Source: Psammoneis japonica (Eukaryota). Taken from it: DNA of 31,213 nt. This document shows positions 1 through 31,213 of this stretch, in pieces (the first letter of the stretch is position 1; each line of letters starts with the position of its first letter). The notes under the pieces were generated by a model. It worked only from the letters and a program-made list of their open reading frames with translations. It did no database searches and was not told the DNA's origin. The translations under genes were made by a program, and so were the position numbers. Location of the stretch: positions 372,001 to 403,213 of the forward strand of contig QPGO01000057.1 of the NCBI GenBank assembly GCA_008632985.1. Reading direction: 5' to 3'.

Positions 1-139
1 CTTGTTTTAACGGCTATTATAGTCTTCCTCCAAAGTGGGCACTGCGCCGATTCTAAGAAGGACAGACGTAATCAGATACAAACAAGCTTAGAGAAGTTTG
101 CCTAGTGACAGCTGTCTGCGTCACTACAGTAATCACTGT

Positions 140-1927
140 TTAACGCACAGTTCCAACTCCTCCTGGGAAGTCTCCCAAAGCCATAATACCCTTAGAAGTC
201 CTACGAGTTGGTGGGGCTCCAAATACATCCCAAAAACGCAATGTTTCATCCGCTGCAGCAGAGACGACACAGCCACCATCAGGGCTTGGCTCTGTGTGTA
301 GTACACGTGATGTATGGCCTTTAAACTCTTGAAGCTTGGTCATCGTTGGGTATTTCCAAAGTATCAGTTGGTTTTCACTGAAACCATGGGACGAGCACAG
401 CTCCTGCTGATGCCTCGACCACAAAAGAGAGCATACCTGAGATCCAGTATCGACCGAGTTCAGCATTGTACCATTGCTCGTGTTCCAGAACTTGATGCTC
501 CGGTCAGCTGTGCCGCCCCCGCTGGCAAGTAACCCGCGACGGAATGGACACCAAGCAAGCGCTTTCACGGCAGCCTTGTGCTGCGTAAGAAGAATCCGAG
601 GCGACACCTCGGAACTAGCAATACTGTGCCGAGCGCGACCTGACAAAGCGTCACGTCGTCCGGATATTACCGCGTCCCAGATACAAAGATAATTTTCGTT
701 GCCACCACTGGCTAGCATCGTCCCTTCATCATTCCACTTCAGGCCGCATACCTCTTGCGTGTGCCCTTGGTATGTAGAAACAGCATGACCGGCGGATCGG
801 ATGTCATGTTGAAGAATCAAAGAGTCTCTGCCTCCTGATGTAAGCCACTGGTTGTTCCACGCCAAACTGCTGACTCTATTGGAATGACCATCCAATGTTC
901 GCACCTCTCGAATGGCTTGAGCGTCCCACAATTGAACAGCACTCGAGTTTGTTCCGACGGCAATGTACTTGGATTGACCATGCATGGTTGCCCATGATAC
1001 ACTTGTGACATAATCATTCGCTCCCCGCAAGGTAACCAAATGTTGAATGTCGCCTGTACCTGCATTCCACAGATAGACGCACTGCCCAAGCGCTACAGCA
1101 AGAATATTGTCTTTACTCCAGCTTAGCAGATTAATGTAGAAATCATCAACCAAATCGGGTGCGTCAAGAATTCTTGTTGGGGCACTTGGAATCTTACGAC
1201 GAGTTTTGTTTGCGGCAGATTCTAATCCACAGTCCAACGGATCTGAGTCACTTGAGAAAGCATTCCCGCCCTTGCATGATTTCGATGCAGATCGCTGCAA
1301 GACTCGTAGCTGATCGTGACAGTACGGATCCGACACAAGAGATGACGAGCTTCCTTCTCCTATTGAAGTGAAAGAGCCACTGTGAGTATTTCTATCCGAA
1401 AACGAAAGCATACGTGTGTCATTCTCTTGGTTGCGTGATATTTCATCGACTGGGATATCGAGTAGCGCCCCTTTCATCCGACGTCGAAACTCAGCTTGGA
1501 GGGCTGTCTCTGGGTCTGTTTGAGTCGGCGAAGATGAATTATTTTCACCCGAAAGTATTGAGTAATTAGGATATCTCTGTCTTTCCAGTGAAGATATGAC
1601 GCTGGTTCGGCAAAGGTCCATGTTCATGAGAGATCTGTTCGGGATGAATCGATCTGCTGAGGATCGAACGGTTGGCGTTGATCGTTTCCGAGGAGTAATG
1701 CTGGTGATGGTAGGTGAATGATATATGTTTGGTGCTTTTCTTCTCTTCCTACAAGAAGGCGTGTGTGGATCCCGTCTCATGAGGTGCTGAGGGCTGCTCC
1801 CTCTGACGGTGCCCGATCGTGGAAGAGACCTCATTAAACATGAACTTTTTCCCTGGTGCGTACTACTCCTTGGAGGTGTTTGAAGAAGAGTCCTCTTCGA
1901 GTGGTTGCGTGTTGGTGTTTTCATCAT
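140..1927 (-). CDS. CDC20: APC/C activator CDC20 (Fizzy family WD40 protein), intronless
   Basis: C-box DRFIPNR, a Mad2-binding-like RMLSF, the hallmark RKIPSAPTRILDAPDLVDDFYINLLSWS, WD40 repeats (GHTQEVCGLKW, HKAAVKALAWCP, LASGGGTADRSIKFWN, GSQVCSLLWS, SAAADETLRFW) and a C-terminal VR (IR-tail variant). First in-frame ATG is at 1927; the ORF track's 1999 start is not an ATG. Confidence 0.95.
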   Translation of the reverse strand: MMKTPTRNHSKRTLLQTPPRSSTHQGKSSCLMRSLPRSGTVRGSSPQHLMRRDPHTPSCRKRRKAPNIYHSPTITSITPRKRSTPTVRSSADRFIPNRSLMNMDLCRTSVISSLERQRYPNYSILSGENNSSSPTQTDPETALQAEFRRRMKGALLDIPVDEISRNQENDTRMLSFSDRNTHSGSFTSIGEGSSSSLVSDPYCHDQLRVLQRSASKSCKGGNAFSSDSDPLDCGLESAANKTRRKIPSAPTRILDAPDLVDDFYINLLSWSKDNILAVALGQCVYLWNAGTGDIQHLVTLRGANDYVTSVSWATMHGQSKYIAVGTNSSAVQLWDAQAIREVRTLDGHSNRVSSLAWNNQWLTSGGRDSLILQHDIRSAGHAVSTYQGHTQEVCGLKWNDEGTMLASGGNENYLCIWDAVISGRRDALSGRARHSIASSEVSPRILLTQHKAAVKALAWCPFRRGLLASGGGTADRSIKFWNTSNGTMLNSVDTGSQVCSLLWSRHQQELCSSHGFSENQLILWKYPTMTKLQEFKGHTSRVLHTEPSPDGGCVVSAAADETLRFWDVFGAPPTRRTSKGIMALGDFPGGVGTVR

Positions 1928-2689
1928 GGCGGATTGATTTGAAAGGTTGATGGGACACCGGTAGGTATGTTGTGAGGGAAAAATGCTGCTCGCTGACAAA
2001 AAATGTGAGCGAGCGCCATAAAAAAAACGGAAAAGAAAACCACAGAATCTTATGTATGCAACTTTTTATACAATAATAATATTTATTAGAAAAAATGTAT
2101 GTGAATATTAAAATTCCTCAACGGACGTCTCTGTCACACGCTCACAAAATGGCGATTTGGAGATTTCACTCACTTCTCGTCGCCATTGTGAAAGTAATCG
2201 CCATCGCCTTCACTCCATTCTATCTGGCATACCATTATCCACACTCACTCCTATACAACATTACATGTGATATGCCCTACTTCAGATAGTATCTTGCAGT
2301 CGGTGTGGTCCTCCCACAGACGGTCCTGTTGTCTCAGTTCCATGCACTTCACTCGTTCTGTCTCTTGGGAGGTAGGGTGGCACAGTGATGCCGTCAGCAT
2401 AAGACTCAAGAATGATTTGCTACGATGTTGAAACTTTGTCAGATGGAGACAAGGTATTGAAGATCACCCGACGGCGACTGACAATCCCAAATTCTCAGAA
2501 AGGTGTCAAAGAATCAGGTGATGTTCTCTCTAGCTAGAGAACGATCTATCGATTTCAATGTATTGCCAGGAAAAACTCCGTTGTTCTCGAATGCTGGGAT
2601 AAAGTGTCACTACAAGTTCAGCTACCGACAGTAGTCTCCCAAGTTTTTATCCAGACGTGCGGCGTAACGAGGAAATGGTGTTGTGGTAT

Positions 2690-3790
2690 GTTTCAGCTGT
2701 GATTTGATTGGTCTCGATTATAAGGTTGCAGGATTTGCGAATTGCACAATGCGAGAAAATGGGTGAAAGTCCTTATTACCTTCAAGAGACACAACGTGAA
2801 AGAGTATTGTCGCCACGGTGAAGGCATGGTCGCAATGCAGGAGCTACGAGGACAACAGAAAATTCGTGAATCAGCGAGTTCAACCAAACTGGCCCGCAAC
2901 CGATTGCAGAGAAAGGGGTGCAACAGAAGTTGGCCCTTGTGATTCGCCTTGTTGGTTTCGATAAAGCTTGGAGTGTCACGATTGATAGTCAGATGATACT
3001 TGACAAAGCTACCAGGTGACGTCTTGTAGGCCATTCGAAGCTTCCGGTTGATTGCCGCAAGCGGTTCGTTAGGGAAGAGTTGGAAGCCACTTGAACTTGG
3101 CGTTTCCCTGCCAGGTCGAAACGGGCCATCATTCGGTCCCTCGCCAGCTTAATCATCGTTAGTTTCCTGAACGTCTGACAGCGAGTCATTCTTGGCAGAC
3201 ACCATCGGAACAGACATGTCATTTCCGTCAATGTCAATGGCAGAATCAAACTCATCCGTGGTCGACGGAGCAGAACGCTTCCAAGCTCCTACTTCCTTGG
3301 CCTCTTCATCACTCGACCACGCATATGGTTTTGAGCTCTTCTCTTTCTGTTCTTTTTCACCTACGTCATGATGTATGATTGACTCGGATGCAGCAGAGAT
3401 AGCACTGCTGTCGTGAGACTTGCTATCCATGTCGCTACTGCTACTGTTGCTCTCATCTCCTGACCGTTTATATGCCCGAGATTGAGTATGAAAAGCTTCT
3501 TCACTATCGCTCACTAGATCCGAGTCTTCGCTGCTTTTGCTTTTCAGATGAATTTGTAAGCTCTTGTCCGTCAACACCTCTAGAGTGTCGGTCGTCATCC
3601 TCTTCACGAAGTGACGCGCAAGTCGCTTCGTTGAATGCAAGGTGCAATGCCCGATTTAAGAAGGGCTTTTGCCGAAAGCCTTTTTACGTTGAGTTCTGCA
3701 TCTTTTGTTTCAACGGCTTTGCTTCTTGGAATAATTCTCCCGTCTTTACCGCATCCAACCAATTGATTTAACAAATGCCGAGGAGGACAA
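2690..3790 (-). pseudogene. Frame-disrupted coding-like remnant with Ser/Asp/Glu-rich low-complexity sequence, product unknown
   Basis: Consecutive overlapping minus-strand ORFs in different frames (3604-3849, 3149-3640, 2989-3255, 2693-3034) with protein-like acidic/Ser-rich composition; no recognisable domain. Confidence 0.3.
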
Positions 3791-4122
3791 ATAATGAGCG
3801 ACGAGTTCCGTGGGGGGGGGGGGGGGGGGGCGGAGTCCTCGTTGGGCATGGTGAATGCTGCACCTCTGCTTTGATAGAAACTTCTGTTTCCACTAGTATT
3901 ATCATTCTCGACGCGTTCATCCTCTTCGTTTTGTATTCAGTGACAGCATGGATTCGTGGTACCGTAGTGATCATCATCATCATTATAGAAGACGGCATAG
4001 CCCACAACCAAACCAAGCAGCACGCTCATCAAAACCGCAACGGAGAAGGTCATGGATACCAACAATAAAATGTAACAGAAAAGGCCTGAAGTGTGTGCAA
4101 TAGTGCAAAGAATATTCTTCAT
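3790..4122 (-). pseudogene. Ctr-family copper transporter C-terminal fragment
   Basis: YILLLVSMTFSVAVLMSVLLGLVVGYAVF resembles Ctr TM2/TM3 (MxxxM degenerate to LxxxM; GxxxG intact), followed by TTNPCCH. The TGA at 3937-3939 is in frame with a continuing acidic tail (IQNEEDERVEND...MPNEDSAPPPP). No intact N-terminal half is visible. Confidence 0.55.
3812..3830 (+). repeat. G19 homopolymer
   Basis: Read directly; encodes poly-Pro on the minus strand. Confidence 0.9.
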
Positions 4123-4630
4123 GGTGGAGAGCTACAACTACTTTGTTTTGGCTGAAACTTTAAGTGGGAATGGCTCGAAGGAGACCTATGGCGATTGCAG
4201 TTCGGAGAAAACGCACGCGGCAGAGGTCAAGAGAGACACTTGGAACCGCCAGAGAAACTGAATATCATCTGCCTTTGCACTCACGCCACCACGTTTTGTT
4301 TACAACAAGCTTTCCCCTCATCCCTGAATCGTCCCTCTCTTCCTATGCACCTTCTCATCACGCTTGAGCCGAAAACAGTTTGTGGTACTACCGGTATGTC
4401 TGATGGTGGGACGAGGAGTCGATCGATCGAACGTCTCAGCAGAAACGTTTGGCTCGATTGCATCCGCAGCTGATCATCTTATTGTGCACATGGTTAAGAA
4501 AACATGATTATTTGTACAGGTGCCTGTAGCAACTATTTTGTGTCATATAATATCTCCTCGTTATACAAGAGGTCATGGTACTGTATTCCACACACTACCC
4601 ACTGTACGCCTAGCGTACGCTACATCATTA

Positions 4631-4800
4631 TTATTTCGACACAAACTCAATGTCAGGTCTCTTATTCTGCAACATGGCCAGGTTATCAGCTGATAGCACA
4701 TCACTTCTAAGCCAACGAAGAGTGGGCCGGCTTTGAACAAGATTGATAATGAACTCTTGAGGCAATGGTCCTTCAAAAGTATAATTATAAGGAACAGGAA
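4631..4800 (-). pseudogene. C-terminal fragment of an expanded diatom LRR/F-box-like protein family
   Basis: PLPQEFIINLVQSRPTLRWLRSDVLSADNLAMLQNKRPDIEFVSK* resembles the recalled C-terminus (PQ..LIKFVR..P.LRWFRSDL..EN..ML..ERP.IE) of a diatom family; the upstream frame is broken. Confidence 0.45.
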
Positions 4801-5135
4801 CAACCGCGGAGACGCGAACCGTCCAATTCAGATACAAATACCGATTCAATCGTCCAGATAAGCATTGTTTTATCATTGCCAGTTCACTGTAGTATGTCCT
4901 TTGTTGTCCACCCGAACCACGGAAGATCAATTGCTACTACAATGGTTCTCAGTTCTCACAGAAACTGCCGCGATAAAATCCTCGCAATAAACCGACCACG
5001 TATCCCAGCGCTGCACCAAAGCATAGGAAAGTTCTGTGACTGAATAGCAATGATCCATAATCGAAATAACACAGAGAGTCCAATCAGCACACATCCACTC
5101 GTGCGGCGTCGAACTAATTCTCGTTCCTCCTCCAA

Positions 5136-5255
5136 TTAAACTGCTGTAGCTAGTACCTGCATCTTGTCACTGTTTAGTCGGCGTGGATTTAGATTCAAGT
5201 TTTGTAATTCAGCATCATTTTCCAACAGACGCATACAGAGATCGTGGAGCCATGG
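5136..5255 (-). pseudogene. RNI-like leucine-rich-repeat N-terminal fragment
   Basis: Hand translation PWLHDLCMRLLENDAELQNLNLNPRRLNSDKMQVLATAV* resembles the L..ND..L..L.L start of RNI-like LRR proteins; short and stop-terminated. Confidence 0.3.
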
Positions 5256-5590
5256 ATGGGTGGAGCGGAATCTAACATGCGCGTTGGTATGAGTCTGTAG
5301 GACCAGAATAACACGCGTTTCCGCCTACAAAACAATCTCAAGTGCTTTCCACAAGCTAGTTTCTTTATTCATACAAAATACAATAGAGCTTGAGTTTAAT
5401 GCCTCTTCTGTTCTTCTCCTTGCCGGTGTTGCGAAAAATTGAAAATGATTAATGATCTTGGGCGTTCGCATGAGGCTCAGAACCTGGTGTTCACCGATGC
5501 TTCGCGCGATATATCACTCCCCATCGTTCGTGAAGCACTTGATACACGTTGGTACGCCTTGGTACGCTTGTCCACGGAACACTAAGTATG

Positions 5591-6558
5591 TATGGAAACC
5601 GTTCAGTCACTGGCCGGCCGACGCGGAATTTGTACGGGAATGACCGAAGCGTCAGCTGAGGTCATCGGAACCGGTCACGAAGCCGGCAGGCTGAGTACCG
5701 GTTCTCCCGTACAAATTCCACGGAGGCCGGAGCGGCCGAACCTGAGGGTGCGCTGAGGCGGAGGTCCCCGACGCCGAAGCGCACCCGAAGGTGAGGACGC
5801 GTCCACGTGACTGACCGGTTTCCATAGGAACCTATCAGTTAGAGGACTGACGCAACACAGAGACCAACAAAATACATTAATATGGATCTCTATTGAGTGA
5901 TCCTGGTGATGTATTTTTGTTGTGGGACCGCTGGAAGACGCCATGGTCGAAGGTGAGGCCTCTCGATCGCGGTGTCGTTTCGTGGGTTTGCTTTTTTATC
6001 TATATTATTAATACATATAGATGTATATTTATTTTAATTAGGCGGTTCCGTTTATATGTTTATTCATTTATATATGCTTTTTCACAGTCAGTATCGGTTT
6101 GTGGCATTCAAACACGATTGAACTCTGCGACGTCACATACCAGAGACCTACACAACATTGTCGTAGCCAGCATGTGCAGGAACCACCGTTGGGTCGAGAG
6201 CACTTTTTGAATTTCAATACCAGACAACATGTAGATTTCTACGAGCCAGAAATGACCCTCCAGTGCCATATCATGTGCATCGCTCACTCCGGGAACGCGA
6301 CGGCCGGTTCCCGGAACGCTGGTATATGCCTACGTGGCTCTACGTCGGGAATCGGCCGAATTTGTCAAAATCGCCTGCGCTGGTTCCGACGGTTGGAATG
6401 AGACAAAATTCAAATATTGGTTCCCAACCGTGTACCAAGTTCCCACGTAGCTTCTACACAACCGCCAAAATAGTCTCGGTCATAATGACTCGAGTTTCCA
6501 TACACAGTCTACACAGCGCTACGAAGAACAATGTCAGTCCGATAACTGATAGGTTCCT
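5591..6558 (+). other. Large branched fold-back element (structured ssDNA or RNA) with tandem G.A mismatches; function unknown
   Basis: Stems: 5591-5610/5807-5826 (19/20 bp), 5614-5639/5705-5730, hairpin ears 5640-5665 and 5668-5704, arm 5732-5800, and long-range stem 5826-5851/6533-6558. Eight internal mismatches are tandem GA/GA. Confidence refers to the pairing, not to a function. Confidence 0.85.
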
Positions 6559-6759
6559 GAAGTACACCCTGTCTACGCAGTGTCCCGTTTGTCCACAGGT
6601 GAAAAAAAAAAGATTCAAAGCAAAACGATGGAGAGTACAGTGTGGCTCGAGGACCGAAACAGACCTCGCCGACAGAGAGCTCACGACTGTTGCTTGCTTG
6701 TTGGCTGGCTGGTGCTGTTTCTGGCTAGAGCTACGGTGCTCTACCCTACAACTGTGAAG

Positions 6760-7500
6760 TGTGAGTTGAAAGGAATGCATTAGACTGGCATTTTGTTGGA
6801 AGCCTCACAATGGATCATTGCTCGATCAAACGGCCAAGGTCAGAGGCGGCCACGACAATGATGAAGTCAAATTGGTTGACAAGCATTTGTGGCAGCAGGA
6901 AATGCAAACAATGACAGGGTCAAACTGGCACTGCTGGACAGAAAAAAAGAGTTCAAGCTCATGACTGTGCTGTTTGTCACAAAGGGCTCGGTTCAATTCG
7001 GAGTTTCTTTTGCAAGGCGAGTCTCTTTTCCTCTTGTGTTGTCACATGTGCAACCAAAAAGGAGGGGTGCACCATTGTCATGCACCAAACAGTGCTTCGG
7101 CAGCTGAGTTGTGCAGTGTCTGGTGCAACAATTTCTTTTAGAAGGAGAGTTTTTCCTTGTTGTCAGATGTGTGTGACAAAAGGAGAGAAGCACCATGATT
7201 GTCATGCAAACAGTGGATCAGCCATCTGAGTTGTGTGGTGTCTGATGCAACAAAAGGCAAAAGAGACAGAAGCAGCCAAAACTCAAAAAAACATGCAGCA
7301 GGCACCTGAGTTAAAGCTCTTCCAAAAACAAGAGGCTGCACCACAAAACAAAACATTGCAAATCTGTGACCATTGGAAAAATTGGCTGCTGTCAAGCTGA
7401 GTGATGACTTTGGCAATGTCAGATTTGTGACCAAAAATGAGTTGGTGGCAAAACACAATTGTTCAGAATTTAAATGGTGGTGACCACATCAGTTGATTTT
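6760..7500. mobile_element. TpA-depleted, partly CpG-depleted degenerate repeat block 1
   Basis: Only a few TpA, in TTAG/TTAA contexts (6780, 7138, 7311, 7471); TG/CA-rich; flanks have normal composition. Confidence 0.6.
6825..7033 (+). mobile_element. Possible CryptonF-type tyrosine recombinase relic
   Basis: Reads DQTAKVRGGHDNDEVKLVDKHLWQQ...RARFNSEFLLQGESLFL. Reverting CAC/CAT to TAC/TAT and CAA to CGA gives GGYDNDEVKLVDKYLW...LRGESLF, resembling the recalled GY...YFW...LRGES catalytic-Arg region of Crypton/Ndc10-like YRs. Short and degenerate. Confidence 0.35.
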
Positions 7501-7592
7501 TGAAAAACCGTCACACCTGTGTGGAGTGTGCATCGCAGGTGTAAAAATTTCATTTCTTGTTCTTGTTGATCTTGGCGGGCGGGCGGGCGGCG

Positions 7593-7918
7593 CGGCACCA
7601 GTGCTCACATCAGGAGCACAGGCGCTTGTACAGCATCGCATTGTGTCAAAACACGGCGCAGCGCGCAGTTGGGCGCAGCACCAGTGCTCACATCAGGAGC
7701 ACAGGCCATCATGCATTCAGATTTATAATGTCCTGAAGATTGCAAAAGACAGTGCCATTACCCAACCTTTTCAGAATTGATTAAAAATATAAAAGCCATC
7801 ATAGATTCAAGAATTATATTTGCTTGTATACGTATTTTGTGTCAAAACAGACACCGCGCAGTTGGGAGCGCAGCACCAGTGCTCACATTAGGAGCACAGG
7901 CGCTTGCACAGCATCGCA
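7593..7918 (+). repeat. Three copies of a ~30-80 bp unit containing a GTGCTC-N7-GAGCAC hairpin
   Basis: GCACCAGTGCTCACAT(C/T)AGGAGCACAGG at ~7595, ~7678 and ~7873; copies also share TTGTGTCAAAACA and GCGCTTG(T/C)ACAGCATCGCA. Confidence 0.85.
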
Positions 7919-7989
7919 GTGAGATCTTTGGCAAACCATACACTGGTTTTAGAGGTAGTTGAGCCTTTGTGTAAACAAGTCTGCCCACT

Positions 7990-8800
7990 CTGCACCCTGC
8001 ACCAGCATTCCGAAAACAACGAGACTACACCCTTTTGGAGACACCGCAAGTTTCGCATCATCGCCGTCATACTCACCGCCGTCGTGGCGATTGTGATTGT
8101 AGTTGTCGTCATTTTAATGGGTAATACTAATCCCAAAGCTCACTTTGTTCCCGTTGATCCACCCGGCAAGGAAGAAGCGGGTCGTTGGGATGCCACGTTG
8201 GGATTGCGTTTGCGTGTCGTAAATGCGTGCAGTGACGGCTAATGGACGGCTCTGTTTGATGCTTCCCTCAGTGATTGGAACTCAAGTCCATCGCTGCAAT
8301 TGACACTGATGCGTTCAACACAGGATCTGGGTTGTCAACCGGAAATGAAATGACTCAAGGTTTGCAGTGGCAATTATGGCAATACCGGTTGGCTGTTAAG
8401 ACGAGAAGTCATTGTGTGGAGCACGGCGCGACTCAATGAAGATCAATACATTAATACTGTGCTGAGTCTTTGTTTTGTTGTTTGTGTATTGTTGCTATTG
8501 GGGTGGTATATTTTGGTGCTTGTTTGGCGAAGTGTTGGCATTCTTTCGTCTCTCAAAACGCGCACCTCTCCCATCTACTCTTACTCGATAATCCATCCAT
8601 TTGTAATGTTGTTTGTAGGTGCCACGAACTTTGTCACGGATTTGGTTTGCCGCATCATTCCGACGAAAATCATTTCAACATTAACCGAGGGGATTGCATG
8701 GATTACACAACCCGGCCCCGTTCCAACAAGCTGCCGGGACTGCACAATTTTCATCCCCCCGACGAGCCACTTGTGTTTGGTAGTTCCGCCACTGACGTGA
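7990..8800 (+). pseudogene. Type II membrane zinc metallopeptidase (metzincin-like HExxHxxGxxH), disrupted
   Basis: N-terminal TM (IIAVILTAVVAIVIVVVVILM), then LRLRVVNA, LKVCSGNYGNTGW, ARLNE and CHELCHGFGLPH...GDCMDYT; in-frame stops at ~8240 and ~8351 and frame changes. Confidence 0.7.
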
Positions 8801-9059
8801 GTGGTGCTACTTCTGGAAACTTACGTCCCAATCGAAATGGCAGTACTCGACGAATGGAAAACAATGCGTTCTATGCGGACAATTCACCCTTATGGACGAA
8901 TCCGTGAACAATAGCACCACCAGCACTATTCTACAAGAATCATCCGAAGAAGAAGAGTCGGAAGAAGAATCAAGTGACGAGGAGCCTGTTCCAATGGATA
9001 TCCAAGAAACGGCACTTGAACAAGTAGGTTGGCAAATCTGTTTGACTGCCCCCGACTTG

Positions 9060-9720
9060 TGCGCCGCCATGACATTGACCCTAATAGTCCAATTCGTGAG
9101 AGTGCCCTAGTGTTGATGACGCTTCGGGTTGTTATGGTCCCAGTTCGCCTGGATGGATTACAGTCACGGAACAGCGAATTTGACCGAATTATGATTTGAC
9201 GCGTGTTATGTTCAACAGAAGCAATATCGCCGAGAATATTTGTTTTGAAAATGAACTGGTGCAAGAGGGTGATTTGGTGCTGGTATTGGCTATTTTACTC
9301 TTCCGGCCCTGATCAAGGGCAAGGCATTTAGTGAGTGGAACACACATCTTGCGTTCGCCCTAAAGTACAACCTTCAACAAACGGTGAGGCGGATAGGGCA
9401 ACAGTACACGCAGGACATTGTCGACAACTCTCTCGACAGCATGAGGTGGTCGACAAGTTTGATCGAGTCAGTCTTGGACTACTCCCGAGCAGCGAGGGCG
9501 GCTGGAGAACAGCTGTCAGGGCCTTGTGTCATGACACCGGAGGTTGTCTTCATGTCCACGGGAATGTACGAGACTCTTGAAGTAGCTCAATGGCAGCAAT
9601 TGATGCATTGTTGTCTTGGTGCTCTAGTTGGGAAGGACACTGCCAATCCAAATCGAGATGAGAAGGAGCATCTTAGTGGATGCTCAGCAGCCACGACAAA
9701 GTCGGGATGGATATTCTTGT
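9060..9720 (+). pseudogene. TYW2: tRNA wybutosine-synthesizing protein 2 (TYW2/Trm12, Met10+-like SAM-dependent transferase) fragment, disrupted
   Basis: DIDPNSPIRES, PGWITVTEQ, DLTRVMF, AGIGYFTLPAL, EWN, LKYNL, DRVSLGLLPSSEGGW and LHVHGNV occur in the expected order, with an in-frame stop, frameshifts and short deletions around the SAM-binding motif. Confidence 0.8.
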
Positions 9721-12700
9721 GATTTTCACTGCACATCATCCTGTAGCATTCTGTGCCTTCCCTCCAAACTGCGCGTTTACTTTGAACAGCGCATTTCGTG
9801 GGGAGGCATTGCTCTTTCCTTACTGTACGTGCGACAGGCTTCTGTATAATGCTTTGTGGACGCCATACTTCTCGTCCTACTTTATTTATTTGAATGTGCT
9901 TACACTCGGCGGCGTCATGACCGCCTCCCTTATGTGTGTGTGTGGGGGGGGGGGTTCGAAACCGTTGGTGTTTTGCTTGCGGCATTTCGAGTCGCCAGAA
10001 ATCTGAAATGGACGTGAAAACTACAAGAAATACGAGGGAACAGCACAATATAAAAGGTATGTTCAACGCTGTCTAAATGCGTACAGCTTTCAAGTTGTGC
10101 GCCGGTCACTCATTTTCTTGCTAATCTAATAATGAGCTGCCACTTGTTTTGCAGGACCAGTTGCTGCTGTTAGCCGCGACTGCTGGAGAAGGCTGATTGC
10201 GCTAGGAACCTGGCTTCTTTCTTCCGTCTTGCTGCGAGTCGTCTGCGCCGTGGATCAGAAGAGTGCATTATTTGAGATTCCCACTGCGTAGCAGAAACCG
10301 CCATGCTTCGTTTTAGGGAAAGACTCTAGAGGCAACCAAGCAACTCTAGAAATCTAGTGTACTCGGTGGAATCAGAGCAAGAAGATCAAACATCAAGATC
10401 CCGATAGTGCTGCTGCTCAGCTACAGACGACAAGCTTTACAAGTTTCTACGCAGGTCAGAAGTTGCCACCAGCATCTCACACGCAACATCAGAATCCCCA
10501 TGTTACATATTCCCATCGATTGAGATCTTGATTCAGTGACAAAGTTGTCTCTTTCTAACGTCAAGTATCACACTTTGACTGACTGTTCTGATGTTGGCTC
10601 ATTTTCACCTTCGCTGTACCGGCGTGAGACAGCCGGTGCTTTCTCCGCTTTGTCAAGTGTCGCACTCATGGAAAGTCAAGAGGCAAGCCGATTTGACATA
10701 AGGCTGTTGAAAACGGTGTTTGAATGCTGTGGGTGTTCGACAATCTTCGTGTGACCCTTGGTGGAGAGCTCCACGTTTAAGTTGGCTCATGTGAGATGGT
10801 ACACATCATTGAGTTCGGAACTAAGCAAACCGTTCGCACCAGTATGATATTGCGCAAACAGAGAACACACGACGCTAGACAAACACCATTGCTGTGTCGT
10901 GATTGTTGTCTCAAGGGTCGATAGAACTAGTTCAATTTTTTTTTCAGGCGTTGTCATGCTGACGGCCAAAAAATCTCTCCAACTTAGCCCTACCTGTACT
11001 CTCTACCGTAGAGGACTTAGGCCCTGTGCCAGATAACTTGCTTCAAATCTAGAGTAGTACGCGGCCCTAATACCAGCGGGATAGCTATAGCACCAGTAGT
11101 ACTGGCTTTATAGCCCGAAGCTGTTTCCTGTTTGGGTTGGAGGCGGAAACTTGCTGGTGATGAATTTGATTGCTCGACTGACAGAGGACAGAAAAGAGCA
11201 TGCCGGGCGACAAACTGAATCAGGGTATAGATGCGCAACCGTCCGGTGCAATTCACACCAACGTGGCAGTGCACTTGACCAAACCGCCACTAGAGATCGT
11301 CGTCTTCGTATTCCAAACTTTATCGCTGTCCATCGTGTCATGAAACACTGACTCCTTTTTGCTTTGTCCCCCCTTCCCATTGCTGCTGTTGGCCATCATA
11401 ATGAGCCCCTTGTGTCTCTGGCCTCCTTCAACTCTTCCTTTGTTTTGCCACACTTGCACACACTTTTTGCAACTGTTCTCCAAAACCAGCAGGTTGGGTG
11501 CCTCATCGTTCTTGCAGCTGCCAACTTGTCCAAGCAACATCTTGATTTGAGCCAATGCTTCCACATCATCTTTCCCACTGCTGTTGGCAGGAACAAGAGT
11601 GGGGTGAAAGAGTTTTGGGATGGGATGTTGTCCCTCCCTCTGGCACTTCCTCCAGAGATTGCATCTTGGCATTGTTTTCTGCTTGTGTGTTTGTCTTCTC
11701 ATGATCTGTGTGCTCTGCACACTTGCAAAACACCAAGCAGCATGTGCCGGCAGCCTTCCAGCACCCCAATTGTTGCACACTCCATTTTGATGTGCAGTGC
11801 TTGTGGAAAGATTGTTTTTCAGTTCCCCATTGGCATTGTTTTTGTTTGCCATTGCACCTTGCCCTTTGACATTTCACAAATTTTTGCCCTCTTTTTTCTT
11901 GGGGCACGTTGAGTTTGGACAGTGCTGTCTTTGCAACCCTGCCACAAAGCACAAAGGCCTTGTCATTCAGAAACTTGCGCTGTCTGAACAGGACATTCTT
12001 GCAGCAATTCTGCAACACAATCTTGTCCCTGTTGTTTGTTTTGTCACTGTGTTGATTCTTTCTTGCTGGTGTGTCGCGCGCCCATTTTTGCGTGAAAATG
12101 AAAATTGCATGATGTGTTCATTGCAACAACTGCATGCACCACAAATGTTGTTTTCATGACCAAAGCTCAAACAAACAAGAAAAAGCAAAACAAAAACAGC
12201 CATGGCTTTCGTGGTGCATGACGGTCTCCTTTTTTCAATCTCACGGACAACTGGGGGGCATTGTGAGGACCTCAGCATTGGACACAGTCAACACACAAAC
12301 TGAGCATGATGAAAAAACAACTGCTGCAGTCTGCGACACACTTTTGCATTTAACTGCGTGGCAATGGCAGCTTTCAGAAGCAACTGCCAGCCTCATTTTG
12401 CTCCAGATTTAATGCCAAGAACAGCTTTTTTTTTTCTCTTGTCATGCAAATCATTTCCCAGCTGTGTGGGCTGGCACAAGACTTTCAGAGTGATTGACAT
12501 CAAGAAAGCAGCAGGAAAGAGTCCAGAATTGGTGCCGCTGCGGTGCTGGTGTTCTTCTTGATTTGTCTGTTGCACAATTTGTTGCTCAACAAAGATGTTG
12601 GTGAGGCTGTTGAATTGCAAGTGTCAAAATGTGTGCACAAAAAATGCCAGGCAATGATGCCAGATGACCTGGTTTGCACAAAAGAGTGTCCGGTGTCCGC

Positions 12701-15700
12701 ACATGTTGCACACAAGCACATCAATGTGAGCACACACTGCTCAAGGAAGTGATGAGCTCTTGTCTTGATCAGCAACAATGAGCCCAGATAATCTTCAGAA
12801 ACAACAACGTGGGTGCATGCACAAGACCTTTCTGCATGTGTCCATGTCTGAACATTTGAGTGTCAACACTTTTTTGCCAGAACAAATCTGAAAACATGGC
12901 CCATGACCAAATGAGAGCATGTTGGAGTTTGGCACTCACAACTGCCAATGTCAAAGGCAAGCTTTTTCCATGACTCAACAAGTCCACAGAAATGATTGAG
13001 AACCCTGTGAAAAGCCACAAAGAAGGAGCGAGAATGGCAAAAAGCCAAGCCTGCAACAGACCTGGTTGAGCAATGACAAGATGCAAGATGCTGTCTGTGA
13101 GAATGAAGTGCAGGCACAAAGCTCATGCCACAACTCCAGCAGCAAGTCTCTCACCTCTGTCAGGTGACAAGCCCAGCGGTGCTCTTCTTCCCGCTGTTCC
13201 ATGAAAAAGAAGAGCTGCAAAGATGTCTGCATGATTGCCAAATGGTGCTGCACTCCCCTTGTCATCAGATGGTGACTTCACAGAGGACAAGCATGCCAAG
13301 TTGAATGTGCAATCAAATCCCAATCAAGCAGCTGTCCAAGAGGTGCAACATTCCTGAATGCATTGCTGCTTGCCATCTGTGCAACCCATGATGTGACAAA
13401 TTGCCATGCAGCCTCTGTTGAGAAACACCACACAAGATGACACATCAGCATCAATTTTGGCCCTGCAGTGCCTGACACCCCACATGCCAACAACAATGCA
13501 ACCCACCAGTGTGGCAGCCAGGCATGTTGGGTGCCAGCCACATGTGCCACATCTTGGAGAGGGCCAACCAAATGGGTTCAGGAAATGGCATTGACAGGCG
13601 CGCAACTGCCAGGATTGCACCTGTGATTTGCAATGTTTTGTTCCAGACCAGCTTGTGCTGCAGTTCAAAAAAGCCCAGATGAAGCTTCCCCAGCTCTGTC
13701 ACATTTTGCCAAATCACAAGACAAGTCTGGCATAAATCCAACAGAGGTGCATCTTGTGTGAGCAACATCACAACAAAACAGAGAGGTGGGCATGAGAGGA
13801 AGAGTCAAATGCCGCCACCACACATTGCCAAATCCTTGACTTCCACTGTTTCTCAGCCCCGGCCATTGCACCTGTCACGTGGCACATGACAATTGCATCC
13901 GATGCACCTCAAATTCAAATCAAGCCAAAGGTGTGTGAATGAAAAAAGGCCAGATCTGTCCCAACTGTTGGAAGAGGAATCAAAGCTGGGGTCTTGACTC
14001 TCCCAGCAACTCCATTTGTTTGGCTCTCAACCTTCTTAAATGACATGAAGCAAAACAAAGATTTCCAACTTTTTGTTCTTGTCAATGAAACAAGCTTTGG
14101 CTGGGGACACATTGGTCTTTGTGCCTCTGATTTGCATCCCTTCATTCATTCTTTCACAATCCAAATGGCAATCTTGACTTTCCTGGTGACTCCTTGGTGG
14201 GCTTGGCTTTCAAGAAGTCAAAACAGAGATTTCCAACTTGGTCCCATGAATGGTCCTTGCAACCCATTGTTTGTTCTCTGTCAGCATTGCAGCTCTGGAC
14301 TCCTGGCTTGGATCAGGGCTGGCACTCAGTTGGATCAGGGCTGCTTGACACATTGTGCTGCTCACACCACTCACAACTGCACAACAGCGCATGACTCTTG
14401 AAACACATGGTGAAGGAAATTCAGACAATGCATTTGATGCATTTGAGTGGTCCCACAAGACATTTGACAAAGCAGCTGAGCTCCTCCTGGAAGAGCAGAG
14501 GGGCAACACATTTTTCATTTCAAATTTGGCAGTTGTGTTGCATCAATCGCTGCTTTCAGCAATGTGGAAAGAAACAATCATCAAGAGGTGCGCCACTGAC
14601 AGCTCATCCAATCTCATCTTTTGACCCCAAAAGGCCATGGAGATGTGGTGGGTTGGGTTGCCAAGAGCCTTTGCATGGAGTTGAAGATCCCTGGCATCAT
14701 TTTCCCAAAGCAACTCATCAGCTGCAGCAGCATTGGTGTGTGAGCCAACATGCTTTGAAGCCTCTGTCACTTTTTCAACATTGACATGAAATGTGGTGAC
14801 AAAAGTTTCTTTGCACTTGCTCATTGTGGCACAGTGATGCATGTGCAATTGGAAAAAAGCTTGGCTCATGCTTTGAACCAGTGATGGCTTGGCACTCACA
14901 TGAGGTGGGGGGACACTGCACATGACATTTCTGGATTTTGCATGTTGTCAGAAGCACGTGAACTCCCCATTTTAAGTTTGAGTTGCCATTTTGGAAAAGA
15001 GCAAGATTGTGGAGGTCCAGCGGCCAGAACAAATCTTTGAAGTGGGTTTGCATTGATGGACTTTAATCTTTTCAACTGGACTCACATTTTTTGTGCTTGG
15101 CTTCATCCCCTCCCAAACACTGAAGCTCCTGCTGCAGATGCCTGCACATCTGCTCTTACATTTGCACTTGATTTGTGTCAATTTTTTTTGTTTCTTTGAC
15201 CACCTTGGCAACAGTTTGTAATTTCGCCTTTTTGTTGCAATGGGTGGCTTTCCTCATGCCATCCACTGTGACCATCAGAGCCTCTGCTGCACTGCAGGTT
15301 TTCTTGCAGAGCCACAGAATGCCTGGCTTCTGTGGCCACATTTGCAAAGAGCCTTGGCAGCTGTCACCCGATGTTGTGCATCTGCTCACAGCCTTTTTTG
15401 GGTCATTGCAAGCACATGCCAGTGCCAAGATTTGGACCAAGGGAACAAACAAAGCTTTCACAGCTGCGCAAAATGAGACACAGCTGAGCACACTGTCTGG
15501 TGCACAAAGCATTTGAGGATCAGGGCAAGCTTTGCAGCAGGCTTGTTGGCATGGACTTTCCTGTTGTCTCCAACAGCCAAACAGCCCTTCAAGCAACCCA
15601 GGCCCTGGTGATGGTGCAACTTTGGAGGTGTGGCTGGACAATGCCAAATGTGCTGCAATGGTCAGGGGCCATCAAACAAATGTCTGGCCTTGTTGAACTG

Positions 15701-16740
15701 CTCAGACTTGTCTGCAGTGCCAGCATGCCATTCTGGCCCTCCAGAGCTGACCCATGCTTTTTTCTGGTGTGGATGCAGAGCACACTTTCTGCAAGCTCAA
15801 GCAGACCCTTCCATGCTGTTGTCTTGACACTCAAGGATCATCTGGCACAAGCAGCCATCAAAAAAGGCAGGTCTCCAAGAGCTTCTCTCTCATGCACACA
15901 CCCACTGCTGTCTCCAAAATGACCCACAAGGTTGGATCATCACCACGCACTTGAGGCATTGCTGCTGTGTGTCAACACCATGGAGGGGGTTGCACTTTCA
16001 CCTGGCCCTGGACACACTGCTGGGAGCTGGGCTTTTGTGTTTTTTGGTGCTTGGGGTGCTGCTGGAAGCAGGGCTTGCAGTGTGATGCATCACTTGGAGC
16101 TGGCCACTGTGCTTTCTTGGTGACAAAAGACAGTCAGAACCAGGCTTGATCTCCAGGCAGGCTGCAGCCAGGTGTCATTCTTGGAGCTGTGCTGGAGCCT
16201 TGCAGGTGCTGATGGGAGGAGCTGGGCTTGCACTTGGTTCATCACTTCTTGGCACATTGCTGGCAGCAGGACTCATGCTTGGCACATCTTGCTGCTCCTC
16301 AGTGGTGCTGCTGGGATGAAGCCACAGGTGGAAGGCAGCAAACATCAAATTGCCAGAGGCTCACTCACTGCTGTGCTCAATGCAGTGCACCTGCACATCA
16401 AAGTTGAAAGTCTGTCTGGTTGATCATTGATCACGTGGCACAGCAGGGCTGCCACATCCCACTGTTCCTGACAGCTGCTGTTGGCTCTAGCTAGACTCTA
16501 GAGAGACACTGCTTGGAGTGCATGGCTGAATTTTGTTTGCTGCTTTCTTGGTTGTGCACAACACATTCCCAAGGTGAAGTGATGCACCAGTCATTCACCC
16601 ACACTCACACAAGTGACCGCTCATTGTCCATGACTGTCATCTCTGCAAGCAGGCCAGACTTTACACACCATGAAAGTGGCAAACACTGTTTTTTGTTCTG
16701 CCACTCTGTTCTCTCACTGCTCTGCCAGCACCGCACAAAT

Positions 16741-16960
16741 TTTAGCTTGCACTGTCCTCTTGGCAAAAGCCAGGATGCTGTTGCACGTCTCTGCCTGGCA
16801 CTCCCAGAGAATGTTAAAAAAAACAAACAAATGTTGTGCACTTCCATGCTGTTTTCTCAAAACTCCAGCCCTGCACAGCTTCTCAGCTTGCACTGTCCTC
16901 TTGGCAAAATGCCATGATGCAATCATGTGTCTCAACTGGGCACTCCCATGGGAGAACATT
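16741..16960 (+). repeat. Diverged direct duplication (~75 bp, copies at ~16741 and ~16882)
   Basis: AGCTTGCACTGTCCTCTTGGCAAAA is shared; downstream differences are mostly TG/CA/CG swaps. Confidence 0.8.
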
Positions 16961-17938
16961 TTGACCTTTTGCTGGTTGTTGCAGTTGGCAATCTGGTGCT
17001 CCAGTTTCACAATCAGTGTGTTCTCTGTGCTGTTTGTCTTCTGCTCTGGATGGAACCAAGGTTTGTTGCTGAGCCAGATTGCACAGCTCATCCTGAAAGG
17101 ACCTGTGATTGCAGAACCTGGCATTGAGCATTGAACACTTGCATGGGCAGCCATGCATCTTTGGATGCCACGCCCATTGCCAAATTTAGCTGCCACTGGT
17201 TGCCACAAGGATCATCAAATGGAGGTGCATTTGAAAAGAATTCAATGGCCTGTTTTGATTCAAGCACATTGAACCCCCAATCACCCCATGGACTGGAACA
17301 CAAGAAATTGAAGTTGCGCCACAACTTCTCTTGAGCAATGTGTTCGTTCATGAGCTTCCATTCAGATGGCAATGTTGAGACAAGCTTTCTGACATTTTGT
17401 GGATTTTGACTTGCAATCAAAACACCAACAGGTGACAATCCACCCTGAGCCATTGCCACGACGCAACATCCAGAGTTGGTTTGTTGCAGCAATGACTTGC
17501 AGCCTTGAACATGTCCCAAAGGAAAAGACAGGCTCTTGGTGTCTGGATCCCATGAGTTGGCACACCAGACTCTGCCCCACACCCAGTCAGATCAGGAGCG
17601 CACATTTCATGTCCAGGCTCTTGCAACACAAGCTTGTCCCAAAATGGAGTGTGCCCCACATGCCAAAACCTTCTTTCATCATCAACTGGTCTTGAGTGGC
17701 AGTTCTCCATGAAAGAGGAGGTGGTGCTTGTGGGGCCCACCAACGTTGGAGTTGATGTTCGCTGCTGCAAAATTCCTTGCAACATGTTTTAGCATGGGGG
17801 CGAGGCGCTTGCCGTGCCGGTCGCCAGTTGAACATGATCAAAAATGTGCTCAACAGCAGCATCTCTTTGAGTTGTTTGGGATGCCTTTCCAAAAGCAAGC
17901 CCTGCCAGAGAGAGCAATGTGATGAAAAACACGAGCAA

Positions 17939-18024
17939 GCGGACCGGCTTCATTGCTGTTGTTTTTGAACTTGTGGTGGTTGCGGACCGGCTTCGTTGCC
18001 ATTGTTTTTGAACTTGTGGTGGTT
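17939..18024 (+). repeat. 43-bp tandem duplication
   Basis: GCGGACCGGCTTCATTGCTGTTGTTTTTGAACTTGTGGTGGTT followed by GCGGACCGGCTTCGTTGCCATTGTTTTTGAACTTGTGGTGGTT. Confidence 0.9.
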
Positions 18025-18330
18025 GCATCTCAAGTTCCAGCAGTGCACATTCTGTGTGCGATTCCACATGGCTCTTGAGGGGAACCCGGAATGTTGTTGT
18101 CAAAGAAGAAGTCTCTCTCTCGAACTCTGTGACATTTTCTCTGCAAATAATGTAGCAACATGCGCCGCAACTCCCAACTTTTGAGGCGAGGCGCATCAGG
18201 AAGAATCCACCATTGTCGTGTTGTGAAGCCGCGCTTGATCGCGCTAGGCCAAAAAACTCGCGGCGCGCGGCCGACGGGCCGACGGCAATGGCATCGCGCA
18301 AACAAAAAAAAAATCTCAAAAACAGTCAAG

Positions 18331-18932
18331 ATGTCGTCGGGGCAGTCGATGTTGCAATCACGTCGATCTCTCTACGTGGGAGGTCTTGAGGATACCGTCA
18401 CTGTGTCGACACTGCGTGCTGCAATGATTCCGTTTGGTCCTATCAAGTCGATTGAAATCGTACGTACGTGTGAATGAGCATGTTTTGACAGTTTTTGAGA
18501 TACCTCCGCTCAAGTCCTCACATTCGTTTTTCAACTCCTCTTCGTTTAGCCAATGGATTACACAAAAGGAAGTCATAAAGGATTTGGATTCGTTGAGTAT
18601 GAGGAACCAGAGGATGCTTCTGAAGCAATCTTCAATATGGACGGAGCTGAGCTAATGGGCAAAACACTCAGCGTCAGTCTAGCCCAAGCCAACCAAATCA
18701 AGCTGGGCAGCAACAAGGCTGTCTGGAGTACCGACGAATGTAAGTACTAAGAAGGATGCTCATATCTACTGTCGATTTGAGAGTCATTCTCATCATGCGT
18801 GTCGCTATCACTCCATCACATATCGTAGGGTTCCAACAACAAGCTGGTTTGCAAGGCAACGAACAAGAAGCGGCACAAAAAGCCGCAGCAGATGATGCAT
18901 CCGCTCTTCAGAAGGACACTCCTTTGCCGTAA
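18331..18932 (+). CDS. RRM protein similar to the N-terminal RRM of cyclophilin E/Cyp33 (no PPIase domain); exons 18331-18459, 18550-18739, 18829-18932
   Basis: RNP2 LYVGGL, RNP1 KGFGFVEY, AIFNMDGAELMGKTL and KAVWSTDEW. Two GT-AG introns (GTACGT..TAG; GTAAGT..TAG) join the exons in frame. Confidence 0.9.
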
Positions 18933-19498
18933 GTCTCGTACAATTGCACATAGGGGTGTATAAATGAAGAATATCATTAGCACTGATGGAGAGCTGTGAA
19001 ATGGTTCTGCCTAGCAACGCCGCTGGCAGGTTGTTCCAATGCCCATAACCGACCATACGCTACATGCGATAGTGTAGGTAAAGCAATCGACCAAGGCGTC
19101 CCATTCACGGTGGCTTGAGTTATTGCTCTATTGTATCGTAGTAAGCCTTTCTCCGTCTGGCGCGATTCCTTTTCAGACGTTCGTCCCCCCCCCCCCCCTC
19201 CGAGATATATCAAGGCAAAGAAACACGAGCTGGACGCAAAGCTGTTACTTGTATCGAGCCTTGATATCTAATCGTCCTTGTTGCATCCAGGCTCGATGCA
19301 TGTGACAGCTTTACGTGCTGCTCGTGCTTCCTGGCCTTGAGATAGCCGTATAGCATCTTCAACATGAACCAGCTCCATGCAAATGTGCACCTTCCCCTCG
19401 TTGAATTTCTCCCTTCGTCTGTTCAAATAGAAATCAAAATCTGAAAAAGGGTGCGTTGTTGTTATAACTCAGGAAGATGGAATCAAACCGTCAGCTTT

Positions 19499-21160
19499 CT
19501 ATCCTCGCACTTGCACATTAAAATTCGCAGTTTTGTGATCAGCGTGCGCATTTTTCTTCTGCTTCTTGACTATTCTCCATACTACTTGCAAATCATGAGC
19601 TACCTGACTTGCTGAGGGCCTCTCTTTTGGGTCCAACGTGAGACACTTGTGCATCGCGTTCTTCAATGCAACGTGAATAGGGTCGTTGCTAGCTTCCAAC
19701 TCGTTCGACAGCCTTGGTATATCGCCTTTTAATATCAGCGCTTCGGCTTGAGATGTAGTAATATCATTGTACTTTTCCTTGTTCATGAGCAACTTGTAGA
19801 AAATGTTTCCTGATCATAGCAGCAAAAATAAGAATGCAGTTAGCATTGCATTCCAGAATAAGTTGAAACGACAGGCAACAGAGAGCAAAACCAGGGGCGT
19901 ACCCAAGGAATACACGTCTATCTTTTCATTGACGTAATTCGTTTCCGCCATGTGCTCTTCTGGGGATCGGTTCTGCAACTCGACCAAATCAGAAACATAG
20001 AGTTAGAGGAAGTAAGAAGGACATTTGTATATATCGTTGTCAAAGGTGTCAATAACTCGCACGCACCTTGTCGTGAGGATGAAACATGGTCCATGTGCAA
20101 GCGTCTTTGTTTCGTTCATCCAAGTAAAGCAAACCGGCCGTATTGAAGTCATTGAGTAGAAAGTTGCCATTCAAGTAAATGAATTGCCTCGCGTCAATGT
20201 CGGTATGCACGGCCGGCGAGAAGGGTCCCCCACCCAGCGTATGCAAATCCGCCAGACCCTTGGATATAAACGCCGCCGTCCGGAGTCGCTCCATCTGACT
20301 CAAGTTTTTATAATGATCAAGCAACGTTCCGTCGTGTGCAAAATCATACACGGCCGCCATACCGCAATACCCGTAAATGTTTGCTACCGCAGGAGAAAAT
20401 GTCAGTCGTTCTGATAATATCGAATCCGTTTGATGATCTTGAAGAAATCGTTCTGTGTAGTTGAGATTGTATCGCAATGTTTTCAATGCCCAACTTGATG
20501 AAGTAGAAGAGTCGTCATGTTGTTGTTTGTACTCCCACACATCACGGGCGTATCCATGATTGACCATTTGCGCCTCATTCTGCCGGGATTTCGACAACAA
20601 ATCCATTTCGTGAACCATGTTGCACGTCGGAAAGAACGTTTCTTGCCAATCGTACATTGGACGACATGTGTTCAACGACTCGGCAGTGTTGTTGACGAAT
20701 CTCCATGCTGCTGCTGTTGCCCTAATGTCACGTTCTTTGATCCGAAACCAACCGAGATCGATTGGAAGTACCGATCCGTCCTTTGCGTTGAGTTCTAGAG
20801 CGAGAGGTTTCGGATCAAACGCTGCTATGGGTACTTGCTCTTGATTGCTTGAATTCAAGTAACGTTGCGACGATCGTTCAATCTGTACAATGAGGAAAAC
20901 TGTCAGCGGCAGCAGCAGTAGAGAACGAACCAGCCCGTAGACCTATTGCTTCTAATCAAGAAGAACATCGAGCAACGAAAACATGACGTCCGAGCCTTGT
21001 GCTGCTTGTGACATTCAACGTCGAGTGTGTCATCCTCTTCTATCGGCGGTTCAGGATGACGAAGCACGCGAACCCTCCTCAGTCTTGGAGAGGAACTTGC
21101 TGAATGTTGTCGATTGTGTCTCTGGTCTCCAAGTTGGATGAGTCCATCATCAGGAGGCAT
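19499..21160 (-). CDS. PKDCC/VLK-like membrane-anchored protein kinase; exons 21160-20067, 19972-19903, 19809-19499; apparent 1-nt frameshift near 20942
   Basis: GYARDVW, ALKTLR, HTDIDARQF, LNDFN, RSPEE, EKIDVYSLG and CLTLDPKERPSA in order. GT-AG introns restore the frame. A hydrophobic anchor (LVRSLLLLPLTVFLIV) lies upstream in the kinase frame. Confidence 0.85.
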
Positions 21161-21343
21161 TATGTATGTTCATATAACAAGGGGCGTGGCTCGTCGCCAA
21201 CCGGCAAAGAGCTATGATAGAGAAGAAGTGTTGCATTGCCTCCGCGAGTCGCCATGCTTGACGCTTGACGCCATCCCTCTCACAAAAAAGGCGCGAATGG
21301 AATGATCGGAATTGTGTATATATTAAACATTGTATACCTCTAC

Positions 21344-21429
21344 AACTTTTTGCGCCAAAAATCTTTTGGAAAGCATAAAAAGTTATACTTTGTTGAAGAT
21401 ATATATAAACTTTTGCGCCAAAAATCTTT
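21344..21429. promoter_or_regulatory. Duplicated TTTTGCGCCAAAA motif (E2F-like TTTGGCGC on the minus strand) in a divergent intergenic region
   Basis: AACTTTT(T)GCGCCAAAAATCTTT at 21344-21366 and 21408-21429, in an AT-rich stretch between two divergent start codons. Confidence 0.4.
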
Positions 21430-21658
21430 CCGTTGGTGGCGGAACGGTCGATATCAGTCAGTCGTGGTGACTTCGTATCAGCGATCTTGCGACTTCAACT
21501 TTTTGCGTCATCGCATCCCTTGTTGGTCAATGGTCAACCGCTTCTCCACATCCTACTGTGTGTCCGGTGGCCGGTGGCGGTACATCGTCACGATTCCTCC
21601 AACATCATTGCTCTGTTGTTGCATTTGTCATTGCTATTTTACAATAAGTCATCATAGG

Positions 21659-23027
21659 ATGATTTCTAGTCTTTTCGCTTGGTGGCCAGCGGTATTCTTA
21701 TTGCTCTGTTCGAATCCAATCCCTGCAATCGCATCGTCGTGTTTTATTGCAAATCGATTGCCGGGAAATCTGTACAAGAGACCACCACTGCTGCAACTAT
21801 CGCGAGGACGTACAACAACGCGACTCCAAGTAGCATCCTCCAGAAATGTCTTTGTGATTTCCTTTGACGGCAGCGTCGCTGATACATCCACGTGGAGAAC
21901 ACAACAGGGCGTAGTAGCCGCGTTGGATACGTGGCCAACGTTGCGAGAAATGACTAGTGACAATGACGACGACCAGCAATGGCTTTACAACAAACTCGGA
22001 GCCTTGTCTCACGTGCTTACAAGTCGACCGGGATCTAGCTTGGGATGCGAGTACGCCTTGTTGGCTCGACTGTTTCTCGAAGAGCAACAACTAGACGAGG
22101 GAGGATCCGTGGGACGAACGGGAAAGTATGCTTCCAAGTTCCATCCTTCTACTTCGACACAGCAGCAGACACAACGACGCACCAACAGGCAAGGAAGTAG
22201 ACCTCTTACCGTGGGAGAAGTCGCGGCCAATTGGCATGACGGGGGATTTCTCCATGAGTCGTTACTCGCAAAGTACAATGTCGAAGGAAGCAACCCTCTG
22301 CAGCATCTTCAAGTTGCTATTGAACGACAAGAATCTAACAAGGTGAGTATGGTGTGGAGCTTAGGAGTTAGGGTGTTACTGTGAAGCTAGTTTTCGTCTC
22401 ATGAAATATGATTGGTTTGTACAATTGTTCTTGCCACCTGAATTCATGCAAAAGGATTTCAAGCTGCAGACGGTTGAGCCACTCGTTGCGGATTCATTAC
22501 GGGGTTGCACGGGTGACATTTTTGTTACAGTAGGGCATGCATCGGATGTAGCCATGGCGACCAAATGCCTTGAAAACGTAGGTATTCAAGCGAGAGTAGT
22601 GGATTCATCTTTGGATCAAGCATTCGACACGACAAGGCTGGACACACCAGGATCCGTTACGGTTGTTCCGCATTGTACCGACCGCACCAGTGAGCTACAA
22701 ACAATCAAGCGATTTGCAGAGCGACTGAACCATGCCAGTAGCGAAAACGAAGAAACAAACCTATTTGTTGTCAACTCGTCTTGGCAGTCTCTTCGAAAAT
22801 TGAAGCTACTGTTTGGAGACAATATGCCCCGCAAACGGCGCGACGAAATCCCGACGAGCTTTGCAAAAATACAAGAGCTTGATCAAGTCAACCTCTCCCT
22901 CAACTTGCCGTACTGGGCCTACAATACAAATCAAATTGCACACAATCAAGCAGAAATGGATCCATGGACCAACGTTTTGCAAATGGGTGCTTTTGTCGAC
23001 TTGCTTTTGCAAAAGATTGCGTCTTAG
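21659..23027 (+). CDS. Probable plastid-targeted HAD-like protein; one intron from 22343 (acceptor at 22454 or 22469)
   Basis: Signal peptide (MISSLFAWWPAVFLLLC...ASSCF), an Arg/Ser/Thr-rich transit-like stretch and a HAD motif-I-like FVISFDGSVADT. The AAG/GTGAGT donor is in phase with the 22401-23027 ORF. Confidence 0.75.
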
Positions 23028-23923
23028 CAAGTGGTTGTTGCGGCACAAGGTTTGGTGCTTGGCAGACCGCTTAGCGTGAGTGTTGTGTATCACGCACTCT
23101 GAAGAGTATTGAAGCGGGGCCGTTGTGCACTGCAAGGATTACCACACTATAGCTGGAGTTGAATGCCATTACTGGTTGGCTAGAAAAGAATGCGCGGGGC
23201 AAACTAGGCTACTGTGAAAACCAGAGCTGACGTGACTGTCGCATGTGGACGTATCAAAAATCGAACGGAAAGAAATGAGCAGAGCAAACATATGCAACGA
23301 CATCGCAAGCGCTACGACCTCCCTCGTAGCATTGACGTACGTACGGAATGAATAACACACCAATAAAGACTGCTATGCTGTACTTTTAGAGTCTTTCTAA
23401 TCTTTTGGAATAGTTTCAAAGCATTCTTTGAAACACGCCAATATCAAAAGTTGATAGAAATCGGTCGCGTAGGATAGCATTGCCTCAAGAGCGCCATCAG
23501 AAGATGGAGCTCAAGCTTTTTCCTAGTTTCGGAGTGGAAATCCATCCAAAAAAAAAGAAAAAGGGGGGACGTACTACGGAGACGACAAGTAAACTTGCGA
23601 GTCAACCGCGTGCTAAATCAACACTCCCTACGAGTGAAGACTTACCGTACCACGTCACTGGTACGACGGAACCCCAAACCCCGCGTTCCGTCAACGGTAT
23701 GATCTGCTTGGCGAGCTTTTGCTGCCTCGCAGACGAACGCTGCTGTCTGTTTCAACAGCCGTGACCTGACAGGTCAAGCGAACAGGCAACTTCCTACGGT
23801 CAAAGACACAGGAGTAACATGGACTCCAGGCCGGAGACACGCATTCGATTTGCCCCGACCTCCGGACTTAACTGGCAACACCTACGCCGCCGATTGAGAC
23901 AACACGCCATCAAGCAAAATGAT

Positions 23924-24200
23924 TTGCGGAATACCAAACAAGAGCGAGCAATCTATTCCAGAGGAAGGGGGAGCCATCCTCGGCGATCGCGGCATTCGTT
24001 GCTTGGCAAACAACAAACACATCGTGCGAGACGACGAGTTGAAAAAAGAGAGACAACACTTCGTGCAAGCACAATGAGTTGTGGAACACCAAACAAGAGC
24101 TAGCTCTCTATTATCCGCAAGAAGGGCGAGCCATCCTGGGCGATCGCGGCAATCGTTGCTTGGCGAACAACAACACATCGTGCGAGACGACGAGTTGTGA
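23924..24200 (+). repeat. Tandem duplication, period ~155 bp
   Basis: TTGCGGAATACCAAACAAGAGC...GAGCCATCCT.GGCGATCGCGGCA.TCGTTGCTTGGC...CACATCGTGCGAGACGACGAGTTG at 23924 and 24079. Confidence 0.85.
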
Positions 24201-27079
24201 GCGAAAAACGAGCGCGAAAGAAAAAGCTGTGGAGAGATTTTGGTTTGTGTCGTGACCGTTGCAAATTTTCTCAATCACTATCATTTTTGTGTATCCAAGT
24301 AGAACAAGTACGATGATGTCGTATGTAGAACATTCGTTAGAATTTGGTACTTTCCAAACTATTACTAATTCTTACGTACGCTCTACGGTAACGGTCCAAA
24401 ACCTGCCGACGACGAGCTCCGCGGAATTTCGAAATTCTCCAGTGTCTTGCTGCCTGGCAAGGGTTGCTGGTGCAAGTGCTGTGCTGTGCCAAGTCTTGAA
24501 CAAACTGTTGGCACGCAAAGAGAGCCAGCTGCGCCAGCAGCAGAAGGAGTGCACAATTTTGCCAATGTGCTAGCTGAAAGCAGGACCATGGAAAACAATG
24601 TAAAACTTTCAGGAACTCAGTCATCCAATCCTTTTGTGTGAGACATGCTTTTCATTGTTGCTCCAGAGAGGCATGATTTGAGGGCCTGCTCCTGCCATGT
24701 TCATGGGAAGCCTGTGAAATTCTTGCTCCCAATGAATGCTCCCCATTCTCTTTTGTCCATGTTTCAACAACAGGCCTGACTTCTGAGAAGCAACACTTCC
24801 TGCGTGACTGCAATGCAAACCCAGAGTGGCGTGTGGTCCATCACTTCTCTTTCATCAATGTTGCCTCTCTGTTTTGGCAACTTGATGTCTGAAATGGCTG
24901 CAGCTTGCAGCAACCCTGAATTCTCAAGCTTGTGAAGCCACCAGAGCACTCAGCACCTGCTTGATCCCTGTGGCCACTCCTGGCACCACAACACATCATC
25001 GCTGGCCTGCTGCATTTTGACTTGGAAGCAACAGCACACTTCATCTTGCTGCTGTCCACACTCAAGCAGTCAAAGTCCCCACCACACCATGCACCACTCC
25101 AAGTGCAAATGCACTGAGAATCGACCACACATCAGAGGCCGCAACACAGTGGTGTTCACTTCCTTTGTCTTGTTTGCATCATTCAATGGTGTGTTGGCAT
25201 CTCTTTTGTTTTTGCACTTTGCATGCAAAGGTTGCAGTCATGTTTCAATTTGTTGTTGCCTTTTTGTGTGTGTTGTTGTCACCTTTTGTTTTGATTTAAT
25301 TTTGTCAATGCATCCCAATGTGTCTTGCATTTGAATTTGGCACATTTTCTTTTGATGACTTTGGTGCATGTGTTTTGAAACGTCATCTTTGACAGTTGTT
25401 TTCAACAGCTCCACCCCGTTCATGCACCACCACAGTGGCTGGCATTTCTTCTATGCCCAAGTTGTCCCAATGAGTGCTTGGCTCATCATTTTCACCTGCA
25501 CTCACCAGAATTTCAGTCCATGGCTCTCTGCCCGGTTTTTGGTGCATTTTCTACATGCGCAACATTCCACCCATTTTTCACGACAGCACATCCTCTCCAC
25601 AAAATGCATTTGACAAGAGCGTGCACTGTTGTGATTCTCATGTGCATTCTACGTGAATCAGCAACTGACTGTTGGCCATGGCTGTCAATGATGCTTGGCC
25701 ATTTTTTGCAGCTTTTGCAATTGTTGCAAGCACATTGCCACTCCAGTTGTCTGTGGCCACTTTGGCAAGGTGGCTTTCTTGCTTGGCAAGGAAGGCACTG
25801 GCTCTCAAGGTGATCCACTTGTGGTGGCTATGCACTGCACACAAACTGGGGCTGATTCTTCCTCCAGCTCAAGCCATGTGAGCACTCCTCATTTCCCTGA
25901 AGCACCCACACATCTCCTTGGTGTGCTGATGACTCAGAAGCAGCAGCAGGAAAATTTTCAAGCAATTCAGAAATTTTTTCTCACCCTGTGCAACATCAGA
26001 CCCAACCACAGCAGTTGCCATTCTGTTGACAACTCCAAGAACACTCCAGAGAGTTGTTCTTCCAGAGTGCATTCTGGGGCAGAAAAACAGACACATGGTG
26101 GCTTGCACCATGCTTGAAGAACAAGCACAAATGAAAGTGGAACAAGTGGAACAAATCACAGAAAGCACAAACCATGAGATCAAATTTTACACTGCAATTT
26201 TGGGATTTTCCAAAGGAGTTCTCAATGGCCTGAAGTGTTTGTGCTGCTCCTGCAGAGCAAAGGCCTTTCAGAGACCAATTCCCACGTGCACTTCACTGCA
26301 ACAGTGCAAAAGCGCCAGGCATCACTGACCACAAGGCATGACAATGACAAAGCCCCAGATTGTGATCATCACAGCAGTCAATGGGATGCACCGGCCTGTT
26401 GGGGTTGTTGCTTGTCAAAGAAAAATCAACAACAAGGGGGCACCTGTCATTTCTCTTTGAGCTGGGTGCCTTGATGGCTGCACCAGGTGCAGACGTGCCA
26501 ACAATGTTGGCAATGCTTGTTGGGGATTGAGCAATGCTGAAAGGAACTTTTCTGTTTCTGTCCAACCAGCCACCCACAATCATGCCAACAATGCTGACAA
26601 CTCATCTCCAACATGGCCACCCAGTCACTCCATGTCCTTCTTGCAGCACAAGTGGCCCAACAATGTGCTGTCGGCAAGTGCTCCTGAAGAGACTTTGTTG
26701 TCTCTTTTGGAGCAAGATTTGTGGAATGAAATGACAGCAAAGACTTGACAATTGAAGCGGACGGCCGCCACCCAAGCACATGTTTGATTGGCTGAAGGGC
26801 ACATGCAATGTCTGAAGGCACCTCTCAAGAAGGCACAATGATGTTGGGATGGTGGACCCAGACAAACCCTTTCAGTTTTCAGAAAAAGGCCAAACCACAG
26901 CATGCAGCACACACAATGCATGGAATTCTGCATCAACACTTTGCCATGTTGCAAATCAAAATCATGTGTTGAAAGCACAGTGAAAAATGTGAGGGGCAGA
27001 GAATGTCCACATGAGCTCTAGATTGTCAACATTGTGCCAAGAAAGAAATGACTGATGAGGACAATGAGCTCACATCAAA

Positions 27080-28130
27080 GGCCACCCACAAACTTCTCAA
27101 GTTTGTTGGAGCACAGCACAGAAAAGCTGTCAACAAAGACGGCCCTGCAAAGGACAGCCCCAAGGACAAAACAGCAGGCAAAACAGGATCTAACATCACG
27201 GATGGGAAAAGTGACTGAATCAGAAAAAGCTCCAGGAGCTGGGCATGCCAAAGAGTCCTCACAAATGGGCATGTGCTGTCATTGTGGAGATGACCAAACC
27301 TGGCACACAAAACCAGCTCCTGGCTCAAGGCAGGAGGCTGCATTTCAAACAACAAACACATGCTCAGCTTGAACTCTGCTCACATTCTTGCTTCAACTTG
27401 ACAAGAGAAAGGCCCTCAACTCATGCACAGGGCAATGCCTCTGAAAGTTTGCAATGTGGCGGGGATGATCAAGAGCACCAAGAAAGGCAGAGTGTGTGCC
27501 ACAGCACCCTCAGTGCCGTGATGTGCCACATGCACCTGACAGGCAATCAAAATGCAAAATGCACCGCAAAAGTGCTGTTGTGAAAATCATGAGCCACATC
27601 TGGTGGGGCAATGATCTGGGAATGTGTGTGCACACATGCTTGACATTCTTGTCCGTCATGCCAATTTTTTTTGTTTTCATTTTAAAAAATTCTGTCATGC
27701 AGTGTGAGATTTTTTCATGCTTTCCAACAACTTAAGGGCTGGCTGGAGATGATGTAAAGGAAATCAACAAGTGCACACCTCCAGGTCATCATCATCACAA
27801 AGAAAGAAACAACCAACAAAGATGATGAGGAGCCTGGCATCAATGGCTGCCCAGACTTCTCAAGTTTGTTGGAGATCTGCACAGAAGCCACCACCACTGA
27901 TGGCCCTGCAAAGGAGGGCCTCTGCCAGATGAAGTGGTGGGTGAAATGGGGTCTGATGTCAAGGATGGGAAAGTGGCTGAATCAGAAAAAAAAGCTCCAG
28001 CAGCCAGATGCCAAAGAGCCTTTGGAAGGGCATGCTCTGATTGTGGAGCTGGCTGAACCCAGTGCACAACTCAATTCCCAGCTCAACACAGGAGGCTGCA
28101 TTTCAAACAATGAACACTTGCTTGGCTTAA
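27080..28130 (+). repeat. Two diverged ~280-bp copies (~27085-27360 and ~27850-28120)
   Basis: Shared anchors in the same order: ACTTCTCAAGTTTGTTGGAG, GGCCCTGCAAAGGA, GGATGGGAAA, CTGAATCAGAAAAA, ATGCCAAAGAG, ATTGTGGAG and CAGGAGGCTGCATTTCAAACAA. Confidence 0.85.
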
Positions 28131-29899
28131 ATTCTGAGAGAAAGACCTTTGTCTTGTGCATGGCACAACATCTCCAAAAGTCCACCATGGCAGTGATTGA
28201 GGTCGCCAGGAGAAAAGGCAGGGCATGCCGTGACACCCTCAATTTGACCCAGGTCTTTGCACTTTGCACACCTCCTCAAAGTTGGCCTTGAGTGTTCCCA
28301 ACTTTCCAAGAAAGCCCCTTCTGCAAGTGAGCAACTGGGGTTCCATTGGCCCATTGGTGGAGCACCTCAAGCAAATGACGAACATGCAAGGCTCTGTCAT
28401 TGCCCCCAGCAGCTGAGATTGCTTGAGGGTGTTGTCACCTGCAGAGACTGACTGAGTGTCTTGTTGCCATCTGTCTGACCAGCAATGTCACCCAGCTCAA
28501 AAAAGTGTTCCAGCATTGTGGGCAATGATGCATCCCTGATGAAAAGAAGCAACACGACAGCCAAGAAAAATTGTGAGAGCAATGCCGCCGCCAGCATCAT
28601 CAGCCCTTTCTGTGCCAAAGTGTCTTTGAGTGAGGCCTGCTCCAGTGCTCCAGGTGATGTGCACAGGCTTGTTTCCTGCTGCTAGCCCATTTTTGCATTT
28701 GGTGCAACAAACTCCTTCAAAGTTGATTTTTTTCCAAATCGAAGGGTGGGTGTGCACAAAACATTTGTTTTTTGTGTGTTCTCACCTTTCGATCTTTGAA
28801 ATGATCAAATTTGAAGAAGTTCAATGTGCTGGGCTGCACAGAGAATTGAGCTCTTGCATGATGGATTGCCAATCACCTGGGGCCAGAACATGCTGTGTGC
28901 AAGGACAGAGGCTGGGCATTCTTTGTTCTCTTGTGTGTTGCGCAAATGAAGATTGTGTGCGCGGGGCTGAGGGATTTCAGCGCTTGTTGGTGATCTTGTT
29001 TGGAGCAGGGAAGCTGCAGTGTGAGCATTGCCCCCGCCTCTCTTGAAAGGGTTCCTCCACACCATCATCGATGTGCTTCCAAGCTCTCAATTCAAAGTGG
29101 TCAACGGATGTGGCATGGCCGCACCAGCTCATCATTGTGCCAGCCATTTGTGTGGTGCTCAACGTTTCCCCCTCCTCCTCGCTTTTGCATCGAGAGAACA
29201 TTTTTCGAGTGCACCAACACTCCCTGCCCAATCGACTGGATTGACAGATTGGCGATTGCGTGGGGGCGCATGCAGTCACCGCTTCCCCCGTCCTCGCTTT
29301 CGCATCGACAACAACAGTCGTCGAGCGCACCAACACACCCCGCCCAATGCAATTTCATTCAGCACATTCAACATGCGCAGCAGATGTTGATTGACCAGCG
29401 ATTGCGTGCGGGCGCATGACACACACGTCACACTGTGGAGGTAGACGGAAAGAACACAACCCTGGGGTGCAACTGCGTAGGGTCTAGCACTTCTTCTACA
29501 GGGTCACCAGGAAAGCACAGACACCGACTTCCGCTACATCAACCTGCAGCACCCTCCAAGATGCGCAGCTGCGAAGACAACCAAAAAAGAAAACGATCGC
29601 GACAATGGCCTCCCTTGCGTCGCTGACATCTGTGTCTATTTTTTGCCGCATTTTCCCGTTTCTTTTCGCAGCATTCGGAGCTTTTATGCAAGTGATGTGA
29701 TGGGCCAGTGGTGCTGGCGTTGAGTTCAATCCGTCGAGGCGGATTTGTCGCTGAAGGTGCAGTGCAGAAATTGTGAGAATGCAGCATCAACATGACGGAT
29801 TTTTGTGATGTGCTGTTGCATCTTTGGTGTTGTTTCTCACTTCTTGTCATTGTTTTGATGCATGTGCCACAAGGTGTCCACAGGGCTTGGGTTTTCATG

Positions 29900-30460
29900 G
29901 TGCTGACTTTCTCTTCGGAACTCATCGTTGAACAATCAAAATTGAGCTGCCACTGGAATTTATGGCAAAGAGTTGGCGGCGGTGACATCTCAACATCCCT
30001 TGGGCCGATTTTCGCGATTCTTGTTTCATTGCCAATGGAAATTGTACAAGGAATCCAAGAGGCTTGGTTTTGTTGTGCAAAATTCCATTCTGTGCAGATG
30101 GATTTGTTGGGTGCCGTGCGCACAGAAATGATGCTTCAATTGGAAGGGGCGCTCCAGCGATGTTGTGGATTGAACAAGGAAGAATGAAGCCCCAGACACG
30201 CACTGCATGTGACAAGAACATTGAATGTGAATGTTGAACATGGCACGGGGTTTTTTACGTCAGTTGATCGTGTCGGGTTGCCTTGATTTGACAGAACATT
30301 CCACGGCACCAACCGGTTTGACACGCAGCTGGAAATCGGCTTCCTCCAGTGTTCCAACCAATTTGACCTTGCTTGCATGGGCAAGCTGTTGTCGCCTGGT
30401 TCGGGCATTCCATGCGCCTTTAGACCCATCCACCACGACATCGTTGGGGGTTGTTTGAAT
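29900..30460 (-). mobile_element. Degenerate stramenopile CryptonS-like tyrosine-recombinase transposon ORF (N-terminal region)
   Basis: WMGLKAHGMPEPGDNSLPMQARSNWLEHWRKPISSCVSNRLVPWNVLSNQGNPTRSTDVK (30256-30435) matches the recalled pattern W..LKAYG.P.P...P...RS.SL.Y.KKAIS.YMPNR...W......GNPTRS..VN; frameshifted downstream. Confidence 0.55.
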
Positions 30461-31213
30461 GGCCTCTGGTTGGTGAAGTCTTGTTCACATTGACAAGTCA
30501 CCCCGCCCAAGAAATGACGTGAGTGCTGTCAAGGTTGGCTTGTAATACTTTTTAGACGGCATGGTCTCGGTTGTATTGTTGCATAAATCTATCAAAAACG
30601 CGACGTACCATGCAACAACCCGGTTGTTTCGATGCGGGAAAAATTCCCGTGCTTCCTCCACAAGAACACGGAAGATACGGTCGCTGAAGTGGGGTAACGG
30701 TCAGTACAATGTGTAGAATTCAACGGAGAAATACTACGGAATACAACATGGGTTGTATTCCCGGGGATAATGTACCGGTATCTCGTACGTATTTATGAAA
30801 ATGACTCTCACGGTCGAAATAATAATGCCCATGACCCTCCAAAATTCCGCGATCTTTTGTGGATCTTTTCGAGTGAAGTCTTATCGAGTTCTCAGTTGAA
30901 GTTCTCGGTGCATGCAGTGTTCGTCACTCGCAATCTATGGAAAGATTCTTTCGCAGAAGTTGTTGCAGAATTGTTGTTGCTTTCAATCTCATAAAAAGCG
31001 AAAGCAACATGAGCGTGAAAGTGCATGATAAGATCTATCGTCTCCGCCAAGATGTAGAGAACCTCCAAGTCGAAGGACTGGCGGGGAAACTGGTTCTTGG
31101 ATGGTGGCTCTATCCAACCAAAGACTTGTTTGCGAAACCACGTAGGTCGTCCTCTGCCGCCATTCTCTCTTTTTCTCCCCTCCCGTTTCACAATTTGCTG
31201 CTACTTTTCTTTG

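Follow-up and report, generated by a model that had tools for sequence, protein, structure and literature searches.

The branched fold-back at 5591–5826 is the 5′ end of an inserted element of about 968 nt (5589–6556, + strand), which is non-coding and present in many copies in the source sample. Recognition of the fold-back as the 5′ end of this insertion is new here. A mobile-element terminus was one of the options named in an earlier note on this DNA, and the position of the structure at the end of a repeated insertion with empty paralogous sites supports it. The structure has, in our judgement, about an even chance of serving as the end signal of a non-autonomous transposon whose movement passes through single-stranded DNA, and the one-strand-only design of the fold suggests that the element itself moves in that form. 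The window referred to below is the whole stretch of diatom DNA that was analysed (31,213 nt).

The branched fold-back

In the predicted fold of the + strand, a closing stem encloses a Y-shaped domain with two ears and a long arm; the stems, ears, loops and mismatches described earlier were all found in their places in the sequence and in the loop list of the fold. The closing stem is formed by arm a (5591–5610) and its partner a′ (5807–5826), a 20-nt repeat that is 95% complementary. The Y-shaped domain (5614–5730) has a stem with one GA/GA mismatch, followed by ear 1 (5640–5665, apex GCGTCAGC at 5649–5656) and ear 2 (5668–5704, apex CCGGCAGG at 5683–5690). The long arm (5732–5800) is an inverted repeat closed by a TCC loop and interrupted by four GA/GA loops, and includes the motif CCGAAGG at 5785–5791. 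All 92 predicted base pairs are Watson–Crick, with no G-T pair among them, and the hairpin loops read c[GTCA]g, c[GGCA]g and g[TCC]c. The fold-back is flanked by TA on either side.

Seven 2 × 2 internal loops interrupt the stems, and all seven are GA/GA (5620–5621/5723–5724, 5646–5647/5658–5659, 5679–5680/5693–5694, 5738–5739/5793–5794, 5744–5745/5787–5788, 5755–5756/5776–5777 and 5761–5762/5770–5771). Five are CGAA/TGAG, as had been claimed, and two are CGAC/GGAG. The other interruptions are three 1 × 1 mismatches (T.C, C.A and G.A) and two single-base bulges.

Both strands were folded and compared with shuffled controls, as the earlier note had proposed, and the native sequence proved far more stable. 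With DNA parameters the + strand reaches −90.1 kcal/mol, compared with −44.4 ± 3.5 for 200 dinucleotide shuffles (z = −13.1), none of which was equally stable; the − strand reaches −88.0 kcal/mol (z = −12.8). RNA parameters, which give tandem GA a bonus, yield −160.3 for the + strand and −145.7 for the − strand, while DNA nearest-neighbour parameters fail to separate the two. The GA/GA loops of the + strand are TC/TC on the − strand, which together with the RNA-parameter energies upholds the proposed strand specificity. In a further set of 300 dinucleotide shuffles of the 236 nt, 2 × 2 loops numbered 0.5 on average and three at most; a GA/GA loop appeared in seven of the 300 and never more than once per shuffle, against seven out of seven in the native sequence. 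When four complementary bases were required on each side, GA/GA was found at three sites in the 31-kb window, all within the fold-back, and under the same criterion 11 other dinucleotides gave 0–5 sites each in the window and none within the fold-back. The view that the structure is non-random is thus sustained both by its stability and by its mismatches.

Both ear apices follow the DNA mini-hairpin rule (GCGNNAGC, CCGNNAGG) and have the permitted GC-GC or CC-GG stems. Parts of a review (PMC13037366) define this motif as GCGNNAGC or GCGNAGC, in which the stem pairs are GC-GC or CC-GG and G...A closes the loop, and report that it binds SSB poorly as DNA, is present at ssDNA origins and, in the GAAA version tested, melts at 76.5 °C as DNA and 39 °C as RNA. 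The GTCA and GGCA loops of the ears are absent from the variants tabulated in those parts of the review. Tandems in a pyrimidine-GA-purine context form sheared pairs, and several consecutive tandems are stable in DNA hairpins (parts of PMC10085684); in the fold-back this context occurs on both strands in five of the seven tandems. Across the window, neither the mini-hairpin octamers (25 found, 33.7 expected) nor the heptamers CCGAAGC and GCTGAGG are enriched, and it is their placement within the fold-back, not their abundance, that sets them apart. Known natural mini-hairpin or G.A sites, as covered by parts of the literature, comprise the priming sites of phages and plasmids, N4 promoters and centromeric or promoter repeats. 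Here, by contrast, the motifs are parts of a three-domain fold of 236 nt that terminates a eukaryotic mobile element.

The inserted element and its inverted repeats

Copies of the element were sought among the contigs of one sequencing run (X1) by comparison with 5200–6900; the three runs listed all come from a single sample and study, possibly the source of the assembly. At least 80% likeness was seen in 258 contigs (range 80–100%), 64 of which cover the stretch only partly and 17% of which continue into unlike sequence. Among the joints listed, six contigs connect 5546–5588 straight to 6557–6574, omitting 968–1026 nt. Three contigs stop at 5588 and two restart at 6557, and the borders drawn from these diverged paralogues of one sample are good to about 2 nt only. 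A diverged contig (22 differences and 9 gap letters) covers 5614–5864, so the junction between the fold and the repeat directly 3′ of it (repeat b, below) is kept in another copy. The majority variant of other copies at one position, T5825C (7 contigs), would cost the closing stem one pair if there is no compensating change at an unlisted position.

In the empty paralogous sites, position 5588 adjoins position 6557, and no repeat is common to the flanks (AAGTA| and |CTGAAG). No target-site duplication was found around the 968-nt insertion in these diverged paralogues of one sample. In the one insertion examined, the element lies between host A (5588) and C (6557), which read as G and T from the opposite strand. 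Its termini are TGTATGG... and ...GGTTC (GAACC... and ...CATACA on the other strand). A 2-bp TG/TG duplication is possible in principle and would need a 1-nt difference from every paralogue observed. The word AAGTA was rejected as a 5-bp duplication, since both AAGTA-like words already stand side by side in the empty paralogues. The element is hosted by another repeat, of which the left flank (5485–5588, with summed depth rising at about 5485) and the right flank (6557–6850) were delimited with the help of contig joints. Within the element there is an AT-rich tract (5970–6119) with a GC content of 22–32%, compared with 62–73% in the fold-back.

Directly 3′ of the fold-back is one arm of a 26-nt inverted repeat, b (5826–5851), whose partner b′ (6533–6558) is complementary at 24 of 26 positions and contains a TCAGT/ACTGA palindrome of its own. 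An occurrence check of this repeat gave two matches, with none expected. The sole two mismatches are GA at 5842–5843 opposite GA at 6541–6542 (AGAG/CGAT, + strand), in arms 681 nt apart. The predicted fold of the element (5589–6559) has an eighth 2 × 2 loop in the b/b′ pairing, and all eight are GA/GA on the + strand. Because the mismatches of b/b′ supply this eighth tandem on the same strand, the whole + strand looks built to fold.

Arm a is similar to repeat b, the two having in common GGAA(A)CC..TCAGT..ACTG. The 5′-terminal 11-mer TGTATGGAAAC (5589–5599, placed by the left border at 5588|5589) has a perfect inverted copy at 6494–6504, 52 nt from the 3′ end, and the pair is a candidate asymmetric terminal inverted repeat; the predicted equilibrium fold leaves it unpaired (P 0.0). 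Compared with GAACCTATCAG, the right end in reverse complement, the left end TGTATGGAAACC shows only a loose likeness.

That an inverted duplication decayed by chance, without selection on its structure, is so unlikely as to be close to negligible. Palindromes are common in repeats, and DNA parameters fold both strands about equally well, but decay of this kind does not account for tandem mismatches that are GA/GA in eight of eight cases, when no shuffle among 300 had more than one, or for the fact that the 31-kb window has no further such site when flanks of 4 bp are required.

An ordinary cut-and-paste (DDE) element of the fold-back or MITE kind is also unlikely, though it is to be taken more seriously. 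Here a, a′, b and b′, as related motifs of 20–26 nt, would be double-stranded transposase sites, and the GA/GA positions would either break up the palindrome or be same-strand GARG protein sites; GARG is indeed present on the + strand in 10 of the 14 GA units of the fold-back. A 26-nt inverted repeat of terminal type with 24 of 26 positions complementary, the resemblance of arm a to repeat b, the TA on both sides of the fold-back (as in a Tc1/mariner-type MITE) and the purely Watson–Crick pairing (as after inverted duplication at the DNA level) would all fit such an element. However, the 968-nt insertion shows no duplication of fixed length and no end-to-end terminal inverted repeats: the empty paralogues run contiguously across the insertion point, and the two ends of the element are not inverted copies of each other. 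Moreover, neither mini-hairpin caps nor the same dinucleotide eight times out of eight, with its mirror image in each arm, is needed to break up a palindrome. The fold-back alone, as a separate MITE nested in the element, was considered and rejected: the TA...TA flanks fit, but no listed joint removes only 5591–5826, and the diverged copy keeps the junction from fold to repeat b.

A predicted splint and a proposed single-stranded intermediate

Arm a′ runs without interruption into repeat b, giving a continuous stretch (5807–5851). In the predicted fold its two parts pair with opposite ends of the element, a′ with a at the 5′ end and b with b′ at the 3′ end, and a single G (5827) is left unpaired where the helices meet. 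This contiguity of a′ and b may make them a splint, by which the element ends are juxtaposed in the predicted fold. Both pairings are predicted in the 968-nt strand, whether linear or circular (a:a′, P 0.97; b:b′, P 0.99). The DNA-parameter fold of the whole element gives −202.8 for the + strand and −207.6 for the − strand.

A transposition cycle consistent with these features would begin with copying or movement of the non-autonomous diatom element (5589–6556, about 968 nt) as + strand ssDNA. Once freed, the strand would form the 236-nt branched hairpin, held together by its seven tandems of sheared G.A pairs and capped by two mini-hairpins. Repeat b (26 nt) would then pair with b′ at the far end, adding the eighth G.A tandem, and the contiguous a′ and b would form the splint, so that the 5′ and 3′ ends would lie next to each other in a single, almost unbroken helix. 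The folded form would be recognised, cut and circularised by a single-strand-specific transposase, most likely of HUH/Rep type; the G.A modules, with their repeated CCGAAGC/GCTGAGG, may be structure-specific marks and may also protect the fold against single-strand binding proteins and nucleases. HUH nucleases cleave ssDNA only, and the end hairpin of a Helitron acts as terminator (parts of PMC4778049). The reading as ssDNA is strengthened because the eighth GA/GA sits in a distant inverted repeat and because both ear apices obey the DNA mini-hairpin rule (parts of PMC13037366).

We tentatively raise a stronger version, which is possible but improbable: that this is an undescribed eukaryotic ssDNA element whose entire transferred strand folds on itself and is 'self-splinted', with its ends held for cutting and circularisation. 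Its G.A-zippered, mini-hairpin-capped three-domain fold would be joined to a G.A-marked panhandle, and, as an equally tentative suggestion, CCGAAGC/GCTGAGG would be the recognition code for a diatom ssDNA transposase, of HUH type or otherwise, that may be new.

A single-stranded intermediate could also use the fold-back differently, as a single-strand origin or priming signal (sso/ssi-like) or as a protective cap, and not as the site of transposase recognition and joining. The single-strand origins of rolling-circle plasmids and ICEs are, like the fold-back, orientation-specific, non-coding regions of several stem-loops and a few hundred nt, and they work only in single-stranded form (parts of PMC4595007). 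The priming sites of G4, St-1, alpha3 and ssiA carry mini-hairpin DNA motifs that exclude SSB (parts of PMC13037366), the ssDNA circles of Helraiser are proposed to become double-stranded (parts of PMC4778049), and the fold-back, branched and about 240 nt long, has the AT-rich tract 150–290 nt downstream. Nevertheless, it lies exactly at the element end and is joined with both termini in a single system of helices, neither of which priming needs. Single-strand origins differ further in being bacterial and internal to the replicon, with no tandem G.A arrays reported in the available parts of PMC4595007, and no eukaryotic transposon with such a signal was found in the literature searched. An exclusive role of this kind is rather improbable, although the functions of priming and transposase recognition are not mutually exclusive.

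The same strand might instead act as RNA, for example as a guide-RNA-like scaffold at the end of a transposon (TnpB/Fanzor), a small-RNA precursor or another non-coding RNA, with the G.A tandems as RNA motifs. Tandem sheared G.A pairs are stable in RNA too, the + strand is 14.6 kcal/mol more stable than the − strand under RNA parameters, and Fanzor genes are carried by Helitron2 and other transposons (parts of PMC3627910). We nonetheless consider a structured RNA quite unlikely and infer that the folded form is ssDNA. GUCA and GGCA are not GNRA loops, and octamers matching the motif are far less stable as RNA (39 °C compared with 76.5 °C for the GAAA version; parts of PMC13037366). No Rfam family was matched at the gathering score, none of the 92 pairs is of G-U type, and the eighth GA/GA would need a transcript across the whole element. 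A kink-turn RNA has a three-nucleotide bulge followed by tandem G.A / A.G pairs. Kink-turns were rejected, as all GA/GA loops are symmetric (2 × 2) and lack an adjacent bulge, and inspection of the sequence by eye did not reveal the CUGANGA...GAAA arrangement of a hammerhead, or another ribozyme core.

The one copy read records, in its sequence, selection on one folded strand: tandem mismatches that are G.A in eight of eight cases, one of them across 681 nt, together with DNA-specific caps. To our knowledge, direct evidence on how eukaryotic rolling-circle-type transposons handle single strands is scarce, the roles of Helitron2/HLE2 end hairpins and asymmetric repeats are known as models only, and diatom mobile elements are poorly described. 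If the pattern holds across copies, it would identify the travelling strand, show that base pairing joins the two ends and supply a compact, synthesisable substrate with which a transposase could be found and tested. It would also provide a natural long DNA fold of sheared G.A modules in a eukaryotic nuclear genome, and add a characterised DNA transposon family to diatoms.

Relationship to Helitron2 and other mobile or viral DNA

The layout of the element appears closest to the 'reverse' type of Helitron2/HLE2, the nearest examples being FoHeli3-5 of Fusarium and the proto-Helentron of Phytophthora, with HINE/DINE-1 as non-autonomous derivatives. It resembles Helitron2/HLE2, though with a hairpin and repeats outside the published sizes, in having a stem-loop followed by a left inverted repeat, a right inverted repeat at the other end, a 5′ T, no target duplication (in diverged paralogues of one sample) and a non-coding, multi-copy derivative. 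The inverted repeats are themselves partly palindromic, like those of mite and Culex Helentrons. In Helitron2, the 5′ asymmetric terminal inverted repeat (ATIR) is 0–2 bp from the end and forms the 5′ hairpin, a second ATIR is subterminal at the 3′ end, and there is a 5′ T and no TSD (parts of PMC3627910). The group as a whole has asymmetric or subterminal inverted repeats of 8–16 nt, one 0–4 nt from an end and the other beside a terminal stem-loop (parts of PMC3627910, PMC4067079 and PMC11417382). The 11-mer pair, with its 5′-terminal and subterminal 3′ copies, resembles the ATIR pair. The 5′ ends of FoHeli1/2 form hairpins with a GAA loop closed by CC/GG, i.e., the CCGAAGG mini-hairpin (PMC5148889); this G.A-closed mini-hairpin is found in some fungal Helitron2 5′ hairpins, and its sequence CCGAAGG also occurs in the long arm described here. 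Joined ends of FoHeli1 have been amplified, and no insertion preference was found for FoHeli3-5 (PMC5148889).

Several features differ from Helitron2/HLE2. The hairpin is 236 nt and branched, compared with about 10–40 nt, the inverted repeat is 26 nt instead of 8–16 nt, and the subterminal 11-mer lies 52 nt from the 3′ end instead of 20–30 nt. The single insertion examined is at A|C, and not at the T|T or T|Y (T|T/C) of HLE2 or the A|T of Helitron1. The eight tandem G.A mismatches are not described in the available parts of the open-access literature on Helitron2/HLE2 ends. Annotation of a diatom genome includes the Helitron superfamily (PMC7466962). Word searches of the open-access literature turned up neither G.A-studded transposon hairpins nor any account of diatom elements of the Helentron type. 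The earlier judgement that the structure belongs to no known family therefore stands in that no Rfam family matches, but the structure is less isolated than was thought, as its overall layout resembles described Helitron2/HLE2 ends.

A canonical Helitron (Helitron1/HLE1) was rejected. Such elements have 5′-TC, 3′-CTRR, a hairpin of 16–20 nt about 11 nt from the 3′ end and A|T insertion, whereas the ends here are TGTATGG.../...GGTTC, flanked by A and C. Replitrons, which have a Y1 Rep transposase and direct repeats at or near both termini, were also set aside: inspection of both element ends showed no direct terminal repeat of at least 5 nt, and none of these elements was detected in diatoms by their describer (PMC10288648). 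The IS200/IS605 and REP/RAYT systems share with the element a strand-specific imperfect end hairpin and the absence of a target duplication; they use Y1 HUH transposases and a single-stranded circular intermediate with abutted ends (parts of PMC3627910 and PMC6006769). They differ in being prokaryotic, with hairpins of about 20–40 nt at both ends and without a terminal inverted repeat. We know of no transposase of either type in diatom nuclear genomes.

Parvoviruses have T- or Y-shaped terminal hairpins with 'ears', on which an HUH nuclease acts; their genomes are linear ssDNA of 4–6 kb that carry rep/cap genes (HUH Rep/NS1 and capsid) and have a hairpin at either end. The three-way junction and two small ears of the Y-shaped domain recall these termini, the unit is about 1 kb, and the single-strand-specific fold is near an AT-rich tract. 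It is nevertheless very doubtful that the element is what remains of an ssDNA virus or satellite, hairpin-ended or circular (with a parvovirus-like Y telomere or a CRESS-type origin), that integrated and then multiplied. The hairpin is at one end only, no Rep, capsid or other recognisable gene is present in the element or the window, and the element lies inside another repeat and has many dispersed, diverged copies. Among 2.9 million viral contigs there was no match to any of three patterns (repeat b, closing stem and structure-only long arm), and the 968-nt element had no counterpart in phage and plasmid records. Prokaryote genome contigs had no match to the structural pattern, and a metagenome scan with an 18-base repeat-b pattern gave 11 loci, all of them chance matches to the 16–22-nt seed only.

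No RepHel or other transposase was found in the window by Pfam among 65 ORFs of at least 110 aa, and there are no tRNA genes in the window. An Rfam search, which the earlier note had advised, found no family at the gathering threshold in the whole window (Rfam 15); the best matches below threshold were SNORD48 (12.3 bits, threshold 36, E 6.5) and Afu_513 (10.8 bits, threshold 48, E 8.8). Sixty-four of the 65 ORFs, including those overlapping the element, have no Pfam match, and the one that does is CDC20 (143–2065, − strand).

Structure and strandedness of the fold-back

All of the stems, ears, loops and mismatches listed in an earlier note are present in the fold-back at 5591–5826, which consists of a closing stem, a Y-shaped domain with two ears, and a long arm (5732–5800). 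Its 92 base pairs are all Watson-Crick (92/92, with no G-T pair), and each of its seven 2×2 internal loops sets GA opposite GA (a tandem G.A mismatch, GA/GA), five as CGAA/TGAG, as the note had stated, and two as CGAC/GGAG. The other irregularities are three 1×1 mismatches and two bulged single bases, and the hairpin loops are c[GTCA]g, c[GGCA]g and g[TCC]c.

Folded as ssDNA, the + strand of this segment reaches −90.1 kcal/mol, compared with −44.4 ± 3.5 for 200 dinucleotide-preserving shuffles (z −13.1; 0/200 equally stable), and the − strand −88.0 kcal/mol with DNA parameters (z −12.8). RNA parameters, which reward tandem G.A with a bonus, give −160.3 (+) versus −145.7 (−), favouring the + strand by 14.6 kcal/mol. 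Among 300 dinucleotide shuffles of the fold, 2×2 loops averaged 0.5 (maximum 3), and a GA/GA loop appeared in seven, never two in one shuffle. GA/GA with four complementary flanking bases per side occurs at three sites in the 31-kb window, all within the fold; eleven other dinucleotides, under the same flank criterion, have 0–5 sites each in the window and none inside the fold. Chance is excluded by the shuffles (at most one GA/GA each, n = 300) together with the window-wide site count, leaving it a negligible explanation. The outcome that the note had set against its own reading, GA-tandem folds of a similar kind in shuffled sequence, did not occur.

The motif d(cGNNAg) is named in the title of a 2002 paper by Nakano et al. 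that is cited in PMC10085684. Both ear apices, GCGTCAGC and CCGGCAGG, match the mini-hairpin DNA rule GCGNNAGC and have permitted stem pairs, which work only as GC-GC or CC-GG (PMC13037366). Their GTCA and GGCA loops do not figure in the table of that review. The review puts d(GCGAAAGC) at 76.5 °C versus 39 °C for RNA, describes mini-hairpin DNA as nuclease-resistant and a poor binder of SSB, and names as its sites ssDNA phage priming sites, ssiA (CCGAAGG) and N4 single-strand promoters. In tandem, pyrimidine-GA-purine tetranucleotides adopt sheared pairing, and DNA hairpins with several such blocks in a row are stable (PMC10085684), in agreement with what the note had said of sheared G.A pairs in this context.

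The lack of G-T among the 92 pairs and the non-GNRA loops lean toward DNA. Several points favour a DNA rather than an RNA form of the predicted fold, RNA being compatible with all of them. A structured RNA transcribed as the + strand is decidedly unlikely, as no Rfam family matched in the window, there are no G-U pairs, and kink-turn bulges are absent.

An insertion at 5589–6556 and its genomic setting

The fold-back lies at the 5′ end of an element of ~968 nt (5589–6556). Contigs from three runs, all of one sample (possibly the source of the assembly), were compared with 5200–6900. In run X1, 258 contigs matched at a likeness of at least 80% (64 at ≥99%, 67 at 95–99%, 73 at 90–95% and 54 below 90%); 64 of the 258 matched only partly, and 17% continued into unlike sequence. 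Summed contig depth, which is not a copy number and was used only jointly with the spread of identities, rose from ~50–150 before 5485 to at least several hundred, as far as 6850; the two together are a sign of what are probably many diverged copies.

Six contigs link 5546–5588 straight to 6557–6574, omitting 968–1026 nt, three contigs stop at 5588 and two restart at 6557. Letters between the two sides of the skipping contigs, where present, correspond to the right flank of the window in diverged form, and from the contig sequences we conclude that the flanks are part of another repeat. Since this repeat exists without the 968 nt, 5589–6556 is a discrete insertion, with boundaries accurate to ~2 nt because the comparison is with paralogues, not true empty alleles. 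The flanks ...CTAAGTA and CTGAAGTA... adjoin directly in the empty versions; we conclude that both AAGTA words are native and that a target-site duplication is absent at 5589–6556. Of the options in the earlier note, that of a mobile-element terminus is borne out insofar as the contig joints place the fold at one terminus of an insertion that is itself repeated. The flanks (5485–5588 and 6557–6850) form a repeat that the genome carries in multiple copies, perhaps another transposon, with insertion-free versions in the contigs of the source sample. Within the element, 5970–6119 is AT-rich (GC 22–32%), lies 150–290 nt past the GC-rich fold-back (62–73%), and could melt easily.

One diverged contig, with 22 differences and 9 gap letters, covers 5614–5864, so the junction between the fold and the inverted repeat that follows it is kept in another copy; no joint removing the fold alone occurs among the joints listed, which are all but 4 of the total. 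The best-supported 40 of 222 differences between the contigs and 5200–6900 include three in the fold: A5634G creates a G-T pair, A5697G a T-G pair or re-pairing with bulged C5676, and T5825C breaks the closing stem's second pair, unless compensated at an unlisted position. Two contigs have a 9-nt deletion at the long-arm tip. None of these 40 variants falls at a GA position, too few to count as a test. Searches for other copies as sequence in viral, metagenome, prokaryote, phage and plasmid collections returned nothing beyond chance. A viral relic is very improbable, the element being without genes and without a match in viral contigs or phage records.

The sole recognisable gene in the window encodes a CDC20/Fizzy WD40 protein, an APC/C activator (143–2065, − strand), in an intron-free open frame with a Pfam match; 64 further ORFs of at least 110 aa gave none. 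Its homologues with an organism name are all from diatoms (Cylindrotheca, Thalassiosira, Cyclotella, Discostella, Nitzschia, Mayamaea). The window is eukaryotic and its source a diatom; at identities of 47–70%, none of the named hits comes from a very near relative with known sequence. Other repeats are a run of 18 G (3813–3832) and one of 14 C (19182–19201), which the repeat search matched as inverted copies across 15 kb; a 43-nt unit in two tandem copies, 93% alike (17939–18026), with a weak third at 8071–8113, 9.9 kb off; and a 54-nt unit present three times (7590–7921; spacing 83 and 195 nt) with a small hairpin, GTGCTC...GAGCAC. Local direct duplications of ~156 nt (23911–24197) and ~760 nt (27089–28136), 73–100% alike by segment, may be duplicated exons or repeats, and the overlapping ORFs have no Pfam match.

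Inverted repeats and predicted end geometry

The fold ends on the base, 5826, at which a 26-nt inverted repeat, b (5826–5851), begins; the partner b′ of this repeat is at 6533–6558. This pattern has two matches in the window, with 0 expected. By eye, the closing-stem arms a (5591–5610) and a′ (5807–5826) are similar to b (GGAA(A)CC..TCAGT..ACTG). The first 11 nt of the element, TGTATGGAAAC (5589–5599), have a perfect inverted copy at 6494–6504.

Folding the + strand of the whole element gives the fold-back plus a long-range helix b:b′. The sole two mismatches of this 26-bp helix are adjacent and set GA (5842–43) opposite GA (6541–42); by rough arithmetic, the probability that the two mismatches of a 26-mer fall side by side and are both of this type by chance is of the order of 10^-3 to 10^-4. 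The 2×2 loops of this fold are GA/GA in 8/8 cases, versus TC/TC-type in 8/8 on the − strand, and none lies in the element interior (5852–6532). These counts and the RNA-parameter energies sustain the claim that the fold is strand-specific. The eighth GA/GA arises independently of the other seven, and it implies that the selected single-stranded species spans the whole element, not a local hairpin only.

As a′ and b are contiguous, 5807–5851 pairs with both termini, namely with a at the 5′ end (starting at T5591) and with b′ at the 3′ end (to C6556). The predicted geometry has one unpaired G (5827) between the two helices and leaves a two-base 5′ overhang, TG; with the 968-nt + strand folded in either linear or circular form, the mean pairing probabilities are 0.97 (a:a′) and 0.99 (b:b′). 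The termini would sit side by side on the splint 5807–5851, an arrangement that may serve cutting and joining. A fold-back element moved by DDE cut-and-paste is unlikely, given the missing target duplication, extreme ends that are unlike each other, and the GA pattern in 8/8 loops. Two small imperfect hairpins without G.A tandems also lie in the element, at 5862–5920 (CAACAAAATACAT.../...ATGTATTTTTGTTG) and, beside the inverted 11-mer, at 6478–6495 (TCGGTCAT/ATGACTCGA).

Comparison with Helitron2 and other mobile elements

Single-strand-specific imperfect end hairpins and the lack of a target duplication are characteristic of elements mobilised by HUH/Rep enzymes. The only DNA that HUH nucleases cut is ssDNA, and in Helraiser the 3′ hairpin is the terminator and the proposed product an ssDNA circle (PMC4778049, available part). 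In Helitron2, a 5′ inverted repeat 0–2 bp from the end forms a 5′ hairpin, the 5′ base is T, and a subterminal 3′ repeat lies immediately upstream of a hairpin (PMC3627910, in part); HINE/Helentron subterminal repeats are themselves palindromic in some cases (PMC4067079). The 'reverse' order of Helitron2-type elements (HLE2), stem-loop, left inverted repeat ... right inverted repeat, is that of our element on the + strand, but its target is between A and C, not T and T, and its 26-nt repeat and 236-nt hairpin are far beyond described sizes. The 5′ ends of FoHeli1/2 are hairpins with loop and closing pairs CCGAAGG, and the joined ends of FoHeli1 were amplified; FoHeli3–5 begin TG..., have a 5′ hairpin only and show no insertion preference (PMC5148889). 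Two candidates were rejected: Replitrons, which carry direct terminal repeats and which a search of diatoms did not recover (PMC10288648), and canonical Helitrons, from which the element differs in ends and target.

By analogy, the element would work, and appears laid out, like an HLE2-type element, without being assigned as a member. With the + strand as its 5′-to-3′ strand, the G.A-stabilised strand would be the one displaced by a rolling-circle enzyme. We see an even chance that the fold serves as the terminal signal for a diatom transposon that is non-autonomous and travels as ssDNA. An improbable variant keeps the same ssDNA intermediate and assigns the fold to priming, to an sso-like function or to protection as a cap; precedents are found in the available parts of PMC4595007 and of PMC13037366 (section 4), and such a role is compatible with a terminal signal, the two not being mutually exclusive. 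The terminal-signal reading leaves the interpretation in the earlier note partly supported: its observation is confirmed, extended and placed at a mobile-element end, while affiliation and ssDNA travel are what we infer. The G.A-based DNA architecture of this Helitron2/HLE2-like element is unusually elaborate. Its repeat family is of a type whose outlines are known; the G.A pattern is striking and yields testable predictions.

The 3′ strand of the long arm carries CCGAAGG (5785–5791), a mini-hairpin heptamer shared with ssiA and with the Fusarium FoHeli1/2 5′ hairpins, which could make an alternative local hairpin once the arm is opened.

Follow-up and report, generated by a model that had tools for sequence, protein, structure and literature searches.

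The segment at 5826–6558 (domain B) is probably the larger half of a gene-less, multi-copy transposable element of 971 bp in a diatom-like nuclear genome, and the long-range stem that closes this segment would be a terminal inverted repeat (TIR) in double-stranded DNA. The whole unit (5589–6559) joins domain B to domain A, a branched hairpin at 5591–5826; its left edge is given by empty sites and its right edge by the family consensus. It shows the features of a non-autonomous, MITE-like TIR transposon, namely inverted repeats, many copies together with empty sites, and non-coding sequence.

The window, by which we mean the whole 31,213-nt stretch of DNA that was analysed, is eukaryotic and diatom-like. 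Its single long reading frame (140–1999, reverse strand) encodes a CDC20/Fizzy WD40 protein (PF24807, E = 2e-121) of 619 amino acids in an intronless gene. The best named relatives of this protein are from diatoms and share only 50–69 per cent identity with it, which puts the organism at some distance from these sequenced diatoms. There are 174 stop-to-stop frames of at least 75 amino acids in the window, and comparison of the 173 besides the CDC20 frame with Pfam returned weak fragments only: an RRM, a kinase, and one sub-threshold match. The first is the start of an RRM_1 domain (18370–18474, forward strand; E = 2e-4) and the second is the C-terminal part of a protein kinase (19502–19813, reverse strand; E = 5e-4), and their sequences suggest that they may be exon pieces of intron-containing genes. 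Pfam detected no transposase domain among the window frames of at least 75 amino acids. The 971-bp unit itself has no coding capacity; no frame of at least 75 amino acids over 5589–6559 has a Pfam match, and the longest frame over domain B (6167–6754) has no protein relatives at near or shorter lengths.

Several other repeats were recorded in the window. A run of 18 G (3813–3832) and a run of about 14 C some 15 kb away (19182–19201) were reported by the repeat finder as an inverted-repeat pair. Local direct repeats lie at 7004–7253, 7589–7921, 23911–24197, and 27089–28136, and the types among them are a tandem of approximately 128 nt (74 per cent identity), a 54–68-nt unit present three times (87–97 per cent identity), a tandem pair of approximately 156 nt, and a spaced duplication of approximately 760 nt.

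Closing stem and fold of domain B

The initial annotation had described domain B as closed by a long-range stem, and this stem is real: its arms (5826–5851 and 6533–6558) are complementary at 24 of 26 positions, no 26-nt inverted repeat with at most two mismatches arose in 200 dinucleotide shuffles of 5300–6800, and in a partition-function fold of 5500–6620 the stem has a mean pairing probability of 0.98 with RNA and DNA parameters alike. The two mismatches in the stem are a GA at 5842–5843 (forward strand) opposite its partner GA at 6541–6542.

The two strands of 5826–6558 fold alike (−239.5 versus −244.5 kcal/mol, z of −6.9 versus −5.3), which points to inverted repeats in DNA rather than to a strand-specific RNA. 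This bears on a reading of the region as a two-domain structured non-coding RNA gene with a conformational switch, which we consider very improbable. The fold is strong for both domains (z of −6.9 for domain B and of −12.45 for the 236-nt domain A folded with DNA parameters), and tandem GA loops, of which the region holds several, are common in functional RNAs; both observations would suit an RNA gene. However, besides the near equality of the strands, Rfam matches nothing in the window at gathering scores and nothing in 5300–6800 at E values up to 10, on either strand; domain A lacks the G-U pairs of an RNA helix; and the region exists in tens of diverged, internally deleted copies.

The proposed switch itself finds no place in the computed ensemble. 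It was to consist of a pairing between GTTTCCATACA at 6494–6504 and 5589–5599, in competition with the closing stem of the first domain. The complementarity is perfect (11 of 11 positions), but the pairing has a probability of 0.000, and enforcing it costs +16.8 kcal/mol with RNA parameters or +19.6 kcal/mol with DNA parameters. Switchable RNA conformations are thus contradicted by the likeness of the strands, the empty Rfam search, and a competing pairing of probability near zero. The complementary word is a third copy of the terminal motif of the element, as described below.

Inside the closing stem, structure is present but modest. The interior (5852–6532) has seven perfect inverted repeats of at least 8 nt, compared with 2.86 ± 1.69 in shuffled sequences (seven were reached by 8 of 300 shuffles), and the excess is owed mostly to local hairpins at 5865–5922, 5998–6022, and 6288–6315. 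The interior alone, with the closing stem removed, remains moderately more stable than its shuffles (z = −4.6). The nested helices listed in the initial annotation divide into two groups: the local hairpins hold, and the long-range 8-mers are weak and near chance. Among the latter, the helix 6330/6450 has a probability of 0.001 with RNA parameters and 0.008 with DNA parameters, the helix 6389/6431 of 0.08 and 0.82, and the helix 6041/6466 of 0.24 and 0.91, respectively. The hairpin at 5865–5922 was recovered by both the fold and the inverted-repeat search; two of the family variants, 5916 T>C and 5920 T>G, would disrupt its pairing, and no compensating change occurs among the 40 of 222 family variants listed. 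A local 8-bp hairpin at 6289–6314, CCGGGAAC/GTTCCCGG, carries a GGAACC-type motif and has a probability of 0.95 (RNA parameters) or 0.70 (DNA parameters). The AT-rich tract noted at 5990–6080 is likewise genuine, with a GC content of 0.198 against 0.477 for the window.

Copies, edges, and terminal motifs of the unit

Evidence on other copies comes from three runs (X1, X2, and X3) of one sample, the only one in which the stretch was found, with none of the runs recorded as RNA; their short contigs were aligned to 5200–6900 at a minimum identity of 80 per cent. Matching contigs numbered 258 of 657,387 in X1 and 16 of 63,789 in X2, and there were none in X3; those from X1 comprise 64 at 99 per cent identity or above, 67 at 95–99 per cent, 73 at 90–95 per cent, and 54 below 90 per cent. 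The details given here refer to the 40 of 222 variants, 12 of 73 loose ends, 16 of 296 pieces, and 15 of 19 joints that were listed.

At approximately 5485 the summed depth of the contigs climbs from 54 to 827, and it stays high through 6900, so the element and the sequence on either side of it are repeated. The flanks, 5485–5588 on the left (marked by the rise in depth) and 6560–6900 on the right, belong to a different repeat of high copy number, the host repeat, which carries the unit as an insertion and extends beyond 6900. Its depth is 227–1642, compared with approximately 50 just upstream, and on both sides of the insertion point it is a loose tandem of a unit of approximately 45 nt (TACAC..TACGC..TTGTCCAC). 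The similar words that had been noticed at approximately 5526–5575 and 6553–6596 do resemble each other, but they are neither element ends nor target duplications: they are kept in copies that lack the element, and so form a tandem feature that belongs to the host repeat and lies outside the element.

Six of the 15 joints listed skip 968–1026 bases, passing from 5546–5588 directly to 6557–6574, and the six bridging contigs are evidently paralogous flank copies without the block of approximately 970 bp. Contigs that join 5586/5588 to 6557–6574 set the left edge between 5588 and 5589. The right edge lies between 6559 and 6560, because the consensus C at 5825 pairs with the G at 6559; the family inverted repeat CAGGAACC...GGTTCCTG, with ends CAGG...CCTG, is thereby extended to 5825/6559.

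This C replaces the T of the window at 5825 in seven contigs (depth 577.4 of 898.5), in each of which at least 40 letters lie between this position and the nearer contig end, so at least seven diverged copies contain the junction of domains A and B. A 415-nt contig of approximately 91 per cent identity also spans 5614–5864. Because at least seven diverged contigs cross 5825, the two domains form one family unit and travel together in those copies. The earlier proposal that the region is a single unit, about 1 kb long and with defined ends, is borne out by these contigs and by the six that join the flanks. Other copies carry internal deletions, both in domain B (5857>5977, 5871>6094, and 5997>6511) and in or reaching into domain A (5634>5736 and 5727>5835), and some copy leaves out 9 nt at 5764, inside domain A.

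The edges were derived independently of each other, and the 5-mers next to them are AAGTA on both the left (5584–5588) and the right (6560–6564). This candidate 5-bp target-site duplication, seen at one copy of the unit only, has a chance probability of approximately 0.001 at the register fixed by the edges. The empty sites read AAGCA-CTG-AAGTA, AAGTA-CTC-AATTA, and AAGTA-CTA-AAA..; they keep both 5-mers with CTN between them, and the three letters are the last three of the element. To us, the arrangement AAGTA-CTN-AAGTA resembles the footprint that cut-and-paste excision may leave. A reading without duplication, in which the host natively carries AAGTACTGAAGTA and the block would have entered between A and C, fits equally well and accounts for the contigs without any mismatch.

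It is quite unlikely that the block is immobile, that is, a palindrome-rich internal segment of a larger repeat (from approximately 5485 to beyond 6900) that was lost once in one subfamily, leaving the inverted repeats as structural leftovers. In favour of this explanation, the flanks are as repeated as the block; all six bridging contigs break at nearly one place, for which one event could suffice; and among the contigs listed, no copy has clearly unrelated flanks at both ends. Yet the break points lie 0–3 nt from the outermost bases of two pairs of inverted repeats, with AAGTA on both sides, unlike those of a random deletion, and recombination between the AAGTA copies would leave one of them, not two with CTN between. 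Moreover, the match of one 586-nt contig is limited to 5593–5758 and gives way beyond 5593 to 323 unlike letters, which suggests a copy in a different flank.

Five related termini of two types can be recognised. Those of the A type are the left end of the unit (5589–5616, forward strand; TGTATGGAAACC...), whose first base is the first inserted base according to the bridging contigs; A-R1 (5801–5828, reverse strand), which abuts the left B repeat and forms a 19/20 inverted repeat; and A-R2 (6477–6504, reverse strand), an 11/11 inverted repeat identical with the supposed alternative pairing. Those of the B type are the left TIR of domain B (5825–5851, forward strand), with the consensus CAGGAACC... 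and a CAGT-N6-ACTG mini-palindrome that has GA at its centre, and the right TIR (6533–6559, reverse strand), recognised by complementarity and the shuffles, which is also the right end of the whole unit. The left end matches A-R1 in 23 of 29 aligned columns, A-R2 in 23 of 31, and the B termini in 17–20 of 33–35. Both types share a layout of a GGAA(A)CC box, 3 nt, and CAGT..ACTG; the A-type mini-palindrome has a spacer of 1 nt, the B-type one a spacer of 6 nt with the GA/GA of the closing stem at its centre. A point against the interpretation as a TIR element is that the left and right tips of the unit do not form a clean inverted pair (19 of 33 columns aligned between the two ends, with a 3-nt offset). 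GGAACC/GGTTCC occurs seven times in the unit, compared with 0.31 expected, mostly on the forward strand in the left part and on the reverse strand in the right part. Transposase binding sites typically show such a reiteration of end motifs. No further copy of either terminus is present elsewhere in the window.

These features can be combined into a likely mechanism for a transposable element with TIRs in double-stranded DNA. A transposase encoded elsewhere in the genome would bind the related end motifs, that is, the five termini together with the GGAACC/GGTTCC box repeated inside the element, and would move the unit by cut-and-paste. Its insertion would duplicate 5 bp of the target (AAGTA), and its excision would leave behind both AAGTA copies together with three nucleotides from the end of the element (CTG). 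The transposase, the cut-and-paste chemistry, the reading of the empty sites as footprints, and the superfamily are all what we infer from the arrangement of the sequence.

The GA/GA loops of domain A

Domain A (5591–5826, forward strand) folds into a branched hairpin of 92 Watson–Crick pairs, without any G-T pair and with seven 2 × 2 internal loops of GA opposite GA. The minimum-energy fold of 5589–6558 has exactly eight 2 × 2 loops, the seven of domain A and the one in the B stem, and all eight are GA/GA on the forward strand (and TC/TC on the reverse strand); by comparison, when shuffled segments are folded, 20 of 395 such loops are GA/GA, and elsewhere in the window 5 of 226. The eighth tandem GA that had been claimed for the closing stem is thus exact. 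Its description as the same module as in the first domain is right with respect to the loop itself and fails with respect to the context, which is AGAG/CGAT in the stem, compared with CGAA/TGAG in five of the seven loops of the first domain. In these five of the eight loops overall, GA is therefore flanked by a pyrimidine and a purine on both sides, a context that, according to a study of DNA hairpins, forms stacked sheared G:A pairs (PMC10085684). The CGAG-block hairpins described there are similar to domain A in that Watson–Crick pairs alternate with tandem sheared G:A pairs; they differ in being short promoter or satellite repeats studied as oligonucleotides and, in that study, unconnected with mobile DNA (PMC10085684). 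Our literature search returned no paper linking tandem GA mismatches to transposons.

Two look-alike sub-hairpins of the form C-GA-AGC(C)-GNCA-(G)GCT-GA-G lie in domain A at 5644–5661 and 5677–5696, and the word CGAAGGTGAGG occurs exactly at 5786–5796 and again at 5948–5958, inside domain B. The seven loops of domain A may share ancestry through duplication of a module, in which case they would represent fewer than seven independent events.

A strand-regular GA/GA design, the pyrimidine–purine context of five loops, and the branched hairpin of domain A with its strong fold and its lack of G-T pairs are not predicted by a plain double-strand transposon. There is some chance, if a small one, that the active form of the element is instead its single-stranded forward strand (ssDNA or RNA), whose GA-punctuated hairpins would be recognised by a HUH/Rep-type or other structure-specific enzyme. 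The element would then insert without target duplication and be a eukaryotic counterpart of Helitron-like or of bacterial REP/IS200-type systems, and the B stem would be a true intramolecular helix. The occurrence of GA/GA in every 2 × 2 loop of the forward strand and the sheared-pair context of five of them agree with this explanation, and so does the exclusively Watson–Crick pairing of domain A, which is more readily expected of DNA hairpins than of an old RNA. Folded with RNA parameters, domain A is more stable on the forward than on the reverse strand (−161.1 versus −146.4), and the empty-site contigs fit a duplication-free insertion between A and C.

However, domain B does not share this strand preference: its strands fold alike, it has 20 G-T pairs, and its interior helices are near chance. 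The GA/GA of its stem lies in the AGAG/CGAT context, at the centre of the spacer in the mini-palindrome, a place at which the two arms need not match. Some copies have deletions inside domain A (those at 5634>5736 and 5727>5835 and the 9 nt at 5764), the perfect AAGTA pair argues for insertion at a staggered cut, and the seven loops of domain A may stem from one duplicated module. The ends of the unit also fall outside the definitions of Helitrons and Helentrons in a paper on these elements (PMC4067079). We consider it unlikely that the element moved or was copied via a single-stranded forward strand, as an undescribed diatom counterpart of REP/IS200-type or Helitron-like systems, rather than as a cut-and-paste MITE.

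Comparison with known mobile elements

MITEs and non-autonomous class II (TIR) transposons are reported in diatoms (PMC5859163, PMC7466962). The unit resembles MITEs in its TIRs, its non-coding sequence, its tens of diverged copies and internal-deletion derivatives, the reiteration of the end motif inside the element, the candidate short target duplication, and the putative excision footprint. It differs from them in its length of 971 bp, which is larger than typical, in its five related termini of two types, in its outer tips, which are inverted only loosely, and in the branched hairpin domain with regular GA/GA loops.

Assignment to a particular superfamily was considered by way of target duplications and termini. 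Tc1/mariner elements (Stowaway among MITEs) duplicate TA, and the unit is flanked by AAGTA; domain A taken by itself is bracketed by TA..TA here (5591–5592 and 5825–5826), but most copies have C at 5825. Transib elements duplicate 5 bp and end in CACWATG-type sequences; a direct repeat of that length flanks the unit, but its termini, TGTATGG.. and CAGGAAC.., are of another type. Solo LTRs and integrase-type elements have 5'-TG...CA-3' ends with a duplication of 4–6 bp, and the unit starts with TG but also ends with TG. The duplication typical of hAT elements is 8 bp, and the 8-mers beside the ends of the unit agree at only five of eight positions in any register tried. The Repbase paper mentions hAT families with other duplication lengths. 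Duplications of TA, 2 bp, 3 bp, 7 bp, and 8 bp, as well as a group II intron, were considered and rejected.

Elements that insert without duplication were compared in the same way. As defined in PMC4067079, canonical Helitrons have 5'-TC and 3'-CTRR ends and a palindrome of 16–20 nt approximately 11 bp from the 3' end, and they insert between A and T without duplication; tested in both orientations against this definition, the unit has the ends TG.. and ..CCTG (or ..GTTC), next to the host bases A and C or A. Helentrons and HINEs have, according to the same paper, a TT target, T runs at their edges, subterminal inverted repeats of approximately 13 bp, and a 3' stem-loop (PMC4067079). Of these features, the unit has a small stem-loop and a subterminal repeat, here of 11 nt, whereas a TT target and T runs are absent. 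The unit is similar to these groups, including DINE-1-like elements, as a non-coding derivative whose 5' end is inverted subterminally at the 3' end (5589–5599 and 6494–6504), with a small stem-loop near the 3' end (TCAGT-N6-ACTGA, 6535–6550) and a possible duplication-free insertion; it differs in that its 3' hairpin is only 5 bp and in that a perfect 5-bp direct repeat flanks it. A spliceosomal intron or introner (GTATGT at 5587, CAG at 6596–6598) was also rejected: the only upstream frame ends in TAA at 5584–5586, and no coding context was found.

Bacterial REP/REPIN sequences are hairpin repeats of 20–100 nt that are mobilised by RAYT, a known HUH enzyme. The unit shares with them the character of a dispersed hairpin-forming repeat in whose design G-A mismatches take part and which is read on one strand. 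It differs in its size of approximately 1 kb, in being eukaryotic, and in that no enzyme was found in the window.

The end-repeat pattern of the unit had no match in metagenome contigs and none in viral contigs, and no longer relative came to light. The A-type end pattern matched two metagenome loci, and these matches are due to chance: the loci are identical, bacterial-looking coding DNA and have only a 20-mer in common with the window. This 20-mer lies at 2501–2520 in both loci (L001 and L002), and there is no likeness past its 20 bases. The family is new to the collections searched, and its kind is familiar.

As a transposable element, the unit is one more gene-less transposon family in an under-annotated algal lineage and as such not surprising; the family can serve to mask repeats and to date insertions. 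We know of no structure-reading, single-strand transposition system described in diatoms. If the GA/GA mismatches proved to be conserved on one strand among the copies, they would point to just such a mode of transposition in these algae.

Follow-up and report, generated by a model that had tools for sequence, protein, structure and literature searches.

The region analyzed here lies in a 31,213-nt window (the whole stretch of DNA that was studied) from Psammoneis japonica and contains an inserted element that carries no gene. The left part of this element forms a Y-shaped fold next to an internal complementary region (ICR), which can pair with both ends of the insertion. The sequence to the right of the element, which had been claimed as the relic of a tyrosine recombinase (YR) gene, is partly made up of a tandem repeat. 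The coordinates of all features are listed in Table 1.

TABLE 1 Features of the inserted element and its right-hand surroundings (positions are those of the window)
Feature	Position	Strand	Basis
Inserted element, 968 bp, without gene and without target-site duplication	5589–6556	+	Empty-site contigs
Left terminus: TG, then 20 nt complementary to 5807–5826	5589–5610	+	Inverted-repeat search, 95%
Y-shaped fold: outer stem and two arms, 63% G+C	5591–5826	+	z = −12.65
Arm 1: 26-bp stem (5614–5639 with 5705–5730), two small hairpins, three GA/GA loops	5614–5730	+	
Arm 2: hairpin (5732–5760 with 5772–5800), short stems between four GA/GA loops	5732–5800	+	
ICR: 5807–5826 pairs with the left end, 5826–5851 pairs with the right end	5807–5851	+	
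A+T-rich block of the body	5993–6083	.	Read directly; missing from deletion variants
First 11 nt of the left terminus, repeated exactly in inverted orientation; weak inverted terminal repeat	6494–6504	−	
Right terminus, complementary to 5826–5851, one GA/GA loop	6533–6558	+	24/26, 92%
Claimed YR relic, no homology, outside the element	6825–7033	+	Pfam
Two tandem copies of a ~122-bp unit containing the GESLF string	6985–7253	.	Repeat search

The extent of the element was revealed by related empty sites in contigs of sequencing run X1, in which sequence corresponding to ~5576–5588 was joined directly to ~6557–6574. All five related sites (four joints and one loose end at 6563) lacked the element, and the sequence at the join was AGTA^CT or AGCA^CT (the caret marks the join), with A^CT common to all five. 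Since no bases were repeated at the two insertion boundaries in any of the five, these joins indicated an insert of 5589–6556 without target-site duplication. In the window itself, the sequence is AGTA^TGTATGG across the left boundary and GGTTC^CTGAAG across the right, with no direct repeat common to both. The bases at 6557–6558 (CT), which are paired in the right stem, also stand in the empty sites, and the insertion boundaries lie at most 2 nt from the outer bases of the two stems described below.

The element is a multi-copy family. One contig represented another copy across 5614–5864, with 22 differences and 9 gaps and with the junction contiguous, and position 5916 was covered by 13 contigs, all of which had a C. 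Deletion variants were seen as joints in the contigs (5997 to 6511, 6001 to 6512, and 5634 to 5736, the last in run X1 with 10 letters in place of 5635–5735), and arm 1 as well as the body differed among copies. The sequencing runs came from one sample, which is possibly the source of the window itself, and all structural detail given below was read from one copy of the element. Within the window, a 16-mer of the ICR center gave a single match at ≤3 mismatches and hence no second copy, and a self-BLAST of the window returned the element's own inverted repeats and nothing else.

In composition, the element differs markedly from its neighborhood. Its observed/expected CpG ratio was 1.23, compared to 0.49 at 6558–8000, 0.35 at 12000–20000, and 0.35 to 0.95 in the surroundings generally, which agrees with the original prediction that the structure had retained its CpG. 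By this comparison the element looks young or unmethylated, and its insertion target would, as part of the tentative overall reading developed below, be an older, CpG-depleted repeat. Moreover, the element contained 8 copies of GGAACC/GGTTCC, against 9 in the remaining 30 kb of the window (∼26-fold enrichment).

Several familiar identities were considered and rejected. The ends (TG.../...GGTTC on the + strand, GAACC.../...CATACA on the − strand) and the insertion between A and C spoke against a Helitron. A terminal inverted repeat DNA transposon or MITE was dismissed on ends that are not inverted copies of each other and on the missing duplication, a solo long terminal repeat on the combination of a TG start with a TTC end, again without duplication, and a group II intron on its end features. 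GTATGT at 5586 and AG at 6561–6562 recall a spliceosomal intron or introner, but the boundaries are at 5589 and 6556 and there is no surrounding gene. Likewise, AAGTA at 5584–5588 and 6560–6564 does not represent a 5-bp duplication, since its two halves are found even in the related sites that lack the element. An Rfam search of the whole window yielded no match at the gathering score; at E ≤ 10, one match was obtained within 5300–7000, a chance-level snoRNA at 6927–6970. A tRNA scan found no tRNA. Two sets of outside matches were treated as chance: the 16-mer of the ICR center hit 10 loci in IMG/VR, all of them seeds or short extensions (the longest 35 nt at 86% identity), and a metagenome match to a 20-mer led to one 2.1-kb contig with long prokaryote-like open reading frames (ORFs), which had 24 nt and nothing else in common with the element.

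When folded as single-stranded DNA, 5591–5826 reached −90.5 kcal/mol, compared to −44.8 ± 3.6 kcal/mol for 200 dinucleotide-preserving shuffles, none of which folded as well (0/200). The folded structure of the original prediction was thus borne out, as was its end at 6558. The whole of 5585–6565 gave a z of −12.83 (20 shuffles), and the 681-nt body by itself only −4.6 (+ strand) and −4.4 (− strand). In the 20-bp outer stem, 5591–5610 pairs with 5807–5826 at 19 of 20 positions (95% complementary), with one T·C mismatch. The 26-nt stem between 5826–5851 and 6533–6558 directly abuts the Y-shaped fold, and the two ICR segments are contiguous and share A5826, the center of the ICR reading TTCC-ATA-GGAA. 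If the reverse complement of 5807–5851 is laid against the right end followed by the left end, 42 of 45 positions match. The ICR is separated from the two ends by 196 and 681 nt, and along the element the left terminus is followed by the left ICR, the right ICR, the inverted copy, and the right extension. With mismatches, the inverted copy extends to ∼20 nt (6483–6504), at a local alignment score of 22 that lies inside the shuffle range (mean of 17, maximum of 26).

The fold is also asymmetric with respect to strand. Every 2×2 internal loop on the + strand consists of GA opposite GA (7/7 in the fold, 8/8 in the whole element), mostly in the context CGAA/TGAG, and on the other strand the same eight loops are TC/TC. 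For comparison, 300 shuffles contained 159 2×2 loops, of which 8 were GA/GA, never more than one in a given sequence; elsewhere in the window, GA/GA accounted for 3 of 91. Tandem pyrimidine-GA-purine tetranucleotides give rise to stable sheared G:A pairs in DNA hairpins (PMC10085684). Like the CGAG blocks and the centromeric GGA/GAAT repeats described there, the element would have tandem sheared G:A pairs flanked by Watson-Crick pairs along its stems; those hairpins, however, are built of simple tandem repeats, whereas the blocks of the element are spaced by 2- to 9-bp stems within a mobile element. Folded as DNA, the two strands differ little in energy (−93.4 versus −90.5 kcal/mol), and the asymmetry therefore rests on loop identity together with known G·A chemistry. 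Because all eight 2×2 loops are tandem G·A on one strand only, we argue for a functional single strand, and the 8/8 count points to putative selection on that strand.

It could be objected that the geometry needs no special mechanism, as it arises from any two adjacent stem-loops. The insertion would then consist of two foldback repeats or palindromes, or of a hairpin-RNA locus, placed side by side by chance, and what looks like a splint would be nothing more than the 3′ arm of the first stem followed by the 5′ arm of the second. The variability of arm 1 and the body among copies fits such an origin, as does the fact that the structure is known from one copy. However, both modules are absent together from the empty sites, the stems' outer bases and the insertion boundaries coincide to within 2 nt, the other copy keeps 5614–5864 contiguous, GGAACC is enriched throughout the element, and eight GA/GA loops out of eight are unexpected from the decay of palindromes. 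We consider a chance neighborhood of this kind improbable.

The strand-specific fold with its mismatched loops, the Y-shaped hairpin at one end, and the insertion without duplication would also suit a rolling-circle or single-stranded DNA (ssDNA) element served by an HUH (Rep-type) nuclease, the hairpins being one-strand recognition structures as in IS200/IS605, Helitrons, Replitrons, or parvovirus-like ends; HUH enzymes do recognize DNA hairpins (PMC10288648). In contrast to Helitrons, however, the element has TG...TTC ends instead of TC...CTRR and sits between A and C, not at A^T or T^T, and Replitrons, which have short direct terminal repeats, have not been detected in diatoms (PMC10288648). 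Among the ORFs scanned in the window, none was a Rep gene, and we regard mobilization by an HUH nuclease as rather unlikely. To our knowledge, none of the HUH groups has been described with two ends that both pair with a single contiguous internal segment.

A different enzyme had been proposed in the original prediction, which interpreted the fold as the cis-acting terminus of a Crypton and placed the decayed YR gene of that Crypton at 6825–7033. The 12 ORFs of 5675–7488 gave no match to a recombinase family in Pfam at E ≤ 10 and only three matches in all, unrelated and sub-threshold, and the six read-through frames of 6560–7602 (stops as X) matched no Pfam family at E ≤ 10. The motif strings that had suggested a YR are present, but only in altered form: the frame from 6770 reads ..RGGHDNDEVKLVDKHLW.., is interrupted by a TGA stop at 6962–6964, and later contains ..LLQGESLF.. 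The GESLF string belongs to two tandem units (6985–7110 and 7111–7253) with ∼75% column identity. Since no YR homology was detected, and since the segment is partly a tandem noncoding repeat and lies outside the insertion, which ends at 6556, in CpG-depleted older sequence, the link between the fold and this segment is unsupported.

Apart from the motif-like strings, the case for a Crypton draws on the host and on the left end. CryptonS elements occur in stramenopiles and have been reported in Phaeodactylum tricornutum, and most oomycete CryptonS families have TATGG termini (PMC3212892), a motif that is also found at the paired left end of the element at 5591. Further features in common are the stramenopile host, the lack of usual inverted terminal repeats and of a classical duplication, and, counted here as a likeness, the circular intermediate proposed for CryptonS (PMC3212892). 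However, Cryptons have 4- to 6-bp direct repeats at both termini and, in the available account, no ICR, whereas the element has neither a direct repeat at its boundaries nor a YR gene; TATGG is not repeated at the right boundary, and the terminal repeat of one diatom CryptonS family has a motif other than that of the element (PMC3212892). A Crypton end accompanied by a YR gene at 6825–7033 is very improbable, and this version is largely refuted already; the neighboring "recombinase relic" was a false lead that is now removed. What stood was the broader idea of a YR element that moves via ssDNA, which we kept because the fold spans the whole insertion, both ends pair with the 45-nt ICR, and the G·A loops are confined to one strand.

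Our best reading, to which we give slightly less than an even chance, is accordingly close to that broader idea: the element would be non-autonomous, would move via a folded single-stranded intermediate, and would probably be mobilized by a YR. The intermediate, the joining of its ends, and the enzyme that we infer may be pictured as follows. In the + single strand, the 45-nt ICR would splint the 5′ and 3′ ends side by side, the 20 nt after TG pairing with 5807–5826 and the last ∼24 to 26 nt with 5826–5851, while the 196 nt between would form the two arms. The element would move in this single-stranded form, as either cDNA or ssDNA. Its splinted ends would be joined, or would be read as a single duplex site in which inverted GGAA(A)CC half-sites enclose a short center, and a recombinase supplied in trans would integrate the single-stranded form, with DIRS- or Crypton-type tyrosine recombinases as the likeliest candidates. 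None of the 147 scanned ORFs of at least 75 amino acids in the window (174 were found) matched a YR, reverse transcriptase, or transposase family.

The proposed geometry resembles that of DIRS1-like retrotransposons, in which each terminus has its own complementary ICR, the two ICRs overlap at the circular junction, and no duplication accompanies integration (PMC3266345). Retrotransposition of DIRS-1 needs the ICR, and its intermediate is single-stranded cDNA (PMC7192593). In common with these elements, the diatom insertion has two adjoining internal segments, one complementary to each terminus, target-site duplication is absent, the repeats follow the same order, and a single-stranded intermediate would be expected (PMC3266345, PMC7192593). 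There are clear differences as well. DIRS1-like elements are ∼5 to 6 kb long and encode gag, reverse transcriptase/RNase H, a methyltransferase, and a YR, whereas the element has 968 bp and none of these genes. Canonical members have inverted terminal repeats of 66 to 316 bp, with the ICRs just before the right repeat (PMC3266345); in the element the repeat measures ∼11 to 20 nt, and the ICR does not adjoin the right repeat. The Y-shaped fold with eight tandem G·A loops is a feature of the element that the available portions of the DIRS sources do not describe (PMC3266345, PMC7192593). Its host is a diatom-like organism, and diatoms are not mentioned in the available part of the 2011 DIRS1 overview. 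Speaking for the reading, YR elements have been reported from the wider group to which the host belongs, namely, CryptonS in Phaeodactylum tricornutum (PMC3212892) and DIRS/Ngaro-like elements in the brown alga Ectocarpus (PMC3145265). The two complementarities overlap by 1 to 2 nt at the junction, compared to 3 nt in DIRS1-like elements. The DIRS model has the termini copied from the ICR and thus expects a perfect match, whereas the element shows 3 mismatches in 45 positions, including a GA/GA loop. Since this loop lies in the right stem, the left stem has a T·C mismatch, and the outermost left bases TG are unpaired with the ICR, pairing fits the element better than templating.

In bacteria, a duplex site arises at the integron attC and at the CTX phage attP used with XerCD only through the folding of one given strand. 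That strand is distinguished by mismatched or extrahelical bases, and in an integrated CTX-type element, an internal arm is complementary to the joined ends. These systems are bacterial and their enzymes are known, whereas recombination on the predicted fold of the element is putative. By analogy, the element might be a diatom counterpart of attC/CTX, that is, a eukaryotic joining or recombination site that exists only in one folded strand, although we deem this reading unlikely. The internal segment would then splint the ends of the + strand, and a regular series of sheared tandem G·A pairs would mark that strand. Such a site would serve a DNA element, or else a DIRS-like element whose ends pair with the ICR instead of being copied from it.

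For the eukaryotic YR elements (DIRS and Crypton), the recognition and joining of ends are still largely a model. The element represents a compact, gene-less form of the end-to-ICR geometry, with a strand-specific signature that is testable by oligonucleotides. If the family is active, it would provide a small natural substrate on which single-strand-based integration could be studied in a eukaryote and would extend the DIRS-like architecture to diatoms.

Contigs of three coded runs, which represent one sample and possibly the source of the window itself, were aligned to positions 4000 to 9000 at a likeness of at least 80%. Four contig joints (see the table) and one loose contig end at 6563, read with the flanks of the window, all corresponded to related flank copies missing ∼970 bp. 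All five empty sites joined ...AGTA or AGCA to CT, and the insert therefore comprises positions 5589 to 6556 (968 bp), between A5588 and C6557. No bases were repeated at its two boundaries; AAGTA (5584-5588 and 6560-6564) was rejected as a target-site duplication because both copies are already present in empty sites. The element is a gene-less, multicopy insertion without duplication, and very probably a mobile element. Variants among the contigs either lacked 5998 to 6510 or carried 10 letters in place of 5635 to 5735; all 13 covering contigs had C for T5916 of the window, and 9 contigs had G at 5882. One 415-nt contig aligned to 5614-5864 (22 differences, 9 gaps) and, since it spans this interval, keeps the junction of the fold (5591-5826) with the 26-nt stem. 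The sequence hosting the insertion (5540-5588 and 6557 to ∼7500) is itself a dispersed repeat, with at least five related copies in the contigs.

Folded as single-stranded DNA, positions 5591 to 5826 yielded −90.5 kcal/mol, compared with −44.8 ± 3.6 for 200 dinucleotide-preserving shuffles, none of which was as good (z −12.65). The entire region from 5585 to 6565 had a z score of −12.83 (20 shuffles), and the 681-nt body between the two halves of the 26-nt stem scored −4.6 (+ strand) and −4.4 (− strand) by itself. These scores and the stems located by a repeat finder confirmed the original prediction of a folded structure ending at 6558; the fold is real and of more interest than a simple hairpin. 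Both ends of the element are complementary to neighboring parts of a single internal segment, the internal complementary region (ICR, 5807-5851): the left end pairs with 5807-5826 and the right end with 5826-5851, A5826 being common to both. In the one copy read, 42 of the 45 bases of the reverse-complemented ICR match the right end followed by the left end. Since the pairing segments are contiguous, the 5′ and 3′ ends of a single strand are brought side by side on a single 45-nt splint, whose center reads TTCC-ATA-GGAA, two inverted half-sites. The leftmost 11 nt of the insert, among them the unpaired TG, have an exact inverted copy at 6494-6504, whose local alignment score (22) stays within the shuffle range (maximum, 26). 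GGAACC/GGTTCC was the top enriched hexamer (∼26-fold), occurring 8 times in the element versus 9 times in the other 30 kb, and the middle of the body (∼5993-6083) is very A+T rich.

The structure is marked on one strand. All seven 2×2 internal loops in the minimum-free-energy structure of the fold consist of 5′-GA opposite 5′-GA, in the context CGAA/TGAG in five and CGAC/GGAG in two. The element has one further 2×2 loop, at 5842-5843 with 6541-6542 in the 26-bp stem, and it too is GA/GA (8/8); on the − strand these eight loops read TC/TC. For comparison, GA/GA accounted for 8 of 159 2×2 loops in 300 dinucleotide-preserving shuffles, never more than one per sequence, and for 3 of 91 in 240-nt windows from the rest of the window. 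Tandem pyrimidine-GA-purine tetranucleotides are described as forming stable sheared G:A pairs in DNA hairpins (PMC10085684), with a similar case in PMC11014236. The pattern is not expected from random decay of a palindrome and indicates selection on the folded + strand, which may be DNA or RNA. Computed energies of the two strands were nearly equal as DNA (−93.4 versus −90.5 kcal/mol), with a wider gap as RNA (−167.0 versus −151.7).

A Crypton-like tyrosine recombinase (YR) relic had also been proposed at 6825-7033, ∼270 bp from the fold on the same strand. The frame from 6770 translates as ..RGGHDNDEVKLVDKHLW.., with a stop at 6962-6964 followed by ..LLQGESLF.., and the proposed motif has Y and R where this frame has H and Q, which presumes reversions. 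In Pfam searches (E ≤ 10), none of the 12 ORFs lying within 5675-7488 matched a recombinase, their sole matches being unrelated and subthreshold (His_Phos_1, E 0.084; TSKS, 0.18; GP3, 2.2), and six read-through frames of 6560-7602 (X at stops) matched no Pfam family. The GESLF stretch, which ends the motif string, lies inside a unit occurring twice in tandem (6985-7110 and 7111-7253; ∼75% column identity). A window-wide Pfam scan covered 147 of 174 stop-to-stop ORFs with a minimum length of 75 amino acids; the other 27 are 4 in the CDC20 ORF region, 14 overlapping ORFs of 20160-23138, and 9 in 5678-7488, which were covered by the 12-ORF and six-frame searches. Matches at E ≤ 0.01 were obtained for 4 of the 147 ORFs (CDC20 WD40 domain, RRM_1, and the subthreshold Pkinase and COX4_pro), and none of the 147 matched a recombinase, reverse transcriptase, Rep, or transposase. 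Given the negative searches, the tandem unit, and the lack of a recombinase among these ORFs, the proposal was not borne out: the relic adjoining the fold is not real. The predicted retention of CpG did hold, with an observed/expected ratio of 1.23 in the element versus 0.49 in the CpG-depleted host repeat around it (6558-8000).

Elsewhere in the window, the segments 12000-20000 and 24000-31213 are long, without Pfam-recognizable ORFs, and strongly CpG depleted (0.35 and 0.46, respectively); they look like old repeats, probably methylated. The best named relatives of the CDC20/Fizzy ORF are diatoms (Cylindrotheca closterium, 68%; Nitzschia inconspicua, 66%; Bacillariaceae sp., 66%); the bolidophyte Triparma reached 68%, and no match exceeded 73% identity among the 120 listed. 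These matches suggest that the host is a diatom or belongs to a closely related lineage, with no near relative represented among the proteins searched. The RRM_1 and Pkinase matches may be exons of intron-bearing genes, and the two direct repeats suggest a duplicated block of ∼760 bp. A contig joint skips 7638-7871, within the 54-nt repeat region.

Features of the window and contig joints across the insertion
Feature	Position	Strand	Details
Contig joint	5576→6564		19 letters between
Contig joint	5586→6557		CA between
Contig joint	5588→6572		16 letters between
Contig joint	5588→6574		17 letters between
Outer stem, 20 bp	5591-5610 with 5807-5826		95% complementary; repeat finder
Arm 1	5614-5639 with 5705-5730		88%; repeat finder
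Arm 2	5732-5760 with 5772-5800		76%; repeat finder
26-nt inverted repeat	5826-5851 with 6533-6558		92%; adjoins outer stem; repeat finder
CDC20/Fizzy WD40 protein	140-2065	−	Uninterrupted 641-codon ORF; Pfam WD40_CDC20-Fz, E 2e-121
Run of 19 G	3812-3830
54-nt unit, three copies	7590-7643, 7673-7726, 7868-7921		70-93% identical; small hairpin GTGCTC..GAGCAC
43-nt unit, two tandem copies	17939-18026		93% identical
RRM_1	18151-18474	+	Weak Pfam match, E 2e-4, just above cutoff
Pkinase, C-terminal part	19502-19813	−	Weak Pfam match, E 5e-4, below cutoff
∼156-bp segment, tandem duplication	23911-24197		Pieces 85-100% identical
Direct repeats ∼760 bp apart	27089-27378, 27852-28136		Pieces 73-89% identical

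DIRS1-like elements are described as bounded by inverted terminal repeats, with a pair of ICRs overlapping at a 3-bp circular junction, of which the left one is the complement of the first part of the left repeat, and as integrating without target-site duplication (PMC3266345). Retrotransposition of DIRS-1 is reported to require the ICR, its intermediate being mostly linear single-stranded cDNA (PMC7192593). The element shares with this group two end-to-ICR complementarities adjacent to each other, the order of repeats, and the lack of duplication, but it has no genes and only a vestigial inverted repeat, its right end lies well away from the ICR, the overlap amounts to 1 to 2 nt, and its ends are imperfect copies of the ICR. 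The GA/GA loop of the right stem looks designed, not mutational, which argues for pairing of the ends with the ICR over templating of the ends from it. Oomycete CryptonS elements are described as having mostly TATGG terminal direct repeats, the sole Phaeodactylum family being listed with a different motif (PMC3212892); TATGG is present at the paired left end of the element (5591), but the right boundary has no direct repeat. Replitrons are HUH elements with short direct terminal repeats, and none is reported to have been detected in diatoms (PMC10288648). The end features required for a Helitron, MITE, solo LTR, or intron ruled out each of these readings. DIRS/Ngaro-like elements are reported from Ectocarpus (PMC3145265), and Crypton is among the repeat classes given for Cyclotella cryptica (PMC7466962); the searched passages of a 2011 DIRS1 overview do not mention diatoms or stramenopiles. 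Searches of viral and metagenome collections with short seed sequences returned chance matches only. Positions 17-40 of a 2.1-kb metagenome contig with long prokaryote-like ORFs equal the ICR center over 24 consecutive bases and nothing else, which we took as chance.

We infer that the element would move via a single-stranded intermediate whose splint would juxtapose the two ends, which could then either be joined or constitute a duplex recombination site. With the − strand of the window as the sense strand, the ICR would be closer to the 3′ end, matching DIRS-1, and the antisense cDNA would be the + strand bearing the G·A pairs, consistent with this model. A single-stranded form probably matters for the element. 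Integration would fall to a recombinase encoded elsewhere, for which a YR is the leading candidate, if still a tentative and somewhat doubtful one. The attC and CTX-phage sites provide an analogy for such a folded single-strand site. Taken as a whole, a nonautonomous element moving through a folded single-stranded intermediate, probably mobilized by a YR, is a reading that falls just short of evenly balanced. Not a proven member of the DIRS family, the element is best classified as a new, ICR-bearing DIRS-like variant.

Follow-up and report, generated by a model that had tools for sequence, protein, structure and literature searches.

Domains of a diatom contig that have lost both TpA and CpG in favour of TpG and CpA

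The region examined here, referred to as the window, is a single stretch of 31,213 bp (about 31 kb) from one contig of the diatom Psammoneis japonica. It contains three domains, D1, D2 and D3 (Table 1), in which TpA and CpG are both strongly depleted and TpG and CpA are enriched. The pattern suggests that, beside methylation-linked loss of CG, TA is removed by a process not yet described. We propose, with a probability of roughly 0.7, that two context-specific transition processes acted on both strands and converged on TpG and CpA, after the DNA had arrived at its present position. One would be C:G→T:A at CpG, a consequence of CpG methylation, confined to the domain cores and sparing CpG flanked by G or C. 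The other would be A:T→G:C at TpA, acting across entire domains including margins that keep CpG, strongest at R-TA-Y, weakest at Y-TA-R (TTAA, CTAG), and about 40-fold or more above background. As part of the same explanation, the domains would be non-functional DNA, presumably silenced, that includes sequence of repeat origin as well as one or more truncated duplicates of a host α/β-hydrolase gene.

Table 1. Positions of the domains, genes and duplicated segments within the window
Feature	Position	Strand	Description
Domain D2	6781-7724		TA-depleted block of about 0.94 kb; CG-depleted core 6854-7508, CG-retaining margin 7509-7724
Domain D1 core	11340-17744		TA and CG both depleted
Domain D1 margin	17745-18330		TA-depleted, CpG kept; directly upstream of RRM gene start codon
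Domain D3 core	24392-28940		TA and CG both depleted
Domain D3 margin	28941-30540		TA-depleted; CpG near normal
D3 internal duplication	26969-27515 and 27732-28244 (span 26969-28244)	+	Internal test of post-duplication mutation
α/β-hydrolase pseudogene	16880-17644	-	Host gene, hypermutated and 5'-truncated, within D1
RRM-domain gene	exons 18331-18459, 18553-18738	+	Expressed; right-hand limit of D1
CDC20/Fizzy gene	140-2065	-	Flank with normal composition; PF24807, E 2e-121

The depletion is real and far beyond chance. The three domains together (6781-7724, 11340-18370 and 24392-30540; 14.1 kb) contain 53 TpA against about 623 expected, and their cores 88 CpG against about 638. Counts (with observed/expected ratio, O/E) in the pooled domains (14,124 bp) are TA 53 (0.06), CG 232 (0.28), TG 1567 (1.78) and CA 1596 (1.81), compared to TA 754 (0.63), CG 942 (0.99), TG 1309 (1.21) and CA 1238 (1.18) in the pooled flanks (17,089 bp); over all 31,213 bp the totals are 808 TA and 1174 CG. 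In the pooled cores, O/E is 0.04 for TA and 0.13 for CG. The G+C content is hardly altered (domains 48.3%, flanks 47.1%), and the strands are balanced, with 792 TG and 782 CA in D1. A preliminary description of this DNA drew attention to 15241-16486 (1246 bp), and its tally is exact, with no TpA and four CpG and neighbours rich in both. Given the 4.4% frequency of TA in the flanks, a stretch of this length would be free of TA with a probability of about 10^-24; the longest run without TA is 1269 bp (15219-16488). Microsatellites do not account for the domains, as TRF detects a single array (43-bp x2) across the window.

The left edges of the domains are sharp to within tens of bp. At D1 this is true for both dinucleotides, the final TA being at 11321 and the final CG at 11334, and at D3 dense TA stops at 24389 and dense CG at 24430. 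To the right the two diverge: D1 is TA-poor from 11340 to about 18330-18370 but CG-poor to about 17744, and D3 is TA-poor over 24392-30540 but CG-poor from 24431 to about 28940. In D2, about 41 TA would be expected over 6782-7723 and about 36 CG over 6854-7508, but the counts are 5 and 4. The preliminary description gave D1 as 11340-18150, with the left limit right and the right limit about 200 bp too short; the further occurrences that it placed at about 6760-7500 and about 24440-30530 are D2 and D3, TA-poor over 6782-7723 and 24392-30540.

The CG-poor zone is always nested inside the TA-poor zone. In the D1 margin, the only TA are those at 17790, 18148, 18153 and 18245, but from 17801 onwards CG is frequent. 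The D1 and D3 margins together (2.2 kb) have 15 TA against 96 expected, and 114 CG against 120. TpA loss is therefore independent of CpG loss, because margins without TA still keep CG. The D1 margin is probably the promoter of the RRM gene. A spliced transcript-like contig begins near 18324; X2 contig 14 omits 18460-18549, and a profile search aligns positions 1-30 and 34-69 of RRM_1 to the two exons.

The process acts on both strands and depends on extended sequence context. The TA that remains in the domains is Y-TA-R in 27 of 54 cases and R-TA-Y in 2 of 54, as against 117 and 257 of the 754 flank TA (chi-square p = 6e-13 compared to flank TA, and p = 2e-6 compared to the TG+CA parents within the domains). 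Residual core CpG is likewise enriched in sites with G or C on both sides (34/90, against 176/942). Because TA and CG are near saturation while other divergence from an expressed paralogue (discussed below) is about 5-6%, and because there are 53 residual TA against 3163 TG+CA, the implied mutation rate at TpA is at least about 40-60 times background.

These observations bear on the proposal that no dedicated enzyme is needed, and that A:T→G:C at TpA is a by-product of chromatin-linked repair or polymerase bias, arising either from error-prone filling of patches once T:G mismatches have been processed (Pol-eta-like, WA→WG) or from a lack of mismatch repair. The common left edges of TA and CG loss, and the nesting of the latter inside the former, would fit such a process, as would the weaker TA depletion in the margins that keep CpG (O/E 0.11, against 0.04 in cores), which is like one chromatin gradient. 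However, the margins have lost 81 of 96 TA but only 6 of 120 CpG, so that CpG deamination is not needed for TA loss, and the contrast between R-TA-Y and Y-TA-R, together with a rate at least 40-fold above background, resembles site recognition more than a general loss of fidelity. Pol eta, as in phase 2 of somatic hypermutation, shares with this DNA an A→G change with a 5' T preference, and was among the candidates of the preliminary description. It also targets AA, whereas AA is not depleted here (O/E 1.27 in cores and 1.37 in margins, against 1.13 in flanks). The Pol eta signature was rejected as a poor fit on these grounds, and we consider a by-product of repair in general to be unlikely.

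The depletion arose by mutation of known polarity, which acted after duplication. This follows from the mass balance, from discordant CA/TG sites in duplicated DNA, from the pseudogene, and from an expressed paralogue in which TA and CG persist. In the cores, the combined deficit of TA and CG is 1026 and the excess of TG and CA is 950; in the margins the deficits are 81 TA and 6 CG, and the excess is 93 (TG +56, CA +38). When TA and CG of the flanks are converted in silico, the remaining 12 dinucleotides shift as they do in the domains (r = 0.76 for cores and 0.61 for margins). The two copies of the D3 internal duplication align with 346 identical columns, 122 transitions and 32 transversions. 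Adjacent double transitions number 45, and 35 of these are sites with CA in one copy and TG in the other; such sites supply 70 of the 122 transitions, and none occurs in a duplicate that lies outside the domains. At the edge of D2, a duplicate has CA in the inside copy (7589-7706) where the outside copy (7837-7921) has TA.

The pseudogene in D1 is a copy of a host gene whose coding capacity has been lost. It consists of three frame segments (17644-17564, 17558-17127 and 17125-16880), is interrupted by two frameshifts and one in-frame TGA, and lacks Tyr codons. It matches 16 proteins at E≤1e-3 (best 1.5e-8), and Abhydrolase_6 is present in 7 of 12 homologues scanned. In tblastn all 16 homologues match the pseudogene region, with a summed E of 1e-40 for residues 181-424 of P0121. 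The pseudogene differs at 47 of the 130 columns that are conserved in at least 8 of the 16 homologues. Reversal of TG/CA to CG would restore 12 of the 47, for example R→W at a column with Arg in 16/16 and R→Q twice, and reversal to TA would restore 6, namely Y→C at columns with Tyr in 15/16 and 8/16, GTA→GCA, TTA→TCA, and CTA→CCA twice. Former Arg codons are now Gln, Trp or His, and conserved Tyr is now Cys. The residue counts agree with this, the pseudogene having 0 Tyr (2-7 in the homologues), 6 Arg (8-20), 14 Cys (3-10), 7 His (0-4) and 22 Gln (3-19). With homologues this distant, the share of available TA-type reversals (6 of 60) does not significantly exceed that of other transitions (9 of 144), and TpA loss is claimed from the comparison because Tyr codons are wholly absent and two conserved Tyr have become Cys.

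A closer comparison is given by the expressed paralogue, X2 contig 12, which has 99 differences from the window over 730 nt. Among the differences listed (a sample of 40 of the 343 between reads and window), the paralogue has TA (4) or CG (6) opposite TG/CA of the window in 10 of 17. The polarised comparisons thus do show TA→TG/CA, and the relative is not equally TA-poor. Together with the mass balance, the 35 CA/TG sites and the 16 homologues, this bears out the suggestion in the preliminary description that TpA is converted to TpG/CpA (A:T→G:C) beside the conversion of CpG. It also argues against an inherited or selected composition, in which the source DNA avoided TA and CG, or selection (against a nuclease or a TA-targeting transposon, for example) removed them. 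The pattern is common to three mutually unrelated sequences, a host gene within D1 has lost conserved Tyr and Arg codons, duplicated segments have resolved the same sites differently, and the open reading frames (ORFs) in the domains are no longer than in dinucleotide shuffles, which leaves no function for selection. We regard such an origin as highly improbable.

On one strand, the paralogue has TA opposite both TG and CA of the window within 60 bp (16680-16734), and on the coding strand of the pseudogene Y→C occurs together with V→A, L→P and L→S. Since both outcomes are found on one strand, the DNA is mutated in situ, as a duplex. ADAR/ADAT hyperediting also changes A to G with a 5' U preference, but such editing is single-stranded, and it was rejected on the basis of these outcomes and of the balance of TG and CA in D1. 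The same observations weigh against editing before integration, in which retro-copies would have been hyper-edited as RNA or cDNA by ADAT/ADAR-like A-to-I enzymes and cytidine deaminases, and inserted already free of TA. This would explain the sharp left edges, and the copy of the hydrolase gene lacks its 5' part and runs collinear with an mRNA-like contig, as in a processed pseudogene; TadA/ADAT enzymes, moreover, act on A after U. However, editing of a single strand would leave one outcome alone, the TA-free state spans unrelated neighbouring sequence and a host promoter, and a poly(A) remnant was looked for at the 3' end of the pseudogene and not seen. In addition, 9 of the 23 listed differences between the window and contigs about 99.5% identical to it, assembled from the public run X1, are CG/TA against TG/CA, one double difference (CA against TG) being among the nine, which suggests continuing change in place. 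Editing before integration is thus improbable.

The X1 contigs also address the reliability of the sequence. X1 comes from one sample in one study. The assembly may have been made from it, so that the two are not fully independent. Its short-word (k-mer) contigs cover 30 of 30 bins of 10800-18800 at a depth of about 60, with the same depth in D1 as in the flank, and 39 of 168 are at least 99% alike to the window. The reads therefore reproduce D1 rather than disagree with it. Modified bases can bias some basecallers, and this, with the possible common source of X1 and the assembly, would favour systematic miscalls at such bases or another fault of sequencing or assembly. Against this, the amino-acid changes and frameshifts of the pseudogene are internally coherent, and the flanks, from the same data, are normal. 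We see hardly any chance that the depletion is an artefact.

The preliminary account linked the domains with methylated transposable elements, and this identification is not supported. A Pfam search of six frames of D1 and D3 gave no family at E≤0.01, and a profile search of 80 of the 175 ORFs of at least 55 aa gave noise alone (best E 0.006). LTR- or TIR-like long-range repeats are absent, even in purine/pyrimidine space, and neither protein domains nor terminal repeats thus support a transposable element relic. The sole identifiable content is the host-gene pseudogene. Targeting of the process to repeats may be suggested: in parts of D1, which are multi-copy, the X1 depth adds up to as much as about 6 times that of the flank, but over the pseudogene it is about 1 times, and the expressed paralogue is unmutated.

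Decay of CpG through methylation is the ordinary, known part of the pattern. Methylation in diatoms is described as mainly at CpG (PMC5124317), and the core CpG depletion, with its matching gain of TpG and CpA, is as expected for 5mC deamination (diatom DNMT5-type), as are the better survival of CpG with G/C neighbours and its retention in a promoter-like margin by an expressed gene. TpA, however, is lost more fully and further out than CpG, and 5mC decay cannot remove it, as had been pointed out in the preliminary description.

Fungal RIP shows a similar near-saturating, sharply bounded set of transitions, which affects both strands of DNA that is duplicated or without function, and RID/DNMT4-type enzymes are described as having relatives in many diatoms, with DNMT4 in 31 of 60 diatom species (PMC9998398). 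However, RIP makes only C:G→T:A changes and so creates TpA, while A:T→G:C changes here destroy it, including at former TA sites in the pseudogene. Both classical indices are inverted (TpA/ApT is 0.067 in domains and 0.67 in flanks; (CpA+TpG)/(ApC+GpT) is 2.01 and 1.19), and the paralogue of the mutated copy has been spared. RIP was therefore rejected as the cause. A literature search for TpA→TpG/CpA at least 40-fold above background found no matching process.

We infer that the domains are heterochromatic or methylated, and that the TpA step is driven by an enzyme. Its chemistry might, tentatively and by analogy, involve a modified thymine at TpA, one that pairs wrongly with G. TET/JBP-type oxidation to 5hmU/5fU, which are mutagenic, would yield such a base. 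Protist thymine modifications include kinetoplastid base J and dinoflagellate 5hmU. Dinoflagellate TET/JBP homologues are described as making 5hmU, enriched on repeats, and older work as finding that T was replaced preferentially where it stood in TA and TC (PMC11572971), while TET2 variants are described as able to switch substrate from 5mC to T (PMC11804724). A modification of the dinoflagellate type, known from a related protist lineage and aimed at repeats and transposons with a preference for TpA, could thus plausibly set TpA apart chemically in silent DNA, although mutational extinction of TpA does not figure in the parts of the dinoflagellate account drawn on here (PMC11572971). The contexts that survive in the domains weigh against thymine modification. 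Kinetoplastid base J sits in Y-TA-R, the very context that is retained, and we know of no 5hmU/J-type base or TET/JBP enzyme in diatoms. Deamination of adenine at TpA would be our second guess. Mutation of TpA may, speculatively, serve in genome defence.

Other eukaryotic metagenome contigs surrounding CDC20 genes, 487 kb in total, contain no comparable domain, though the set is gene-centred and few of its members are diatom. The best named matches to the CDC20/Fizzy gene of the window are from diatoms, at 53-69% identity.

Three domains of the window, here called D1, D2 and D3, lack TpA almost completely and are enriched in TpG and CpA. In a sliding 500-bp scan, the observed/expected ratio (O/E) of TpA falls from about 0.6 to 0.00–0.1 in three blocks, and over most of the length of these blocks that of CpG falls from about 1.0 to 0.03–0.2. 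The O/E of TpG and that of CpA each rise from about 1.2 to 1.7–2.6. The preliminary description had reported no TpA and about four CpG in 15241–16486, and this count is exact (0 TA and 4 CG in 1246 bp); given the flank TA rate, zero TA in this interval has a chance of about 10^-24. The longest run without TA in the window is 1269 bp. The domains do not consist of simple repeats. TRF detects a single tandem repeat in the window, a 43-bp unit in two copies that match at 93%; it lies in D1, in the margin that retains CpG (17939–18026). In what follows, the part depleted in both TA and CG is called the core, and the TA-depleted part that keeps its CpG is called the margin.

Dinucleotide composition of domains and flanks: counts, with O/E in parentheses
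Region	Length (bp)	TA	CG	TG	CA	G+C (%)
Domains pooled	14,124	53 (0.06)	232 (0.28)	1567 (1.78)	1596 (1.81)	48.3
Flanks pooled	17,089	754 (0.63)	942 (0.99)	1309 (1.21)	1238 (1.18)	47.1
Cores	11,573	35 (0.04)	88 (0.13)			
D1 + D3 margins	2,186	15 (0.11)	114 (0.81)	(1.48)	(1.60)	

The window was compared with short-word contigs from two public sequencing runs, X1 and X2. X1 contains 81% of the sampled words from 10800–18800, and its contigs cover all 30 bins of this region at a depth of about 60. Since X1 contigs reproduce the D1 sequence (39 of 168 are at least 99% alike to the window, the long pieces having 2–9 differences each), the TA- and CG-free state exists in reads; X1 and the assembly may, though, come from one and the same sample. 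A further 94 X1 contigs match at 85–95% only, among them paralogues of 11334–12134, 12669–12935 and 17742–18008, and the summed X1 depth reaches about 6 times that of the flank in parts of D1, so that parts of D1 are multi-copy. Transitions outnumber transversions among the read-versus-window differences, by 160 to 80 in X1 and 92 to 17 in X2.

The limits of the domains were read from the position of each TA and CG. In all three domains the CG-poor stretch falls within the TA-poor stretch. On the left, D1 and D3 begin abruptly, within tens of bases, for TA and CG alike. The main CpG-retaining margins are on the right side, and there are also left margins in D2 (72 bp) and D3 (40 bp). A 206-nt X2 contig matches the window at 11298–11342, ending exactly at the left edge of D1, and continues with about 150 nt that contain TA and CG and are absent from the window; it may represent an empty-site allele, a different junction or a further copy of the flank. 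In the left flank of D1 (10831–11299), one X1 contig lacks 32, 259 and 72 bp of the window at three places and has 7 bp inserted, which suggests a second haplotype or strain.

Coordinates of domains, margins, duplications and pseudogene in the window
Feature	Position	Strand	Remark
D2, TA-poor	6782–7723		
D2, CG-poor	6854–7508		
D2, right margin	7509–7724		CpG-retaining
D1, TA-poor	11340 to ca. 18330–18370		
D1, CG-poor	11340 to ca. 17744		
D1, right margin	17745–18330		CpG-retaining
D3, TA-poor	24392–30540		
D3, CG-poor	24431 to ca. 28940		
D3, right margin	28941–30540		CpG-retaining
D3 internal duplication	26969–27515 / 27732–28244		
Control tandem duplication	23896–24041 / 24050–24197		just left of D3
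Duplicate pair at D2 right edge	7589–7706 / 7837–7921		one copy inside, one outside
Alpha/beta-hydrolase pseudogene	17644–17564, 17558–17127, 17125–16880	-	tblastn, 16/16 homologues

The depletion arose by mutation, in place. Relative to the frequencies in the flanks, taken as the initial state, the cores are short of 1026 TA + CG and have an excess of 950 TG + CA; the margins are short of 81 TA and 6 CG and have an excess of 93 TG + CA (TG +56, CA +38). Random conversion in silico of TA and CG to TG or CA in flank sequence reproduces the shifts in the 12 other dinucleotides (r = 0.76 for the cores and 0.61 for the margins).

The internal duplication of D3 was aligned with a scoring that is lenient to transitions and blind to their type, giving 346 identical columns, 122 transitions and 32 transversions. 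Of 45 adjacent double transitions, 35 have CA in one copy and TG in the other. Each such site would derive from a single ancestral TA or CG that was resolved differently in the two copies. These 35 sites in 500 columns exceed what CpG alone would give at any plausible CpG density. The two copies are in different reading frames, and the duplicated unit is thus non-coding. The control duplication just left of D3 has a normal composition and 86% identity; it contains no CA/TG discordant site, its differences being single-step CpG changes. The pair that spans the right edge of D2 is identical at 59 of 63 aligned bases, and has CA in the inside copy where the outside copy has TA.

A full HMMER search with one read-through frame of 14726–18325 (X at stops) had 16 protein hits with E ≤ 1e-3 (lowest E, 1.5e-8), and Abhydrolase_6 is present in 7 of the 12 homologues scanned. 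Residues 181–424 of one protein, P0121, match this part of D1 with a summed E of 1e-40 (tblastn). These alignments identify in D1 a pseudogene of a host alpha/beta-hydrolase. It covers the C-terminal two-thirds of the protein, is truncated at the 5' end and is broken into three frame segments, which imply two frameshifts. In a set of 5.8 billion proteins, the closest homologues of its segment B are two proteins with 42–43% identity. A short tandem duplication (16698–16806 / 16841–16948) takes in the trailer of the pseudogene as well as its 3' end, and also has CA/TG and CG/TG discordant sites.

The pseudogene keeps 83 of the 130 columns that are the same in at least 8 of the 16 homologues, and differs at 47. 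The consensus is restored at 12 of these by TG/CA to CG (from 52 available nonsynonymous changes), at 6 by TG/CA to TA (from 60), at 9 by another single transition (from 144) and at 9 by a single transversion (from 663); the remaining 11 require two or more changes. The CG-type changes include Arg to Trp at a column with Arg in 16/16, Arg to Gln twice, and Arg to His. The TA-type changes are Tyr to Cys at columns with Tyr in 15/16 and 8/16, GTA to GCA, TTA to TCA, and CTA to CCA twice; in this comparison with distant homologues, the TA class has no significant excess over other transitions. The pseudogene has no Tyr (2–7 in homologues) and 6 Arg (8–20), compared with 14 Cys (3–10), 7 His (0–4) and 22 Gln (3–19).

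A closer relative is provided by X2. This run looks like RNA, because its contigs omit intron-sized pieces of the RRM gene, which flanks D1 on the right. An X2 contig matches 16640–17625 at about 87%; the 730 nt compared contain 99 differences and 12 gaps, and the match ends where the hydrolase protein homology ends. The best interpretation is that this contig represents mRNA from the functional paralogue. Of the 17 differences listed for this contig, in a sample of 40 of the 343 read-versus-window differences, there are 10 at which the paralogue has TA (4) or CG (6) and the window TG/CA. The outcomes TG and CA are both seen against the paralogue within 16680–16734.

The process that removes TpA acts on both strands. 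TG and CA are symmetric (792 and 782 in D1, 664 and 682 in D3), and in the comparisons with the paralogue and within the pseudogene the two outcomes are found side by side on a single strand. It is independent of the loss of CpG, since the margins lack so many TA and so few CG. It is also fast: TA and CG are near saturation at a point where other divergence from the paralogue is about 5–6%, and at steady state the pooled counts of TA and of TG + CA imply that TA is lost at least about 40–60 times faster than it is recreated. The TA that remain have a distinct context. Of 54 residual TA, 27 are Y-TA-R (TTAA 12, CTAG 8) and 2 are R-TA-Y, compared with 117 and 257 of the 754 flank TA (chi-square test: p = 6e-13 relative to TA of the flanks, p = 2e-6 relative to the contexts of TG/CA within the domains). 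Residual core CpG have G/C on both sides in 34 of 90 cases, compared with 176 of 942 in the flanks. The rule for survival thus differs between TA and CpG, which makes the two losses separate biochemical steps. In the X1 contigs with about 99.5% identity to the window, there are 20 differing positions in 4455 bp of D1 and none in 901 bp of the right flank; of the 23 X1 differences in the sample of 40, 9 are of the CG/TA versus TG/CA type, one of them a double difference of CA versus TG. From this there is a weak indication that the TpA process is still ongoing.

The right margin of D1 contains 4 TA in about 590 bp and is dense in CpG. It is most likely a working promoter, because D1 stops at the start codon of the RRM-domain gene (ATG at 18331; exons 18331–18459 and 18553–18738, + strand), for which a spliced, transcript-like contig starts near 18324. 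With its promoter and 5' region there, this expressed gene would have a promoter that works without a TATA-like element, within hypermutated DNA.

The domains themselves have no coding capacity, since their longest ORFs (186 and 198 aa) are matched by 87% and 62% of dinucleotide shuffles. A six-frame Pfam scan of D1 and D3 (X at stops) found no families, and 80 of the 175 ORFs with at least 55 aa, scanned against Pfam, returned only noise. There are no tRNA genes or Rfam matches, and a long-range repeat search, including purine/pyrimidine k-mers, found no terminal repeats in the domains. The three domains are not similar to each other by blastn or purine/pyrimidine k-mers, transition-tolerant Smith-Waterman scores are no better than those of shuffles, and BLASTP of two margin ORFs (E 0.04) indicates no relation between domains. 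Three-base periodicity gave no usable signal, even for the CDC20 gene in the flank. A transposable-element identity of the domains is thus not supported, since a reverse transcriptase or integrase would still show with about 10% of bases changed. What the domains do contain is multi-copy sequence and a gene fragment.

With regard to mechanism, the loss of CpG fits methylation-linked deamination, and PMC5124317 describes diatom methylation as chiefly at CpG. The loss of TpA was ascribed in the preliminary description to a second, repeat-targeted mutator, with Pol eta-like WA to WG error among the candidates; the Pol eta-like candidate is a poor fit, AA being without depletion. RIP is excluded by its direction (RIP indices of the domains 0.067 and 2.01); RID-related DNMT4 genes of unknown function occur in many diatoms, according to PMC9998398. 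Single-strand editing of RNA or cDNA is excluded by the presence of both outcomes on one strand. What remains is a TpA-directed change in duplex DNA, either of A (by deamination) or of T (modified so that it pairs with G). We favour the thymine route, because it would account for the nesting and has a precedent in a related lineage. The nesting of CpG loss within TpA loss would follow because T always carries a 5-methyl group, and C only where it is methylated. For dinoflagellates, PMC11572971 reports that TET/JBP homologues produce 5hmU, enriched on repeats and transposons, and that earlier work saw T replaced preferentially in TA and TC. According to PMC11804724, variants of TET2 can take T instead of 5mC as substrate, which happens most readily where the DNA is methylated.

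The most far-reaching reading, to which we give a probability of a little under one in five, is that diatoms have a second, CpG-independent mark of silent chromatin on TpA, whose simplest writer would be one TET/JBP-type oxidase directed at 5-methylpyrimidines. Such an oxidase would target the T of TpA throughout a domain, and the 5mC of CpG only at methylated cytosines, and both palindromic Y-R steps would then be hypermutable toward TpG/CpA. It would account for CpG loss always being nested in TpA loss, for the retention of unmethylated promoter CpG in TA-free DNA, and for the common end state of TpG/CpA. 5-Formyluracil favours T to C changes, and the context of base J is Y-TA-R. If this reading is true, the domains would preserve, like fossils, the traces of an epigenetic base not described before, and would be the mirror image of RIP.

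Two kinds of context-specific hypermutation of silenced DNA are known to us, one the decay of methyl-CpG and the other fungal RIP, and each changes cytosine to thymine. The present case belongs to this class of hypermutation, with a new specificity and a direction opposite to that of RIP. A search of full-text literature, with most subscription journals outside its scope, found no domain-restricted hypermutation by TpA loss in diatoms or elsewhere. The signature was also absent from 79 gene-centred eukaryotic metagenome loci around CDC20 relatives (487 kb, few of them diatom), in which a TA O/E of 0.1 or less occurs only in windows of at least 70% G+C and never with CpG loss; repeats seldom assemble in metagenomes. 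A regional A:T to G:C change at TpA that keeps pace with methyl-CpG decay or exceeds it would represent a new kind of mutational chemistry. If real, it would mean that in the silent chromatin of diatoms TpA either bears a chemical mark or is specifically recognised, and a TA O/E near zero at normal G+C would be a signature by which such chromatin could be mapped in any assembly. Age estimates for the repeats and pseudogenes of these genomes would be affected, a host gene copy could be erased by the TpA/CpG process within about 5% background divergence, and a promoter could function in nearly TA-less DNA.

Outside the domains, a flanking ORF encodes CDC20/Fizzy, whose best named relatives are from diatoms, with 53–69% identity. 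DNA of normal composition also contains two imperfect palindromes, at 19206–19344 and 5614–5730, which are self-matching inverted repeats with 72–73% identity.

Follow-up and report, generated by a model that had tools for sequence, protein, structure and literature searches.

In the diatom Psammoneis japonica, TpA sites in repeats and dead gene copies are converted to TpG or CpA after insertion. The conversion is fastest at TAC and TAT, and a DNA adenine deaminase targeted to this DNA is probably responsible. The evidence comes from the classes of TpA that survive, from alignments of decayed copies with their intact counterparts, and from a context model fitted to one family of Copia retrotransposons.

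TpA-stripped blocks in the window

The window, that is the whole stretch of 31,213 bases that was analysed, is eukaryotic and gene-bearing; the genome (G000) measures 91 Mb, and the window forms part of its contig C58. Using a two-state segmentation on dinucleotides, we called four depleted blocks with a total length of 12,617 bases (Table 1). The observed/expected ratios in these blocks were 0.04 for TpA, 0.17 for CpG and 1.85 for CpA/TpG, compared with 0.60, 1.0 and 1.21 outside, and the block edges are sharp. The repeats in the blocks are multicopy, with at least 48 and at least 54 matches. For replication we used 20 stretches, each 10 kb long and chosen by round coordinates on contigs C1-C11, in which depleted DNA occupied 60,824 of 200,000 bases (about 30%). 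The process is confined to silent or foreign-type DNA: Copia elements and dead gene copies are mutated, and the parent copies and the Cdc20 gene are spared.

Two decayed copies of host genes lie in the window. The CDP-alcohol phosphatidyltransferase copy has kept none of its 30 aligned TpA, 29 of which are now TG or CA, and the alpha/beta-hydrolase copy, aligned over L192:1-1290, has kept 2 of 32 (one YTAR and one RTAR); the intact versions of both genes have normal TpA. On a per-strand count, TAC was changed in 15/22 and 14/19 cases in the two copies, respectively, and TAA in 1/9 and 1/12.

Three other parts of the window (9250-11250, 23250-24400 and 6250-6750) are TA-normal, yet copies of them exist at other loci. 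Repetition alone may therefore be an insufficient trigger, unless these TA-normal repeated stretches represent allelic contigs.

Table 1. Coordinates of features in the window
Feature	Positions	Strand	Remarks
Cdc20/Fizzy gene	140..2065	-	control: TpA normal, DNA spared
Small depleted block	6857..7532	.	3 TpA left, YTAR 3/3
Depleted block (TpA/CpG): repeats and dead host-gene copies	11337..18059	.	18 TpA left
Decayed copy of intact host CDP-alcohol phosphatidyltransferase gene	12893..13657	-	intact: G000:C21, L024/L191
Three surviving TpA, all CTAG	16484..16503	.	TpA at 16488, 16492, 16499
Decayed copy of open alpha/beta-hydrolase frame	16880..17644 (start approximate)	-	G000:C494, L192:3-1031
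Depleted block (TpA/CpG) with multicopy repeats	24440..29162	.	15 TpA left
Small depleted block	29751..30245	.	2 TpA left: TTAT, GTAC

Classes of surviving TpA sites

A preliminary description of this DNA had held that the surviving TpA are mostly YTAR and had read from them a TAY target. In the window blocks, the 38 survivors comprise 23 YTAR, 8 YTAY, 6 RTAR and 1 RTAY, compared with 121, 202, 189 and 258, respectively, among the 770 TpA outside (YTAR 23/38 versus 121/770, Fisher p 1.8e-9). Since the segmentation ignores the bases flanking TA, these class counts are not circular. Nor are the survivor classes proportional to base composition, from which a YTAR share of 0.25 is expected in the blocks (p 3.7e-6). 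The word 'mostly' stands for 61%, with 15 of the 38 survivors in other classes; the 14 individual sites listed as YTAR all belong to that class (9 TTAA, 2 TTAG and 3 CTAG, with coordinates off by 1-2 bases), and the two listed exceptions are correct.

The same excess was found in the 20 stretches, where YTAR accounted for 101/177 survivors inside depleted DNA and 901/5046 TpA outside (p 5e-30), and RTAY for 1/177 and 1470/5046. Survival relative to background density in these stretches was 0.45 for TTAA, 0.26 for TTAG/CTAA and 0.08 for CTAG, the last being the mean for all TA. The refuge word is TTAA. We rejected CTAG as a specially protected word, its survival being merely average, and likewise palindromy as the cause, since ATAT and GTAC are palindromic and yet together contribute only 1 of 215 survivors.

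The CTAG triple to which the preliminary description had drawn attention, with the sequence GCTCTAGCTAGACTCTAGAG, is real but is a poor example of the rule, TTAA being the refuge. Nowhere else in 73,441 depleted bases do three TA fall within 15 bases of each other, and the triple lies inside two short palindromes, TCTAGCTAGA and CTCTAGAG. Each of its TpA has a protective outer flank, namely a T two before and/or an A two after. A 1750-base contig of run X1, which may share its origin with the window's source, covers 16141-17889 without a listed difference inside. X1 contigs differ from the window almost exclusively off TA, a comparison that has no bearing on current activity. On G000:C494 the homologue of the triple region is shorter by about 6 bases and its alignment is ambiguous: in the BLAST alignment two of the TA stand opposite CA and TG products, and MAFFT has a gap there instead. 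The cluster consists partly of survivors with favourable outer flanks and possibly partly of a short local duplication.

Direction, spectrum and timing of the changes

Survivors alone cannot give the direction of change, which we obtained by comparing decayed with intact copies. Copia family A provides a graded series of copies with identities from 99% down to 79%. The reference was one TA-normal natural copy, and a position was kept if 9 or more of the 11 young copies shared it. In copy L171, 104 of 139 TpA were changed (52 to TG and 52 to CA), together with 4 of 172 CpG and 0.34% of other sites. For six partly mutated copies, A>G changes affected 631/2231 sites in TA, 24/3585 in AA, 19/4091 in CA and 13/4110 in GA; the total outside TA was 56/11,786, and the restriction to TA is approximately 50-fold. 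In the same copies TAG was changed less often than TAC (88/402 and 291/703, respectively), AAG was changed in 0/1139 cases, C>T at CpG occurred at 75/3126 sites, and transversions at 12/27,704.

Sites with conflicting contexts on the two strands reveal the preference directly. In partly mutated Copia copies, YTAY was converted to TG 173 times and to CA 69 times, and RTAR to CA 29 times and to TG 9 times; the second Copia family gave a TG:CA ratio of 15:6 for YTAY and a CA:TG ratio of 17:3 for RTAR. The trinucleotide signature of aligned repeat copies thus agrees with the earlier proposal that TAY to TGY (equivalently RTA to RCA) is favoured. TG and CA products numbered 899 and 840. In family A there was a mild strand bias, A>G on the antisense strand being 1.2 times commoner (1.08-1.46).

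Only 2 of 14 LTR pairs were identical, and the other 12 differed, mostly at TA, in either LTR; in one example the two LTRs have 6 and 19 TA, and 13 of their 17 differences fall at TA. LTR pairs that are unlike mainly at TA indicate that the copies are mutated once they are inserted in the chromosome, and not during reverse transcription. Hypermutation during reverse transcription, of the APOBEC3/ADAR type, strikes a single strand and leaves identical changes in both LTRs. We rejected it on the mutation of both strands, on the 12 unlike LTR pairs and on the mutated gene copies, which are not retroelements. TA loss is far ahead of CpG loss, the latter being a slower, later and separate process, likely 5mC decay. 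New TA arise at 0-10 per copy.

TA loss is patchy along the elements of family A (L153-L182), many copies being saturated at the 5' side, with an abrupt boundary beyond which the part near the 3' LTR is spared; this pattern suggests spreading domains. Some LTR pairs of the family show the reverse patchiness. Several Copia families (L085-L113) are TA-stripped but CpG-rich, and their reading frames, the longest of about 2000 codons, stay open because TA loss deletes TAA and TAG stops. One Copia element contains a 327-base element with inverted ends of about 44 bases (L084:1078-1404), present in dozens of copies at 93-98% identity; nearly all TpA are intact in 14 copies of this MITE family, which is uninformative.

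Sequence context of the mutated sites

We fitted a competing-risk model, in which a site is lost once either strand mutates and the dose is free for each copy and 600-base bin, to 19 of 27 copies of one Copia family (181 sites and 3147 observations), with a bootstrap over sites. L169 and L172 have an identical direction at 45/45 shared mutated sites, and their tract was duplicated after mutation (by duplication or conversion, or as an allelic pair). L169 was for this reason left out of the fits, as were seven copies with fewer than 8 changes. Apart from L169/L172 the copies are largely independent, with a median shared direction of 0.58 over 148 pairs. Relative to TAA, the per-strand rates were 1.79 for TAG (1.36-2.32), 3.6 for TAT (3.0-4.6) and 4.13 for TAC (3.4-5.5). 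The +1 base improved the log-likelihood by 158 units, compared with 41 for the base 5' of T alone, and from this gain in the competing-risk fit we conclude that the rule is TAY to TGY and not RTA to RTG. TAY is therefore the favoured target, as proposed (TAC 4.1, TAT 3.6), but not a required one: a binary rule was rejected, as mutation reaches TAR sites too, at a rate 2-4 times lower. The surviving YTAR sites are slow on both strands.

An independent set, comprising the second Copia family and the two gene copies of the window (391 events at 281 sites), repeated this order. Changes were found in 136/272 TAC, 156/311 TAT, 59/239 TAG and 40/188 TAA, with directional rates of 3.35 for C, 2.33 for T and 1.27 for G. 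There was also a faint A>G leak outside TA, at 64/945 VAY versus 20/1028 VAR sites (p 8e-8); control copies with little TA loss lean to VAY too (14 versus 8 sites).

The outer flank weighs about as much as +1 for survival. An A at +2, or a T two before the TA, protects 2-3-fold, and A occupies +2 in 57% of the strand readings of survivors (window and 20 stretches) versus 27% in normal DNA. In the independent set, TpA was kept at 37/263, 59/207 and 18/35 sites with 0, 1 and 2 protective flanks, respectively. Positions +3 and +4 brought only small gains. When the family A rates were applied to the survivors of the window and the 20 stretches, G fell from 293 for a flat model to 50 with +1 only and 27 with the 6-mer model, whose misfit lies in TTAA (56 seen versus 39 expected) and GTAC (1 seen versus 9 expected).

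The two flanks differ in their relation to the strand. In family A the +1 effect is strand-own (own/opposite 4.7, 1.7 and 2.7), whereas the +2 base shifts the rate 1.7-2.7-fold alike on both strands: the own/opposite effects were 1.0, 0.99 and 0.96 (intervals 0.71-1.25), and three symmetric parameters fit like six free ones (LR 1.3). In the independent set, which is more diverged than family A and was used without outgroup masking, this neutrality was only partial (LR 14.2 on 3 df; +2T 0.67, 0.44-0.97). We found no strand-coordinated runs of neighbouring changes (167/344, 353/670 and 280/572; p 0.36-0.65). With a +2 effect of equal size on both strands and no strand coordination among neighbouring changes, the data lean toward a duplex substrate with sites struck singly. 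TadA-derived editors need single-stranded DNA. The data lean against the single-strand prediction for a TadA/ADAT2-type enzyme, namely strand-own context and coordinated runs, given the +2 neutrality in family A, only partly seen in the independent set, and the lack of runs.

Proposed mechanism and alternative explanations

In the mechanism that we favour, silenced chromatin would recruit an enzyme to repeats and dead gene copies, and this deaminase would turn the A of TpA into inosine, read as G, acting on duplex DNA at single sites. The enzyme itself, the attack on A rather than T, and the role of silenced chromatin as recruiter are inferred from the mutation pattern, and the 'enzyme-like' specificity named in the preliminary description may be understood in the same sense. 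Adenine deamination is favoured by the clean spectrum and by the TAY optimum of TadA-derived editors, which are reported to be most efficient at TAY in the cited part of PMC10879117, and to mutate A in any context with broad 5' tolerance in that of PMC10085711. Counting against the deaminase are this tolerance, unlike the TA restriction in the diatom, the need of TadA editors for single-stranded DNA, the partial strand neutrality of +2 in the independent set, the misfit of the 6-mer model, the VAY lean of the control copies and the derivation of the rates from one family and 181 sites. So does the gene content, as the deaminases found in the genome (TadA, ADAT2, two A_deamin genes, and dCMP, guanine and RibD types) are all ordinary-looking. 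They include a TadA-like gene on C38, which carries an N-terminal leader, and an ADAT2-like gene on C26, and no deaminase stands out among them; where a label goes further than the Pfam name, as for these two, we take it to be a motif reading. It is conceivable, if doubtful, that this diatom lineage has a natural adenine deaminase acting at TAY on the double-stranded chromosomal DNA of silenced repeats. Such an enzyme would be a native counterpart of ABE and would parallel, for A, the duplex cytidine deaminases; Bigelowiella would either share it or have reached it by convergence.

The sequences would fit A or T as the attacked base equally and cannot tell them apart. A thymine-modifying enzyme could mark RTA in repeats by the 5-hydroxymethyl/5-formyluracil route of dinoflagellates, the modified T pairing with G to yield RCA; the outcome is formally identical to TAY to TGY, and the strand-neutral +2 effect agrees with an enzyme that acts on duplex DNA. 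We consider it unlikely, as near-saturation with almost no transversions demands a very clean miscoding lesion; a profile search of G000 for Tet_JBP (PF12851) was blank, with its positive control silent too. The duplex substrate would also agree with an ADAR-like deaminase whose target is the DNA strand in RNA:DNA hybrids formed where repeats are transcribed. Its candidate is the second ADAT1/ADAR-like A_deamin gene (G000:C79:344200-345900, L209), which has 248 relatives, the named ones from many diatoms, and no other Pfam domain in the three exons scanned. Both A_deamin genes carry HxE/PC/C motifs, and ADARs edit DNA in hybrids with a preference for 5' T, according to the cited part of PMC5389660. 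However, human ADAR on hybrids reaches 94% at TAG and 81% at AAG in the same source, whereas here TAG falls below TAY and AAG is untouched, and the two strands are mutated nearly equally. Even granting that a divergent diatom enzyme could depart from the human preference, this explanation is distinctly unlikely.

An error-prone polymerase of the pol eta type, making A>G changes at WA while filling repair patches begun at methylated CpG in silenced repeats, would account for the regional patches and for the loss of CpG from the same DNA, and its preference for A in WA motifs is described in the cited part of PMC2213188. The genome has 27 C5 DNA methylase matches, of which several are intact and several others contain stops; they cluster on C297, C10 and C301, an apparent expansion. 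Yet A>G in AA (24/3585 versus 631/2231 in TA) stays within a factor of two of CA or GA, transversions are nearly absent, TA loss outruns CpG loss by far, and the strand-coordinated runs were not found; we regard this polymerase as very unlikely. That composition, newly formed TA (through C>T at CA/TG or slippage) or assembly error, and not a mutator preference, produced the survivor classes is extremely improbable. The few new TA per copy and a possible short local duplication in the CTAG triple speak for it, but the xTGy/xCAy precursors show a flat class distribution (YR 0.23), survivors are also found in X1 contigs, and the polarised copies display the bias directly. With the polarised counts, such an artefact is refuted as the principal cause.

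Comparison with known systems

TpA hypermutation itself is barely known, from Bigelowiella, and what is new here is the quantified context fingerprint. Our search of the open-access literature yielded no description of a TpA process in diatoms, nor of the context of one. Among 80 Copia relatives from metagenomes, 79 had no 600-base window at a TpA o/e below 0.2 and one reached 0.19, with unbiased survivors; they tell little on the spread of the process, since the search favours intact copies.

In ascomycetes, RIP makes C>T transitions that create TpA, and it needs the RID methyltransferase and a sexual cycle. The diatom process resembles RIP (properties summarised in the cited part of Mettrop et al., bioRxiv 10.64898/2026.01.13.699255) as a transition hypermutation with a dinucleotide target limited to repeated chromosomal DNA, here multicopy blocks and LTR pairs, but it is opposite in direction, as it strips TpA and raises GC. 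The editors ABE7.10/8e also make A>G changes in DNA and have TAY as their best context, which is also the order in this diatom, but they are engineered, Cas- or polymerase-guided and of wider 5' tolerance, in contrast to the TA restriction of the diatom process. ADAR on DNA/RNA hybrids and pol eta share with the diatom the A>G change and the favoured 5' T; as far as their cited descriptions go, ADAR prefers TAG and edits AAG, and pol eta also strikes AA, and neither pattern is seen in the diatom.

The context rule, TAC~TAT > TAG > TAA with a protective A at +2 and AA untouched, provides a fingerprint for candidate enzymes; polymerase eta and ADAR of the classical kind fit it poorly. The rule points to a natural editor of adenine in DNA as a possibility, which would be relevant to genome defence and base-editing tools. 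Repeat dating and annotation are affected as well, since removal of TA deletes TAA/TAG stops and dead elements keep long open frames.

A close likeness is that to Bigelowiella natans, for which the cited part of the preprint by Mettrop et al. describes A>G/T>C hypermutation of integrated viral DNA at TpA only, accumulation lines in which the de novo rate exceeded the background about 1000-fold, and long-term TpA loss with CpA/TpG gain, with ADAT2 proposed as the enzyme (bioRxiv 10.64898/2026.01.13.699255). On that description, both algae restrict A>G/T>C to TpA, on both strands, in foreign or silent DNA. They belong to unrelated lineages, and the diatom process approaches saturation across retrotransposons and dead host-gene copies, at a rate inferred from copies where that of Bigelowiella was measured de novo. 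A flanking-base rule is measured in the diatom, whereas the Mettrop main text does not contain the words 'context', 'flanking' or 'trinucleotide', although its supplement may hold the context implicitly. The fingerprint can be compared with the Bigelowiella mutation list, which would indicate whether or not one mechanism operates in both algae.
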